DNA of 63,979 bases, filler included, from an uncultured bacterium (GTDB taxonomy: Bacteria > CAYSBA01): NCBI GenBank assembly GCA_964429075.1. It is 9 parts of 9 records of this genome, joined end to end, with 100 filler letters (N's around TTAATTAATTAA, not from the genome) between each part and the next. Parts side by side here need not be neighbours in the genome. Positions count along the whole stretch, not along the records: positions 44,562 to 51,669 come from CAYSBA010000060.1; 8 more parts are not named here. One strand, 5' to 3'. Under the pieces are notes generated by a model. That model worked only from the letters and a program-made list of their open reading frames with translations, ran no database searches and had not been told where the DNA came from. The translations under genes and the position numbers were made by a program. Shown piece after piece: positions 1-63,979 of the stretch; within the stretch, counting starts at the first letter, position 1, and every line of letters begins with the position of its first letter.

Positions 1-201
1 GATAAAGATTTAGTACCTAAAAGCTGCATTAGATTCTACAAGAAAAGTAATGAGGTAAAGCGGTATATCTGGATTCTGTGAAGATGGCCTTTATTGTAAA
101 AGTGATAGAGACCATATTTGTCCGGATATCTATTACAATTATCCTTAAAAATTTAGAAAAGAGGTATTGATTTAACAGACTGTCTGTAATATCTTTGTGT
201 T

Positions 202-801
202 ATGAAATTGATTGGGATCACAGGCACGATCTGCTCTGGAAAGAGCACAGTATCTTCTATGCTAAAAGAGATGGGATATGTTGTGATTGACATCGACAGA
301 CTTAACGATCAGAACCTAAAAGAGAGCAAAACAAAACAGAAACTCATAAAGATCTTTGGAAAAGATGTTATTGATGAGTCTGGAAATGTTGATAAGGACT
401 TTATAAGACAGGCCATAACCAAGGACCCATCCCTTATACATAGCTTAAAAAGGGCTACTCATCCTGGGATTAAAAGGCTTCTTTTTGAAAGATTGCAAAA
501 GATTGAGATGGATAAAAATGAACTGTGTTTTATTGAGGTGCCCCTTTTGTTTGAAGAGGGTTTAGAAGATATGTTCGACAGAATCATTGCTGTTGTGTGC
601 GATAGAGAAATCAGGAAAAGTAGGTTTATACAGAGGCGAAAAAAGCAGGAAGAACTATTTGAAAGACTTGATGGTGCTCAACTCTCTGATGAACATAAGG
701 CAAAGGCGTCTGACTTTGTAATTTTTAACAACGCCGGCCTTGATGAACTTAAAGAGAGACTAAAAAAGATAATTAAACAGATCGATCAGAAAAGAGTATG
801 A
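202..801 (+). CDS. coaE: Dephospho-CoA kinase
   Basis: N-terminal IGITGTICSGKST P-loop, THP and EVPLLFE motifs, 199 aa. Confidence 0.93.
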   Translation: MKLIGITGTICSGKSTVSSMLKEMGYVVIDIDRLNDQNLKESKTKQKLIKIFGKDVIDESGNVDKDFIRQAITKDPSLIHSLKRATHPGIKRLLFERLQKIEMDKNELCFIEVPLLFEEGLEDMFDRIIAVVCDREIRKSRFIQRRKKQEELFERLDGAQLSDEHKAKASDFVIFNNAGLDELKERLKKIIKQIDQKRV

Positions 802-1796
802 AAGAGGCCTATTTATACGAAAGACTTGAAAATAAAAGGGTAAGGTGCCTGCTATGCAGGCATTTTTGCGTAATCAAGGATGGCAAAAGGGGCATCTGCG
901 GTGTAAGAGAAAACCGTAAAGGGACTCTATATAGTCTCGTGTATGATCTTGTTGTCTCAGCAGCAATCGATCCGATTGAGAAAAAACCCCTTTATCACTT
1001 TTTACCTTCGTCTTACTCCCTCTCTGTAGCAACAGTTGGTTGCAATTTTGACTGCCCGCACTGTCAGAACAGCGATATATCAAGGGCAAATGAGCCCTTT
1101 GGTCAGAGGATAGACCCGAAGCAGCTTGCATCCGTTGCAATATCAAAAGGTTGTAGATCGATCTCATACACCTATACTGAGCCAACCATATTCTTTGAGC
1201 TTGTATATGATGCATCAAAGGTTGCAAAAAGTATGGGGATAAAGAATGTGCTTGTTACCAATGGATACATGTCAGATCAGATGCTCGATATGTATTTACC
1301 TTTCCTTGATGCTGCAAATGTTGATCTAAAGGGTATGGACTCAAAAAGACACAAATCCTATCTTAAGGCAGATCCGGCCCTTGTTACAAAAAGTATAGAG
1401 AGGATGAAAAAGGCTGGTGTGTGGGTGGAGATAACAACGCTTATAGTCCCCGGGATAAACGATAGTAAAAAAGAGTTAGAAGAGATTGCTGGATTTATAG
1501 CCTCAGTCGATGTCTCCATACCATGGCACATCTCAAGGTTTCACCCCTCCTATAGGATGCTCAATGTCCCGCCCACACCACTTAATACCCTCCTTATGGC
1601 AGCAGAGATTGGAGAGAAAAATGGACTCAAGTATATCTATCTGGGTAATGTAATGGATGATAGATACAGGGATACTGTGTGTCCTGACTGTAGTAAAACC
1701 CTGATCGAGAGAAGATACTTTTCAGTGGTCTCTATGAATATAATAGATGGTCATTGTATCTACTGTGACAACCCTGTAGAGGGTGTCTTTGAGTAG
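798..1796 (+). CDS. amrS: AmmeMemoRadiSam system radical SAM enzyme (PFL-activase-like)
   Basis: CLLC/GICGVR N-terminus, DPIEKKPLYHF, GCNFDCPHCQN (CxxxCxxC), YTYTEP, C-terminal CPDC/CIYC; 4-bp overlap with coaE. Confidence 0.9.
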   Translation: MKEAYLYERLENKRVRCLLCRHFCVIKDGKRGICGVRENRKGTLYSLVYDLVVSAAIDPIEKKPLYHFLPSSYSLSVATVGCNFDCPHCQNSDISRANEPFGQRIDPKQLASVAISKGCRSISYTYTEPTIFFELVYDASKVAKSMGIKNVLVTNGYMSDQMLDMYLPFLDAANVDLKGMDSKRHKSYLKADPALVTKSIERMKKAGVWVEITTLIVPGINDSKKELEEIAGFIASVDVSIPWHISRFHPSYRMLNVPPTPLNTLLMAAEIGEKNGLKYIYLGNVMDDRYRDTVCPDCSKTLIERRYFSVVSMNIIDGHCIYCDNPVEGVFE

Positions 1797-3078
1797 CAAG
1801 GGTCTTGAGTTCTTCAACAGTCTTTTCACCGAGTGTATGATAGACAAACCAGATTCGATTGGTCATCAATGGATCATTCAGGTTGTATCTTTTAATCACA
1901 AGATCGCCATCTACTGTTGAAGGGATTGGTGAAAATTCACTGAGACTAACCTTAAGATTATAACTTTTTACAATGTTTATCGAATTTATAGTCTTTTTGA
2001 TATCCATCTTTGGATGTCCGATGAATAGATAAACGACAATATCATTTTTATCCCAGCCGCTTTTATCTACTGCGCTGATGAATTCCTCAAATTGATCTAC
2101 ACTTAATTTTGATCCGGTCGTTTTTTGGAATCTGTCATCAAGGGACTCAAGCCCGATAAATAGTGTTTTAAATCCATGTCTTTTTAATGTCTTAAGTACA
2201 TCCTTTTTTAGAAATTTGAGATGAAGACCATTTGGTGTGTAAAAGGATACATTGCTAAATTCTGATGTGACCTTTTTGATAATAGGTAAGAGATGGCTGT
2301 AGAAGTCTATCAAAAGTGCATCATCATAAAATATTAATCTTCTTTTACCAAAAGATAAAGACCTTATTATCTCTTGGGTACAAAAATCAGGATCGAGCTT
2401 AATAAAGGTGCTTTCTCTCATCCTGCAGTAGGTACAGCGATAAGGACAGCCGTAAGTTGTCCTTGTTACAATATAGTCGAGCTCTTTATAATACCTCTCC
2501 CAAAGAGGCAGGGTATAATAGAGATCAATAAGGCCTTTTTGGGTATATCTTTTTAAGAAATTATCTAGCATGCTATGTGTGACAACCTCATCAATCTGAC
2601 ACACCGATTTTGCATGTTCAGAGAGTGAATCGGCATAATTTCCTCCAAGGATCAATCTTGATCTTTTAAATCTTTCTTTTACGGTTGTTACAGCTTCAAT
2701 AAGGCCCATATACCAGTAGGTCATGGTGCAGGTAAAAAGGACAAGGTCTGGTTCTGGGATGGATTTCAAAAACTGTTCAAAAACAGATTGTTTCAAACCA
2801 TATCTCTTGAATCGTCGCGGGATTCCGGATATAATATAAGGTGTCTCTACAACAACTCGTTCTATCTTGCCCCTGCCATCTTTTGTTTTCTTTCTTAACC
2901 TTTTGTCGGCTGAGGGATGGAGCCTGTCTAAAAAGTCAAAAAATAGTACACTGTAACCTGACCTCTCGAATAGAGATGCAAGCTTAACCAATCCATATGG
3001 TTTGAGCCAGAAGTCGTGTACAGAAAAGTCGTATGCAGGGGGATTAACAAAGAGAGCAATAGGTCTGTCGTACTTCAT
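1732..3078 (-). CDS. Cobalamin-binding-domain radical SAM protein
   Basis: N-terminal LFVNPP/KPYGL B12-binding-like region, GCPYRCTYC, FYDDAL, TPNGLH, IGLES. Confidence 0.82.
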   Translation of the reverse strand: MKYDRPIALFVNPPAYDFSVHDFWLKPYGLVKLASLFERSGYSVLFFDFLDRLHPSADKRLRKKTKDGRGKIERVVVETPYIISGIPRRFKRYGLKQSVFEQFLKSIPEPDLVLFTCTMTYWYMGLIEAVTTVKERFKRSRLILGGNYADSLSEHAKSVCQIDEVVTHSMLDNFLKRYTQKGLIDLYYTLPLWERYYKELDYIVTRTTYGCPYRCTYCRMRESTFIKLDPDFCTQEIIRSLSFGKRRLIFYDDALLIDFYSHLLPIIKKVTSEFSNVSFYTPNGLHLKFLKKDVLKTLKRHGFKTLFIGLESLDDRFQKTTGSKLSVDQFEEFISAVDKSGWDKNDIVVYLFIGHPKMDIKKTINSINIVKSYNLKVSLSEFSPIPSTVDGDLVIKRYNLNDPLMTNRIWFVYHTLGEKTVEELKTLATQRHPLQGCHSRYNDHLLYS

Positions 3079-3152
3079 GGTTTTTTAATCTAAATCTTTT
3101 TTTTAATAATATCAATGAGCGAAACGATTAGTAGGTTCTATATAAATTACAT

Positions 3153-3181
3153 TTGACAAAAAGAGGGGGATGACTTAACAC
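3153..3181 (+). promoter_or_regulatory. Possible sigma70 promoter of the glmM operon
   Basis: Perfect TTGACA, 17 bp, then a weak -10 TAACAC about 7 bp before the glmM ATG. Confidence 0.35.
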
Positions 3182-3188
3182 AACAGTT

Positions 3189-4544
3189 ATGAAACTTTTT
3201 GGCACAGATGGTATACGTGGGAGGGCAAACAGATTCCCCATGACTCCGGAGATTGCCCTTAGGGTTGGAAAGGCAGTATGTAAGATCTTTAAGAAAGAAC
3301 ACCATCGCGCTACTGTACTTATTGGTAAAGATACAAGGATATCTGGGTATCTGTTTGAGACTGCCATTGCATCTGGTGTTTGTGCGATGGGTGGTAAGGT
3401 ATATCTCGTTGGACCAATGCCAACACCTGGCGTTGCATTCCTTACAAAGGATATGCGGGCAGATGCCGGTATTGTGATCTCTGCATCCCATAATCCATAC
3501 TTTGACAACGGTATAAAGATATTCTCACGTGAGGGCTTTAAGCTGGAAGATGATATAGAAAACTCAATAGAAGATACAGTCCTTTCAGATGAGGAATATG
3601 ATAGTCTTGCTCTGGATGATGCAATAGGTACGGTAGAGAGAGTAAGGGAGGCAAAGGGCAGGTATGTGGTCTTTGTTAAAAATACACTACCCATGGATAT
3701 AGATATTGAAAATATGAATATTGCCCTTGATTGTGCAAATGGTGCCCTCTACAGTATAGCACCCCTTGTCTTTGAAGAACTTGGTGCAAGGCTTGAGCTT
3801 ATTGGTGTTAATCCAAATGGTATAAACATAAATAATAACTGCGGAGCAGTTCATCCTGAGAACTTGTCACAGGTTATAGCTAGAGGTGGATTTGAGATTG
3901 GTTTTTCCTTTGATGGTGATGGTGATAGGGCAGTGGTGATAGATGAAAAAGGGAATGTAATACCAGGTGATGCCCTTATAGGTGTATTTGCAGCATATAT
4001 GAAGGAAAATGGTCTTTTAAAAAGGAATACCGTTGTTGGAACCATAATGACAAACATGGGTCTTGAAATATATCTAAAAGAGAATGAGATAGATCTTGTA
4101 CGGACACCTGTCGGAGACAGATACATAGTTGAAAGAATGAGAAAAGATGGTTACAACTTTGGAGGTGAGGAATCCGGTCATATTGTACTTTTTGATCTAT
4201 CAACAACAGGTGATGGTCTTATAACAGCACTCTTTACCTTAAGGGTAATGTTGAGTCTTGAAAAACCTATCTCTGTGCTTGCATCCAACATTACCCTCTT
4301 CCCCTCTGTAAAGGGTAGCCTGAGTATTCAAGAAAAAAAAGACCTAAAGGAGTGTGAAAGACTCTCTCAGTTACTGGAAGAGCTATCAAAATGGGGTAAA
4401 GGTAGATACAGAGCGGTTGTTAGGTATTCCGGGACAGAACCAAAGGTAAGAATAATGGTGGAAGGGGAAGATAGGGATAATTGCAGAATGTGGTATGAAA
4501 GGATAAAAGAGGTCCTTGAATATTATCTTGGGGTGGTAGTATGA
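3189..4544 (+). CDS. glmM: Phosphoglucosamine mutase
   Basis: LFGTDGIRG, ISASHNPYFDNGIK (phosphoserine), FDGDGDR, GGEESGH, RYSGTEP. Confidence 0.96.
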   Translation: MKLFGTDGIRGRANRFPMTPEIALRVGKAVCKIFKKEHHRATVLIGKDTRISGYLFETAIASGVCAMGGKVYLVGPMPTPGVAFLTKDMRADAGIVISASHNPYFDNGIKIFSREGFKLEDDIENSIEDTVLSDEEYDSLALDDAIGTVERVREAKGRYVVFVKNTLPMDIDIENMNIALDCANGALYSIAPLVFEELGARLELIGVNPNGININNNCGAVHPENLSQVIARGGFEIGFSFDGDGDRAVVIDEKGNVIPGDALIGVFAAYMKENGLLKRNTVVGTIMTNMGLEIYLKENEIDLVRTPVGDRYIVERMRKDGYNFGGEESGHIVLFDLSTTGDGLITALFTLRVMLSLEKPISVLASNITLFPSVKGSLSIQEKKDLKECERLSQLLEELSKWGKGRYRAVVRYSGTEPKVRIMVEGEDRDNCRMWYERIKEVLEYYLGVVV

Positions 4545-5275
4545 TTAAGAGGCTTGGTGTAAATGTTGATCATGTTGCAACACTCAGGCAGGCGAGGGGT
4601 ACAAATTATCCTGATCCAATCTTTGCAGCCCTTCTTGCAGAGATGGGTGGAGCCGATCAAATAACCATTCATCTACGTGAAGACAGAAGGCACATACAGG
4701 ACAGGGATCTTGAATTGATGCGCAAGGTGATTAAAACAAAGCTAAATCTTGAAATGGCAGCGACCTCTGAGATGATGGAGATTGCACAGCGCGTTGTACC
4801 AGATACTATTACCCTTGTCCCAGAGAGGAGGGAGGAGCTGACAACAGAGGGGGGACTTGATGTAATTTCAAACAGAGATCAGGTATCCAAGGTTGTATAT
4901 ACCTTTAAGAATTCAGGTATCAGGGTCAGTGTCTTCGTTGACCCAGATATAAATCAGATAAAGGAGGTCCATCGACTTGGTATAGATTGCATAGAGCTAC
5001 ATACTGGAAGATACGCAGATTCAACAAATGAGAAAGAGATGAACTATGAACTTTATAGAATTAAAGAGGCAGCACTCTTTGCAAAAAAACTCAACATGTC
5101 TGTCTTTGCAGGACATGGACTTAATTATAGAAACATCCTGAAGGTAGCTGCCATCAAAGAAATAGAGGAATTCAACATAGGACATTCCATAATTGCCCGC
5201 TCTGTTTTTGTAGGCATAAAAGAGGCAACGAGGGAGATGAAAGAGCTAATCCTTCTTGGATCATCACATGGTTGA
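4541..5275 (+). CDS. pdxJ: Pyridoxine 5'-phosphate synthase
   Basis: LGVNVDHVATLRQAR, HLREDRRHI, TTEGGLD, AGHGLNY, NIGHSII. Confidence 0.97.
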   Translation: MIKRLGVNVDHVATLRQARGTNYPDPIFAALLAEMGGADQITIHLREDRRHIQDRDLELMRKVIKTKLNLEMAATSEMMEIAQRVVPDTITLVPERREELTTEGGLDVISNRDQVSKVVYTFKNSGIRVSVFVDPDINQIKEVHRLGIDCIELHTGRYADSTNEKEMNYELYRIKEAALFAKKLNMSVFAGHGLNYRNILKVAAIKEIEEFNIGHSIIARSVFVGIKEATREMKELILLGSSHG

Positions 5276-5612
5276 TATTGGACTCGATATTGTAAATGTG
5301 GGAAGGATTAAAGCTACAGTGGAGAGATATGGTAGTAGATTCCTCTTACGGGTGTTTACAGAAAAAGAGCTAAAAGGATTTGATAAGATCACTGATAATG
5401 CCTACAGATTTCAGCATATTGCAGGTCTTTTCGGTGCCAAAGAGGCAATAAAAAAGTGTGTGGGAGTACATATCCCTTTTAAGTGTATTGAGGTGATAAA
5501 GGATGATTCCGGGAAACCTGCTGTATATATAGATAATAGAAAAAGGTTTGACATATCTGTAAGTATAACTCATACAGCCGAGTATTCTGCAGCTGTTGCA
5601 ATAAAATCTTAA
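5268..5612 (+). CDS. acpS: Holo-[acyl-carrier-protein] synthase
   Basis: IGLDIV, FTEKE, AGLFGAKEA, SITHT; follows pdxJ; start placed at ATG 5268. Confidence 0.92.
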   Translation: MVDIGLDIVNVGRIKATVERYGSRFLLRVFTEKELKGFDKITDNAYRFQHIAGLFGAKEAIKKCVGVHIPFKCIEVIKDDSGKPAVYIDNRKRFDISVSITHTAEYSAAVAIKS

Positions 5613-5628
5613 GGAACTATGGAGAATA

Positions 5629-7167
5629 GTGATGGAAAGGATTGAGACATGGACAAATATTGTTGTTACAAGGGATCAGATGGTAGAGCTTGATAGAAGG
5701 ACAATTGAAGATATAGGTGTTCCGGGCGTTGTGCTTATGGAGAATGCAGGCCAGAAGTCTGCTGAGATAATAGATGAAAAGGCAGGAGGAGCTGCCTGTA
5801 ATGTCCTTGTTTGTTGTGGAAAGGGTAATAATGGTGGAGATGGTTTTGTTATCTCAAGATATCTCCATAACTGGGGTTACAACGTAAATATCGTTCTTAC
5901 TTCAGATCCTGATAAACTAAAAGGAGATGCCCTTATTAACTACAAAACAGTAGAGAGATTGGGTATACCTGTATATATAATAAGGAATAATGATGAATTT
6001 ACAAAGATCAAAAAAAGGATTTCACAGCCAGCTATTGTTGTGGATGCACTGTTTGGTACCGGACTTAAGGGAGAGATTAGAGGTATTGCATACTCTGTTA
6101 TAGAGTGGATTAACAGACTTGGTGATGAAGGCAGTCTTGTTGTATCTGTAGATATCCCGAGTGGTCTATGTTGTGATACAGGGAGGGTGCTTGGTGTTGC
6201 AGTTGAAGCGGATTTGACAGTTACATTTGGATTTTCAAAGCCCTGGCAATTTACACCTCAGGGAGCAAGAAAGGGGGGAAGGATATACACAGTGGATATT
6301 TCTATTCCAGAGCGACTTGTAGAAAGACCCTTTGCAAGGATACTAAGTGAATGGGTGTTATCTGACTGTTTAAAAAGAAGAGACCCCTTTACCCACAAGG
6401 GGCATTATGGAAAAATACTTGTTGTAGCAGGATCAAGGGCTATGTCTGGTGCAGCAACCCTTGTTGCAAATTCTGCATTAAGAACAGGAGCAGGGCTTGT
6501 TTACCTCTACACACCACTTGAGACCACCCATACACTAAGAAACCTCTCTTCTGCCACAATAACACTGTTGTGGGAGGATATTGATGTGGATAATGCCATT
6601 CTGGATAAGGATGTGGTAATATTAGGTCCAGGTTTGGGACAGGGTAAGGTGCAAATAAAAATTGTAGAAGAAATACTAGAAAAATGGAATGGGCCAATAG
6701 TTGTAGATGCTGATGGCCTCAATATTATATCAAAAGAACGAAGACTCATTGATCTTTTAAAAAACAAAGAAAAGGCAGTGATAACACCTCATCCAGCAGA
6801 AGCAGCAAGGCTCCTTGAAAAAGAGACAAAAGAGGTTTTTATGCACCCTTTTGCTGCAGTCGATGAACTTGTTAAACTAACAGGTGCTGTGACCATACTT
6901 AAAGGTACCTACAGCTTTATTAGCAATGGGAAGGATCCGATTTATATAAATACTTTTGGCAATCCCGGTATGGCAACAGGTGGTATGGGTGATGTCTTAA
7001 GTGGTATTGTAGGAACACTGCTACATTCAAAAGATGGGCTGTTTGCAGCACTTTGTGGTGTTATCATCCATTCAAAGGCGGCAGATACAGCAGCCAAAGA
7101 ACTAGGTGAAGATTCTCTGTTGCCCGATGATGTTGTTGAGAGGATCAAGGATATTATAAAGGGTTAA
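5629..7167 (+). CDS. nnr: Bifunctional NAD(P)H-hydrate epimerase/dehydratase
   Basis: LMENAG, GKGNNGGDG, DALFGTG, HKGHYG, ITPHPAE, GNPGMATGGMGDVL. Confidence 0.95.
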   Translation: MMERIETWTNIVVTRDQMVELDRRTIEDIGVPGVVLMENAGQKSAEIIDEKAGGAACNVLVCCGKGNNGGDGFVISRYLHNWGYNVNIVLTSDPDKLKGDALINYKTVERLGIPVYIIRNNDEFTKIKKRISQPAIVVDALFGTGLKGEIRGIAYSVIEWINRLGDEGSLVVSVDIPSGLCCDTGRVLGVAVEADLTVTFGFSKPWQFTPQGARKGGRIYTVDISIPERLVERPFARILSEWVLSDCLKRRDPFTHKGHYGKILVVAGSRAMSGAATLVANSALRTGAGLVYLYTPLETTHTLRNLSSATITLLWEDIDVDNAILDKDVVILGPGLGQGKVQIKIVEEILEKWNGPIVVDADGLNIISKERRLIDLLKNKEKAVITPHPAEAARLLEKETKEVFMHPFAAVDELVKLTGAVTILKGTYSFISNGKDPIYINTFGNPGMATGGMGDVLSGIVGTLLHSKDGLFAALCGVIIHSKAADTAAKELGEDSLLPDDVVERIKDIIKG

Positions 7168-7386
7168 TTATATGTTGTCAGGTCCCTCTTCTGAATCCAG
7201 GTCAGAACCAACCAGCTCTATCAATTCGGTTGCCAGGGCAATGATCTCTTTTGGAGTATAACCGTGTTGTTTGAGCTCTCTAAAGAATGTTCTTGCAAGG
7301 ATCTTTGTTGCCTGATCGCTAAAATTCTGTCTTAGTTCACCTATAGGGGTATAACCCTTTTGTTGTTTTTTGACTGATGTATTCAT
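7168..7386 (-). CDS. Small hypothetical protein (72 aa), helical core ILARTFFRELKQHGYTPKEIIALATELIELV
   Basis: Clean ORF abutting the nnr stop; amphipathic helical pattern resembling small myxobacterial hypothetical proteins (from recall). Confidence 0.7.
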   Translation of the reverse strand: MNTSVKKQQKGYTPIGELRQNFSDQATKILARTFFRELKQHGYTPKEIIALATELIELVGSDLDSEEGPDNI

Positions 7387-7435
7387 AATTTATTATTAAG
7401 CAATTGATGTGCCATTTACTTGATACCTGTAACAT

Positions 7436-7535
7436 NNNNNNNNNNNNNNNNNNNNNNNNNNNNNNNNNNNNNNNNNNNNTTAATTAATTAANNNNNNNNN
7501 NNNNNNNNNNNNNNNNNNNNNNNNNNNNNNNNNNN
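7436..7535. other. Artificial contig-joining linker
   Basis: N44-TTAATTAATTAA-N44, giving stops in all six frames. Confidence 0.98.
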
Positions 7536-7536
7536 G

Positions 7537-7932
7537 GATTTACTTACTTTAAGTCTTGAAGATGATATAGAGTTTGCAGAAAATATAATGGAGCTTGCAC
7601 ACATAAGACATCTCCCTGTTGTAGATGGTAATAGGCTTGTTGGGCTTGTAACTCACAGGGATCTATTGCGTGCCTCTATCTCCATTTTTGCTGATATAGA
7701 CATTGCAGAAGAGATTGAGGTAAAGGCATCTATACCTGTGAAAGAGATAATGCAGACAAAGATTACAACAGTTACTCCAGATACCCCACTGATAAAGGCA
7801 GCAGAGTTGATGGAGAAGAACAAATTTGGATGTCTACCTGTAGTAGAGGATGGAAAACTTGTAGGAATAATAACAGAGGCAGATTTTGTGATATTTTTAC
7901 GCGAGCTTTTAAAGCATCTATCTGAGATCTAA
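7537..7932 (+). CDS. CBS-domain pair protein (5' truncated at contig edge)
   Basis: IRHLPVVD..LVGLVTHRDL and GCLPVVE..LVGIITEAD; frame open back to the linker. Confidence 0.9.
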   Translation, partial: DLLTLSLEDDIEFAENIMELAHIRHLPVVDGNRLVGLVTHRDLLRASISIFADIDIAEEIEVKASIPVKEIMQTKITTVTPDTPLIKAAELMEKNKFGCLPVVEDGKLVGIITEADFVIFLRELLKHLSEI

Positions 7933-7942
7933 TTTTGATAAC

Positions 7943-7998
7943 TTTATAAAGGTCTTTTTTTAGGGTATAATATAAAAGTTATTTTCTCTTCAGGAGGT
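7943..7998 (+). promoter_or_regulatory. Putative sigma70 promoter and RBS for the lipoprotein-dac operon
   Basis: TTTATA-17bp-TATAAT (7966-7971) and AGGAGG before ATG 8005. Confidence 0.5.
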
Positions 7999-8004
7999 TG
8001 AGTC

Positions 8005-9201
8005 ATGATAAAATTAAAAAAAGCTCCTTTAATTATCTATCTTTTTAGTCTTATTTTTGTTGTGTCATGTGCTCATAAAAAGGTATCGCCGATCCCTGTT
8101 GCAAAGACTGGTAGGGTCATCGAATCTATAGATGCAAATACAATGAGGATAAAGGCAGATGGTATAGGTGAAGACTATGATAGTGCGATAAAGGATGCAT
8201 TAAAATCAGCAATCTATGTACTGGTTAAACAGATATTGAGTACATCTGATCAGATGGAGGAGTTTAACAGGGTGGCAGAGAGATTTTTTTTAGATATAGA
8301 TGGTATTGCAAGACTACAGAAGGTCCTAAAAAGGGTAAGGACCTCTGACGACAGAGTGCTTGTTACAGCTGTTGTGATAGTAGATTCTGCTCAAACAAGG
8401 GAAAAACTTGTTGATCTTGGTGTTGCAAAATCTCAAAAGGAAATACTTGCAGATGTTGACTATCCAACTATCATGGTTCACCCCGAGGACACAGTGAGGG
8501 GTCAGCGCTGGGAGCAGATTGCCAAGAATCAGATAAATTCATACCTTACTTCGAGAAAGTATGAGGTGCTTGATGAAAAGGCACTTTCTGATGTTAGATT
8601 ATCAGCAGACATCGTTAACGAAATTAAGGGAAATCTAAAAGATGATGTTGCAGCTGTAGCTATGCAGGTGGGTGCAGATGTCTACATTAAGTATGATGTA
8701 GTTGTTGACATCAAGGATGAACCTCAGGGGGTTGTCTATAAAGGCACAGCTACAGTAAAGGCATTTGAGACTACCACCGGTCGTTTGATTGGATCTGCAA
8801 CAGCAATGAGCAGGCGATATCCAGAGACAGCTGGAGTTTATGAGAAGATTATAGTTGAATCCTTGAGCGATGCAACAGAAAAGGTTTTAAAACAGATAAA
8901 TTCATACTGGACAAATGATGCAAAAGAGGGCAAATCTTACTATTTGCTTTTCAAAGGAAATTTTGGCGGCAAGCAAGGTAGAAGGATACAGAGAGGGATC
9001 TATTCACTGTTGAAAAAGATCAGTAGCAGGGTAAAAAATACGATCTCTACAGATAATACCCTTGAATATAGGATAAAGTCATCACTTGATAATACTGAAC
9101 TCTCGTTCAAAATTGAGGATCTCATAGAGAGACTGATCCCTGGCAGGTCATATGAATGGTTGATAAAGAATAGAAAGATGCTTGTACTGAATTTTAAATA
9201 G
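8005..9201 (+). CDS. Putative lipoprotein (FlgT/CsgG-like or DUF6175-like, uncertain)
   Basis: Lipobox VVSC; GADVYI and AFETTTGRLIGS segments typical of CsgG/FlgT-middle-like folds. Confidence 0.6.
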   Translation: MIKLKKAPLIIYLFSLIFVVSCAHKKVSPIPVAKTGRVIESIDANTMRIKADGIGEDYDSAIKDALKSAIYVLVKQILSTSDQMEEFNRVAERFFLDIDGIARLQKVLKRVRTSDDRVLVTAVVIVDSAQTREKLVDLGVAKSQKEILADVDYPTIMVHPEDTVRGQRWEQIAKNQINSYLTSRKYEVLDEKALSDVRLSADIVNEIKGNLKDDVAAVAMQVGADVYIKYDVVVDIKDEPQGVVYKGTATVKAFETTTGRLIGSATAMSRRYPETAGVYEKIIVESLSDATEKVLKQINSYWTNDAKEGKSYYLLFKGNFGGKQGRRIQRGIYSLLKKISSRVKNTISTDNTLEYRIKSSLDNTELSFKIEDLIERLIPGRSYEWLIKNRKMLVLNFK

Positions 9202-9204
9202 TTG

Positions 9205-10107
9205 ATGGCAAAGAAACAAAAAAAGTCGTACTTTATAAAGTCCTGTTTAGAGATTGCAAAAGAGGCAGGATATAAGAAAATTCTCTGGGTATTCGAAGAT
9301 CTACCCCCTTTTGAGCTTATAAATAAACTGGATCTAAAAGGTTCGATAATCTTTGTTTCGAGTAATACTAAAAAGGTGGAATACATGCGTGACAAGGGAT
9401 ATAGTGCCCTTGAGATTCCTATAAGCAGTTCATCAAGGATGGATAATGTAAACAATGCACTTACAACCGCAATCTCTGAAAAGCTGGTTCAGAGGAACGA
9501 AGAGGTACTTATCATGACAGGCATTGATATTGTGACAGGTATAGATACGGTCCTGCGGGTTACGGCAAAAAAGCCAATAGAAGATAGGCTACCGATGGAT
9601 ATTCTTGGTGAAGATGTTAAGGATAGAGAGCAGGTAAATCTTATACTGCGAATCCTCGTCCAAACAGCTGTTGAGATTGGTCATGATGGATATGAGGGAT
9701 CTCCTGTAGGTACGATAATAGTGTTTGGTGATAGTATAAATGTTATGGAAAAGTCCCATCAACTTACCTTTAACCCCTTTCAGGGATATCCTGAAAGTGA
9801 GAGAAATGTTCTAAAGGAGGATGTACGGCTTGCAATAAAGTGTTTTGCTACCTTAGACGGTGCCTTTGTGATTAGGGAGGATGGGACTATACTTGCTGCA
9901 GCAAGATATCTCAATATCGAAAAGTCCGCATCATCCGAGGTCAAATCAAGCAGGGGGACAAGACATCTTGCAGCAGCAAGTATAACATCAGTTACATCTG
10001 CTATTGCAATTGTGGTAAGCCAGACAACAGGGGATGTTACAATCTATAAAAATGGTAAAGTTGTAGGGGAAGTCTTTCAAAAGGAAAGAAGGATTTCTGT
10101 TAGGTAG
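9205..10107 (+). CDS. Diadenylate cyclase, DacZ-like (pyruvate-kinase-C-like N-domain plus DisA_N/DAC domain)
   Basis: EGSPVGTIIVFGD, NPFQGY, LDGAFVI, GTRHLAAASIT, VVSQTTG. Confidence 0.85.
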   Translation: MAKKQKKSYFIKSCLEIAKEAGYKKILWVFEDLPPFELINKLDLKGSIIFVSSNTKKVEYMRDKGYSALEIPISSSSRMDNVNNALTTAISEKLVQRNEEVLIMTGIDIVTGIDTVLRVTAKKPIEDRLPMDILGEDVKDREQVNLILRILVQTAVEIGHDGYEGSPVGTIIVFGDSINVMEKSHQLTFNPFQGYPESERNVLKEDVRLAIKCFATLDGAFVIREDGTILAAARYLNIEKSASSEVKSSRGTRHLAAASITSVTSAIAIVVSQTTGDVTIYKNGKVVGEVFQKERRISVR

Positions 10108-10567
10108 GTAGAAAAAGTCCAGTCCCAATTCTGTAGATCCTCTTTAAAAGATTATACCAGACCATCAGACATAAACGAATAAGACCCTTTAATCTCTCAA
10201 CAGGTGTATCCAGATTGTACACTGTTCCATCCTCTCTTATTATCCTATCGAGGATACCAACAACAGCTTCCTTAGGCCATGGTTTGTCAAACGATCTTAG
10301 ATTGTCACCTATGGTTATTATATATCCATCGGTTGTGTATTGGACAGTCCTGTGCAGGATTAGATTTCCCTTATCAAAAAGTAGTGCGATTTGTCCTGGT
10401 AGAGGCTCATAGGGTCTCTTTTGTCTCAATATTACCCTGTCTCCATTCTTTATTGTAGGAGACATACTCTGACCCCTTGCTATCATCGTAGCATGTCCAT
10501 TTTTTTTCAGATTTTCAACAAAAAGTGTTGTGTAGGGGTCATTTTCAGGGTGGTACTTCTTTGCCAT
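10100..10567 (-). CDS. S24/S26 family peptidase
   Basis: GQSMSPTIKNGD catalytic Ser, LILHR, IGDN. Confidence 0.75.
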   Translation of the reverse strand: MAKKYHPENDPYTTLFVENLKKNGHATMIARGQSMSPTIKNGDRVILRQKRPYEPLPGQIALLFDKGNLILHRTVQYTTDGYIITIGDNLRSFDKPWPKEAVVGILDRIIREDGTVYNLDTPVERLKGLIRLCLMVWYNLLKRIYRIGTGLFLPT

Positions 10568-12035
10568 CTTCTTTCTGTTTTTTTCTGTATTCCTCTATCA
10601 CCTTGACAAATATATCTACAACTTCAGGATCAAACTGTGTACCGGCATTCTTTTTTAACTCCTCTATGGCTTTTTTATGTTTTAGGGCCTTTCTGTAGGC
10701 CCTGTCAGAGGTCATTGCATCGTAGGCATCGGTTACCATTATTATTCTACTCATAAGTGGGATTTCTTCTCCCTTTAATCCCTCCGGGTAACCCCGTCCA
10801 TCCATCCTCTCGTGATGATAGTATGCTCCGGGTATCAGATCTTTTAAAAATGCAAGTGGTTCAAGTATCTTTTTACTTATAACAACATGTTCCTTAAACA
10901 TCTTGTATTCCTTTTCGGTAAGTGAACCGGGTTTGTCAAGCTCCTCCTGACGGATACCTATCTTACCAATGTCGTGTAGCAATGCAGCGTTGTAGACTGT
11001 ATCGATCTCATCTTCACTCATACCCATTGCCTCTGCAATGAGTTTTGAATAGATTGCAACCCGCTGTGAATGACCTCTTGTGTAGGGATGTTTTGCCTCT
11101 AAAGCAATACAAAGGGCTTGGATTGCCTGCCTGAAGGTCTTTTGCATATCTTCATATAGCCTTGCATTTTCTATTGATGCTGCAATTCTTCCGGCTACAA
11201 CTGAAAGCATCTTTCTCTGCCCCTCTCTAAAGAGGTTGCTCTTGGAGAAAGAGTATACATTTAACATTCCAATAATCTTGTCTTTGATAATAAGCGGCAC
11301 TGATATGAATGAATTCATCATCTTTTGTTTGTGATAGTTTTTGAAAAAGGTCTTGCATTCTTCATGGTGAAATAGTACAGGCTGGTCTTTCTGAAAGAGT
11401 TCTTCGATGGCCTCGAAGTTTACCTGATCTATTCCCGGTGGCTCTATATCTTCATATGTGCTTTTTGATATGACTTTACTGTATTTGATCCCCTGCCGAT
11501 CCTTCAAGAACAGACTGATTGCTTCAAATTCAGGCTCTTTAGTAAGTACATCGAGTATATTTTTGATGATTTCTTTTATGGGTTTGTCTGGTGTCATTTT
11601 CTCTGAGACTTCGTAGATCTTAAGTGCCTCCTTGAGGTGTATATTCTGTTTTTTTAGCTCATACTGTTCAATCCCTCTTTTTACAATATGCAGGACCTCT
11701 TCGATACGAAATGGCTTTAATATGTAGTCGTATGCTCCCTTTTTCATTGCATCTATTGCAGATTCTACCGTGCCATAACCGGTCATAACTATCATCACCA
11801 TGTCTTTGTGGACCTTTCTGGCCTCATCAAGGAGTTCAAGCCCATCCATCTTAGGCATTTTTAGATCGGTTATCATCATATGAAACTGCTTTTTCTTCAG
11901 AATTTCGAGGGCTTCGTCTCCATTATGAGCGGTTTTTACATCAAAACCACTCTCTGTTAGAAAGTCAGAAAGTATTTCACAGATTACTACCTCATCATCT
12001 ACAACAAGGATCCTTGGATTTTCGTTCCTTTTCAT
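10545..12035 (-). CDS. Response regulator with REC-GAF-HD-GYP domains (cyclic dinucleotide phosphodiesterase)
   Basis: ILVVDDE/TDLKMP/KPF receiver; FISVPL..IGMLNV..IENARLY GAF; GHSQRV, HDIGKIG, HHERMDGRGYP. Confidence 0.92.
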   Translation of the reverse strand: MKRNENPRILVVDDEVVICEILSDFLTESGFDVKTAHNGDEALEILKKKQFHMMITDLKMPKMDGLELLDEARKVHKDMVMIVMTGYGTVESAIDAMKKGAYDYILKPFRIEEVLHIVKRGIEQYELKKQNIHLKEALKIYEVSEKMTPDKPIKEIIKNILDVLTKEPEFEAISLFLKDRQGIKYSKVISKSTYEDIEPPGIDQVNFEAIEELFQKDQPVLFHHEECKTFFKNYHKQKMMNSFISVPLIIKDKIIGMLNVYSFSKSNLFREGQRKMLSVVAGRIAASIENARLYEDMQKTFRQAIQALCIALEAKHPYTRGHSQRVAIYSKLIAEAMGMSEDEIDTVYNAALLHDIGKIGIRQEELDKPGSLTEKEYKMFKEHVVISKKILEPLAFLKDLIPGAYYHHERMDGRGYPEGLKGEEIPLMSRIIMVTDAYDAMTSDRAYRKALKHKKAIEELKKNAGTQFDPEVVDIFVKVIEEYRKKQKEDGKEVPP

Positions 12036-12106
12036 AGCAATTAATTGTTTTTTAAGACTCTATGATCTAAGTTTTATAAGGCCAGATTGATTCTATGTCA
12101 ATTTTA

Positions 12107-12604
12107 TCACCTTACTATATTAAAGACAGCACCCTTTAACACCGATAGGGGTTGGGAACCGATAAAAACTTTTTGTACAACCATATTTTTATCAATCACT
12201 ACAAAGGTCGGGAAGGATGAGATTGGTACATCCTCTAACGCAATTACTACATTGAGATATCTTATACCTTTACGCTTGAGAAGGGATAAGATTCCAGATA
12301 GAGCACCAGGTCCATCGAGATTTACAGCAAAAAGACCTAACCCTACATCATTTAACTGGACAGAGAGGGATTCCATATCTTTTAATTCTGAAACACATAT
12401 TGGACAACCGAGTGACCAGAACATTACAATAGATGGTCTCCTGATTAGATTGGAGAACTTTTTTTGATTCATTTTTAGATCTATTAATTTAAAATCCTCC
12501 AATGGTTTGTTGATTACGGGCAGTTTTGCAGGCAGAGGTGATCCTACATACAAAAGATATAAGAAGCCTGATATGGCAAGTATGAGGGCTATCCTTACAC
12601 TCAA
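12107..12604 (-). CDS. Membrane-anchored TlpA/thioredoxin-like disulfide reductase
   Basis: N-terminal TM segment, FWSLGCPICVSE (CxxC), FPTFVVID. Confidence 0.78.
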   Translation of the reverse strand: MSVRIALILAISGFLYLLYVGSPLPAKLPVINKPLEDFKLIDLKMNQKKFSNLIRRPSIVMFWSLGCPICVSELKDMESLSVQLNDVGLGLFAVNLDGPGALSGILSLLKRKGIRYLNVVIALEDVPISSFPTFVVIDKNMVVQKVFIGSQPLSVLKGAVFNIVR

Positions 12605-13236
12605 TGGATTATGTCTTTTGTTTTTGCTAATCTTATGCCTCTTTCTGTAAGACTATTTATAATTTCTTCTATCTTACCCGGATCCACGGCCTTTGTACAA
12701 TCCTGTATAACAGTAACATATGAGTTTTCACCAAGGATCTTCTTAGAAGAAAGTGCTGCAGCCTTTACACAATAATCAAGTGCCACCCCAACTATAAAGA
12801 CCATACTTGGGGATAGCCTCTTTAAAATCTTCGAAAATGCTGGATTGTCTGAGGGGTCAAAGGTGGATTTTTCTAATAATATCTGTTGGTATTGTGTGAT
12901 ATTATCTAAATCTATCTCTCCATCAATATCAACCAGAAGGGTATTTTTGAAGAGGGTATCTTTTATTTTTTTGTGTCCTTGTGTGCCCTTAACACAGTGT
13001 GGCGGAAAACCATAATGCCTGAATTCAGGATCATCATGAGTATGGGTATCTAAGGTGGACAGGATATACCAGTTGTTTTCCTTTGCATAAGTCAGTATTT
13101 TTTTTAAATTATCAATAATCTCGATTGCATCTTTTACATACAGAGAACCTTCTGGATCCATGAAGTCATACTGGGTGTCCACATCTATAATTAAAGTATC
13201 TTTTTTAGCTTCATAACTCATCTTCAGAAAGCTCAT
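12601..13236 (-). CDS. pncA: Nicotinamidase / isochorismatase-family cysteine hydrolase
   Basis: DVDTQYDFM..GSL, DTH, FPPHCVKGT, GVALDYCV. Confidence 0.85.
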   Translation of the reverse strand: MSFLKMSYEAKKDTLIIDVDTQYDFMDPEGSLYVKDAIEIIDNLKKILTYAKENNWYILSTLDTHTHDDPEFRHYGFPPHCVKGTQGHKKIKDTLFKNTLLVDIDGEIDLDNITQYQQILLEKSTFDPSDNPAFSKILKRLSPSMVFIVGVALDYCVKAAALSSKKILGENSYVTVIQDCTKAVDPGKIEEIINSLTERGIRLAKTKDIIH

Positions 13237-13813
13237 TCAACAAATCCCTGTAGTAGTCTTCGAAGAAGTGAGTGATTCGGTCGCAAAGGCTCCCTGTTAA
13301 AGTAGATGCAGATTCAAGGAAATCGAAATCGAGGAACAGTAGGCTTATTTCAGAGTCAAGTACATGTATTGCAGGGAAGGATTTTGATTTTATCGGTTTT
13401 GAAAGATCAATCCTTATGAACCCATCTATATCCTTTATCTTTTTGACAAGATCTTCAATTTCTAAAAAGAGTTCAAATTGCATGGGTGAACTCAACTGTG
13501 CAATAAGACCATCTTTGTATCTACTCAGCTCATCCAGAATTGGTCTTCTACTCAACCAGAGTGTATATTCTGGGAAATCTTCAAGACCGTTGACAACTGT
13601 ATCTATGAGTCGATTTATGAGATGATCCAATCTTTCAGGATCTCTATCAACTCCGGTTAATGTAAGGTCAAACAGAAATGTTGGTGCGTCGTTTATCAGT
13701 TCATTCCTATCAATAGAGGAGGCATTATCAAGAGAAGGATCAATTCCCCTGTTCATCAGCAGATCCTGAATTATAGAAAGAAGTCTGTTATGTTCATTGA
13801 GTCTTTTTTTCAT
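13211..13813 (-). CDS. Hypothetical protein
   Basis: 200-aa ORF co-oriented with and overlapping its neighbours; no motif recognised. Confidence 0.65.
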   Translation of the reverse strand: MKKRLNEHNRLLSIIQDLLMNRGIDPSLDNASSIDRNELINDAPTFLFDLTLTGVDRDPERLDHLINRLIDTVVNGLEDFPEYTLWLSRRPILDELSRYKDGLIAQLSSPMQFELFLEIEDLVKKIKDIDGFIRIDLSKPIKSKSFPAIHVLDSEISLLFLDFDFLESASTLTGSLCDRITHFFEDYYRDLLNELSEDEL

Positions 13814-13847
13814 CTCAATTTAGATATAACAATTATTTGATCATATT

Positions 13848-14936
13848 TCAATGCCTTATTAAAACTGGCATCCTATCTGTCCATATCATCCTATATAGAT
13901 ACCCACTGTTAAAAACATAAAATAATCCATATTCATTAATTAGGGCAGAGGATGTAAAGGCCCTATCAGGATAGGCAACCCCACTAATAGGATTCAAAAC
14001 AAAGATGGTTTTACCAAGCGCAAGATCGATCACAAAGATTGGTCCAGCAAAATTTGAAACTACACACCTTGTACCATATACACTTACATCATCTGGCAAT
14101 TTTAAGCCCACTGCAGGTATGCTTTTTATGACAACACCAGAAGGATCTAAGATTGTAATGCCATCACGAACAGGGATTAAAATTTTGTAATTATAACCTG
14201 CTGGCTTACCCAATTTGATCTGAAATTTTCTGCTCCAGTTGATCCTGAGATCGTAGCTTATAGATGTGATCTTTTGATCATCGCACACAGCTACAAGCTG
14301 TGAAATTTCTTTTATCTCTGTTAGCCAGATCAACTGTGAGTTACAGATTTTAATATAATCTTTGACATCTCCATTTTTAGGATTAATTAACACAAGATTA
14401 CCGTCCCGCCTTGGATAAAAAAGGAAATCTCCAGCAGCGATTGGAGCAGGGTCTGGGATGACTGGTTGATAATCTATTGCAGGGCCATCTAAGTTCCATA
14501 TTTCCTTTAAGTCTTTTTGATTTATTGCGATCATACCACCATTTATAGTACCAAAGATCAAAAGATCTTTGTATCTGACTATATCGGTAAGGGCAGTTGT
14601 GTCGAGTTCGGCAGTGTTGAGTATCTTTCCAGTTGTAATATCTAACTTTAACAGTCTGCCGTCTGCACACAATAAAAAGATATTTTTATCCATGATAAAT
14701 GGCCTGGCATAGCAGAAAATTCCAAGATCTCTTTTCCACAGTATTGTGCCATCGGTCTTTTTAACTAGGGAGATTGTATCGGCTGCAGTTACAATAAGAC
14801 CGTATCTGGAATCTGTAATCTTTGGCAAAGATAATTTCTGGTAGCCCTTTGAGTTAGGATTAAAGACTTTCGTTTCCCAGAGGGTCCTGTAAGATTTTTT
14901 CCAGCTTCTTTTTAAAGAATCAGTAAAGGCACTTTC
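13848..14936 (-). CDS. PQQ-like beta-propeller protein (BamB-like), 5' truncated
   Basis: Repeated G.L..LD..TG...W blades; frame open to the contig edge. Confidence 0.72.
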   Translation of the reverse strand, partial: ESAFTDSLKRSWKKSYRTLWETKVFNPNSKGYQKLSLPKITDSRYGLIVTAADTISLVKKTDGTILWKRDLGIFCYARPFIMDKNIFLLCADGRLLKLDITTGKILNTAELDTTALTDIVRYKDLLIFGTINGGMIAINQKDLKEIWNLDGPAIDYQPVIPDPAPIAAGDFLFYPRRDGNLVLINPKNGDVKDYIKICNSQLIWLTEIKEISQLVAVCDDQKITSISYDLRINWSRKFQIKLGKPAGYNYKILIPVRDGITILDPSGVVIKSIPAVGLKLPDDVSVYGTRCVVSNFAGPIFVIDLALGKTIFVLNPISGVAYPDRAFTSSALINEYGLFYVFNSGYLYRMIWTDRMPVLIRH

Positions 14937-15036
14937 NNNNNNNNNNNNNNNNNNNNNNNNNNNNNNNNNNNNNNNNNNNNTTAATTAATTAANNNNNNNN
15001 NNNNNNNNNNNNNNNNNNNNNNNNNNNNNNNNNNNN
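14937..15036. other. Artificial contig-joining linker
   Basis: N44-TTAATTAATTAA-N44. Confidence 0.98.
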
Positions 15037-15136
15037 TTATCCAGGTCTCAATGAGTTTATTAATCTTTCCTAAATCCTCCTTTTCCAGGTCTGGATCTAA
15101 AATATAGACCATCTCATAGGTCTTTATTTTTCCCAT
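15037..15136 (-). CDS. rpsF: 30S ribosomal protein S6, N-terminal fragment (not in ORF track)
   Basis: My translation is MGKIKTYEMVYILDPDLEKEDLGKINKLIETWI, which matches the S6 YE...IL.PDL start; AGGAG RBS upstream. Confidence 0.82.
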
Positions 15137-15282
15137 AACTAACTCCTACTTTTATGCTGTTTTATATACCAAAAGCAGTGAGTCTTTTTCGCACAAAAAC
15201 AGCTTTGTGTCAATACCTCTTTTTATCACAAAAAAGGTTGAACTTTAAAACTGGTTGTGTTATTAGGTCATCTCGGTTTTGC

Positions 15283-15356
15283 TGGGGGATCGTCTAACGG
15301 CAGGACAGCAGACTCTGGATCTGCTTATCCAGGTTCGAATCCTGGTCCCCCAGCCA
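15283..15356 (+). tRNA. tRNA-Gln (anticodon CTG)
   Basis: Acceptor stem TGGGGGA/TCCCCCA, anticodon arm GCAGA-CTCTGGA-TCTGC, T-loop GGTTCGAATCC, encoded CCA. Confidence 0.96.
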
Positions 15357-15360
15357 TTTT

Positions 15361-15432
15361 GGCCCCATAGTCTAGCGGTTAGGACACCGGGCTCTCAATC
15401 CGGAGACGGGGGTTCGATTCCCCCTGGGGTCA
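15361..15432 (+). tRNA. tRNA-Glu (anticodon CTC)
   Basis: Acceptor GGCCCCA/TGGGGTC, anticodon arm CCGGG-CTCTCAA-TCCGG, GGTTCGATTCC; CCA not encoded. Confidence 0.95.
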
Positions 15433-15448
15433 CTTCCTTTTTTCACGA

Positions 15449-17821
15449 GTGAGGCTAATGTCTGTCGCCACTAGTCCTGAAGCAAAACGAATAATAAAAG
15501 GTGCTGCAAAGATAGCTCAGGTTACCGGAACAACTCCAAACACACTGCATCTTTTGCTATCTTTATTGGTTGTATCAAAAGAGGCCTCTAAACTACTCTA
15601 TGATGAAGGTATTGAATTAGAAAATGTACTATCATATTTTAATAAACTCACAGAAAAGATAGACAAACGCTTTGAAACCGAGCAGGAGATGAAACGAATT
15701 GCCACAAAAAGGGGTGACAAGATAGCTGACTCACTCCATCTTTTGATTGCTTTATGCAATACAAAAGATTCTATAGTACATAAAATCTTTCATGACTCCG
15801 GCATAAATATGGCATCCCTTATCAGAAAGATATATGGCCTGCTTGCAACAAAAGAGCTTCGACGTTACCAGAAAGATCACAGTAAAAAAGAGGATGAATC
15901 ACTTAATGAACTCTTAAAAAGATTATCTCTATTTCAAAAAAAGACAAACAAAAGAAGTTTGCAGTCAACCCTATATAGAAAACTCGATATTAAACACCCT
16001 CAAAAAGAAAAGAGAGATAAAAAGGAAAGTAGGGATACAACCTCTGAACCCCCAAGAAAATTGCACACCTCAAAAGAGGTAGCAGTAAAAGAGATCTCAG
16101 TACTCGACCAGATGACAACAGATCTTACCAAGCTGGCAGAAGAAGGAAGGATTGGAAGGATCCTTGGTAGAGATGAGGAGATTTCACAGCTGATCGAGAT
16201 ACTATCAAAAAGGTTCTCAAACAATCCAATCCTGATAGGCCCTCCTGGTGTTGGTAAAACTGCAATCGTAGAAGGACTCGCAAAGGCCTGTGCTGTGGAT
16301 AATATCTTTGATAGTAAAAACAAAAAAAGGATACTCAAGCTTGATGTTGGGAGCATCCTTGCAGGCACTCAATACAGAGGCAGCCTCTCAGAAAAACTAA
16401 AGGCCCTGATCAAAGAGGTAGAAAAAAATAAAGATAGTGTTGTTCTTTTTATAGACGAAATACACACAATAATAGGGAGTGGAGCCGTTGGTGAATCAGC
16501 CTACGATGTTGCAAATGAGCTCAAACAGGCCCTTGCAAGAGGAAGTTTCCCCTGCATTGGCGCCACAACCGACAAAGAATACAAAAAATACTTCACAAAG
16601 GATTCGGCCTTTGCAAGAAGGTTTACACCTATTGTTGTCAAAGAGCCCTCAAAAGAAGCTGCATTAACTATCCTGCTCGGTATAAAAGAGGAATTTGAAG
16701 AACACCACAATGTCAAAATCGACAAAGATGCAATTGAACTAATCCTTGATCTGAGTATCTCATTTATTCCTGATCGCTTTCTACCTGACAAGGCAGTATC
16801 AATTCTTGATCAGGCATGCGCCAGAGCAAAGAGACTCGGTCAAAAATCTCTAAAAAGTGATACAATATACAGTGTAGTATCAGATCTCAGTGGACTGCCA
16901 GTTTCACTTTTGACCCTCGATATAAAAGATCAAATAAAAAGACTGACTACCCATCTTAAAGACCATATCTTCGGACAGGATGAAGCCATTGATGGGATTG
17001 TAAAGATCATCAAAAAAGGATTTGCAGCAAGATCACGAAACAAACCACTTGCGAGTGTCTTACTTGCAGGACCAACAGGTACTGGAAAGACTGAGACAGC
17101 AAAACGGATAGCAGAGGCTCTTTTTGGCGACAGTTCAAGATTGCTACGAGTTGACATGGCAGAATTCTCAGAGTCTCATTCTGTGTCGCGAATGGTAGGA
17201 TCACCACCCGGATATGTTGGACATGGTGATACAGAATCGATATTTGCTCCACTTAAAAAACAGCCCTTTTCTGTTGTCTTGATTGATGAGCTCGAAAAGG
17301 CCCATCCAAAAGTAATTACCTCTCTACTTTCTATCCTTGATAATGGACAGTTGATGCTTTCAGATGGTGATATCATCCATTTTAACACCTCTATCATTAT
17401 AATGACAACAAATGCAGGTTCTGAATTACTTGAGATGGGGAATGAGATTGCAATCGGATTTGACACAACACAAGAGGAAAAGGNNNNNNNNNNGATAAAT
17501 GGAATATTTATATACCATCATCTTAACAAAAAGGCAGCACAAAAGGCGTTTAATCTCATGATTAAAGAGGCCACAGAAGATTTGAAACACTCATGGAATG
17601 TAGATTTTGAATTGGAAGATGACCTTTATGAAAAGATAATAAATACATACCTTTCCAACAAACAAGAGGGCCTGAGGCAGATGAGACACTGGCTTGAAAA
17701 CAGTGTGGTTTCTCTTTTAGTCGAAGCCCTTATAGATGGAGACTTGAAACCGGACAACAAGGTGATTATATACACAAACAAAGAAGGGAGACTGGACTTT
17801 AAAGAGGTACAAGATGCATGA
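15449..17821 (+). CDS. ATP-dependent Clp protease ATP-binding subunit (ClpA/ClpC-like); spans a 10-N gap at 17484-17493
   Basis: Clp-N repeats, GPPGVGKT/LFIDEIH, GPTGTGKT/LIDELEKAH, GSPPGYVG, ClpP-docking IGF loop. Confidence 0.9.
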   Translation: MRLMSVATSPEAKRIIKGAAKIAQVTGTTPNTLHLLLSLLVVSKEASKLLYDEGIELENVLSYFNKLTEKIDKRFETEQEMKRIATKRGDKIADSLHLLIALCNTKDSIVHKIFHDSGINMASLIRKIYGLLATKELRRYQKDHSKKEDESLNELLKRLSLFQKKTNKRSLQSTLYRKLDIKHPQKEKRDKKESRDTTSEPPRKLHTSKEVAVKEISVLDQMTTDLTKLAEEGRIGRILGRDEEISQLIEILSKRFSNNPILIGPPGVGKTAIVEGLAKACAVDNIFDSKNKKRILKLDVGSILAGTQYRGSLSEKLKALIKEVEKNKDSVVLFIDEIHTIIGSGAVGESAYDVANELKQALARGSFPCIGATTDKEYKKYFTKDSAFARRFTPIVVKEPSKEAALTILLGIKEEFEEHHNVKIDKDAIELILDLSISFIPDRFLPDKAVSILDQACARAKRLGQKSLKSDTIYSVVSDLSGLPVSLLTLDIKDQIKRLTTHLKDHIFGQDEAIDGIVKIIKKGFAARSRNKPLASVLLAGPTGTGKTETAKRIAEALFGDSSRLLRVDMAEFSESHSVSRMVGSPPGYVGHGDTESIFAPLKKQPFSVVLIDELEKAHPKVITSLLSILDNGQLMLSDGDIIHFNTSIIIMTTNAGSELLEMGNEIAIGFDTTQEEKXXXXINGIFIYHHLNKKAAQKAFNLMIKEATEDLKHSWNVDFELEDDLYEKIINTYLSNKQEGLRQMRHWLENSVVSLLVEALIDGDLKPDNKVIIYTNKEGRLDFKEVQDA

Positions 17822-18605
17822 AGAGATAAGATTTTCATACAGTGAATTACAACAACTTAATCAGCGAATCAAGACAGAACTATCAAAGGATAGGGCATTA
17901 AATACTCTGTTTCATAGAAGATTGGATATAGCCCGCATCTTCAACCACAACATGCTCGAGGGAACAGTTCTTGAATACGAAGATATCGAGGTCTTTTTCA
18001 GTGATAAGGTTATAACCGATGAAAATCTAACTCCATCATATTATACAATAAAAAACTATCTTGAGGCAATTAACTATCTGAGGGGTCTGAGGAGTCACAA
18101 AAAAGAATTTACATTAGAAGTTTTTTCTGAAATACACAAAATACTGAGACAGAATATGTGGAACAGGGATCCAGAAGGACAATTCAGGACCAGAATGCCT
18201 CTGCATAAAAGATATTTTCATTCTGTTGTAGAACCCTCCAAGATAGTGCCAAGGCTAAAGAGCCTTGCAAAGGCAATAAACACAAACCTTGAGATACCAA
18301 GGGTCCATCCTGTTGATTTTAGTATCGAGGTACATTTAAAGTTCTTAAGGATCTATCCCTTTGAAGTAGACTCTGGCAAGATAGCAAGGATTCTGATGAA
18401 TCACATACTTGAGAGCTTTGGATACATCCCCTTTATAATAAATGGTACTGAAAGACAGACCTATTACGACCGTGTCAACAGGGCTTTAATGAAAAAAGAT
18501 GAAGGTGCCTTTTCATACTTTTTAAACAAAATCATGGAACACTACCATGCCTCAATTAGACTTATTGAAGAGCTAAAAAAGGAGCTTGAATCAGAAAGGA
18601 TATAA
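17814..18605 (+). CDS. Fic-domain protein with non-canonical active site
   Basis: HNMLEGT (inhibitory-helix-like), GQFR, and IYPFEVDSGKIARIL in place of HPFxDGNGRxxR. Confidence 0.82.
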   Translation: MHEEIRFSYSELQQLNQRIKTELSKDRALNTLFHRRLDIARIFNHNMLEGTVLEYEDIEVFFSDKVITDENLTPSYYTIKNYLEAINYLRGLRSHKKEFTLEVFSEIHKILRQNMWNRDPEGQFRTRMPLHKRYFHSVVEPSKIVPRLKSLAKAINTNLEIPRVHPVDFSIEVHLKFLRIYPFEVDSGKIARILMNHILESFGYIPFIINGTERQTYYDRVNRALMKKDEGAFSYFLNKIMEHYHASIRLIEELKKELESERI

Positions 18606-18613
18606 AATATAAG

Positions 18614-19234
18614 ATGCAGCAGATTGACTTAAGTAAGATTATAGATACGATACAAAGTACACCTTTTTACAACCTCAATTCAACCCATTCCGGCGGACAA
18701 GCTGCAAGAAAATTCCTTTTGAATGAAAAGAAAAGGATAAAAGATCTATTAAATCTTACAGAAACCCAAATTGTTGTGTTTACGAGGTCTTATGTTGAAG
18801 CTGTTGCCATATCAGTTGGGATTAGAAATTCGCATATATTCTGTTCGTCTGAAAGAATCCATAATCTGTTAAAAAAGACAGAAACTATTTTTTGCCTGGG
18901 CTGGTTAATAGACCTTAAAAAGGGTAATGGGCATGAAGATACTTTTGAAATCTGGGATGGGGGGAAAAGTGTGAGGAGAATCTGGATACCTCAACTCTTT
19001 AACATGAACACAAAAGATTACAATAGGTTAATAACAGAATATACAGTTGTCCTTGGACCAAGATCGGTTGGTGCAAGGTATGGTGCATGTGTTATTAACC
19101 CACCCGATGAGCAGATATTTCCAGGTGCAGTATATGAAAAGGGATATGTGGCAGGAACGCCTTCACTGTGGATGATAAAACACTTTACTGAGGCGCTCTA
19201 TCTGCACCTTGATTCTGTTCATACCAATCCCTGA
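18614..19234 (+). CDS. Degenerate cysteine desulfurase (IscS/NifS)-like protein, probably non-catalytic
   Basis: YNLNSTHSGGQAAR, IVVFTRSYVEA and AGTPSL align by eye to NifS motifs; PLP-Lys (HK) motif and C-terminal Cys domain are absent. Confidence 0.6.
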   Translation: MQQIDLSKIIDTIQSTPFYNLNSTHSGGQAARKFLLNEKKRIKDLLNLTETQIVVFTRSYVEAVAISVGIRNSHIFCSSERIHNLLKKTETIFCLGWLIDLKKGNGHEDTFEIWDGGKSVRRIWIPQLFNMNTKDYNRLITEYTVVLGPRSVGARYGACVINPPDEQIFPGAVYEKGYVAGTPSLWMIKHFTEALYLHLDSVHTNP

Positions 19235-20585
19235 ACCGTGCTATCGCCCTCTGTCTTTCTCCTTCTGGATAGTCATAATAATAACCCATATCATCACCTA
19301 CGATTCTATATAACTCCAGAAAGGCAGATAGCCGTATTGTATCATCATTACTATTTAGCCCATTTATCAACCACTGAATCCTCTCTTTATCTGCATTATG
19401 TTTCCACCAGGATCTCCACTTTCTTGCGGATTCTCCCACATCATGTTTTGTAATCATCACAAGTGACATATGGGCAACCTCCCTGACAATCCACTCCCTG
19501 TCATCAAGCAGAGGTATTAACATGGGAACAAACTTCTTCATGCCCAACATACCCATTATTCTTGCACTTTTTTGTCTTGTTATTCTATCCTCACTCTTGA
19601 GGGCCTCCTGAAGATAGGTCAACACTGATGCAAATTCCTTTGAGTTTTCATATCTTTTCATAGCAGCAACAGCTATATCACGGGTTGCACTATCTTCGTC
19701 AAGGAGCTTTTTGTACAGGTGATGGATAAGATCCTGCCTTAGAAAATTTGCACATATAAAGGTTGCATAAAACCTCTTGTCCCTGTCCTGACTGTTAAGA
19801 AAATACATAACATAGGGCAGTACCTCTTCGCCCATCGCCACAAGACAACGGATTATACTTGAGTGAAATTCTACAGGTGGCATATCCTCTGTGGGTATGT
19901 TTCGATTTACAACCACATTACCGGGAAAATATTCCATAATCACAGGAATCGCGGCCCGTCCTATCTTTTTTATCTTTTTTATAATATCCCCAACCTCATA
20001 GGGCAGGCGTGAATTAAGTTCTTCAACAAGTTTTCGAAGCTCTTTTTGATCAATTACCTGTTCTTCAACCTCGACTGTAATTCCATCGTCTTCAAGTTCC
20101 TTCCCGCTCTTTTTCCTTAGTATAAGTTCTCTAAAAGCCTCTGGCACCTGATAGGAGATTATCAGTAAATCGCTGATCTCTTCAAGATGTATATGCTCCT
20201 TCCTCCTATCACCGTACAGTACACCGATAAGTTTATCATTAAGGCTTATGGGTATTATGAGCAGATTAGAAGGTGGATCAAGCATGAGTTTCTTTTTAAA
20301 AATATCTTTTGTTATTCTGTCATCTCCTGGTATTGTACCATAAAAATGGGTCCTGTTTTCTATTGCATTTTTGAACACAGAAGGTAGATCGAGTGGGATT
20401 TCAACCTCCTTCAATCTATCCTGATTTATGACACCTCTTGCACGCCAGGGCTTTAACTTATTGCCTTCCTTTTTAAAAAATACTGTCAGGCTGAAATGCT
20501 CAAGATATACCTTAAGTATAGTATCAACAAGTTCACTTGCATCCTTAGCGGACAATAACTCCTTTAAAACACTGCTGTATTCCAT
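19185..20585 (-). CDS. GAF-like plus HEAT-repeat protein (myxobacterial FrgA-like, tentative)
   Basis: LLIIPISLNDKLIGVLYGD GAF strand; multiple HEAT repeats (LIPLLDDREWIVREVA); start placed at ATG 20585. Confidence 0.7.
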   Translation of the reverse strand: MEYSSVLKELLSAKDASELVDTILKVYLEHFSLTVFFKKEGNKLKPWRARGVINQDRLKEVEIPLDLPSVFKNAIENRTHFYGTIPGDDRITKDIFKKKLMLDPPSNLLIIPISLNDKLIGVLYGDRRKEHIHLEEISDLLIISYQVPEAFRELILRKKSGKELEDDGITVEVEEQVIDQKELRKLVEELNSRLPYEVGDIIKKIKKIGRAAIPVIMEYFPGNVVVNRNIPTEDMPPVEFHSSIIRCLVAMGEEVLPYVMYFLNSQDRDKRFYATFICANFLRQDLIHHLYKKLLDEDSATRDIAVAAMKRYENSKEFASVLTYLQEALKSEDRITRQKSARIMGMLGMKKFVPMLIPLLDDREWIVREVAHMSLVMITKHDVGESARKWRSWWKHNADKERIQWLINGLNSNDDTIRLSAFLELYRIVGDDMGYYYDYPEGERQRAIARFRDWYEQNQGADRAPQ

Positions 20586-20599
20586 ATGTAAACTCCATA

Positions 20600-21784
20600 T
20601 CAATTATATATGAGATACTGTTTTCTTATATCATTGAGATTGTATAGATCTCTGTTTATCTCTGCATAAATCTTTTCGAAATCCATTCCGCTATCAATCA
20701 TCTCTCTAATCTTTGAATCCCCTGTTAACAGATCAAAGGCAGGTACATCATCTTTGAATTCATACTCCTGGGTTCGCCAGACAAAATCCTCAGGATACAT
20801 CTCTCTGACTTTTGCAATTATAGCAAGACCTGTCTTTACAGAGTTGAAGGATTTTCTATTTACAATATGTATTTCGCAACCACCACATAGCTGGCCTTCG
20901 AATTTATCAAACCCTGGTGTAAAATAGATTGGTCTGAATATCACTCCAAATAGTCCCATGGAGTTAAGGGCATCTGACAATCTATATGCATCAATAAAGG
21001 GTGCGCCAAATATCTTAAAGGGTCTTGTTGTCCCTCTTCCTTCTGAAATATTTGTCCCCTCCAATAAACACATACCGGGATAAAAAAGTGCAGTTTCAGG
21101 GGATGGCATATTGGGAGATGGTGCAACCCATCTAAGACCAGTCTGATCAAACCACATCTTTCTCTGCCAGTTATCCATCCTTACTATGGTCAGATCGAGA
21201 TCATTGCACTTCTCCTCGTTATATAGGTATGCAAGCTCACCTATGGTCATTCCATGTCTGATAGCAACTGGCAGATAACCAACGAAAGATCTATATTCGT
21301 TTGCTATAGCCTTGCCACCTTCAACCTCTAATCCTGTAATCGGATTTGGCCTATCAAGCACAAACATCTCACGACCAACCTTTGCACAGACCTCCATCAC
21401 AGCAGCCATTGTGGAGGCATAGGTATAAAACCTCGTTCCAACATCTGGCAGATCACATACAACAACATCAATATCAATAAGCAGATTTTCATCCGGGTAA
21501 ATAGAGCTTTCATCTTCACCATAGAGTGAATAGATAGGTATATCAGTATCTCTATATCTACCATCTGAGACAGGTTCCATATAGGAAAAATTACCAAAAA
21601 AACCGTGTTCTGGTGTAAGAATAAACCTTATATCAACTCCACTTTCAAGGGCTGCATCACAGAGGTGTCTCATATTGTTTGTTACACTTGCTTGGTTTAC
21701 CAAAAACGCCACCCGTCTACTTGCGAGTGGCTCAAAATTCATCAATATTAATCTCTCTAATCCGGTAATTGTTCTTTGAGGCAT
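20600..21784 (-). CDS. namZ: Exo-beta-N-acetylmuramidase NamZ family (DUF1343)
   Basis: PEHG, YSLYG, DVGTRFYTY, DRPNP, RHGMTIGE, PSPNMP, SEGRGTT. Confidence 0.9.
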   Translation of the reverse strand: MPQRTITGLERLILMNFEPLASRRVAFLVNQASVTNNMRHLCDAALESGVDIRFILTPEHGFFGNFSYMEPVSDGRYRDTDIPIYSLYGEDESSIYPDENLLIDIDVVVCDLPDVGTRFYTYASTMAAVMEVCAKVGREMFVLDRPNPITGLEVEGGKAIANEYRSFVGYLPVAIRHGMTIGELAYLYNEEKCNDLDLTIVRMDNWQRKMWFDQTGLRWVAPSPNMPSPETALFYPGMCLLEGTNISEGRGTTRPFKIFGAPFIDAYRLSDALNSMGLFGVIFRPIYFTPGFDKFEGQLCGGCEIHIVNRKSFNSVKTGLAIIAKVREMYPEDFVWRTQEYEFKDDVPAFDLLTGDSKIREMIDSGMDFEKIYAEINRDLYNLNDIRKQYLIYN

Positions 21785-21789
21785 TGGTA

Positions 21790-22379
21790 CTACTGTTTTG
21801 GTGGTATGAAATTATAGGGGAAATCGTAGAATATATCTTTGCCTGGTGCCGGAAAATCAGCAAGTCTTGCGTGCCAGTAAATAGATGCCTCCATTTGAGG
21901 GTCCTTTAATGTATCAGTTGTAATATCGATATTCTTTACTGTCCCATCCTTTGCCAACCTTATCTTCATTATAAACTTCCCTTTAAGTTCTGGCTGCTCC
22001 TTCAGTCTTTCTTTATATAGTTTCAATACCCTCCTTGCTATAGCGTTGTAGATGTGTGTCGGGGTTCTGCCACGGATAGGTTTTCTGGACAGCATTATTT
22101 TTTCACCAAGGCTCCAGAAGTGTTCACTGGCCTTCTTCTTCTGCTCATCCTTTGCATTTTTAGCATTCATAACAATGAAATCATTCTCCATACTTTCACG
22201 GATATTACCCTTTTTTTCGAGGGCTTTTGCTAAAGCAAGGTATGCCTCGTAATCTTCTGGATCTTCATCTGTAGTCTTTTTAAGATACTCTATCTGCTTG
22301 TCGAGCTTACCCATTTTTTCATAGATCCAGGCGATACGATTGAACATATCTGTTCCTTTGTAATTACTCTTCTCAAGTC
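21790..22379 (-). CDS. TPR plus AgmX/PglI (TonB-like) C-terminal domain protein, 5' truncated
   Basis: TPR helices, then YKERLKEQPELKGK..DGTV..FP..FPYNF. Confidence 0.7.
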
Positions 22380-22479
22380 NNNNNNNNNNNNNNNNNNNNN
22401 NNNNNNNNNNNNNNNNNNNNNNNTTAATTAATTAANNNNNNNNNNNNNNNNNNNNNNNNNNNNNNNNNNNNNNNNNNNN
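22380..22479. other. Artificial contig-joining linker
   Basis: N44-TTAATTAATTAA-N44. Confidence 0.98.
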
Positions 22480-22481
22480 AA

Positions 22482-22832
22482 AGACCTGCACAAAAGACTA
22501 TTGTTATCGCAGGGCCTTCACAACAAAATAGTGAAAAACCTGCTGAGGTATTACCAGAACTTGATAATAAAACAGTAATGACTGTGATAATGAAAAACAA
22601 AAAGGATATTGATTTCTGTGGTAAAGAATATCTTAAGCGAGGTGGCCAGAGCGGTAAGGTTGTGGTTAGCTGGAGGGTGTTACCCTCTGGGAAGGTAGAG
22701 AATGTAAGGATAAGGGATGCTGAATTTGAAGGGACTTATCTTGAATCCTGTATTGTAGAACATGTAAGAAGATGGAGATTTCCGGCCTTTTCCAGTGATC
22801 CCAGGACGATCAACTTTCCCTTTAAATTTTGA
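22482..22832 (+). CDS. AgmX/GltJ-like protein, C-terminal TonB-like domain (5' truncated)
   Basis: C..SGKVVVSWRV..SG..SCI..WRFP..INFPFKF closely resembles the GltJ/AgmX C-terminus; frame open to the contig edge. Confidence 0.75.
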   Translation, partial: RPAQKTIVIAGPSQQNSEKPAEVLPELDNKTVMTVIMKNKKDIDFCGKEYLKRGGQSGKVVVSWRVLPSGKVENVRIRDAEFEGTYLESCIVEHVRRWRFPAFSSDPRTINFPFKF

Positions 22833-23416
22833 TTAATCCTTCTTAACCCTCCTTTTTGCAATGGCCTGTAGTATAACTTTGCCGTCCTTTACCTTAACCT
22901 TAAAATCAACATCATGACACTTTTTTTCTTTTATCAAACGCTCTTTACGTTGTATGATGTGGGCCCTGAATTTATCGATAGAGGTGGGTTTTTTACCAAT
23001 TTCCTTTGTCTTCTGAACAAATTCTTCATATAGTTTTTTGATATTTAGATCTTCATCGCTTGATTGATTGATAACTTTTTGATTTTGTTTTTCACTAAAT
23101 GAGCCAGGTTTTATCATCTCAGATACTCTGAAACGTCTCCTGTCGAATGTACCATTTTCCATCTCCTTAAAAATCCGGTCCCAGTATTGTCCATATGTAA
23201 CCATCTTTGACATTACTGTACCAAATTTGAATCTAAGCATGGTATTTTTCAGATATCTTGACTGGATCAATCTGAGACGTTTTAGGAGTTTTTCCCTCTC
23301 TATCTGCGGTGATTTTTTTTCTCTTCCAAGAAAATATTGTTCAAATTTTGTGTGAAGTTTATCTATCTCTTCACTAATTCTATCAAGTTCTTGTGATATC
23401 TTGGCAGGTTCATCCA

Positions 23417-23420
<4 letters not shown>
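22833..23420 (-). CDS. MXAN_5187 C-terminal-domain family protein
   Basis: FEQYFLGREKKSP N-terminal part and LYEEFV..VDFKVKVKDGKVILQA C-terminal part. Confidence 0.75.
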
Positions 23421-27564
<4,144 letters not shown>

Positions 27565-27617
27565 AGGCTAAACCCAGCAAGTTAAACTAACACAGGTTAT
27601 CTTCAATTGCAATATAA

Positions 27618-28466
27618 TTAAATAATTTTCATGGGCACAGGCGTAAATGTCAATATAAATAATAAAAGTCCGATGATCCCGATCAGGATGTCGAGGGGAT
27701 AGAGTTCCTGAAAAGTAGGGGTAGGATGTTTAAATCTGCCAATAAAGACTATTAAGATCGCCCATATTAACCAGCCCTGCCAGTAAAAAAGACCCATAGC
27801 ACCGAGTATAAATGGAACAAGTTTTGTTAACCTTTCGTGGAGTCTTGGTGCAAGAGAATATAGTATGTGTCCACCATCGAGTTGAGCTACCGGGATGAGA
27901 TTTAGAGATGTTACGAGTATCCCCAGCCAACCTGCATATGCATACTGATTTATCTTAACATCAAAACCCACAGGGATATCACCAATTACCAGATGTTTAA
28001 GAGTAAGGTATAATATTGAGTCCCCCTCTTTGATTGTATTGGGCATGATTGATTCTACATGGGATGTGTGCAGCCCATATATCAGGATTGGCAGAGCAAC
28101 CAATATCCCCACAATTGGGCCAGATGCACCGAGCATCAAAAGTGCCCTTCTGTTCATGATGGGTTGTCTAATTTTTATAACAGCACCCATTGTTCCAACC
28201 ATTGGGTTTGGGAAGGGTATGAAGTAGGGTAGTGTGACATCGATGCCGAAGTGCCGTGCTGTCAGATAATGACCCATTTCGTGTGAACCGAGTATCAGGA
28301 TTATTGAAACAGAAAAGGGGATACCTTTTAACAATAAAGAGGGGTTGGCCATAATCTGATCTAACTCATGCCCGCTGATATATGTACCGGCAAAGAGTGT
28401 AGAAAAAATGGTGGCAATTAATAGTAACAGTGGAATTATAAAGCCATTATGGTGCCTTTGGCTCAT
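27618..28466 (-). CDS. Site-2 protease (M50) family intramembrane metalloprotease
   Basis: HEMGH, GTMGAVI, NLIPVAQLDGGH, multiple TM segments. Confidence 0.92.
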   Translation of the reverse strand: MSQRHHNGFIIPLLLLIATIFSTLFAGTYISGHELDQIMANPSLLLKGIPFSVSIILILGSHEMGHYLTARHFGIDVTLPYFIPFPNPMVGTMGAVIKIRQPIMNRRALLMLGASGPIVGILVALPILIYGLHTSHVESIMPNTIKEGDSILYLTLKHLVIGDIPVGFDVKINQYAYAGWLGILVTSLNLIPVAQLDGGHILYSLAPRLHERLTKLVPFILGAMGLFYWQGWLIWAILIVFIGRFKHPTPTFQELYPLDILIGIIGLLLFILTFTPVPMKII

Positions 28467-29782
28467 TCTCTGCTCCTTCCCCCTCCTTTTCCGCTGATTT
28501 CAGATCTTCAAAACCCCCACTATCCACCTTTGTTAATACAAATTTATATTTTAACCTCCCATCAAAAATATAACTTCCAAATAATCCATTGTAACTGCCG
28601 GTATAGAGCAGTTCTGATATGGCTTTTTTTTCTGAGATCAGTCTCTTTTTTATAAAGCTTGCAATATCGAAAAAGGCCAATTCATACATACTTAACCTTC
28701 TGTTAAAAATTTTTTGTATCTCCAAAAGTTGTTTGTCCTTTGAGTGATGAAGATTGTAGATCAATGCTCCTCTTAGATAGTTGTTGGCCTTATCAATCAG
28801 GATATCAGAAAACCATGCCTGATTCCCGAGTAGACACACACCCTGTACTATTTTTCCATCGTAACGGCGCTTCCTTCTGTCTTTGTGTGTACAGTCGGCA
28901 AATTCTACCCCTGTAGCATATATCGCAGGAAGTATCATGGCAATCCTGTATGCCCTGTCAGGTATATACAATGCATCAAAGTCTACAATGGGTTCCAGCA
29001 ATTTTTTTGCCTTTTCAATACACTTTTTTATCCTGTATGGTTGACCTCTGTAATCCTTTTTGCACCTCTTTTTTTCTTTTTTATAGTCATTCCTTTCGTT
29101 GAGAGGTAACTGTCCTACAAGTCGCATGGCAATCCTGTCGAAATTCATTGTATCAGGGGCATAACTTATGATTCCTGTTATTTCTCCACCCAACCTCTTT
29201 ACAGTATTTATAAACTTAAATGCCTGTTCTCTACCTGTTCTGGATTCTGGATAGAGTACTGCAAACCGTTTTATATTAACCCTCTTTATTCTTTTTAAAA
29301 GGTCCTCGATACCATCAGTAGTTAACAGGTTAATTTCAACAAAATTTTGTGTATCCGAAAAGGATGACGATGAGAGGGCTGTAATTGTGAAGACTCCATA
29401 TAGTTCAGCCCTTGCCTGAATGAATCGTGCAGACTCAATAAGTGGTGGCCCTATAACCAATGACACACCTTTTTCTCTTACGAGTCTATCAAAGGCTGAT
29501 ACGGCTATTTCAGCTCTACCCTGTGTATCTTCATAAAAAAGCTCTATTTCTTTAACAGAACCGAGAATATAATCTACAATCTCTTTGATCCTTTTGCCAA
29601 CAGGACTATAGCGTCCGCTTAGAGGTAAGAGTACTCCTATCCTGCCGTTGAATTCAAATGAAGACTCGTTGATATTGTGATATTCATAGAATTTTTCACC
29701 AGTTGTTGCTTCTTGAGGTTCTTTTTCTCCCCCTTTCCTACAATACATACCAAGAACATCATCCTGGCAGATACGTATTATC
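28447..29782 (-). CDS. LpoA-like penicillin-binding-protein activator / periplasmic-binding-fold protein, 5' truncated
   Basis: IGVLLPLSGRY, IGP, FAVLYP, PIVDFDALYIPD. Confidence 0.72.
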
Positions 29783-29882
29783 NNNNNNNNNNNNNNNNNN
29801 NNNNNNNNNNNNNNNNNNNNNNNNNNTTAATTAATTAANNNNNNNNNNNNNNNNNNNNNNNNNNNNNNNNNNNNNNNNNNNN
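29783..29882. other. Artificial contig-joining linker
   Basis: N44-TTAATTAATTAA-N44. Confidence 0.98.
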
Positions 29883-30244
29883 GTACAATACAGAAGAACC
29901 AGCTTACATAACAGACACTTTTCTAAGAAATTAAGTCTTCTTGTGAAAAGATTATCTTTTAATGATAAAACAAAATGCCTACAACCTATAGGCCCATCTA
30001 TAAGATATACTGGTATCCTTTTAAACCCAAGTTTTGTAGCCGCAATGAAACGTTTCTGCCCGCTCAAAAGTAGTAGTCTTTCTTTATCCTTTACTACTAA
30101 AAGGGGGGCTTTTATACCCAAGGTCCTTATATCTTCAATAAGATTCATGGATACTTCTGATGGATAGGTGTGACACAAAGACTCAGAATCAATATCCTCA
30201 GGGCTTAACCAGACTAATCTTTTTTGATCAACAATCACCTTCAA
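29883..30244 (-). CDS. ParB/Srx N-terminal domain protein (3' truncated)
   Basis: LIEDIRTLGIKAPLLV..LLSGQKRFIAA..LG..IPV..DNL..R.LN..E. Confidence 0.72.
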
Positions 30245-33200
30245 ACATTGATATAGTGTGCATCTGGATGAAAGGAGACAACTGCAGTTATTGAGTGAGA
30301 TGGTACAAGCTGGAAGTTTTCTGTAACCTCCATATCAATCTCAGATAGATTGAGGATCTTGTAGAGATCTTTTTGTATTGACAGATCGGGTATTGATGAA
30401 TAACCAGGGCTGAACCTTGCCCCCTGATAACTTCCCTTTAAGATTAACTCCACAGGCAAATCCTTCTCAATTCCGGCCTCCTCTCTGATCATCTTATGAA
30501 CATATTCTGCAAGCGCCTCTGCGAGTGTAGCACTGAGACCTGAGATTAGCACATAGTCCTGAAACCTGCCTTCTTTTTTCAATGCATCAAGATATTCTTT
30601 TATTCTTTTTCCTGTAGTTACAGCAAAAAGACCCACAACTACAGGCTGTTCTGCTCTAAAGAAATCTGAAATACTGAGTCCATCTGGTTTATTCTGTCGT
30701 GGTAGATAGATCTTAAAACTATGTAAGGAAGACTGAATTATCAATAAATTATCATCTACAGTTGCTCTGAAAAACCCATAACTTGCGAAAAATTTGATAT
30801 CGTTCATAGAGGTTATATCGTGCCATACCCTATTGAATAGTTCTTCAGCATCACTAAAATCCCTCTTTTTGAACTTCCACTGTCCTTTGAATAGAAATGT
30901 CTTGTTTATGTATGGTCTGACCTTTTCAGGATCAATTTTTACAATTTTTACTAAATCTGTCTTTACATCAATAGCAGGGTACTGCCCTTTAAGAATCCTT
31001 CTTGAACCTCTTTCTTGGATGATTAATTTTTCTTTTAACCTGTTATTGCTATTTTTCCTTACAGGACATATTTTCGGTTCGTTACAGATTTTATCGAGGA
31101 TCTTTTTGCATTCAAAACCATCTTTTGCGTAATACACCCCATGAGGATAGAGTGGAGCAAGGATCTTTTCGACAAATCTGCGATTTAACGCTGCCCCACC
31201 AACAATTACAGGGATATCTAAACCTCTTTTGGAAAACACAACAAGATTGTCTTTCATAACCATGGCAGATTTTACTAACAGACCGGACATCCCTATGGCT
31301 ACAGAATCATATTTTTCCCTTGCCTCAATAATCTTTTCAACCGGCACCTGGATACCGAGATCAATAACTTCGTACCCACTGTTTTCAATAACAAGTTTTA
31401 CAAGGTTTTTTCCTATATCATGGACATCCCCTTCCACCGTGGCAAGTATAAATGTTGCCTTTGCTGGTAATTTTTCCTGATCCGAGTGCTGCTTCAGATA
31501 TGATACTATCTTGCTTGATACTTCAGCCGATTTCATTACATAAGGTAGTTGCATACTCCCCTTTTCAAANNNNNNNNNNTTCAAAAAGAACACCCACCTT
31601 CTCCATTGCAGGCAAGATAACCTCCTCTAAGAGTACATTTTTACCCTTCTCCATAAGTATCTTTTTTACCAGTTCTGAAAGATGAGATGTCCTCCCTTCG
31701 ATAATCATCTCTTTTAATCTAACTACAGGATCTTCTATCGATTCAACGCTTTTGATTTCACCCTGTATGTTTTTAGACCGTTTTGCTTCTACAATCTCAA
31801 TTAGCTCAAATAGTGGATCACCTTCTGTGGTCAAAAAGAGTTTTGTCCCGAGATCAAAAGTTTTGCTATCAATCTGGTCCTTATAAATGATTTTTGATGG
31901 GTTTACAATTGCAGCAGTAAGGCCTTTTTCTTTTGCAATCGCCAGAAATACACTATTTATCAGATCCCTGACCATTCCTTTTAGTCCATGGGATACATTA
32001 CTTATTCCAAGAACACTACCTGAACCTTCAAAGTTTTCTGAAATCCATCTGACTGCTTCAAGGGTTGCCCACGCCCTTTTTCTTGAATCTACTGAACCAT
32101 CAGCAATAGAAAACGTAAGAGGATCAAACAATATATCTGTTGGTTCAAGCCCCATCTTGTTTACACATATATTATATGCTCTTTCAAAGATCCTCTTTTT
32201 CCTATCAAGTCCTTCTGCCATGCCATCTTCATCCATTGCTGAGATGATAACAGAAGCTGCATGCTCCTTTACAAGCTCAATACCTTCTATAAATCTATCC
32301 TCTCCATCAATAAAATTTAGTGAATTAATAATTGCTCTGCCGGGATATAAAGCTAATGCCTCCTGTAATGCCAAAAGCTCGGTAGAATCAAAGACAAGTG
32401 GTGCATTTAAAGATCGTGCAAGACGGGGTATTATCCGTTTGTAAAACTCTATTTCATCTCCGGTTGTCATTGCTACAGAGATGTCCATTGCCTGTGCACC
32501 GAGTCGCTCCTGATCCCTTGCAAACTCCTCGATTGCATCAAGATCTTGCGACAAAAGCAGCTCTCTAAATCTTTTTGAGCCTGTAGCATTACACCTTTCT
32601 GATATGATTAATATCTTTCTGTTCTGAAAAAGTGGCGTAGCCTGATATAGGCTTGTAATGTATGGTTTTGTTATGGATTTTCTTTTTCTGGGGCTTACAG
32701 ATTTTATTTTTTCTTTTATCTTTTTAATAAATTCTGGGGTCGTACCACAACAACCACCTACAAATTCAATATGTGTATCGTTCACAATATCATAAATATG
32801 TCTGGCAAAGGTATCTGGTGTCATTGAATATATTAGCTCTCCATCTTTCTGTTCTGGTAACCCGGCATTTGGCTGAACTGACACAGCCCTTGTTACATTT
32901 TTTGCAAACAGCCTGACATGATCGAGTAATGAATCAGGACCCAGAGAACAGTTAAAACCAAAGCAATCAATAAATGGATAGGACATAAAGGTGTAAAGTG
33001 CAGCAAGCGGAGTGGTACCAAAAAGTAGTCTGCCGTTTCGCTCAACCGTAAATTGCAGAAAAACAAAGGGTCTTTTATTTCTATTTTTTAGCAACCTGTA
33101 CAAAAGAATACATACCGCCTTTGCCTGAAGTGGATCCTGTACAGTCTCAACAATTATTGCATCCACACCGGCGTCTAGAAAGGCCTTTACTTGTGGTTCA

Positions 33201-33601
33201 TAGGAACCTATAAGGGTCTTTAAAGTTGATTTCCCAGCAGTTGGTGGGAACCTTCCTGGTCCTATAGAGCCTGCAACAAAACCACCGTAATCTCGTGCCA
33301 CCTCAATGGCAAAATTTGCAGCAGAAAGATTTATTTCATAGGTGTATTTTGATAAACCATGCTCTTTTAATTCCAGATAGGATGCCCCAAATGTGTTTGT
33401 CTCCACTATGTCCGCCCCAGCCTTCAGATATTCCTCATGGATTGACTGTACATAAGATGGATCAGATAGGTTCAACTCTTCAAGACATCTAACAAAAGAT
33501 GCCTGCTTCTGAAGCATAGTGCCCATTGCACCATCAAAAACAAGGACACGATCCTCTACTAAATTCATTAATTTGGACCCACTTGGAGGGCTGTAGCGCA
33601 T
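30241..33601 (-). CDS. metH: Cobalamin-dependent methionine synthase (one gene, split in the ORF track by the gap at 31570-31579)
   Basis: DGAMGT, GGCCGT (Hcy-binding), ERCNATGSKRF (pterin), GDVHDIGKNLV (B12), RFSPGY (activation); gap flanks overlap (TTCAAA) and give VLFEKGSMQLP. Confidence 0.93.
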
Positions 33602-33607
33602 TTTTTA

Positions 33608-33904
33608 TCAGAGTTTTAGAAGTGAAAGGATATCTTCAATTAGGTTTGATTCCTTACCAGTTAACTTTTCGAGCTCGCCCTGATCGAGCCATACTCCACC
33701 ACAGTTAAAACACCGATCGATTTCTACCCCACGATAGCTTGTTTGTTCCAGTTCATAGCCACACTTTGGACAGTGCATCCAGTGAAGTTCTTTGAGTCTC
33801 TTTCGCTCATCTTCCGCAAGACGCTTCATCTTTTCTTTGGCGAGTTTTCTTAACTTCAGGGCATCCTCTTTTGCAAAGTATTCATCTTCGGTTCTTATTG
33901 CCAT
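33608..33904 (-). CDS. zf-TFIIB zinc-ribbon protein
   Basis: EDEYF N-terminus, CPKC..IDRCFNCGGVWLDQGEL. Confidence 0.85.
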   Translation of the reverse strand: MAIRTEDEYFAKEDALKLRKLAKEKMKRLAEDERKRLKELHWMHCPKCGYELEQTSYRGVEIDRCFNCGGVWLDQGELEKLTGKESNLIEDILSLLKL

Positions 33905-33914
33905 CTGATCTCCT

Positions 33915-35165
33915 TTAGATTGCTTTTTTTTGAAGCACCTGAGAAGATTTGCCCCACCTTATATCTTCTTCTGTAATGATTATTTCGCGCGTGGTGTCTT
34001 TTTTTGATGGTATCTCAAACATAAAATCAAGAAGAGTCTTTTCAAGGATGCTCTTGAGCCCCCTTGCATTTGTTTTTGTCTCTATGGCCTGACGCGCAAT
34101 CTCAAGCAGGGCACCTCTTGTAAAATGAAGCTTTACGTTTGATAGCTCAAATATCTTTTGATACTGTTTGATAAGGGCATTTTTGGGTTTAATTAGTATC
34201 TCTAATAGATCTTCCTCTGTAAGTGGATTGAGACCTGCAACGACCGGTAGTCTTCCAACAAATTCCGGCAGCATACCAAACTTTATGAGGTCTTCTGGCA
34301 GTATTTGATCGATAATATCACAGTAATCCATCTCCTCTGTGTTGGCAAGTTTTGAACCAAATCCCATAGAAGTCCCTTCAAGCCTCTTTTTTATGATTTT
34401 ATCCAGGCCTTCAAAGGTACCACCACATATAAACAAGATATTTGTTGTATCAACTGGTATAAATTCCTGCTGTGGATGTTTTCTGCCTCCCTTTGGAGGA
34501 CAATTTGCAACTGTACCCTCTATGATCTTTAGGAGTGCCTGCTGAACACCCTCACCAGAAACATCCCGTGTTATAGATGGCCCGTCATTCTTACGTGCGA
34601 TTTTGTCTATCTCATCTATGTACACTATTCCTTTTTCTGCAAGGGCAACATTGTTGTTTGCAGCATAAAGGAGATTTACTATTATATTTTCTACATCCTC
34701 ACCAACATAGCCTGCCTCTGTTAGTGTAGTTGCATCTGAAATAGCAAGAGGAACATCCAGTATCCTTGCAAGATTCTGTACAAGATAGGTCTTTCCTACC
34801 CCACTTGGTCCAATTAAGAGGATGTTGCTCTTTGTGAGTTCTACATCACTGTGTTTGTTGGATTTTATCCTTAAATAATGGTTGTAAACGGCTACAGATA
34901 GTATCTTTTTGGCCCAATCCTGCCCGATCACATATTCATCAAGCTCTTTTTTGATCTGTTCAGGGGTCTTAAGTTCACTCAAATCAAATTTAGGTCCCTT
35001 TTTGCTGGTCTTAAGATCTTCAGATATAAGTTCATTACATAATTCGATACACTCATCACAGATATAGACCTTTGGTCCTGCAATAAGTTTGCGTACCTCT
35101 CGTTGACTCTTTCCGCAGAAAGAACATCTGATACTGTCAGAACTGCCAAATCCACGTGCACTCAT
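33915..35165 (-). CDS. clpX: ATP-dependent Clp protease ATPase subunit ClpX
   Basis: CSFCGK..CDEC zinc finger, [36 protein letters not shown]. Confidence 0.98.
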
Positions 35166-35196
35166 AACACTATCTTACTCATTAGTGCTCAAAATA

Positions 35197-35787
35197 TCAA
35201 GTCTCTTTGCGAGACTCTATTATTTTGTCGATTAAGCCATATTCAAGTGCCTCTTGAGGAGACATATAAAAATCCCTTTCCGTATCTTTGGCAACCTGAT
35301 CGACAGGTCTTTCGGTATGTTTGCTAAGTATCCTGTTAAGTAATGCCTTGAGCCTCAGAATTTCTTTGGCCTGAAGTTCAATATCGGTGGCCTGACCCTG
35401 AAAGGCCCCCATTGGCTGGTGGATCATGATACGTGCGTTTGGCAGAGAAAAACGTTTACCCTTTGTACCTGCTGCAAGCAGAACCGCTCCCATGCTCGCT
35501 GCCTGTCCAATGCAAATTGTAACCACATCTGGCTTTATGTATTGAATTGTGTCGTATATTGCTATTCCAGCAGTCACAGAACCACCTGGAGAGTTTATAT
35601 AAAAATTTATGTCTTTGTTTGGGGCCTCTGCTTCTAAAAACAAAAGCTGTGCTATTATCAGATTGGCAACATAGTCGTCTATAGGGGTACCCAAAAAGAC
35701 AATCCTATCTTTGAGTAATCTTGAAAAGATATCATAGGCGCGTTCACTACGCCCTGTCTGTTCTACTACTATTGGTATCTGATACAC
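35197..35787 (-). CDS. clpP: ATP-dependent Clp protease proteolytic subunit
   Basis: [31 protein letters not shown] start. Confidence 0.98.
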
Positions 35788-37039
35788 CTGTTTCCTCCCT
35801 TATGATGGTAATAGAATATTCCTGCACCATATTATCAAGGGCCTTAAAAAAAAGTAAATCCTTTTTAAGGGAATCGATTAATCTATCCCGTTCCATCTGT
35901 GCACGCTTTAGATCCGGACTGATCCCTTCAAAAGAGGCAAGCAATTTTATCCTGTCCTTTAATTCATCCTGATCAATCGAGATGGATTTCTGTTCGATAT
36001 AGCTGTAAAAGACACAATCTCGTATAACCTCTTGATGGGTTAATAACCTTAACATATTTCTCATCTGATAGTTCAGTTCAGAAGGTGGTCTTTTTAAAAT
36101 GCTGTAGGACAGGTTGTTCATCCTTGATTCTGTAAATCTATCGGGTAATCTAAAGGGATTTTTTTCGTAAACCCATTTTGAGATTTCCATCAACGCTTTC
36201 TGTTTATTATTTACCTCAATATCATACTGTAACTTATTATACATTGAATCTTTAAGATGTTTAAGATCTTTGTATCCTGCTGACTTTGCAAAATCATCAT
36301 CAAGATCCGGAAGGGTTGCCCGATAGACCTGCACAATCTCAACTTCGACATCAACATCGGCCTCAGGTTCCAGATCCAGCAGGCTTGACGATACAGAGAT
36401 CTTAAATTTCTGACCCTTCTTTTTTCCTATGGATTCCTTGGAAAGGATTGCTGCAAATCCATCCTGCTGTGTAAAGGTTGCGATTTGAATTAGCCTTGGA
36501 TTTTCATCACCCTCTATTTTATAGAGGATATCCGCCACATGGCTGTCACCAATGGGCTCATCGCTCTTTTCATATCTACCGAAGCTTATTCTCAAATCTT
36601 CGATTCTTTTGTTTAGCCATGATTCTTTGATGCTTTCTGTTGCTATGGTTATCTTTTGATTCTTTAAGATACCAAAATCGATTTGGGGTGGAACCTCTAA
36701 GGAAAGCGATAAGAATATCTTATCTTCCGGCCTGAAGCGAATCACCTCAAGATCAAATATATAAGAAATATTTGCTTTTTCTAATGCCTTATTGATAGTG
36801 TTATCAATTGTGAGTTGTCTTAGCTCGTCCCTATACAGGTTACGGAAACGAGTAAGTATTATCTCATCTGGCACCCTGCCTTTTCTGTAACCTCCTATCC
36901 TTACAGTGTTTTTTATCTTTTGAATAACACTTTTTTTCAGTCTGCTGGCTTCCTCCTCAGGGATCGTTACATCCAGCCGAACAAGGCAGGAATCAAGGAT
37001 TTGTCTTTCAATCTCAAGGTCCATATCTTTCTCCATCAA
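35747..37039 (-). CDS. tig: Trigger factor (divergent)
   Basis: [10 protein letters not shown] ribosome-binding motif, [10 protein letters not shown]; tig-clpP-clpX synteny. Confidence 0.88.
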
Positions 37040-37043
37040 TATA

Positions 37044-37125
37044 TGCGAGAGAAGGGATTCGAACCCTTACGGGAAACCCCACTGGATCCTAAGTCCAGCG
37101 CGTCTGCCAGTTCCGCCACTCTCGC
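37044..37125 (-). tRNA. tRNA-Leu (anticodon TAG)
   Basis: Reverse complement GCGAGAGTGGCGGAACTGGCAGACGCG-CTGGA-CTTAGGA-TCCAG, long variable arm, GGTTCGAATCC; typical position upstream of tig. Confidence 0.96.
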
Positions 37126-37137
37126 AGTGCAACAGAT

Positions 37138-37166
37138 TTTGTAACACTGCTTGTCTCATGTGTCAA
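37138..37166 (-). promoter_or_regulatory. Putative sigma70 promoter of tRNA-Leu-tig-clpPX
   Basis: Minus strand TTGACA-17bp-TACAAA with upstream TG. Confidence 0.5.
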
Positions 37167-37171
37167 GCAAT

Positions 37172-37271
37172 NNNNNNNNNNNNNNNNNNNNNNNNNNNNN
37201 NNNNNNNNNNNNNNNTTAATTAATTAANNNNNNNNNNNNNNNNNNNNNNNNNNNNNNNNNNNNNNNNNNNN
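37172..37271. other. Artificial contig-joining linker
   Basis: N44-TTAATTAATTAA-N44. Confidence 0.98.
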
Positions 37272-38341
37272 CAAGCAATCTTTCTGCAACTATCTTTGAG
37301 TTTTCTACAGGGGTATTTGGAAGAAATACAATAAATTCATCACCTCCCCACCTTGCAAGGACATCAGATTTTCTCTTGAGGGCCTTAAGGAGTGCATTTG
37401 AGATCTTTTTGAGGACATCGTCACCTTTCAGGTGTCCAAAATGATCATTGTATTTTTTAAAATTGTCTACATCAATATACAGGATTGAAAAGCAATATTC
37501 GATCAGATCAAGACCACGATGCATCTTTCTTTTTGATCGATAAATAGCCTTTGTCAGGAAATTGTCAAAGAAGTGCCTGTTGTACAGATTGGTTAATTTG
37601 TCTGTTATTGATAGGCGCTTTAGTTCTGTAACATCAACTACCACACCATACACAGCAGTATCTCCATCTGGTGATTTTACAGTACCGAGTGTTACCTGAT
37701 AGGTTGTCTTGTCTTCAAAGGGCTCAACTGTGCAGGGGTCCACATCCTGATCCTGAAGTATCTGCGATATCTTATCCTCAATTGCCTCTCTATACATCGG
37801 CTTTATCTCATCAAGGTCCCGTAGCAGAAGTCCTGTAATGGGTCTTTTTATATGAAAGAGTTTCAAAAAGGTCCTGTTAGCATGAAGAATCTTAGCTGAT
37901 GAGTCTATAACAAAAAGACCCACATTCCCATCTTCTGCAATTATATTATAGTAGCTTTTGAGTGATTCAAGTTCCTTTCTAATGGTAATATCTCTTGCAA
38001 TACCGAATATCTTTACAACCTTACCATCCTTATCCATAATAGGTGTGGTGTGGAGCTCCACCCACAGTTCAATCCCCTTTTTAGTTATAACCTTAAATTC
38101 ATAAGGTGGACTGAGTTCACCCTTTACTCTCTTTTTGAATTCTGATTCAACCTTATCTAAATAGTCTGGGTGAATGAGATCAATCTCGTTGAATTTCTTC
38201 CCTTTGAGCTCTTNNNNNNNNNNATCCTGAAAGCCTCTCAAATTCCCTGTTTATCTCAATAAACTTACCTTTTTTATCTATCAGATATGCAGCATCTGGC
38301 GAATTTTCAAAGGCTATTCGATATATGCTCTTTCTCCCCAT
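37272..38341 (-). CDS. PAS-PAS-GGDEF diguanylate cyclase (gap at 38214-38223; 3' truncated)
   Basis: FENSPDA/GIARDIT PAS-PAC, TDKLTNLYNR, DVDNFKKYND.FGH, RKSD I-site, RWGGDEF; GGAGGAG RBS. Confidence 0.9.
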
Positions 38342-38489
38342 AATGGATCCTCCTCCATGTCTTAAGCTATGCAAAAAATCGATCAATTCCTATAATTTTA
38401 AGAGATCTTTGTCAACCTGAGATAATTTTCTTGATTTTTTGATAGAGTTGTGCTTATATGGTTGAACAAGTTTCTAATGGAGATGGATC

Positions 38490-39122
38490 ATGCCTATAGG
38501 AATTGTTGGTAGAAAGCTCGGCATGACGCAGATTTTCAAAGAGGATGGCACCGTTATCCCCGTGACAGTAATTAGTGCCGAGCCCGGGGTGGTGCTTGAG
38601 GTAAAGACCAAAGAAAAGCATGGTTATTGTGCAATTAAAGTTGGCTTTGAGTCTGCAAACCCCTACAAAATGAAAAAGCCCATACTCGGTCAGTTCAAAA
38701 AGGCAGGGGTAAAACCAAAAAAGATAATAAAGGAATTTCGTCTTTCCGAGGAGGAGTGTAAAAGTTTTAAGGTAGGGGACGAAATCAGTATTAATGTGTT
38801 GAATGAAGGCGGAATTGTAGATGTTACAGGCTGGAGTAAAGGCAGAGGGTTTACAGGGGTTATAAAGAGGCATAACTTTTCTGGTGCAGATGCCGGTCAT
38901 GGAACTCATGAATATTTCAGACATCCCGGTTCAATAGGGATGTGCGAATTTCCTGGCAGGGTCTTCAAGGGCAAAAAGCTCCCAGGACACTGGGGGAACG
39001 AAAGGGTTACTGTCAAAAATTTGAAGGTCGAGAAGATCCTGAGTGATGAGAACTGTATACTTATAAAAGGGGCAGTGCCGGGTGCCAGGAAAGGTTTGTT
39101 GATTATCAAAAAGAAAGCTTAA
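38490..39122 (+). CDS. rplC: 50S ribosomal protein L3
   Basis: [47 protein letters not shown]. Confidence 0.98.
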
Positions 39123-39145
39123 ACATATTTTATTAAAGGAGGGCC

Positions 39146-39844
39146 ATGAAGAACAGGAATCTTCCCTTGTTGAAAGGCTTATTGTTGTTAGCCTGTGGTT
39201 TAGGTTTGTTTTTTCAAACGAATGTGGCCCGGGCTGATGTGGTTAAACGACCTGAGAATCTACCTCCGCTTTTGAAACAGAGATTTGTCCTTGATGGAAA
39301 ATTTGAGACAGGGCTCAGTTTTGGTATGGAGGTGGCAAGCAAATTCGAACAACATTATAGTCCAGGTCTTTTGTTTGTCTACCATTTTACTGAAGAGCTT
39401 GCTATTGGTCTGCTCGGTCGTTTTGACATTGCCAAAGACAAAGATCTAAAACAGGCCGTATTGAGTAAGAGCACAGATATTACCAAAGAGCTGAGCAATA
39501 CTACAAAGTTTGTCTTTGATGGGATCGGTTTTTTTCAATACAATCCAATGTATGGAAAGTTCAATCTTGGTTCTGAGCTTTCATTCAATTACAACCTATA
39601 CATAGAACTTGGTGCAGGGATTGTATCCACAAACAAGACTGTCCTTGGTGGTGATGCTGATGGTACAACAAAAAGTGGTACAACCCCTGTCTATGTCTGG
39701 GCTGTGGGTTTCCGTTACTGGATCATTGATAATCTTGTCGTCAGACTCGGCTTAAGAGATTATCTGTTTTCAGAAAGTGTTGATGGTAAGGGTCAGATGA
39801 ATGACTATATGTTCGGTGATTTCGGAGTGAATTTTATATTTTGA
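39146..39844 (+). CDS. Outer-membrane beta-barrel protein, myxobacterial GltA/GltB (NfsA/B)-like
   Basis: Signal peptide, YHFTE, NPMYGKFNL, GAG, VGFRYW, RDY, C-terminal F. Confidence 0.78.
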   Translation: MKNRNLPLLKGLLLLACGLGLFFQTNVARADVVKRPENLPPLLKQRFVLDGKFETGLSFGMEVASKFEQHYSPGLLFVYHFTEELAIGLLGRFDIAKDKDLKQAVLSKSTDITKELSNTTKFVFDGIGFFQYNPMYGKFNLGSELSFNYNLYIELGAGIVSTNKTVLGGDADGTTKSGTTPVYVWAVGFRYWIIDNLVVRLGLRDYLFSESVDGKGQMNDYMFGDFGVNFIF

Positions 39845-39852
39845 GGTAGGCG

Positions 39853-40647
39853 ATGAAGAGACTTTTTTTAATGCTTTTTGTAATATCTGTCTCAACATCT
39901 GTTTTTGCTCAGGAGGTAAAGAAGACCCAACAAAAGAGGGGTGGCATCGGGAAGAGGGAGCCATTCCAGGATATACATGTGCTTGAAGAGAGATTTTATT
40001 TAAAGGAAGGAAAATTTGAGATCGCACCATTTTTTGGCACATCCTGGGGAGACAAATACATATCCCACAAGATTGTGGGGATAAAGGGACTTTATCATTT
40101 TAGAGAGAAGATGGCAGTAAGTATACTGGGAAGTTTTTTCTTTAGCAAGCAGACTAACTTTACAATGGATCTGAGAAACAAGGCAAGCCTGCTTCCCTCA
40201 TATCCAAAGCTCGAAGAGTTAAAATATATGTTTATAGGGGCACTGGACCTCAATCCTATATATGGTAAATTTAAGATGTATAATATATTTGGACAGTTTG
40301 ATGTATACGTAAGTGCTGGAGTGGGGATGGCTTCTACAAAATGGTGGCCCTACAAGACCGGTGAATCTAATCAGAAGATTTATAATGATTTAGGCATAAA
40401 GATGATAGGTAGTATTGCAGGTGGGTTCAGGATATGGATGTTTGAGAAACACTGGCTTACCATCCTTTTTGAGGTCAGAGATATCGGTTTTGCCGATGCC
40501 TTTAAACCATCTGAATCTGCAGATTTCAAGGATAAAAATGCATACAATGATCTAAGCGACAGTGAGAAAGATAAGTATATTGGTGATAATATGAATGACT
40601 CAAGAAACATTGTTATGTTTCTACTGGGTTTCTCAATTCTCATGTAG
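39853..40647 (+). CDS. Outer-membrane beta-barrel protein, GltA/GltB (NfsA/B)-like paralog
   Basis: Signal peptide, LKEGKFEIAP, YHFRE, PIYGKF, FDVYVSAGVG, GGFR, EVRD. Confidence 0.78.
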   Translation: MKRLFLMLFVISVSTSVFAQEVKKTQQKRGGIGKREPFQDIHVLEERFYLKEGKFEIAPFFGTSWGDKYISHKIVGIKGLYHFREKMAVSILGSFFFSKQTNFTMDLRNKASLLPSYPKLEELKYMFIGALDLNPIYGKFKMYNIFGQFDVYVSAGVGMASTKWWPYKTGESNQKIYNDLGIKMIGSIAGGFRIWMFEKHWLTILFEVRDIGFADAFKPSESADFKDKNAYNDLSDSEKDKYIGDNMNDSRNIVMFLLGFSILM

Positions 40648-40656
40648 GGTAGGATT

Positions 40657-42180
40657 ATGGTAAAAAAGAGCTCAGTTTATCTATTTCTTTTTATTTTGAT
40701 CCTTTCGAATCTTGCTGACCTTTGGGCACAGCCAGTAACCAATCCACAGAGCGCACAGGATATAAAATTTTATAACAGGGCTGTTGAGGCCTATAACAAG
40801 GGTCGTTATGTTGAGAGTTCCCTTATATTTTTTGACATAATTAGTAATGGAGTTACAACAGAGATTATAGAAAAATGTCAGTACTATCTTGCAAAATCTC
40901 TTCTTAAGCTTGGCCTCTTACAGCCTGCCATGTACTATTTTAGCGTTGTTTTTAAGACAGGCCCAATACATCCTTACTATCTCAAGGCCATAGAGAACCT
41001 TGTTAACATTGCAGAAAAGAAGGAAGACGACATAATTATTCCAAGTTTATTCACAAAGTATTATTCGCAGGATTTTGGTAGATTAAAGCCAGATGTACTC
41101 TATCGGGCCAACTACATTGTGGGTTATCTTTTGTACAATCAGGGTAAGCTTCAGGAGGCAAGCGCCTTTTTGAATACCGTATCTCCAAAGAGTAAGGTAT
41201 ATCCAAAGGCGTTGTACATCCTCGGTATCATAGATTATAGACATCAGAACTATAAGGCGGCACTGGAAAAATTTAAGAAGATAATCTCCCTACCACAGAC
41301 TACAGATAAGATCAGAAATCTTACAAAGATGGCACTCGGTCGCACCTACTATGGTCTGAGAAACTATGAACAGGCCATAAAGTATTACAAATCAATCCCG
41401 CGATTTCTTCCATACTGGCAGGCCTCCTTTTTTGAGCTTGGCTGGGCACACTATAAAAACAAACAGTATGGATATGCCCTCGGCGATCTTCATTCTGTTA
41501 CCGCACCATCCTTTGAAGACAAATTCATCCCTGAGACATGGGTCCTTATGGCAACCATCTATTTCAGACTCTGCCTCTATCCTGCTGTAAACAATGCGCT
41601 AGATTCATACGATAGGGAGTATGTACCTTATATGAAGGCTCTTGAACAGATACTTTCGAGGAGTACTGATGTGGAATACTACTATAGATTGATGTGGGAG
41701 AATCGACCACCAGAGCAGGGCGGCATCCCTGAGGTTATAAAAAAGCATATGTTGCTCAACCCGAGATTAAGAAAGATCCTTCATTTTCTAAAGGATCTTG
41801 AGAAGGAGGAGAAGAAGATTAAGTCTCTGCAGATGTGGCAGGGTAGTACACTCGAATCTGAGCTTCTCGGACAGGTGAATGAGCAGAAGAGACAGTATGT
41901 AAAGATAGCAGGCCAGTGGATAATGATGAGACTGAGAAATATCTATCAGACCCTTCAAGACTTTAAGAATCAGATAGATCTTATAAGATATGAGACAACA
42001 AAGGCTGCAGAAGAGATGCTTGAGAGGGGTAAGGATCCTGATGTGCTGGCGAGGATGCAGAAGACAAAAAAGCCTGATAATATCCCTTATTACGTGGAAT
42101 ACTGGCATTTTAATGGCGAATACTGGCTGGATGAGCTCGGTTACTATGTTTATACTGTGGAGGGCATATGTGGGAAATAA
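40657..42180 (+). CDS. GltC/NfsC-like periplasmic TPR protein
   Basis: Signal peptide, TPRs, SFFELGWA, ALGDLHS, C-terminal EYWHFNGEYWLDELGYYVYTVEGIC typical of GltC. Confidence 0.8.
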   Translation: MVKKSSVYLFLFILILSNLADLWAQPVTNPQSAQDIKFYNRAVEAYNKGRYVESSLIFFDIISNGVTTEIIEKCQYYLAKSLLKLGLLQPAMYYFSVVFKTGPIHPYYLKAIENLVNIAEKKEDDIIIPSLFTKYYSQDFGRLKPDVLYRANYIVGYLLYNQGKLQEASAFLNTVSPKSKVYPKALYILGIIDYRHQNYKAALEKFKKIISLPQTTDKIRNLTKMALGRTYYGLRNYEQAIKYYKSIPRFLPYWQASFFELGWAHYKNKQYGYALGDLHSVTAPSFEDKFIPETWVLMATIYFRLCLYPAVNNALDSYDREYVPYMKALEQILSRSTDVEYYYRLMWENRPPEQGGIPEVIKKHMLLNPRLRKILHFLKDLEKEEKKIKSLQMWQGSTLESELLGQVNEQKRQYVKIAGQWIMMRLRNIYQTLQDFKNQIDLIRYETTKAAEEMLERGKDPDVLARMQKTKKPDNIPYYVEYWHFNGEYWLDELGYYVYTVEGICGK

Positions 42181-44461
42181 GATCGACAAATAGGTTTGTC
42201 ATACTATTTACTATTTTCTGTGTAATTCTTGGTACCGTAAATCCTGCAACGGCAAGAAAGAGGACCAGAAGAAAAAAAACAACAAAGACTACTAAAAAAG
42301 AGAAGATTGAGAGAGGGCCTGCAAAGTTCCAGCTGCCCGCTACTATGAAAAAGGTCGATCTTAGTGAGAAGGCAGCAAAATTGAGGAGAAAGCGTATTGA
42401 GCAGTTAAAGAGATTAATACCAACCTTCCCTGACAACGATCCACGAAAGCCAGATCTTATCTTTCAGCTTGCTGAGGCATACTGGCAACAGGCAAGATAT
42501 ATAGCTCTGAAAGAGATGGAGGCCTATAATAAGGCCTACGATAAGTGGTTAAATGCCTTAAATGCAGGCAAAAAGCTTCCTGAACCAAAGCTGAACAACA
42601 GACGCTCTAAGCTTATAATGAGACAGGCACTCTCATTGTATATGCGCATATTAAAAAAATATAAGGATTATCCGAGGCGGGATGAGGTCCTGTTTGTAAC
42701 TGCGTATAACCTCTATGCTTCAGGAAAAAAGAGAGAGGCAATGAGCAAATACTGGCAGTTGATCAAGGAATTTCCAAACAGCAAATTTGCACCAGATGCA
42801 TATCTTGCAATGGGAGAGCACTATTTTGACAACAACAAACTGATGAAGGCTATAAAGGCCTACAAAGGCGCAATGCGCTACCGTACAGCAAAGACATATG
42901 TGTATGCCCTCTATAAACTCGCCTGGTGTGATTATAACCTTGGGGAATATAAAAGTGCAATCGAGAAATTCAAAAAGGTGATAGATCTCAGTCTGAATTC
43001 TCAGGAGGCAAACAAAATAAAACTTGTTGATGAGGCCCTAAACGATATTGTCCTTGCCTACAGCCAGTTGAACGAATTGCAGGAGGCAAAGTCATACATT
43101 ATTTCAATAAAAGGCAGGGCCACAGCAAAAAAATTGATAGAACAACTTGCCAAGGTATACAAAAAACAGGGTAAGGATGATATGGTTATAATGACCTACA
43201 AAGACTTAATAAACGACTATCCCGATGATGTTAAGGCACCCATGTGGCAGAGTGAGGTGGTAGAGGCATACAGCAGGCTGGGTGATAAAAAGATGGTGAA
43301 GGTAGAGATGAAACGACTTGTCGATCTCTATGGGCCAAAATCACCCTGGGCCGAACGTAACAGACATAATAAAGAGGCCCTTGAAAAGGCCTATGAGTTG
43401 ACAGAGTTATCCTTAAGGAACCTTGTAACATCCTATCACAGAGACGCACAGGTCTCAAACAGGAAGGATTATTATGAGCTCACAAGAGATCTTTATAAAG
43501 AGTATCTTGAGACCTTTCCTGATGTGGAAGCTGCCTATCAGATGCGATTTTTCTATGCCGATATACTCTATAAACTTGGTGAATACAAAAAGGCAGCAGA
43601 AAATTACCACAAGGTAGTAGCTTTAAAACCGAAGGGAAAATATGCAAAGGATGCAGCATATTCAGAGATTCTCTGTTACGAGAAACTGATCAAAGGCGAA
43701 AAGCCCGATGAAAGGCAGTGGGGGAAACGGGGTAAACGCAGACGCAAGAAGAAAGAGAAGATAAAGACAAAGCTAACCTTCAAAAAGATATCAAAACAGA
43801 AAGAGTATAAAGAGGAGGAGATACCGGAGTTAGAGCTAAAACTGGTTGATGCCTGTGACCAGTATGTAAAGATTGTTACCTCACTTGAGAAAAAGCCAGA
43901 TGTGGATGAGCTTGTTGCTGTGAAATTCAAGGCAGCATATGTCTTTTACAGTCACAAACACTTTGAAGAGGCAGGTCATAGATTTGGAGAGATTGTTAAG
44001 AACTGGCCAAATCATAAATACGCAAGGAGGGCAGCAGATCTAACATTAAATATATTTGAGGTAAAGGAAAAGTGGCGTGATCTTGTAAAATGGGCAAAGG
44101 TTTTTATCAAGAATAAAAAACTGACTGCTGATAAAAGGTTTAAAAAATATCTCAAAAAGGTAATAGAGGGTGGTACCTTTAAGATAATCCTAGAGGTCGA
44201 TAAGGAGGGTAACCACGCAGAAGCAGCTGAAATGTTCAGAAGATATACAAAGGATTACCCAAACAGCAAGTATACTTCAAAGGCGTACTACAACGCAATG
44301 GTTATATATGATAAGGCTGAGAAGCTCGATATGGCCCTTAAAATGGCCATGAGTTTGGTAGAAAAGTATAAGAATTTTAAGTATCTAAAAGATGTGTACT
44401 GGAGGATTGCAACATTTTATGAAAGGATGGCAGATTTTAAAAAGGCAGCAGAGTATTACAA
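42168..44461 (+). CDS. GltD(AgmU)/NfsD-like large TPR protein (3' truncated)
   Basis: PDLIFQLAEAYW, YPRRDEVLF, YALYKLAWCDYNLGE, YHRDAQ, YQMRFFYADILY, KFKAA; signal peptide. Confidence 0.78.
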
Positions 44462-44561
44462 NNNNNNNNNNNNNNNNNNNNNNNNNNNNNNNNNNNNNNN
44501 NNNNNTTAATTAATTAANNNNNNNNNNNNNNNNNNNNNNNNNNNNNNNNNNNNNNNNNNNN
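44462..44561. other. Artificial contig-joining linker
   Basis: N44-TTAATTAATTAA-N44. Confidence 0.98.
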
Positions 44562-45061
44562 GAAACATACAGTGTGCCAGACCAGCCACCGTTTTTTTTA
44601 CTCTTAAGATAGGTCTCAATATTATCTATATCTGTTGCTGTCCAAGGTGCATTTGTATCAGGATTCTTATCCCATACAAAATTACTGTCAGAATAGGTGG
44701 TGCCCGGGATAGGTTTGTACGGGCTCTTATAGCGTTGACCATTTATATAAAGACCAAACTCAATCATCTCATCTCCGGTAGTCTGCTTGTGTCTTATATA
44801 CATTGTGACTGAATTTATGATAGCCCCCTGATAGGAAGGATCATTGCTCATCGTTGAATAGAGCTCTCTTTTGTCGGCGTTCGCTGTGGCAGCCGTGGTG
44901 TCCGACTGATCTCCCAGCTCAGTCCCGTTCCAATTCCACTGTCTGTTATCCCTTCCGCTTCTTCCATTAGACCTGATTGTAACCTGATCTGCAAAGGAAG
45001 GCGTAATAATGATACATATTATAATAAAGCATAATATATTTAGAATCCTTTTTTTTACCAT
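44562..45061 (-). CDS. Secreted protein, N-terminal fragment (beta-rich; 3' truncated)
   Basis: Signal peptide ending SFA, N/T/G/W-rich extracellular composition; 3 bp downstream of the cytochrome gene. Confidence 0.7.
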
Positions 45062-45064
45062 TTA

Positions 45065-45853
45065 TCACTCCGTACTGGAGTTTGAGTCCGCATAGTGGGG
45101 CGCATGACAGGAAAGGCAGGTCACCATCATGGCCCCACCTCCAGTATCTCTGACCTTAAGATCATTAGAAGAGATTCCATCGCTCGGTTGAGACGCTCCA
45201 TCTGCATCGAGAGGTACTGATCTGTCATAGTTCATCCCGTTTTGATTCAGTGTCACGCCACTTGGGTGACTTTTATATGAACCATCCCATGTCCTTACTG
45301 CACTCAATGGATTAGAAGGTGCCCAGGCAGAATGGCAGTTGTGGCACAACTGACCCTGATCGTTGTTTATTCTCATGTAATGCCTCCCTGCACTTCCAGG
45401 AGTTGTTGGTGCATCAGGATCGAAGGGTGTATTCTTTTGACTGTGCTGGTCGTGACAGGTGGAACACATGATTTTCCCGCTGTCTAGCCTCCTTGACATC
45501 TCTTGATTCGTTGGAGTGCTTGCGCCGTAATTTGAGTTGTTTACATCTGCATCCCACCGGTGAGAGGTACCTGAAACTCCAGGGGTTGCCTGATCGTTGG
45601 AATCGAAAGGTTTTGTGCCGGCATCACCACCAGATGTATGACACTGCATGCAGACCGTTGCATTGCCAATCCATTTAGTGAGAGCCATCCCCGGGGCATG
45701 ACCACCGTGGCATGTCTTACAGCTGTAATTATTTGGTGCACAGGAGCCTGTATCGCTATGGGGGCAATCGAGTGCAAAAACTCTACCTACATGTAGCATC
45801 AGAGCTACAAAAACAATAAGATTACTAATTATCAGACATTTTTTGTTTGCCAC
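45065..45853 (-). CDS. Secreted pentaheme c-type cytochrome
   Basis: Signal peptide; CKTCH, CMQCH, CSTCH, CHNCH, CLSCH; distal His candidates (SHRW, SHP); GTG start with AGGAG RBS. Confidence 0.9.
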   Translation of the reverse strand: MANKKCLIISNLIVFVALMLHVGRVFALDCPHSDTGSCAPNNYSCKTCHGGHAPGMALTKWIGNATVCMQCHTSGGDAGTKPFDSNDQATPGVSGTSHRWDADVNNSNYGASTPTNQEMSRRLDSGKIMCSTCHDQHSQKNTPFDPDAPTTPGSAGRHYMRINNDQGQLCHNCHSAWAPSNPLSAVRTWDGSYKSHPSGVTLNQNGMNYDRSVPLDADGASQPSDGISSNDLKVRDTGGGAMMVTCLSCHAPHYADSNSSTE

Positions 45854-48800
45854 AATCCTCTCCTAATGAGGAGTAACATCAACAAAAGACCAATTATATT
45901 CATGCCACCTTCTGAGCTCGTACTACAACCACATCCAACGGGTGTCCGTGTCTCAATCGGTGTATTTTCTTTACCATTTTCTGAAACCCTTTTCTCTTCA
46001 GCAACCACCCTGTAGACTCCCCATCCTGTATTTGTAATACGACATATACGTTTATCGCTATAACATTCAGCATCTTTTGTTTCCTTAAGTTGACCGTATG
46101 TATAGTACTCAAATTTTATGTCTGTTACAGTATCAAGGTCTATCCCATCTTTCAAAGGTAGATAAATTATCATACTATCTGTAAGATCATTATTGTCAGA
46201 GCCCACAAAAACAGATGATGTAATGTCTATCTTTTCATCTTGATTCGCAATATTGGCCTCACCTACACCAACCCAGCCTTCCTCTTTAACACCCTCTGGA
46301 AACTCCACAACAAGATTATCAAGCGGATCGTTATCCTTTTTATATCTGAGCATAATATCAGAGATTCCGTGAACCCTTCTTAACATAATTGGTCTGTTTG
46401 TTACAAAAAGAACAAGCCTCGATGGAGCTGAGCAATATAATTGATCACAACTTCGCAGCCTGTATACATACACAGCATTGGAAACAGATGGCGAGATTTT
46501 TAAGATGTCATCTTCAGTTGAAAAGCTTGACTCAGGTCCGGCTGTCTGAATGAGTCCTCTTTGCAGAGTATCACCATCTGGATCATAACTCCATGAATCA
46601 TGGATCTCAATCGTATTACTGAAACCCTTGAGTAATGGCTCTATCTCTGAAATCAAAGGTGGAGAATTCTCACCTGCTACAGTAACATACGCAACTTTCG
46701 GAATACCCCAGTTTTTCCCGTCTGTGGCATTTACCTCAAAACCATAGACCCCTGCATATTCTGGACTGAATTCAAAAAGACCAGATCGTACATCAGCTGT
46801 GTTAGAAGGAGGCCCCTCTATCTGATTCCACAGAAATTCTATACTATCTCCATCTGGGTCATAGCTTGACTCTGCAGACAAAACCACCAGATCACCTACA
46901 GAGGCATTAACTGTATTGTTATCAACTCTAACAACGGGTACATGATCTTCGTCTGTCTCTACTGAAAAACAAAAGTTCGAGGGCAAAAAGGAATCCTCAC
47001 CCATATAGGGGATTAGACTGTAGCAGTATGTTCCCACATCTGATGGAGCTACCCTAATATTCAAAAGTGTAGCATCCTCAATCATTGCACCTGGTCCACT
47101 TGTCTGTTTCCAGTAGTAACCGAAATCTCCATTAATATTTCCATTTAAATAGACATATTCTCCCAGATGCCAGCTGGTCTCTCCATTTATTACAGGTGTT
47201 GGTGCTGAAAAGCCATCCTGTTCTACGAAGACTACAACCTTTTTTGAATCAAGAAGTGTATTATCAAGATATAGTTCTGCCTCAAAAATAAAAACACCCT
47301 TATGGGCTGCAAAGAATGCAAGGGTACCATCCTCAGATACTGTATAATCAATATCCTGTCCGGATACAGACTTCCAGATTAGTGAATAATCGAAGGTATC
47401 ACCTGGGATATAGTGTGGCCTTATCTTCACTATCCTTCCCATCTCAGTTCTATATTCCTTTAGAACTGATAGAAATGGATAGGATGGATCTGGTACTACA
47501 AGAAGCTCTATTTTTTTTCTACTTTCTGCACCTTCTGAATCGGTTGCAATAACAAGAAGCTCGTATTTCCCAGGGACATCAACGTTGCCATTAAAGATAC
47601 TACCACCATCTGGTAGATCAAGTTGCGATGGACCGGTCAACTGATGCCAGCTAAAATTTATATCATCACCATTTGGATCAACACTTCGTGAAAGATCTAT
47701 TAAAAAGTCTTGATCCTTAATGACCCTGTAAAAGCCCTTGGAAATAATCTTTGGTGGAAGATTTACAACCCTTATTTCTGCAAAATCTGGGTCACTATCT
47801 ACCTTCCCGTCGTTTACAACAAGTCTGAACACATATGTACCTGCCTTTTTAAGAGCTACCTCTGCCTTTTTGTCATCTTTGCTTGAGAAAAACACATCCT
47901 CAGGCCCTGAATCGAGACTCCAATGGTAGGTCAGAGAATCGTTGTTTGGATCTGTGCTTGGTGATCCATCAAGGGTTATCAGGGATGGGTAAATTGTATT
48001 GATATAGTCTTTTTTAATCTGTGCAACAGGTATATTGTCTGAAGGATCGAGTGGATCCAGAATATTGTTTTTTACCTCTGCAAGATCATCCACTCCATCA
48101 TGATCGGTATCACGTGAGAATGGATCTGTACCATTTCTGTATTCAGAGATATTTAAAAGTCCATCCCCATCTGAATCAAGAAAGGCATCCAGTGAATTAA
48201 GTGGGTCAAGCCCCTTTTGTGTTTCCCAAACATCCGGGATACCATCACAATCGGAGTCATTGTTACATATCACTGGATTAGAATCTTTTGTCTTGAAATC
48301 CACAATGGAGTGGTTGCCAGAAGAGACGACAACAAGATCCCCATAAGGGGAAAAAATCAGTCTTTTTGAGAGGTATAAACCTTCATCCAGATCTATTTCT
48401 GAGACAATACTGTTGAAACTACCATCAGGATTAAAGGCCTGAATCCTGCTAAGATAGACATCACTAACATATATTCTACCATAGTTGTCTGTTGTTATTC
48501 CAAGACCCCGTTTTAGCTCATTATCATTTGTACCCTCATTAGAAAAGCTTGTGATAAAGTTTCCATCACTACTGTAAATCTCTATTCGCTGATACTTTGC
48601 ATTTATCAATAAGATGCTACCATCAGGCTTGTATGTGCAGGCAGATGGCCTGCCATCAATGTCAAATGAGGCTGTTATTTTGCCATAAAGGTCAACTGTT
48701 GTTATTGTAGATAATCTTGGTGAACAGAGGAGTAGATTGTTACCATCCTTCGAAAGGGCAATGTCGGTGATATAATCAAGGCTATCAAAAACTGAAACCA

Positions 48801-49785
48801 ACTCTGTTAGTTGTTTATTTAAGGATAATTTATACAGCTTTGCTCCGTTGCCTCCACTAAAATAGATGTCCCCTCCGACTATTTCAAGGGCAAGAGGATT
48901 ATCAAGTCCTTCGAATGAGTATATCTTTTTTAAACTGCTATCAAATACCGATATCCTGTTTTTTGATGGCTCAGAAACATATATACGACCAAGATTATCA
49001 CTGACAATGTCGAAGGGTGAAAAATCCACGCCTATATATTTTTTGTTTTTAACAGCAAGACTTACAACCACTGAGTCTTTTGCAGTGGTGGTGTTCCCAT
49101 CAGAATCTGTAACACTACATGTTATCTCAAAGGAACCTGCAGTCTGTGGAAGAGTCCAGTTGACCCTATCAGGAATGTTATCATCAGTACCGCTTAAAGA
49201 CCCACCTGTTACACTCCAGTTAAATGAAAGTGGTTGACCATCAGGATCGTAGGATGAACATATCACCTCAACAGTATCACCGGGAAGTACCCTTTTGGCA
49301 CCAACAATTAGGCTATCAATTACTGGAGGGTTGCCAGAAGATACAGTCAACGACTTTGTAAAGGTTGCGTACTGCCTGCCACCACACATCCATGTCCCGG
49401 AATCTGGAACACTTACCGTTATTGTGTACTCACCCTCAATATCTGGAGCATTCCAAACTGCTGATGTCTCAAATGGGCTCTGTGATCCATCCATCTGAAT
49501 TTTTGATAGAGTACCACCATCTGAAGACCATTCTACTAGATCACTCCTTATCCTCTTACCACAGCCTGAGGTACACACCTGATCAATCCCACAATCCGGA
49601 TCATAGACCTTCAGGGTAAGTGTGACCTTTTCAGAAGGTCTAATTGTGCTTTTTGATACTGTAAATGAAATCAGTTCTGGTGCAGAATTGGCCCTTGCAA
49701 CACCTGCTGTGAATTCAAAAATTGAGATAAGAATGACCAGAAATTTAAGGTCATTGCCGACTCTCAGTATCCTGCAAAGGGTCAT
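45832..49785 (-). CDS. Large surface protein: Ig/PKD domains, NHL beta-propeller, Ca-binding DxDxDG repeats, PKD array, MYXO-CTERM anchor
   Basis: Signal peptide; DPDG..L.F.W repeats; GRIYVSD..RIQAF NHL blades; DSDCDG/DSDGDG/DTDHDG; C-terminal GCGCSTSSEGG-hydrophobic-RR. Confidence 0.85.
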   Translation of the reverse strand: MTLCRILRVGNDLKFLVILISIFEFTAGVARANSAPELISFTVSKSTIRPSEKVTLTLKVYDPDCGIDQVCTSGCGKRIRSDLVEWSSDGGTLSKIQMDGSQSPFETSAVWNAPDIEGEYTITVSVPDSGTWMCGGRQYATFTKSLTVSSGNPPVIDSLIVGAKRVLPGDTVEVICSSYDPDGQPLSFNWSVTGGSLSGTDDNIPDRVNWTLPQTAGSFEITCSVTDSDGNTTTAKDSVVVSLAVKNKKYIGVDFSPFDIVSDNLGRIYVSEPSKNRISVFDSSLKKIYSFEGLDNPLALEIVGGDIYFSGGNGAKLYKLSLNKQLTELVSVFDSLDYITDIALSKDGNNLLLCSPRLSTITTVDLYGKITASFDIDGRPSACTYKPDGSILLINAKYQRIEIYSSDGNFITSFSNEGTNDNELKRGLGITTDNYGRIYVSDVYLSRIQAFNPDGSFNSIVSEIDLDEGLYLSKRLIFSPYGDLVVVSSGNHSIVDFKTKDSNPVICNNDSDCDGIPDVWETQKGLDPLNSLDAFLDSDGDGLLNISEYRNGTDPFSRDTDHDGVDDLAEVKNNILDPLDPSDNIPVAQIKKDYINTIYPSLITLDGSPSTDPNNDSLTYHWSLDSGPEDVFFSSKDDKKAEVALKKAGTYVFRLVVNDGKVDSDPDFAEIRVVNLPPKIISKGFYRVIKDQDFLIDLSRSVDPNGDDINFSWHQLTGPSQLDLPDGGSIFNGNVDVPGKYELLVIATDSEGAESRKKIELLVVPDPSYPFLSVLKEYRTEMGRIVKIRPHYIPGDTFDYSLIWKSVSGQDIDYTVSEDGTLAFFAAHKGVFIFEAELYLDNTLLDSKKVVVFVEQDGFSAPTPVINGETSWHLGEYVYLNGNINGDFGYYWKQTSGPGAMIEDATLLNIRVAPSDVGTYCYSLIPYMGEDSFLPSNFCFSVETDEDHVPVVRVDNNTVNASVGDLVVLSAESSYDPDGDSIEFLWNQIEGPPSNTADVRSGLFEFSPEYAGVYGFEVNATDGKNWGIPKVAYVTVAGENSPPLISEIEPLLKGFSNTIEIHDSWSYDPDGDTLQRGLIQTAGPESSFSTEDDILKISPSVSNAVYVYRLRSCDQLYCSAPSRLVLFVTNRPIMLRRVHGISDIMLRYKKDNDPLDNLVVEFPEGVKEEGWVGVGEANIANQDEKIDITSSVFVGSDNNDLTDSMIIYLPLKDGIDLDTVTDIKFEYYTYGQLKETKDAECYSDKRICRITNTGWGVYRVVAEEKRVSENGKENTPIETRTPVGCGCSTSSEGGMNIIGLLLMLLLIRRGLWQTKNV

Positions 49786-49798
49786 TTTGACTGTTTCT

Positions 49799-50206
49799 TT
49801 AATGGCCTTCTCCTTTATTATGACAGTTCATACATAGGGTGTCAAAATCCATCCGCAACATACTTTTATGCCTGCTTTTTCCGTGCGGTTCATGACAGGT
49901 AATACAGGTTAACCTTCTATTGCGAGTAAGAGGAAGATCTGTCTTTTCAATCTGTATCACACCAACAGGATGTCCACCTATTCCTCTATGGCATACCATA
50001 CTACACCCCTTTGTTTGCTTTAAATCCCTCTCGTGACAGCTCTGACATGGCAGTGTCCTTTTGCCATGAATAACACTCTTTGCTTTTAGAACAGGCCCTT
50101 TCTGTACTATTGCTGAACAGTCCCATAATAAATATAATACCGAAATATATATAATTTTCAAAAAGATGCCGGGTTGTGTTCCTTTCCATGACAATTTAAA
50201 TAGCAC
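49799..50206 (-). CDS. Small tri/tetraheme c-type cytochrome (doubled CxxCH type)
   Basis: CQSCH, CSMVCH (CX3CH), CITCHEPH, LCMNCH; N-terminal hydrophobic segment. Confidence 0.85.
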   Translation of the reverse strand: MLFKLSWKGTQPGIFLKIIYISVLYLLWDCSAIVQKGPVLKAKSVIHGKRTLPCQSCHERDLKQTKGCSMVCHRGIGGHPVGVIQIEKTDLPLTRNRRLTCITCHEPHGKSRHKSMLRMDFDTLCMNCHNKGEGH

Positions 50207-51669
50207 TCCCCTCTAAATGCTCCAAGATCAATAAACTCAAGACGTCCATTTTTTGAAGGACTAACTTTTGTAAAACGCGGATCCTTGTTAAAACGAATAA
50301 GATTTGTATTTTTTTTACTACCATGTGAATCATGGCAGGTGTAGCAGCTCGTCTTCTGATCCACAATGTGTAATTTGTGATACNNNNNNNNNNTGATACT
50401 TAAAACTCTGATCGGACAGGATAGAATTTCTATCATGACAGTTGTAACAGAGTTGATAGACAAAATAGGTCTCTGCAATTCCATCCTTTCTTGTATAATT
50501 GAACTTCAGTATCGCAATATAACCAGAGCCATGTACATTTTTTACACCCTTTTCATCAGAACCGTGACAATCCATACATCCAATTATTGAATCTGTATTA
50601 TAGGGTTTTAGAAGACTCGGGACATCTTTATTCCTTCCTGCAGCAAGGACTGGGTGGTATGATCTATTCCCGGGATCAAACTCCATTCTTTTGTCTCTTA
50701 TAAAAGTGTTGTCATTCGAGCTGTTGCCATGACAGTTTAGACAGACCTTATTCCAGCCACTTTCGTAATTGTAAACGATTATCTTTGGGAAAAATGGCTT
50801 TTTTAAAATAAAATTTGAAGAGCTAGTTACAAGATGTGGATCGTGGCAATCAACACACTCTGAGTGCATCTTATTTTGATCTATCCTGCCGGTGATCTTT
50901 TCAAGTGGTGAATGAAGACCACTAAGTTCTATTGGATGATGAGAATACTTTTTGAAATCCTCTTTGTCATCTCTGAGAGTAACATCCTGCGCAAGTCTTT
51001 TCTGATCTTTTGTTGCCCTACGCCTCTGTTTCCCATTGTGACAGTCAAAACATAGCTCCTCCTCCTTTGCATATAACATAGGGGTACCAGGGACACCATG
51101 TCCTTTGTGACATGAACCACATCCCAGAGGTAGTTTCGATCTATCTGCATGTCCGCTCTGTAGATTTATAGGTTCATGACATTTTAGGCATACACCATCC
51201 CACGTAGGGGTCCTCCAGAAGTGCGGTATTTTCTTTTGCGGTGAATAGTAATCGTCGTTGTGGGGATCATGACAGGATGTACACTGCACCTTCCCCTTTT
51301 CATCAAGCAGGGTCCTATCCCTGCCAATCCTTGGAGGTAATTTTAACCCACTTAATCTGTTGGCCTTTCTTTTTATAATTAGATCCTTGTTAAAAACGAA
51401 TGAAACAGGATGCATCCCGGATAAATCTGTCCCGAGATATCCCTTTGAATCGGGGGTAATCCTGCCCGAACTATCCACACCGGTCATATATTTTGGATCA
51501 ACCTTTCCTTTAATCAACATACCAATTGCGACTGTACCATCATGACAGCTCAGGCATAGTTTGCTTGCACCATCCGGCTGACCGGGAACAAATCCGATAG
51601 TTTTACTTTGATATAGTTTATAATTCTTTACAGAAGAGAGTTTGTGATTCCATAGGGCCTTCAGTGGTC
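50158..51669 (-). CDS. Multiheme c-type cytochrome with at least 11 heme motifs (5' truncated; split by gap 50384-50393)
   Basis: In-frame upstream extension GQPDGASKLCLSCHDGT; then CTSCH, CLKCH, CGSCH, CFDCH, CVDCH, CLNCH, CMDCH, CYNCH, CYTCH, CYLNCH; gap flanks overlap (TGATAC). Confidence 0.9.
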
Positions 51670-51769
51670 NNNNNNNNNNNNNNNNNNNNNNNNNNNNNNN
51701 NNNNNNNNNNNNNTTAATTAATTAANNNNNNNNNNNNNNNNNNNNNNNNNNNNNNNNNNNNNNNNNNNN
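51670..51769. other. Artificial contig-joining linker
   Basis: N44-TTAATTAATTAA-N44. Confidence 0.98.
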
Positions 51770-51855
51770 GGACAAAGATGGATATTGATCTATTTATTAT
51801 CTGATCAGATTGAAGGGGCCATCTCCTTTTGAGCAAGCCTTAGTAAAAGTTAGTT

Positions 51856-52404
51856 ATGAGTCTATATACAAAAAGATACTTTATATTACTCAAAAAAGGG
51901 ATCTTTCTTTTTGGCATAACTTTTGCTTTAATATATAGTTGTGTATATCCGGTTGATATAAAAATGAGGCCTCAGGAAAACAGAGTCCCATACTTTGTGA
52001 ATGATGCTATATATCCAACATCAGGTATAATCACAATAGATAAGTCCTGTAAGAGTATAACATTTACGATCGGGAAGGTGGCCGATGAAGATACAGATGA
52101 TTATCTATACATGAGATGGTTTGTAAATTATGATTTAGATCCTTCCATTGCACAGGAGGCAGTGATTGAACCAAACGGTAACCTTGAAAGAGAAGGAGAT
52201 AGTTTTGAATTGATGCTTGATAGCTATCTGCTCGATCCATCTGTATCTGGAAGGGTTACAAATCTGATTGAGGTGGTTCTAACGGACAGACCCTTTGAAG
52301 ACTCTTCAGTAGAACCTAAAAACAGGGCAATCAAAGATGGAGCTGGTGTAACAGTATTTAGATGGGCGCTGGAGCTAACAGATGAGAATGTCTGCAATCA
52401 ATAA
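51856..52404 (+). CDS. Putative lipoprotein, hypothetical
   Basis: Lipobox-like LIYSC; D.D.DD.LYMRWFVNY motif. Confidence 0.7.
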   Translation: MSLYTKRYFILLKKGIFLFGITFALIYSCVYPVDIKMRPQENRVPYFVNDAIYPTSGIITIDKSCKSITFTIGKVADEDTDDYLYMRWFVNYDLDPSIAQEAVIEPNGNLEREGDSFELMLDSYLLDPSVSGRVTNLIEVVLTDRPFEDSSVEPKNRAIKDGAGVTVFRWALELTDENVCNQ

Positions 52405-53866
52405 TAGATTATTTACAACCTTCCTTTGCCTGATCCTTTTTTCAGGCATATTTTCGTGTAAGATTAAAAAAGAGGGGAGACTTTGCATAAACGGTGTATG
52501 TCGAAGTCTACCGCCTCTATCCGGTACTGTTAATTTTATAGTCGATTATCCTGAAAAAAGTGGCCTTATGTCACAACAGTTCCATAATGTTAATTTAAAG
52601 AATGGTAACATCACCTTAAAGGCAAAATATCCTGTTTCGATAAATGGTATTGTTGACAATGGAAACACAGAATTCAACGGCACTGTAACCTTTCAGCTAA
52701 AAGATTCTATAGATGCAACATCAGGATATTTCAGCTCTGATGTTAATCAGGGTCTATTTATTACAGAAATTCCTGCCGGAGATTATAATGTCTTAATTAT
52801 ACCTGACAACCCAGATCTGCCAGTTATAGTTAAAGATATAAATATTGAAGATAGTACAAAAGAGACTACGTTAAAATTTGATTATGATGGCAAGATAAAT
52901 ATATACTCCGGGACGGTTTTAGACAGCGAAGGTCATCCTATGTCTGGTTTAAACGTCAGGCTATTTTCTGGCTCAACACCCATTTCTGCTGATGTCACAA
53001 CTGATGAAAATGGAATGTTCAAGGTTTCATATCTAACCAATCTTGATCCTGATCATATATTATTGACCCCTACCCAAGGACCCAAAATTGTAAGGACTGT
53101 AGAATTTGATCCATACCAATCAGATATAATATATGGTAACATACCACCAATAACAAAGATTTCTGCCAGAGTAAAAACCGGTATCTACGAAGAAACCCCA
53201 GAACTAATATGGAATTTTTACTATCTGATTGATGGAGAGTTTCATATATCAAAAAAGGGATCTTTAGTTGATGCAGAAGTACCAGAAGGCAAATATCTTG
53301 TTCTCATTGTTCCAGATCAATCCTCACTGTTCTCAATCACTGCAAAGACATTTAACATACCCGAACAGGAGGTAGAGCTACAGATGAAAAGAAAGATTTA
53401 TGTAGAAGGAACCCTGACACTTTTCAACGGCAACCCTGCTGCTGCTACCAGCTTAATCTTTAAAAGGATATCTGGATTTGTGGACGAACACGATACAGTA
53501 ATGAGGAAATATACTACAGAAACCGATAAAGATGGCTCTTTTCACATTCTGGTTGATGAGGGGTTATATGACATACAGGTAGAACCACCCAGAGGCTCCT
53601 CAGTGCCAGCATATATCATGACCAATATATACATGCTTGATGGCACTAATAACAGGTTAGATATAAAACTCCCACAAGCAGCTCAGCTTAAAGGGATTGT
53701 ACTCGACCCAAATGGGGATACTGTTTCGGATAGCCATGTAAGAGTTTATATAAAAAATGACTCATCTGACAAGAGCGTCTATAAATTAATAGAGGAGGTA
53801 CAGACCGATCAAAATGGTAATTTTGAAATGGTGCTGCCATTATCAATAGACTATTCAAGATTCTGA
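52382..53866 (+). CDS. Putative lipoprotein with carboxypeptidase-regulatory-like beta-sandwich repeats
   Basis: Lipobox IFSC; repeated G.VLD..G.P..TD.NG.F and G.Y.V.I.P units. Confidence 0.75.
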   Translation: MRMSAINNRLFTTFLCLILFSGIFSCKIKKEGRLCINGVCRSLPPLSGTVNFIVDYPEKSGLMSQQFHNVNLKNGNITLKAKYPVSINGIVDNGNTEFNGTVTFQLKDSIDATSGYFSSDVNQGLFITEIPAGDYNVLIIPDNPDLPVIVKDINIEDSTKETTLKFDYDGKINIYSGTVLDSEGHPMSGLNVRLFSGSTPISADVTTDENGMFKVSYLTNLDPDHILLTPTQGPKIVRTVEFDPYQSDIIYGNIPPITKISARVKTGIYEETPELIWNFYYLIDGEFHISKKGSLVDAEVPEGKYLVLIVPDQSSLFSITAKTFNIPEQEVELQMKRKIYVEGTLTLFNGNPAAATSLIFKRISGFVDEHDTVMRKYTTETDKDGSFHILVDEGLYDIQVEPPRGSSVPAYIMTNIYMLDGTNNRLDIKLPQAAQLKGIVLDPNGDTVSDSHVRVYIKNDSSDKSVYKLIEEVQTDQNGNFEMVLPLSIDYSRF

Positions 53867-56268
53867 ACCCTCTTTTTGATCCTGCCAAGTAGTAATGAAC
53901 TCATCACAACTGATATACTTGAAAATGCCATAGCAAGTCCTGCAAATTCAGGCTTCAAAGAAACACCAAAATTAGGGTAAAAAAGACCTGCAGCAACTGG
54001 AATAGCGACTGTATTATAGATAAAGGCCCATAGCAGATTCTGTTTTATCTTTCGTAAGGATGCCCTACCAATAAGTACAGCCCTTGGTACATCGAGAATA
54101 TCGCTTTTTATTAAGACAATATCACCACTCTCTTTTGCGATATCTGTACCACCACCCATGGCAATACCCACATCAGAAAGAGCAAGTGCCGGTGCATCGT
54201 TTATCCCATCACCTACCATGGCAACAGTAGCTCCAGATTCTCTTTTTTCTCTAATTAAAGCCAACTTATCATGCGGCAATAATTCTGCTGAAAATTCTTT
54301 AATACCGACCTCACTTGCCACCTTCTGTGCAACCTCTTTACTATCCCCAGTAATCATATAGGTCTCTATATTTAGACGATTCAAAATTGCCACAGCCTTT
54401 TTTGAGTTCTCCCTTACCCCATCACCAAAGATATATGATACCTGTCCTACATCTTCTACATATGCTATAACTGAACTTTTCTTTTTCTCAAAATCTAAAT
54501 CTTTTAATCTGTCAGTAAGTCCCTCTTTTTCAAAGAGTCTTATATTGCCTGCCCAGACCCTTTTGCCATCCACAATACCCATAATACCCATTCCTGGTAC
54601 CTCTTTTACCTCTTTTACCTCTAAATTAACTGCACCGTTTGATAGGGACTTTGCATATTGCGATACAGCATTTGCAACAGGATGATTTGACATAGATTCA
54701 AGTGCAGCTACATAAGCATGGATCTTTGCTTCATTAACTGATCCCGAAAAATGGTGGCTGATTACTTCAAACACACCCTCTGTGATAGTGCCTGTCTTAT
54801 CGAAGAAGATAATATCGGTCTTTGCTATTGCCTCAAGTGAAGATGCCTTCTTTACAAGAATCCCCAGGCTCAGACCTGCCCGCATACCTACCATAACTGC
54901 AGCTGGCGTGGCAAGGCCTAGTGCACATGGACAAGCAATTACAAGGACAGAGATCGCAAAATTAAGTGCAAATAAAAAGGCATCTTTACCGGAAAGTCCA
55001 GAAAAGGCATTGGCACCGTATAACCACCAGAAAAACAGGGTCATAAGAGAAATTGATACGACAACCGGTACAAAAATAGCAGAAATCCTATCTGCCAATT
55101 TCTGTATGTTTGGTTTGTCACGCTGCGCTTCAGAAACCAGCTTAATAATGTTTGCGAGGAATGTATCCTGTCCAATCCTATCTATCTTTATCAAAAGTAC
55201 ACCATCAAGATCTTTTGTCCCTCCAGTTACCCTTTCATCTGGCTCTTTTAAGACAGGTTTCGCCTCACCTGTTATTAAAGACTCATCTACAGAGGCAGTA
55301 CCTGAAATTACCACTCCATCAGATGGAATAAGATCACCAGGTCTTACCTTAACAATGTCTCCTACGACCAGTTCCTCAGCCGATACCTCTTTGTATTCGT
55401 TATCTTTTACCTTTTTTAGCACCTTATTAGGACGCAGCTGTAAAAGACCTCTTAATGCATCAGATGCCCTCCTTTTGGCCATCTCTTCCAGTACCTTCCC
55501 TGTCCTTATAAAGACAATTAAAAAAAGAACAGTCTCATAATAGGGCCTGTTTTGAAACACACCAAAAGTAGAAAGAAGACTTGAAATAATAGAGGCAAGA
55601 AGACCGAGAGAGACAAGCACATCCATACCTGCAGTTTTATTCTTCAGTGTAAACCATGCACCGCGAAAAAAGGTGCTGCCACCATAGATAAGAACACCAA
55701 GGGCTGCTACTGTCTGGATTATATCTGCATAGATGTTCTCTATCTTTCCGTATGTAATAATAAGGATTGGAATTCCAATAAGTAGTGTTATCAAAATCTT
55801 CTTGATCTCTTTTTTGTACGATACACTTTCTGTTGCCTCAACAGATAAAAGCTTTGCTGAATATCCAGCAGCCTCTACTACCTTTTCAATCTTTTCAATA
55901 GAGATCTTATCTGTTACCTTGACAGATGCTGTACTGGAAGCAAAATCGACCCTTGCTTCGATGACACCATCTAAACTCTTAAGTGCCTTTTCAACAGACT
56001 GCGCACAACTTGTACAACTCATCCCACCTATTGCAAAGGTAAGCTCTCTGGACTCCTCTTTTATTCCATAGCCGGCCTTTTCGACAGCCTCTTTTATCTT
56101 TTTTTCATCTATAAGACCTTCAACCTGCACCCACATTTCCCCGGAGACCGGATTCACAGATACCTCTTTTATTCCCGATACCCCCTCTACTGCCTTTTTT
56201 ACATTTATTGCGCAGTTAGCACATGACATTCCGGTGACAATAAATCGTTTCTTATTTTTTTCCATCAC
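53851..56268 (-). CDS. copA: Copper-translocating P1B-type ATPase
   Basis: Two HMA domains (GMSCANC, GMSCTSC), TGE, ACPCALGLATP, DKTGT, GDGINDAP, YN and MAFSS Cu+ ligands. Confidence 0.95.
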   Translation of the reverse strand: MMEKNKKRFIVTGMSCANCAINVKKAVEGVSGIKEVSVNPVSGEMWVQVEGLIDEKKIKEAVEKAGYGIKEESRELTFAIGGMSCTSCAQSVEKALKSLDGVIEARVDFASSTASVKVTDKISIEKIEKVVEAAGYSAKLLSVEATESVSYKKEIKKILITLLIGIPILIITYGKIENIYADIIQTVAALGVLIYGGSTFFRGAWFTLKNKTAGMDVLVSLGLLASIISSLLSTFGVFQNRPYYETVLFLIVFIRTGKVLEEMAKRRASDALRGLLQLRPNKVLKKVKDNEYKEVSAEELVVGDIVKVRPGDLIPSDGVVISGTASVDESLITGEAKPVLKEPDERVTGGTKDLDGVLLIKIDRIGQDTFLANIIKLVSEAQRDKPNIQKLADRISAIFVPVVVSISLMTLFFWWLYGANAFSGLSGKDAFLFALNFAISVLVIACPCALGLATPAAVMVGMRAGLSLGILVKKASSLEAIAKTDIIFFDKTGTITEGVFEVISHHFSGSVNEAKIHAYVAALESMSNHPVANAVSQYAKSLSNGAVNLEVKEVKEVPGMGIMGIVDGKRVWAGNIRLFEKEGLTDRLKDLDFEKKKSSVIAYVEDVGQVSYIFGDGVRENSKKAVAILNRLNIETYMITGDSKEVAQKVASEVGIKEFSAELLPHDKLALIREKRESGATVAMVGDGINDAPALALSDVGIAMGGGTDIAKESGDIVLIKSDILDVPRAVLIGRASLRKIKQNLLWAFIYNTVAIPVAAGLFYPNFGVSLKPEFAGLAMAFSSISVVMSSLLLGRIKKRVQNLE

Positions 56269-57646
56269 CTTCCCTCTCGGTATAAATCCCTAATAACTTC
56301 ATGCGATACAGTAATCTGTGTCGCTCTATCTTGAGTGCCCTTGCTGTTTTTGAGACATTCCCATCATGATCTTTCAGGGCCTGCAATATGACCTCTTTTA
56401 TTATACCATTCAAACCCAGCCTCTTATAATCAAACCAGTGATTCACTCTATAATCATCATTTATAGAAATATCTATATCCTTAATCAAAGTCTCTGGCAG
56501 ATCCTTTACATCAATACGGCCCTCTTTTTTAAAGGTACATATCCATTGAGCTGTATTTTCAAGTTCTCTGATATTGCCTGGCCATGAATATTTCATTAAA
56601 ACATCCTTGACCTCTTTTGTGACCTCATATTCAGCATTATCAGAATACCTCTTTAAGAACTCCATAAAGAGTGGCATAATATCCTCTTTTCTATTTCTTA
56701 GTGGTGGTAAATAGAGTGGTATAACGCTCAACCTAAAATAAAGATCCTCTCTAAAGGCCCCTTTTCTCACCTCCCTGAGTAGGTCCTTGTTTGTTGCAGC
56801 AATGATCCTTACATCTATCTTCTCAGTCTTTTCCCCTCCAAGGGGAGTAATCTCTCCAAATTGAATCGCCCTCAATAATTTTGGTTGTAACTCCAATGGT
56901 AGATCTCCAATTTCATCCAGAAAGAGTGTCCCGCCACTGGCCTTTTTAAAAAGACCCAATTTTTTAGACTCTGCACCTGTGAATGCGCCCTTCTCATATC
57001 CAAATAATTCACTCTCAATAAGCGTTGCTGGTATTGCCGAGCAGTTTATTATAACAAAGGGCCAACTACTTCTGGAACTGTGATTGTGGATATATCTTGC
57101 TAGGACCTCTTTGCCAGTCCCGCTCTCTCCGGTCAAAAGCACTGTTGTATCTGTTATTGCAACACTTTTGGCCTGCTCAAAAACCCGCTTCATGGAGTTA
57201 CTGATTGCTATTGGGGTAGAAAATCCACTTTTATTTATAAGTCGTTTTAGCTCGCAGTTCTCTTTTTTTAGATCTTTAAGTTCAAGAATTCTCTTAATAC
57301 GGATCTCAAGCTCGGTCTTTGAAAATGGTTTTGTTAGATAATCGTATGCACCCAGTTTCATGGCCTCCACAGCAGATTCTATTGAACCAAAAGCAGTGAT
57401 AATAATAACAGCAAGATTAGAATCTATTTTCAATGCCTCCTTTAAGAGTAACTCACCTCTCATGCCAGGCATCATGAGATCTGTAACCATCACATCAAAA
57501 TCATCCTGACTCAACAATCTCAGTGCCTGGATTCCATTTTTTGCTACACGTACAAAGGCCCCTTTATCTACAAGATTAAAGGAAATTACACGTCTTAAAG
57601 TATCGTCATCATCTACAAGAAGGATCTTCGCACCTTTTAAAGACAT
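56252..57646 (-). CDS. Sigma54-dependent response regulator (NtrC family)
   Basis: REC domain, GESGTGKE, ESELFG, GAFTGA, WPGNIREL, Fis-type HTH. Confidence 0.95.
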   Translation of the reverse strand: MSLKGAKILLVDDDDTLRRVISFNLVDKGAFVRVAKNGIQALRLLSQDDFDVMVTDLMMPGMRGELLLKEALKIDSNLAVIIITAFGSIESAVEAMKLGAYDYLTKPFSKTELEIRIKRILELKDLKKENCELKRLINKSGFSTPIAISNSMKRVFEQAKSVAITDTTVLLTGESGTGKEVLARYIHNHSSRSSWPFVIINCSAIPATLIESELFGYEKGAFTGAESKKLGLFKKASGGTLFLDEIGDLPLELQPKLLRAIQFGEITPLGGEKTEKIDVRIIAATNKDLLREVRKGAFREDLYFRLSVIPLYLPPLRNRKEDIMPLFMEFLKRYSDNAEYEVTKEVKDVLMKYSWPGNIRELENTAQWICTFKKEGRIDVKDLPETLIKDIDISINDDYRVNHWFDYKRLGLNGIIKEVILQALKDHDGNVSKTARALKIERHRLLYRMKLLGIYTEREGDGKK

Positions 57647-57668
57647 CTTCTATCCTCCATCTTTAACC

Positions 57669-58857
57669 TCATACACATGGCAATTGAATCTCAAATACAC
57701 TCCACCCCTCCTTTCTTATATAATTAATGTCTCCATCATATCTTTTGATAATCTTATAGCAGATCGGCAGGCCAAGACCTGCACCAGCAGGTTTTGTTGT
57801 TACAAAGGGCGTAAAAATTCTATCTCTTATCTCTTCCGGGACTCCATTACCATTGTCCTTGACTCGAATATAACACCACCTCTCTTCATCTTGATCTATC
57901 TTTTCAACTTCAACGACAACCCTTATACCATGTTCTGGTGAGGCCTCAATGGCATTGTCGATCAGATTATCAAGAATCTGCTCCAACAACTCCCTGGGTA
58001 TTGTTACCTCTATCTGTTCACCTCTTACCATATATTCAACCTTTATATTGTCAGGTATAGATGCGTCCTTTGAAGATATATATTCTTCAATAAAACTAAC
58101 CAGATTGATATGTTCTTTTTTTGGATAGTATGTCTTTGCAAGGTGTAAAAAGCTNNNNNNNNNNCTCTACTATATTGTTAAGCCTATCTGTCTGTTTTAA
58201 GATTATTTTGGTCATCTCTTTCAGGTCTGAGTCAGATTTTAATCTCTCATAAACGATCTCACTTGCACCCTTTATGCTCGCAAGGGGATTTTTTATCTGA
58301 TGGGATAGACCTGCACTCAATTCACCCATAACAGCAAACCTATCAAGCATCTTCATTCTGTTTTCCACCTCAAGCAGCTCTTTACTCTTTTTTCTTAACT
58401 CCTTGTAGGCTATTTCAAGATCGCTCATTGTCTTTTTCAGCTCCATGTGGGCATTTTTAAGCCTGTTACTGCTTCGTCTTTCCATGTCAGATAGATATCC
58501 AGTCAAGACTGAGATTACTCCAAATAAAAAAATCTCTGTAAATTGTTCGTTGTTAATTATTGAATGTCCTTTCCACTGGATTAACACATGGGGTAGATAT
58601 AGGATAGATACAAATACCCATGCAAAAAGTCCGCCTCGTAATCCAAACCAGATAGAAGAAAGGATAAGGGGGATGTAGTACAGCCTCCTTATTATTGTAT
58701 GTAGTGAGAAATAATGAATTGGGGTTAGATAATGAAGCACACTTACTGTAATAGACAGGATCGCAATAAGCAGGATCTTACGTCTTGGGTTCTCATTTAT
58801 AAACCTGTCAAAAAGATTCTTCATCTTTCTTTGAATATGCAATTTACTTTCCAGCAT
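57669..58857 (-). CDS. Membrane sensor histidine kinase (one gene, split by gap 58155-58164)
   Basis: Four-TM DUF4118-like N-terminus, H-box SHQIKNPL, N box NLIDNAIEA, DNGNG, FTPFVTTK, GAGLGL. Confidence 0.9.
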
Positions 58858-58862
58858 ATAAC

Positions 58863-58962
58863 NNNNNNNNNNNNNNNNNNNNNNNNNNNNNNNNNNNNNN
58901 NNNNNNTTAATTAATTAANNNNNNNNNNNNNNNNNNNNNNNNNNNNNNNNNNNNNNNNNNNN
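58863..58962. other. Artificial contig-joining linker
   Basis: N44-TTAATTAATTAA-N44. Confidence 0.98.
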
Positions 58963-59103
58963 CCTCTATTTTGACCCTTTTACTACTCCTATTCCCTTTT
59001 TCTTTCTTCATTCCTGAACCCTGTTATCCTATATTTATCCTGCTATGTCCCCCTATTTTTCGAGATCTTTCTAAATATTGCTATTTGTTTTCTTGCTGGA
59101 TAT

Positions 59104-62100
59104 TCAGTAACTACCTATCAGTCTCACGAAAAATCCTCTATAGACATCATTTGCATCAACCAGCTCATCATCAACAAAGTTAGTCATATTATAGCCTGCA
59201 CCGATATATATTCCTCTGCCTGCAGGGAAAAGTAGTTCAAAAAGAAAACCAGATTCTCTATTCTTATTTAACCAGTCGGCATCAAAAAATTGTGTTAATA
59301 TTCTGTATTCGACTGCAAGTTCTGGACTGTTCTTGTCCCTCCCCAATGTATATCCGATCCTTGAAAGGGCAAGAATCAACCAGCTCTTTGTTGCATTTGC
59401 AAGAAGTACCTCCCTCTTTACATCCCTTCTTATTGCAAGTTTTGTAATTAGCTTAAGTCCCAGAGGCAATCTTACGGAGGGTGAAAGGCTAAGGGCAAAT
59501 CCTCTGCTTTCGCTGTAGTTGCCATAAGAGCCGTTGAGAGCTCCCTTAAGATACCATGACATACGAGAAAGGATCAAAAGTCCATCAAAAAGTCCGGGCC
59601 TTAAGGACTGACCGAATGTCAAAAGACCATAACGCGATATATCCTGTTTCTTTGTAATATCCCTTTCAATCGACAACTCAAGTGTACCAAGAAGACTGAG
59701 ATAATCTGTCCACCTGAAACCGGTTGCAAGTCTTAAACTATGCCCTATAGTATCACTCTGTGTTACCTCTCTGTTTTCATACCTTCCCTCATACATAAAT
59801 GAACCTTTCCATTTTTCTGAGTTCAAAAGTTCTGCCTTTATTGTCAAAAGATCCCTTGAGAACTGATCATTTTTGTCTTCGTTTGAATGAAACAGAAGTA
59901 ATGAAGGCGACACCTGCTGCCGTTCATAACCAATACCAATCTTTAAATCCCTTGTTATTTTAAATGTATCAGAATAACCAATTACCGCCTGTCCATAGGC
60001 TTCTTGTAGAGATGATTCCACCCTGTATTCAGAATATATATCACCCCTTTTTACCCCTATAATAGTACTGTTATTTATGCTGTTATTTTCTCTTTTGAAA
60101 TTCTGATCTATATAGAGCTGGCCTCTTTTATTTTTTAATTTTAAGCCTATTTTTGTGGAGTTATCACCACTCCATCTCAGCTTTTCCTGAAGATCAAAGG
60201 ATAGATTCTTGTTAATATCCCATTCAGCAGCAAGTGAAGTGGCTGCCCTGTCCCAGTAATCATTATATCCCACCTGACCAGCCCTTAAATGATACTCTTG
60301 TGAGATTTTGAGTACCAGAGGCCTCATGGCTCTGAAAGATGTCCCGAACCCAATGGCATCATCGAACCGACTATCTGGATCGTTAGAGTACTGTATGAGA
60401 GAATGGGCATACTCTGCATTCCAGATGGCACCGAATGCCTTTTTGTCGATCCGGAGTTTTGATGTCTGTTGATTTAAGAGATACTGACCATCAGCCGGTC
60501 TGTCCCTTCTGTAAAGACCCTCATGGGTCAACTGTATTTTAGTATCACTGTTAGCATCAAAGCTCATAGAGAGCCTAAACCTATGCATATTTGCTGCAGT
60601 AAAGGAATCTCTATTTGTAAATCCCGGTTCCTGATAGTTATATTCTCCCTCAAATCTTAAAGAATCTGGTAGAGAATGATGAATATCCTTTGCATTAATA
60701 TGAATAGACAGATCAACAGCAGGATGGTTACTGTCGGTTGATACAATATCGATCTTTTCATAACTGATACCACCATCAAAAGATACATTTTTATAACCAT
60801 CAAGACCTTTACTACTACCTGCTTCGATCGATATATCAGAATCATTACCAAACTTATAATCCAATTTTCCAGATATCAGTCTGTATGGTGCTGAATCGTC
60901 TTTGATCTGCATGTAACCTGCACCTACACGTAACCTATCCCATAGTGTGGTTGAGATGTAGCCGGCTCCTGTCGAAGGGCTCTTATTTTCATTAGAATAT
61001 GCATCATATTCAACAACCAAAAATACTTGATCACCATCTGAGGAATCGATCGGGTTTGTATCTATAATATCAGCACTGTCGCTCTGGCCTATACTCTCTT
61101 TAAGTACAATTCTTCCTGTTTTATAATCTATTGTATAATCTCTGTTTAATATCTTTTTTACCCTGCTTTTAACTATCCCTGTATCCCGGTCTCTTATAAC
61201 TATCTCAACATCCTCTGTCTGTTCAACGATATCTGTATGACTTGTGTAATATACACTGCCACCTGTTGCTGCGATCTCATCAAGCACATGGACCCTCTTT
61301 TGCTCCTTCTCGGTCACAAAACCTTCTGCATTGATAGCCACATCCTTTGAAACCTTTTTATCCAGCCTTAGTCTTGCCCCCATTGCAGTCTTTTTAAAGC
61401 GAAAGATATCTCCTTTTGTGATGTCAATATGGGTAATGCCATATACAAACTCAGATTTATCTGCATTTATAGCAAGATACAGAGGACCCTCAGTGTTGAC
61501 ATCCTTTACTACAGGAGCTGTATCTCCAAAGACAGGATAATACCTTGCTGGATCAAATAGGTTGGGAAGCTCACTTTCTGTTGTTGAGGATGCACTGTCG
61601 AGATGAGCTGTTATCTCAAGTTTCTCAAAGGGTCCCATTTCTCTATAAAGGCCTTTAAAGTAGGTACTGAGCCTGCCATTTAGTCTGATTCTATCTTTAA
61701 GAATTGAAGTTTTGTTAACAAACCACTGATCCCATAATCTATCCTTTCCAGAAAAGATACTACCATAACCAAGGGCCATCAAAAACCAACCTGTATCCTT
61801 TACAACATAGTGTTTTTTTATAATATAAGGTTCCATTCCTTTCATACCCACTTTGATAACTGCATCGAGTTCCCTTTTATCCTCTACTGGTAGATTGTAA
61901 GAAAATCGTCCTGATGATTCGATAAAGACACTCTCTCCATTTATAGTTACACTGGCGCCTGGTGGTACAAAACCGTGCACAAATAAGAACTTCCCCTTTA
62001 TAGTATTTCCGGAAGGCAGGTATATCATAGTCGGTATACCCTTTTTATAAGTTTTTTCATAAGAAGTTGTCTTCTTTGGAACAAAATTTAGAACAACACC

Positions 62101-63979
62101 TTTTTTAGACACTTTTACTTCAACAATTCCACCAGGCTCTTTTTCCTTTATAATTTTTGGTTTTATTAAATAAAAGCCACCTTTACCTTTTAATAGGAGA
62201 TTCTGATCAAGGGACTCTTTTTCAATGAAGCCTTCGACCTGACCATCCAATGTTTCTGATACATAAATACCCTTTTTGTTAACCCTCTCAGCAAATTGAG
62301 CTCTATCTACTCTGACATCAAGATCCGGTATATTAAATAGTTCAAAGACCACCCTTCTATTTAATGAGCGGTTTTTATGAGATATATTAGGTACAACTGG
62401 ATATTCAGAGCCATGTGGTATAATCTTTACAAACTCGAGTCTTTTTCTGGAAGATAAAATACGCAATATCTCTTTGCCTATACTAAGGGAACGTTTTTTA
62501 TCTACTTCGCTATCTCCACTGTCATCAACATATAGATGCATAACAGCAGCGTTATATTTAAGTATTTGATCGATATAGGGTGATATTCTCTTAGAAAGAA
62601 GTTTTTCAGATTCACTGAGGGCATCTACTTTGATGGATTTATCCGGTTTTCTCAGTACCACAAATCTATCTACATCTGATTGATAAATAACACCATCTGA
62701 TTCTGTATAGACAAGATAGTTGATAACATTTATGTCTCTGTTGAGGAGGTCCTTTATGTCTTTGAGATTTAGCTTAAAGAGACCCTTTGTCTTTTTGATA
62801 CCGATAACCCTGTTTTTATCTTCATTGAACAGGACAAGCTTTGCTTTTCTGTCTGGACCCTTTATAACAAATTCAATAGTTGAGTTGAGTTCAGGATCGT
62901 ATAAAATGTGTTGTTTGATACTGATTTCAGACTCAAGTTCTAAAAGATCTATAAATTTTTTACCAATCCTGACATAACCCTCCTTAAGATCACCCTCTAT
63001 CCTGATCTTCTTCTTTCCCTTATCCTTTTTTGCTAAGGGACTTTTCCTTACAAGAAAACCTTTTTCCTCTTTAAACCTGCACTCTGCTGGAAAGTTTATG
63101 CTCTCAACAAGTCCCGGGGTAAGATCGAGTATTAAACTCTCCTTTTTAATATTGATACCCTCTGGTACTGTATTATCATCTATCTTCACCATCCTGACAC
63201 CAGGATCAACTCCTGGAAAATGAAATCTACCAGATGGATCGGAGTAGGCATACCATCCAGTATCGATAAAGAATCTTATTCCTCCAATCCCGAATTCACC
63301 AGGATTTCTTATACCATCTTTGTTATCATCACAGAATACCTCACCGAGTAGTGTTGCAAGATCAAGGTCCGGGTCTTCTACAAGTTCTACATCAAATTCA
63401 GATCTGTTTGATATAGGGGTTCCATCAGCACTGACCACAATTGCAGAGTTAGGATGATTACCCAAGCTTGCATTAGACCTGAATACAGCATGATAGAGGA
63501 TTGTAACAGAACTTTTTGCATCAAGCTCAAAGGGCCCTATTAAAAGTATATTCCCAGCGCGATTTACAGAGAAGGCATTGTTGTCTATCTTCTTTCCGGT
63601 ATGGTCAAGCAATACAACAGAATCTTGGTCAACTCTCATCTGTGGGTCTATAATATCCCTTATATACAGACCTCCATTTAGATAGTCATAATTAAGATCA
63701 ATATTTGAATTGTTTTGAATGGTTATAGTATAGGTTACGATATCTGATCTTACAAATTGTGTACTGTCTGCACGCTTTTCAATTTTGATTAGTGAAGAGA
63801 GAGGATCGAGTGGTATATGGTTGTCGTAGAATCTGCCGCCACCACTTTTTAGATCAAACTCAAGGTAATAGGGATCACCGGGGTCAGGAAAATCATTCCT
63901 GCCAATAAAGCCATCAGATTCAAACTCATACACACCTTCTGCATGAAACAGGATTGATGGGAATTGATAGAAATACCCT
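59104..63979 (-). CDS. Very large outer-membrane protein: DUF11-like domain, SdrD-B-like domain, degenerate OmpA-like domain, large C-terminal beta-barrel (5' runs off window)
   Basis: IEKRAD..DIVTYTITIQN; GEVFCDDNKDGIRNPGEFGIGG; NRSLNRRVVF; YYPVFGD; C-terminal IGAGYN..F..GFFVRLIGSY. Confidence 0.75.
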   Translation of the reverse strand, partial: GYFYQFPSILFHAEGVYEFESDGFIGRNDFPDPGDPYYLEFDLKSGGGRFYDNHIPLDPLSSLIKIEKRADSTQFVRSDIVTYTITIQNNSNIDLNYDYLNGGLYIRDIIDPQMRVDQDSVVLLDHTGKKIDNNAFSVNRAGNILLIGPFELDAKSSVTILYHAVFRSNASLGNHPNSAIVVSADGTPISNRSEFDVELVEDPDLDLATLLGEVFCDDNKDGIRNPGEFGIGGIRFFIDTGWYAYSDPSGRFHFPGVDPGVRMVKIDDNTVPEGINIKKESLILDLTPGLVESINFPAECRFKEEKGFLVRKSPLAKKDKGKKKIRIEGDLKEGYVRIGKKFIDLLELESEISIKQHILYDPELNSTIEFVIKGPDRKAKLVLFNEDKNRVIGIKKTKGLFKLNLKDIKDLLNRDINVINYLVYTESDGVIYQSDVDRFVVLRKPDKSIKVDALSESEKLLSKRISPYIDQILKYNAAVMHLYVDDSGDSEVDKKRSLSIGKEILRILSSRKRLEFVKIIPHGSEYPVVPNISHKNRSLNRRVVFELFNIPDLDVRVDRAQFAERVNKKGIYVSETLDGQVEGFIEKESLDQNLLLKGKGGFYLIKPKIIKEKEPGGIVEVKVSKKGVVLNFVPKKTTSYEKTYKKGIPTMIYLPSGNTIKGKFLFVHGFVPPGASVTINGESVFIESSGRFSYNLPVEDKRELDAVIKVGMKGMEPYIIKKHYVVKDTGWFLMALGYGSIFSGKDRLWDQWFVNKTSILKDRIRLNGRLSTYFKGLYREMGPFEKLEITAHLDSASSTTESELPNLFDPARYYPVFGDTAPVVKDVNTEGPLYLAINADKSEFVYGITHIDITKGDIFRFKKTAMGARLRLDKKVSKDVAINAEGFVTEKEQKRVHVLDEIAATGGSVYYTSHTDIVEQTEDVEIVIRDRDTGIVKSRVKKILNRDYTIDYKTGRIVLKESIGQSDSADIIDTNPIDSSDGDQVFLVVEYDAYSNENKSPSTGAGYISTTLWDRLRVGAGYMQIKDDSAPYRLISGKLDYKFGNDSDISIEAGSSKGLDGYKNVSFDGGISYEKIDIVSTDSNHPAVDLSIHINAKDIHHSLPDSLRFEGEYNYQEPGFTNRDSFTAANMHRFRLSMSFDANSDTKIQLTHEGLYRRDRPADGQYLLNQQTSKLRIDKKAFGAIWNAEYAHSLIQYSNDPDSRFDDAIGFGTSFRAMRPLVLKISQEYHLRAGQVGYNDYWDRAATSLAAEWDINKNLSFDLQEKLRWSGDNSTKIGLKLKNKRGQLYIDQNFKRENNSINNSTIIGVKRGDIYSEYRVESSLQEAYGQAVIGYSDTFKITRDLKIGIGYERQQVSPSLLLFHSNEDKNDQFSRDLLTIKAELLNSEKWKGSFMYEGRYENREVTQSDTIGHSLRLATGFRWTDYLSLLGTLELSIERDITKKQDISRYGLLTFGQSLRPGLFDGLLILSRMSWYLKGALNGSYGNYSESRGFALSLSPSVRLPLGLKLITKLAIRRDVKREVLLANATKSWLILALSRIGYTLGRDKNSPELAVEYRILTQFFDADWLNKNRESGFLFELLFPAGRGIYIGAGYNMTNFVDDELVDANDVYRGFFVRLIGSY

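What the first reader, a model, noticed from the sequence alone, without database searches (positions are those of the whole stretch)
44562..51669. Multiheme cytochrome operon with a MYXO-CTERM-anchored NHL/PKD scaffold: candidate surface-tethered extracellular electron transfer system
Seen: five co-oriented, overlapping or nearly abutting genes. They encode a cytochrome with at least 11 hemes, a 3-4 heme cytochrome, a 1317-aa surface protein, a secreted pentaheme cytochrome and another secreted protein, giving at least 20 heme motifs in a contig truncated at both ends. Known: in Geobacter, secreted multiheme cytochromes such as OmcS and OmcE sit beside NHL beta-propeller genes, and MYXO-CTERM is a myxobacterial surface-sorting signal. 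Inference: the NHL partner here is fused to a long Ig/PKD stalk and a surface anchor. It could display or assemble cytochromes away from the cell. I do not recognise this architecture from described EET systems.
Basis: partly seen in the sequence, partly recalled or inferred. Interest (0 to 1): 0.85.

Follow-up and report, generated by a model that had tools for sequence, protein, structure and literature searches.

The report
OmcE-type cytochrome cluster, giant propeller partner
This metagenome contig carries part of a Geobacter-like gene cluster for extracellular haem "wire" proteins, in which the usual small beta-propeller helper has grown into a 1317-residue stalked protein with a probable cell-surface anchor.

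Summary
Contig 44562-51669 carries five tightly packed minus-strand genes with 20 visible haem motifs.

The system is a variant of a known kind.
- g1 is a whole OmcE nanowire-subunit module fused to an 8-haem extension. The family profile matches OmcE 7TFS at E=1.8e-41.
- g2 is the small 4-haem cytochrome that follows the same pair in Geobacter.
- g3 contains a six-bladed NHL propeller (AF2 pLDDT 89).
- g4 belongs to a pentahaem family found in many phyla.

Homologues of the g3 propeller lie directly upstream of, or are fused to, g4-like cytochromes in 35 of 79 genome loci. In four genomes, 11 of 12 such propeller genes sit in cytochrome clusters.

The propeller partners carry different sorting or anchor tags:
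- lipobox in Geobacter;
- T9SS sorting domain in 5 of 10 scanned;
- CFI-box-CTERM in g3's closest relatives;
- a borderline MYXO-CTERM here (21.5 bits, cut-off 20).

This fits a surface-tethered propeller that holds or organises extracellular cytochromes. Binding, location and filament formation remain inferred.

The PKD-stalk architecture recurs in metagenomes and in the Polyangia MAG's phylum. I found no description of it in print. Interest is moderate: new variant of a known kind.

The parts
50394..51669 (-). g1, part before the scaffold gap (424 codons, 51667-50396; 5' end lost at the contig end). Residues 1-164 (51667-51176) are an OmcE-like module with haem motifs 2-4. Residues 173-424 begin the 8-haem extension.
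   Evidence: The translation shows 9 CxxCH. phmmer hits OmcE 7TFS at E=1.7e-9, residues 5-92 against 66-155. The family profile A2 matches the whole of OmcE at E=1.8e-41 and 9YUQ at 3e-31. Geobacter split genes match residues 1-164 and 173-424 separately.
50384..50393 (.). 10-N scaffold gap inside g1, with an apparent frame change across it.
   Evidence: The six bases are repeated on both sides. The family consensus fits a continuous frame.
50158..50383 (-). g1, C-terminal part (74 codons plus stop): haem motifs 11 (CxxCH) and 12 (CxxxCH).
   Evidence: Matches the C-termini of 12-haem relatives in 19 of 79 loci.
49799..50206 (-). g2, small cytochrome with 3 CxxCH + 1 CxxxCH (135 aa from the GTG; the true start may lie further downstream).
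   Evidence: It aligns at 25-30% identity, with all haem cysteines conserved, to the small cytochrome that follows the OmcE-like and 8-haem genes in Geobacter L095 and L098, and to an ORF in L001.
45832..49785 (-). g3, 1317-aa secreted scaffold: signal peptide, PKD pair, NHL propeller, Tsp3-like repeats, PKD/Ig array, C-terminal beta domain and MYXO-CTERM-like tail.
   Evidence: Pfam, NCBIfam and homologues P0002, P0003, P0017, P0021, P0022.
49066..49686 (-). g3 residues 34-240: two PKD/Ig domains. The first carries a Cys-rich insert that is conserved in relatives.
   Evidence: PF00801 hits 166-237. BLAST hits 6 of 79 loci, best E 2e-43 (L043); the same piece also hits the Polyangia-MAG-phylum relatives. 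The insert is seen.
48271..49065 (-). g3 residues 241-505: six-bladed NHL beta-propeller.
   Evidence: AF2 pLDDT 89.1, pTM 0.87. Foldseek top hits are TRIM3/TRIM2 NHL domains, E 1e-18, TM 0.85. PF01436 scores 20.0 bits, equal to its cut-off. ScyF NHL gives E 1.8e-14.
48043..48264 (-). g3 residues 508-581: thrombospondin-type-3-like Asp-rich (calcium-binding type) repeats.
   Evidence: NF047639 hits 510-561 and NF033765 hits 508-581, both far below their cut-offs. The region is 56% identical in L080/L081.
46606..48030 (-). g3 residues 586-1060: array of about five PKD/Ig-like domains (the stalk).
   Evidence: PF22352 x3, PF18911 x2, PF17963 x2 and PF21027.
45835..45936 (-). g3 residues 1284-1317: GCGC motif, hydrophobic helix and RR at the extreme C-terminus (MYXO-CTERM-like sorting tail).
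   Evidence: TIGR03901 scores 21.5 bits (cut-off 20) on the last 54 aa and 19.2 bits on the last 122 aa. It is the only such tail among the window's ORFs of 90 aa or more.
45065..45853 (-). g4, secreted pentahaem cytochrome (262 aa), always paired with the propeller protein.
   Evidence: 5 CxxCH. The family has 56 clusters. It is 43% identical to the C-terminal cytochrome part of P0002. Profile A1 aligns collinearly but weakly with OmcS 6EF8, E 2.2e-5. There are 79 genome loci.
44562..45061 (-). g5, 5' part (166 aa) of a secreted haem-free protein. It begins with an unnamed beta-rich domain that recurs in large surface-type proteins.
   Evidence: No Pfam or NCBIfam hit. 156 representatives at E<=1e-3. 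The best is P0297, 780 aa, 42% identical from residue 2, with fn3-like domains and no CxxCH.

Best explanation
The contig is a piece of an omcE/omcS-type extracellular-electron-transfer gene cluster from an uncultured low-GC bacterium. Its bin also carries gliding-motility-like genes of the kind NCBIfam names for myxobacteria.

Shown:
- g1 is an OmcE nanowire-subunit module fused to an 8-haem extension. It belongs to a 12-haem family of about 560 aa.
- g2 is the small 4-haem cytochrome that follows this pair in Geobacter.
- g3 contains an NHL beta-propeller of the type that accompanies these cytochromes.
- g4 is a pentahaem cytochrome that in many phyla lies immediately downstream of such a propeller gene, or is fused to it.

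Inferred:
- All the proteins are exported by Sec and receive haem in the periplasm.
- g3 is carried to the cell surface and held in the outer membrane by its MYXO-CTERM tail. By analogy with TraA, this would involve type II secretion and a lipidated cysteine.
- The propeller then sits at the tip of a stalk of Ig-like domains. My estimate is some tens of nanometres if the stalk is extended.
- The propeller binds or organises the g4 cytochrome, and perhaps g1. This positions a chain of haems between the cell envelope and an external electron acceptor or donor.

The direction of electron flow and any filament formation are unknown.
For: 1. OmcE homology.
- g1 alone hits 7TFS at E=1.7e-9.
- A profile of 20 full-length relatives matches OmcE end to end (profile 7-221 against residues 9-231 of 232) at E=1.8e-41. 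It matches D. soudanensis OmcE 9YUQ at 3e-31.

2. Same cassette in cultured Geobacter.
- G. hydrogenophilus (L095) and a Geobacter MAG (L098) have this order: NHL lipoprotein, OmcE-like 4-haem, 7+1-haem, 3+1-haem small cytochrome. These genes match g1 residues 1-164, g1 residues 173-424 plus the C-terminal piece, and g2.

3. Propeller-cytochrome linkage.
- 42 of 79 loci found with the g4 family hold a homologue of the g3 propeller.
- Breakdown: 28 directly upstream on the same strand, 7 fused in one open frame, 7 elsewhere in the locus, 22 with none, and 15 with none but with the upstream sequence cut.
- In four genomes of 2.5-4.0 Mb, the propeller has only 2-5 matches each. 11 of these 12 lie beside OmcE/g1-like genes.

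4. Fusions.
- P0002 carries the g3 architecture plus a g4-like cytochrome. The fusion is present in two metagenome contigs whose proteins are 82% identical.
- In the phylum of a Polyangia MAG, the four best places each carry a g4-like cytochrome. Three are fused to a 14-19-haem cytochrome and one is adjacent.

5. Surface-sorting tags on the partners.
- T9SS type A sorting domain above cut-off in 5 of 10 scanned, with 1 just below, and choice-of-anchor D in 1.
- CFI-box-CTERM in P0002, P0003 and P0021.
- Lipobox-like N-termini in the five Geobacter propellers (by eye).
- MYXO-CTERM-like tail here.

6. Literature.
- Minimal omcE clusters hold two multihaem cytochromes, two beta-propeller lipoproteins, OmcE and a large beta-barrel (Petersen et al., passages).
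- MYXO-CTERM anchors TraA at the surface through type II secretion (PMC12288465, passage).

7. Fold. The NHL fold of g3 is confirmed.
Against: - No physical evidence exists for binding, location or function.
- The MYXO-CTERM score is borderline. It was not listed in the whole-protein scan at E<=0.01.
- No myxosortase appeared among the 30 other window ORFs scanned, and no genome is held.
- The link between this contig and the gliding-gene contig rests on binning alone.
- The contig shows no beta-barrel, no second propeller and no haem-maturation genes. It is cut at both ends.
- g1 is not a free OmcE-sized subunit, so it may not polymerise.
- The similarity of g4 to OmcS is weak. The domain E-value is 0.02 with high bias, and g4 alone has no PDB hit.
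- 22 of 79 g4-type loci with enough upstream sequence show no propeller at E<1e-5.
- The closest relative, P0002, has a transmembrane hairpin between scaffold and cytochrome. That fits inner-membrane anchoring as well as surface display.
- The three fused relatives in the Polyangia MAG's phylum end without any recognisable anchor.
Confidence: 0.6

Rival explanations
1. The tail is only a C-terminal membrane helix. g3 would then be anchored in the inner membrane, with its stalk reaching across the periplasm. The propeller would present periplasmic cytochromes to an outer-membrane conduit. That makes the module periplasmic, not surface-displayed.
For: - The MYXO-CTERM score is borderline.
- No myxosortase was seen.
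- P0002 has hydrophobic segments and an internal signal-peptide-like stretch between scaffold and cytochrome. This would leave both parts on the periplasmic side of the inner membrane.
- The Geobacter propellers are lipoproteins whose facing is unknown.
Against: - Propeller partners of g4-like cytochromes carry T9SS sorting domains in 5 of 10 scanned. I recall these as marking proteins exported across the outer membrane.
- The tail has the GCGC motif, helix and RR layout of MYXO-CTERM at the extreme C-terminus.
- OmcE itself is extracellular (Petersen et al., abstract).
Confidence: 0.15
2. The genes are part of a porin-cytochrome conduit of the Mtr/Pcc kind. The cytochromes would sit in or under a beta-barrel, and the propeller would only stabilise that complex.
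For: - There are weak NCBIfam hits of g1, g2 and g4 to DmsE/MtrA-type decahaem models.
- Profile A1 hits PDB chain 6r2q_A (E 2.6e-8), which I recall as MtrA of the Shewanella MtrCAB complex, through repeated paired CxxCH motifs.
- Deng et al. proposed that NHL propellers stabilise an outer-membrane cytochrome complex (PMC5815863, passage).
- Beta-barrels accompany omcE clusters.
Against: - The decahaem models score far below their cut-offs: 49.9 bits against 192.2.
- No beta-barrel gene is on the contig.
- The end-to-end match is to OmcE, a filament subunit.
Confidence: 0.1
3. The hardware is the same, but it takes electrons up (iron or cathode oxidation) rather than disposing of them. This rivals the best explanation on physiology only, not on structure.
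For: - g1-family members are named from Candidatus Mariimomonas ferrooxydans MAGs.
- The Uet system of cathode-oxidising Tenderiales combines an undecahaem cytochrome, an extracellular tetrahaem cytochrome, two NHL proteins and a porin (PMC10734462, passage).
- The D. ferrophilus clusters with NHL propellers act in electron uptake (PMC5815863).
Against: - The best-characterised relatives, OmcE and OmcS, serve reduction of external acceptors (the review PMC12307469, passage, says so).
- Nothing in the sequence sets the direction.
Confidence: 0.3
4. g3 is an unrelated adhesin that lies among cytochrome genes by chance.
For: PKD, Tsp3 and Ig arrays are common in adhesins. Most of the 416 hits share only these domains.
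Against: See the synteny and fusion counts.
Confidence: 0.03

Closest known systems
omcE gene cluster of Geobacter/Desulfuromonas (OmcE tetrahaem nanowire; PDB 7TFS, 9YUQ)
   Same: The g1 family contains a complete OmcE module. Multihaem cytochromes and beta-propeller genes lie alongside, as in the minimal cluster described by Petersen et al. (passages). I saw the same in Geobacter genomes (L096, L097).
   Different: - OmcE is fused here to an 8-haem extension.
- The propeller is not a roughly 370-aa lipoprotein. It is a 1317-aa PKD-stalked protein with a C-terminal sorting tail.
- No beta-barrel is visible.
- A pentahaem cytochrome (g4) is present.
Paralogous Geobacter cassette: NHL lipoprotein, OmcE-like 4-haem, 8-haem, small 4-haem (L095, L098)
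   Same: It shares the gene order and homology of g1 (as two genes) and g2.
   Different: The genes are split rather than fused. In Geobacter the cassette is followed by T2SS-E/F and PilM genes. Here it is followed by g3-g4-g5.
OmcS nanowire and its companion assembly genes (Shen et al. 2025, Cell Chem Biol)
   Same: The g4 family aligns weakly and collinearly with OmcS haem motifs 1-5. As I recall the abstract, a beta-propeller-like companion protein affects OmcS filament morphology. I saw only the title, in reference lists, because the paper is not held.
   Different: g4 has 5 haems and is about 236 aa when mature, against 6 haems in the 407-aa OmcS chain. No OmcS-family membership is shown.
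Uet complex of Candidatus Tenderia electrophaga and Gallionella
   Same: It combines an undecahaem cytochrome, an extracellular tetrahaem cytochrome and two NHL-repeat proteins in one cluster (PMC10734462, passage).
   Different: Uet has a porin, a prolyl isomerase and trihaem cytochromes, none of which is seen here. Sequence relatedness was not tested.
Desulfovibrio ferrophilus IS5 outer-membrane cytochrome clusters
   Same: Multihaem cytochromes are co-expressed with two NHL beta-propeller proteins (PMC5815863, passages).
   Different: No stalk or sorting tail is described there. Relatedness was not tested here.
MYXO-CTERM proteins such as TraA of Myxococcus xanthus
   Same: The tail has a C-terminal Cys motif, a helix and basic residues. 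TraA reaches the surface by type II secretion and is probably lipid-anchored at the cysteine (PMC12288465, passage).
   Different: The HMM score is borderline, the host is unknown, and no myxosortase was seen.

Membership tests
OmcE-type cytochrome (nanowire subunit) | Sequence homology across the whole subunit | tested here: met
   Family profile A2 against 7TFS gives E=1.8e-41 over residues 9-231 of 232. g1 itself gives E=1.7e-9 over the part that the contig retains.
OmcE-type cytochrome (nanowire subunit) | Four CxxCH motifs in a free-standing protein of about 220-230 aa | tested here: not met
   g1 and its family are about 560 aa, with 11 CxxCH + 1 CxxxCH. The first motif of g1 lies beyond the contig end.
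OmcE-type cytochrome (nanowire subunit) | Polymerises into a filament, with a histidine donated to the neighbouring subunit | not testable with these tools
omcE-type gene cluster (Petersen et al.) | Two multihaem cytochromes, two beta-propeller lipoproteins, OmcE and a large beta-barrel | tested here: inconclusive
   The cytochromes, the OmcE module and one propeller are present. The propeller has no lipobox. No barrel or second propeller lies on the truncated contig.
OmcS family | Six haems and significant sequence similarity to the 407-aa OmcS chain | tested here: not met
   g4 has 5 haems and 262 aa. g4 alone has no PDB hit. The profile gives only E=2.2e-5, with a domain E-value of 0.02.
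NHL beta-propeller | Six-bladed propeller fold with NHL repeats | tested here: met
   AF2 pLDDT 89.1 with 24 strands. Foldseek hits TRIM2/3 NHL domains at E 1e-18, TM 0.85. PF01436 scores at its cut-off.
MYXO-CTERM sorting domain (TIGR03901) | HMM score at or above the curated cut-off | tested here: inconclusive
   21.5 bits against 20 on the last 54 aa, and 19.2 on the last 122 aa. Not listed for the whole protein at E<=0.01.
MYXO-CTERM sorting domain (TIGR03901) | Cysteine motif, hydrophobic helix and basic residues at the extreme C-terminus of a secreted protein | tested here: met
   The tail reads GCGC, then a hydrophobic run, then RR, within the last 34 residues. The motif definition is recalled.
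MYXO-CTERM sorting domain (TIGR03901) | Myxosortase encoded in the same genome | not testable with these tools
   No genome is held. None was found among the 30 other window ORFs scanned.
Porin-cytochrome conduit (MtrA/DmsE-type decahaem plus barrel) | Decahaem family HMM above cut-off and an adjacent beta-barrel gene | tested here: not met
   TIGR03508 scores 49.9 bits against a cut-off of 192.2. No barrel gene is on the contig.

The most novel reading that the evidence does not exclude
g3 and g4 define an uncharacterised module, spread over many phyla. A pentahaem cytochrome distinct from OmcE, OmcS and OmcZ would polymerise into, or cap, a new kind of cytochrome wire. Its base would be held by a dedicated NHL propeller that each lineage attaches to its surface with its own sorting system: lipobox, T9SS, CFI-box or MYXO-CTERM. 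In this organism the propeller would stand tens of nanometres off the cell, on a PKD stalk. On this reading, the propeller is the long-sought anchor or assembly platform of cytochrome nanowires.
Probability: 0.15. Interest if true: 0.85.

Novelty: new variant of a known kind. Interest (0 to 1): 0.55.

Why it matters
How cytochrome nanowires are secreted, started and held on the cell is an open question. The papers I read say so (PMC12307469, section 5.4; Petersen et al., discussion passages).

Three observations together give a concrete, testable idea:
- The propeller partner is almost exclusive to cytochrome clusters.
- It is repeatedly fused to the cytochrome.
- It carries a different sorting or anchor tag in different relatives (lipobox, T9SS domain, CFI-box-CTERM, MYXO-CTERM-like tail).

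The idea is that the propeller is the cell-surface holder of these cytochromes.

The results also show that OmcE modules and their partners reach far beyond Desulfuromonadia. They appear in Nitrospirota, Zixibacteria, Bacteroidota, Acidobacteriota, Planctomycetota and Myxococcota MAGs. This is useful when reading extracellular electron transfer potential from metagenomes.

Tried and rejected
- AF2 of g4 with a 24-sequence alignment gave pLDDT 56.7. That is too poor for a fold search, so none was run.
- Complex prediction with the g3 propeller, mature g4 and 4 haems returned no verdict, with scores of 0.01 and 0.00. This is not evidence either way.
- hhalign of the g4 family against the g1 family found only one local paired-CxxCH match of 44 columns. 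g4 is therefore not an OmcE-module homologue overall.
- g5 and the C-terminal 257 residues of g3 hit none of the 79 loci.
- No whole genome is held for the window. Haem maturation genes, myxosortase, type II secretion and barrels could therefore not be sought.
- No RNA holder was listed for the stretch. Only one DNA run holds it, and that run is probably the source.
- Shen et al. 2025 and Wang et al. 2022 (the OmcE paper) are not held. What I say of Shen et al. is recalled. Supplements were not consulted.
- One paper search timed out, and 'omcS-companion' found nothing.
- Searches for the architecture in print:
  - MYXO-CTERM + multiheme: 0 papers.
  - NHL + multiheme + type IX secretion: 0 papers.
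  - MYXO-CTERM + cytochrome: 1 paper, unrelated.
  - Spelling variants such as multi-heme were not searched.
- The reading of g3 as a chance neighbour or plain adhesin is rejected on the synteny and fusion counts.


Full report
**What is in the sequence**

The 63,979-base window is not one molecule. It is a chain of roughly 7 kb contigs joined by N44-TTAATTAATTAA-N44 spacers, with some 10-N scaffold gaps. The finding is one such contig, 44562-51669 (7108 bp, GC about 0.40).

The neighbouring window sequence therefore belongs to the same bin but is not adjacent in the genome. No whole genome is held.

The contig carries five minus-strand genes:

| Gene | Coordinates | Size | Haem motifs |
|---|---|---|---|
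| g1 | 51667-50396, then 50382-50161 | 424 + 74 codons, 5' end cut | 9 CxxCH, then 1 CxxCH + 1 CxxxCH |
| g2 | 50206-49799 | 135 aa | 3 CxxCH + 1 CxxxCH |
| g3 | 49785-45832 | 1317 aa | none |
| g4 | 45853-45065 | 262 aa | 5 CxxCH |
| g5 | 45061-44562 | 166 aa, 3' end cut | none |

The genes overlap or are 3-13 nt apart.
- The two pieces of g1 are separated by a 10-N gap. The six bases before the gap recur right after it, and the family consensus fits a continuous frame at that point. I read the frame change as a scaffolding artefact.
- A second assembly of one public hot-springs metagenome run, probably the source, covers 44574-50262 in a single contig. It has 10 base differences and no indel or joint.

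**g1 is an OmcE module with an extension**

- Pfam and NCBIfam give only generic multihaem hits.
- Against solved structures, g1 hits the Geobacter OmcE filament subunit 7TFS at E=1.7e-9. It also hits the D. soudanensis OmcE 9YUQ.
- g1 belongs to a very large family. At least 5007 clusters score E<=0.001 among the 8000 candidates scored. Members are 520-663 aa in the 120 listed. Names come from Myxococcota, Anaeromyxobacteraceae, Nitrospirae, Candidatus Mariimomonas ferrooxydans, Thiotrichales and Phycisphaeraceae MAGs.
- An alignment of 20 members has 11 invariant CxxCH and one CxxxCH.
- Its profile matches OmcE from end to end (residues 9-231 of 232) at E=1.8e-41, and 9YUQ at 3e-31.
- g1 is therefore a complete OmcE module followed by an 8-haem extension. 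Its first haem motif lies beyond the contig end.

**The same cassette in Geobacter**

I searched four genomes behind my loci with this profile and read the surroundings.

- Geobacter hydrogenophilus (L095) and a Geobacter MAG (L098) have this order: NHL protein (372 and 385 aa), OmcE-like 4-haem gene, 7+1-haem gene, and a small 3+1-haem gene.
- These genes match g1 residues 1-164, g1 residues 173-424 plus the C-terminal piece, and g2 (E 4e-6 and 6e-7).
- g2 aligns with the small cytochromes at 25-30% identity, with every haem cysteine conserved.
- The same genomes hold a second cluster (L096, L097) with two 8-11-haem genes, one or two NHL genes, an OmcE-like gene and an unnamed protein of about 800 aa.
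- That second cluster fits the minimal omcE cluster of Petersen et al.: two multihaem cytochromes, two beta-propeller lipoproteins, OmcE and a large beta-barrel (passages of the preprint and the mBio version).

**g3 and its propeller**

g3 has the following parts:
- a signal peptide;
- two PKD/Ig domains;
- an NHL region;
- Asp-rich thrombospondin-type-3-like repeats;
- about five PKD/Ig domains;
- a beta-rich C-terminal region;
- a tail of GCGC, a hydrophobic helix and RR.

With a 32-row alignment, residues 240-505 fold as a six-bladed propeller (pLDDT 89.1, pTM 0.87). The best structural matches are the NHL domains of TRIM3 and TRIM2 (E 1e-18, TM 0.85).

The tail scores 21.5 bits on TIGR03901 MYXO-CTERM (cut-off 20) when the last 54 residues are scanned. 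It scores 19.2 when the last 122 are scanned. It was not listed in the whole-protein scan. The match is borderline.

It is the only such tail among the window's ORFs.

Another contig of the bin has a GltC-like gene (229 bits, cut-off 450). Next to it is an OMP_myx_plus-like gene (53.6 bits, cut-off 60). This is compatible with a Myxococcota- or Bdellovibrionota-like host. It rests on binning and on sub-threshold scores.

No myxosortase appeared among the 30 other window ORFs scanned.

**g4 and its link to the propeller**

g4 has 56 cluster relatives of similar length, nearly all from metagenomes. Five CxxCH and six further histidines are invariant or nearly so.

- g4 alone has no PDB hit.
- The family profile aligns collinearly with OmcS haem motifs 1-5, but weakly: E 2.2e-5, domain E-value 0.02, high bias.
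- Profile-profile comparison with the g1 family finds only one local paired-CxxCH match.
- I do not file g4 under OmcS or OmcE.

A scan of one genome per species with the g4 profile returned 79 loci. By their record titles they come from many phyla. I blasted the window's proteins against six-frame ORFs of these loci.

| Propeller in locus | Loci (of 79) |
|---|---|
| Directly upstream, same strand | 28 |
| Fused in one open frame with the cytochrome | 7 |
| Elsewhere in the locus | 7 |
| None at E<1e-5 | 22 |
| None, but upstream sequence cut | 15 |

In total, 42 of 79 hold a homologue of the g3 propeller.

As a background check, the propeller has only 2, 2, 5 and 3 matches in four genomes of 4.0, 3.7, 3.1 and 2.5 Mb. 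11 of these 12 lie beside OmcE/g1-like matches. By my arithmetic, chance adjacency within 10 kb would be about 4% or less.

A cassette recurs in Zixibacteria, Deferrimicrobium, Krumholzibacteriota and Acidobacteriota loci (L004, L007, L009, L016, L043). Its order is NHL, OmcE-like 4-haem, 7+1-haem, NHL, then a g4-like cytochrome. In L043 the 4-haem and 7+1-haem genes are one 11+1-haem gene, as in g1. In L004, L007 and L009 a 12-13-haem giant follows.

The window's contig is the same cassette, with the first two cytochromes fused and the second NHL enlarged.

**Close relatives of g3**

The best full-length relatives are P0002, P0003, P0017, P0021 and P0022, with 26-30% identity over 65-84% of g3.

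- P0002, P0003 and P0021 end in a CFI-box-CTERM domain (76-96 bits, cut-off 40) instead of MYXO-CTERM.
- In P0002 this domain is followed by hydrophobic segments, a signal-peptide-like stretch and a pentahaem domain. That domain is 43% identical to g4 (E 2e-60).
- The fusion stands in two metagenome contigs whose proteins are 82% identical (L080, L081). It is therefore not an assembly error.
- Downstream in L081 lie a 14-haem protein with an MtrC/MtrF-type domain, a DUF4418 protein and MacB-like ABC transporter genes.

I sampled 401 genomes from the phylum of a Polyangia MAG. 18 of them matched the PKD-pair-plus-NHL part of g3 at E<=1e-8, at 23 places.
- The four best places all carry the g3 architecture. 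Three are fused in frame to g4-like cytochromes with 14-19 haem motifs. One is followed by a separate 5-haem gene.
- Counting these four, multihaem ORFs are visible at 9 of the 23 places. The other loci have only 1.5-kb flanks.

The stalked architecture is therefore recurrent, not unique. What seems special here is the MYXO-CTERM-like tail. None of those four relatives shows an anchor.

**Sorting tags**

Of ten propeller partners scanned:
- five have a T9SS type A sorting domain above the cut-off (L004, L009, L016, L013, L025);
- one is just below it (L037, 22.9 against 23);
- one has choice-of-anchor D domains (L048);
- three have no tag (L043, L005, and the Geobacter L095).

The five Geobacter propellers have lipobox-like N-termini (by eye; the motif is recalled).

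MYXO-CTERM directs TraA to the cell surface through type II secretion and probably anchors it by a lipidated cysteine (PMC12288465, passage).

Homologous partners thus carry different sorting or anchor tags. This is the main support for surface tethering of g3.

**g5**

g5 has no family hit. An exhaustive search found 156 representatives at E<=1e-3.
- The best, P0297, is 780 aa and 42% identical from residue 2. It has fn3-like domains and no CxxCH.
- The g5 domain recurs one to several times in large proteins; those I scanned carry Ig-, fn3-, cohesin- or CARDB-type domains.
- g5 is probably a haem-free secreted structural or adhesive protein. It has no counterpart in the 79 loci.

**How it most likely works**

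Shown: the homologies, the fold of the propeller, the gene order, the synteny and fusion statistics, and the tags on relatives.

Inferred:
- export and haem attachment;
- surface anchoring of g3 by its tail;
- binding of g4, and possibly g1, by the propeller;
- a role in electron transfer across or beyond the cell envelope.

The stalk of about seven Ig-like domains could hold the propeller some tens of nanometres from the membrane (my estimate).

Rival readings are:
- an inner-membrane anchor with a periplasm-spanning stalk;
- a porin-cytochrome conduit;
- the same hardware working in electron uptake, as in the Uet system (PMC10734462, passage) and in D. ferrophilus (PMC5815863, passages).

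**Novelty**

NHL propellers in cytochrome clusters are already in print. A 2025 paper on OmcS assembly is cited for a porin-like pathway with helper proteins. I saw only its title, and its content is recalled.

Three searches found no description of a MYXO-CTERM-tagged, T9SS-tagged or PKD-stalked propeller partner. Those searches cover only the held library and those spellings.

I rate the finding a new variant of a known kind, of moderate interest.

Noticed in passing
window 7436-7535, 14937-15036, 22380-22479, 29783-29882, 37172-37271, 44462-44561, 51670-51769, 58863-58962: The window is a concatenation of roughly 7 kb contigs joined by N44-TTAATTAATTAA-N44 spacers. Genes on either side of a spacer are not neighbours in the genome.
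   Followed up: yes
window 39850-44461 (+): This contig carries three genes in a row: an OMP_myx_plus-like beta-barrel (53.6 bits, cut-off 60), a GltC-like TPR protein (229 bits, cut-off 450) and a long TPR protein. The layout resembles an adventurous-gliding cluster. It hints at a Myxococcota- or Bdellovibrionota-like bin.
   Followed up: partly
window 59107-63978 (-): This is a 1624-residue open frame that runs off the window end. It has no NCBIfam hit at 1e-5.
   Followed up: no
L095 6452-9441 (-) and L098 12261-16155 (+): In Geobacter, the cassette of NHL, OmcE-like, 8-haem and 4-haem genes is followed directly by T2SS-F and T2SS-E genes. In L098 a PilM-like gene follows these. A family-2 glycosyltransferase gene precedes the cassette. 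This may link these cytochromes to a type II or type IV-pilus-like export machine.
   Followed up: partly
window 49560-49602 (g3 residues about 62-76); also P0002, P0003, L043, L048, L038: The first PKD domain of g3 carries a conserved Cys-rich insert (DPDC...C.SGCG type) that is shared by relatives. It is not a haem motif. It could form disulfides or bind metal.
   Followed up: no
P0002 residues about 1253-1360; L081 about 13740-14060: A CFI-box-CTERM domain is followed by hydrophobic segments and an internal signal-peptide-like stretch ending AYA. Then comes a pentahaem domain. This looks like a polyprotein that signal peptidase could split.
   Followed up: partly
L081 14686-20721 (+): Downstream of the scaffold-cytochrome fusion lie a 14-haem protein with an MtrC/MtrF-type domain, a DUF4418 protein and a MacB-like ABC transporter. 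More FtsX/MacB genes lie upstream.
   Followed up: no
L052, L058-L061: In Phycisphaerae/Planctomycetota MAGs, the propeller and a 15-19-haem g4-like cytochrome lie in one open frame of 1121-1336 aa.
   Followed up: partly
window 30244-33604 (-): A metH gene is split by a 10-N scaffold gap at 31570-31579. The N-terminal and C-terminal halves hit TIGR02082 separately.
   Followed up: no
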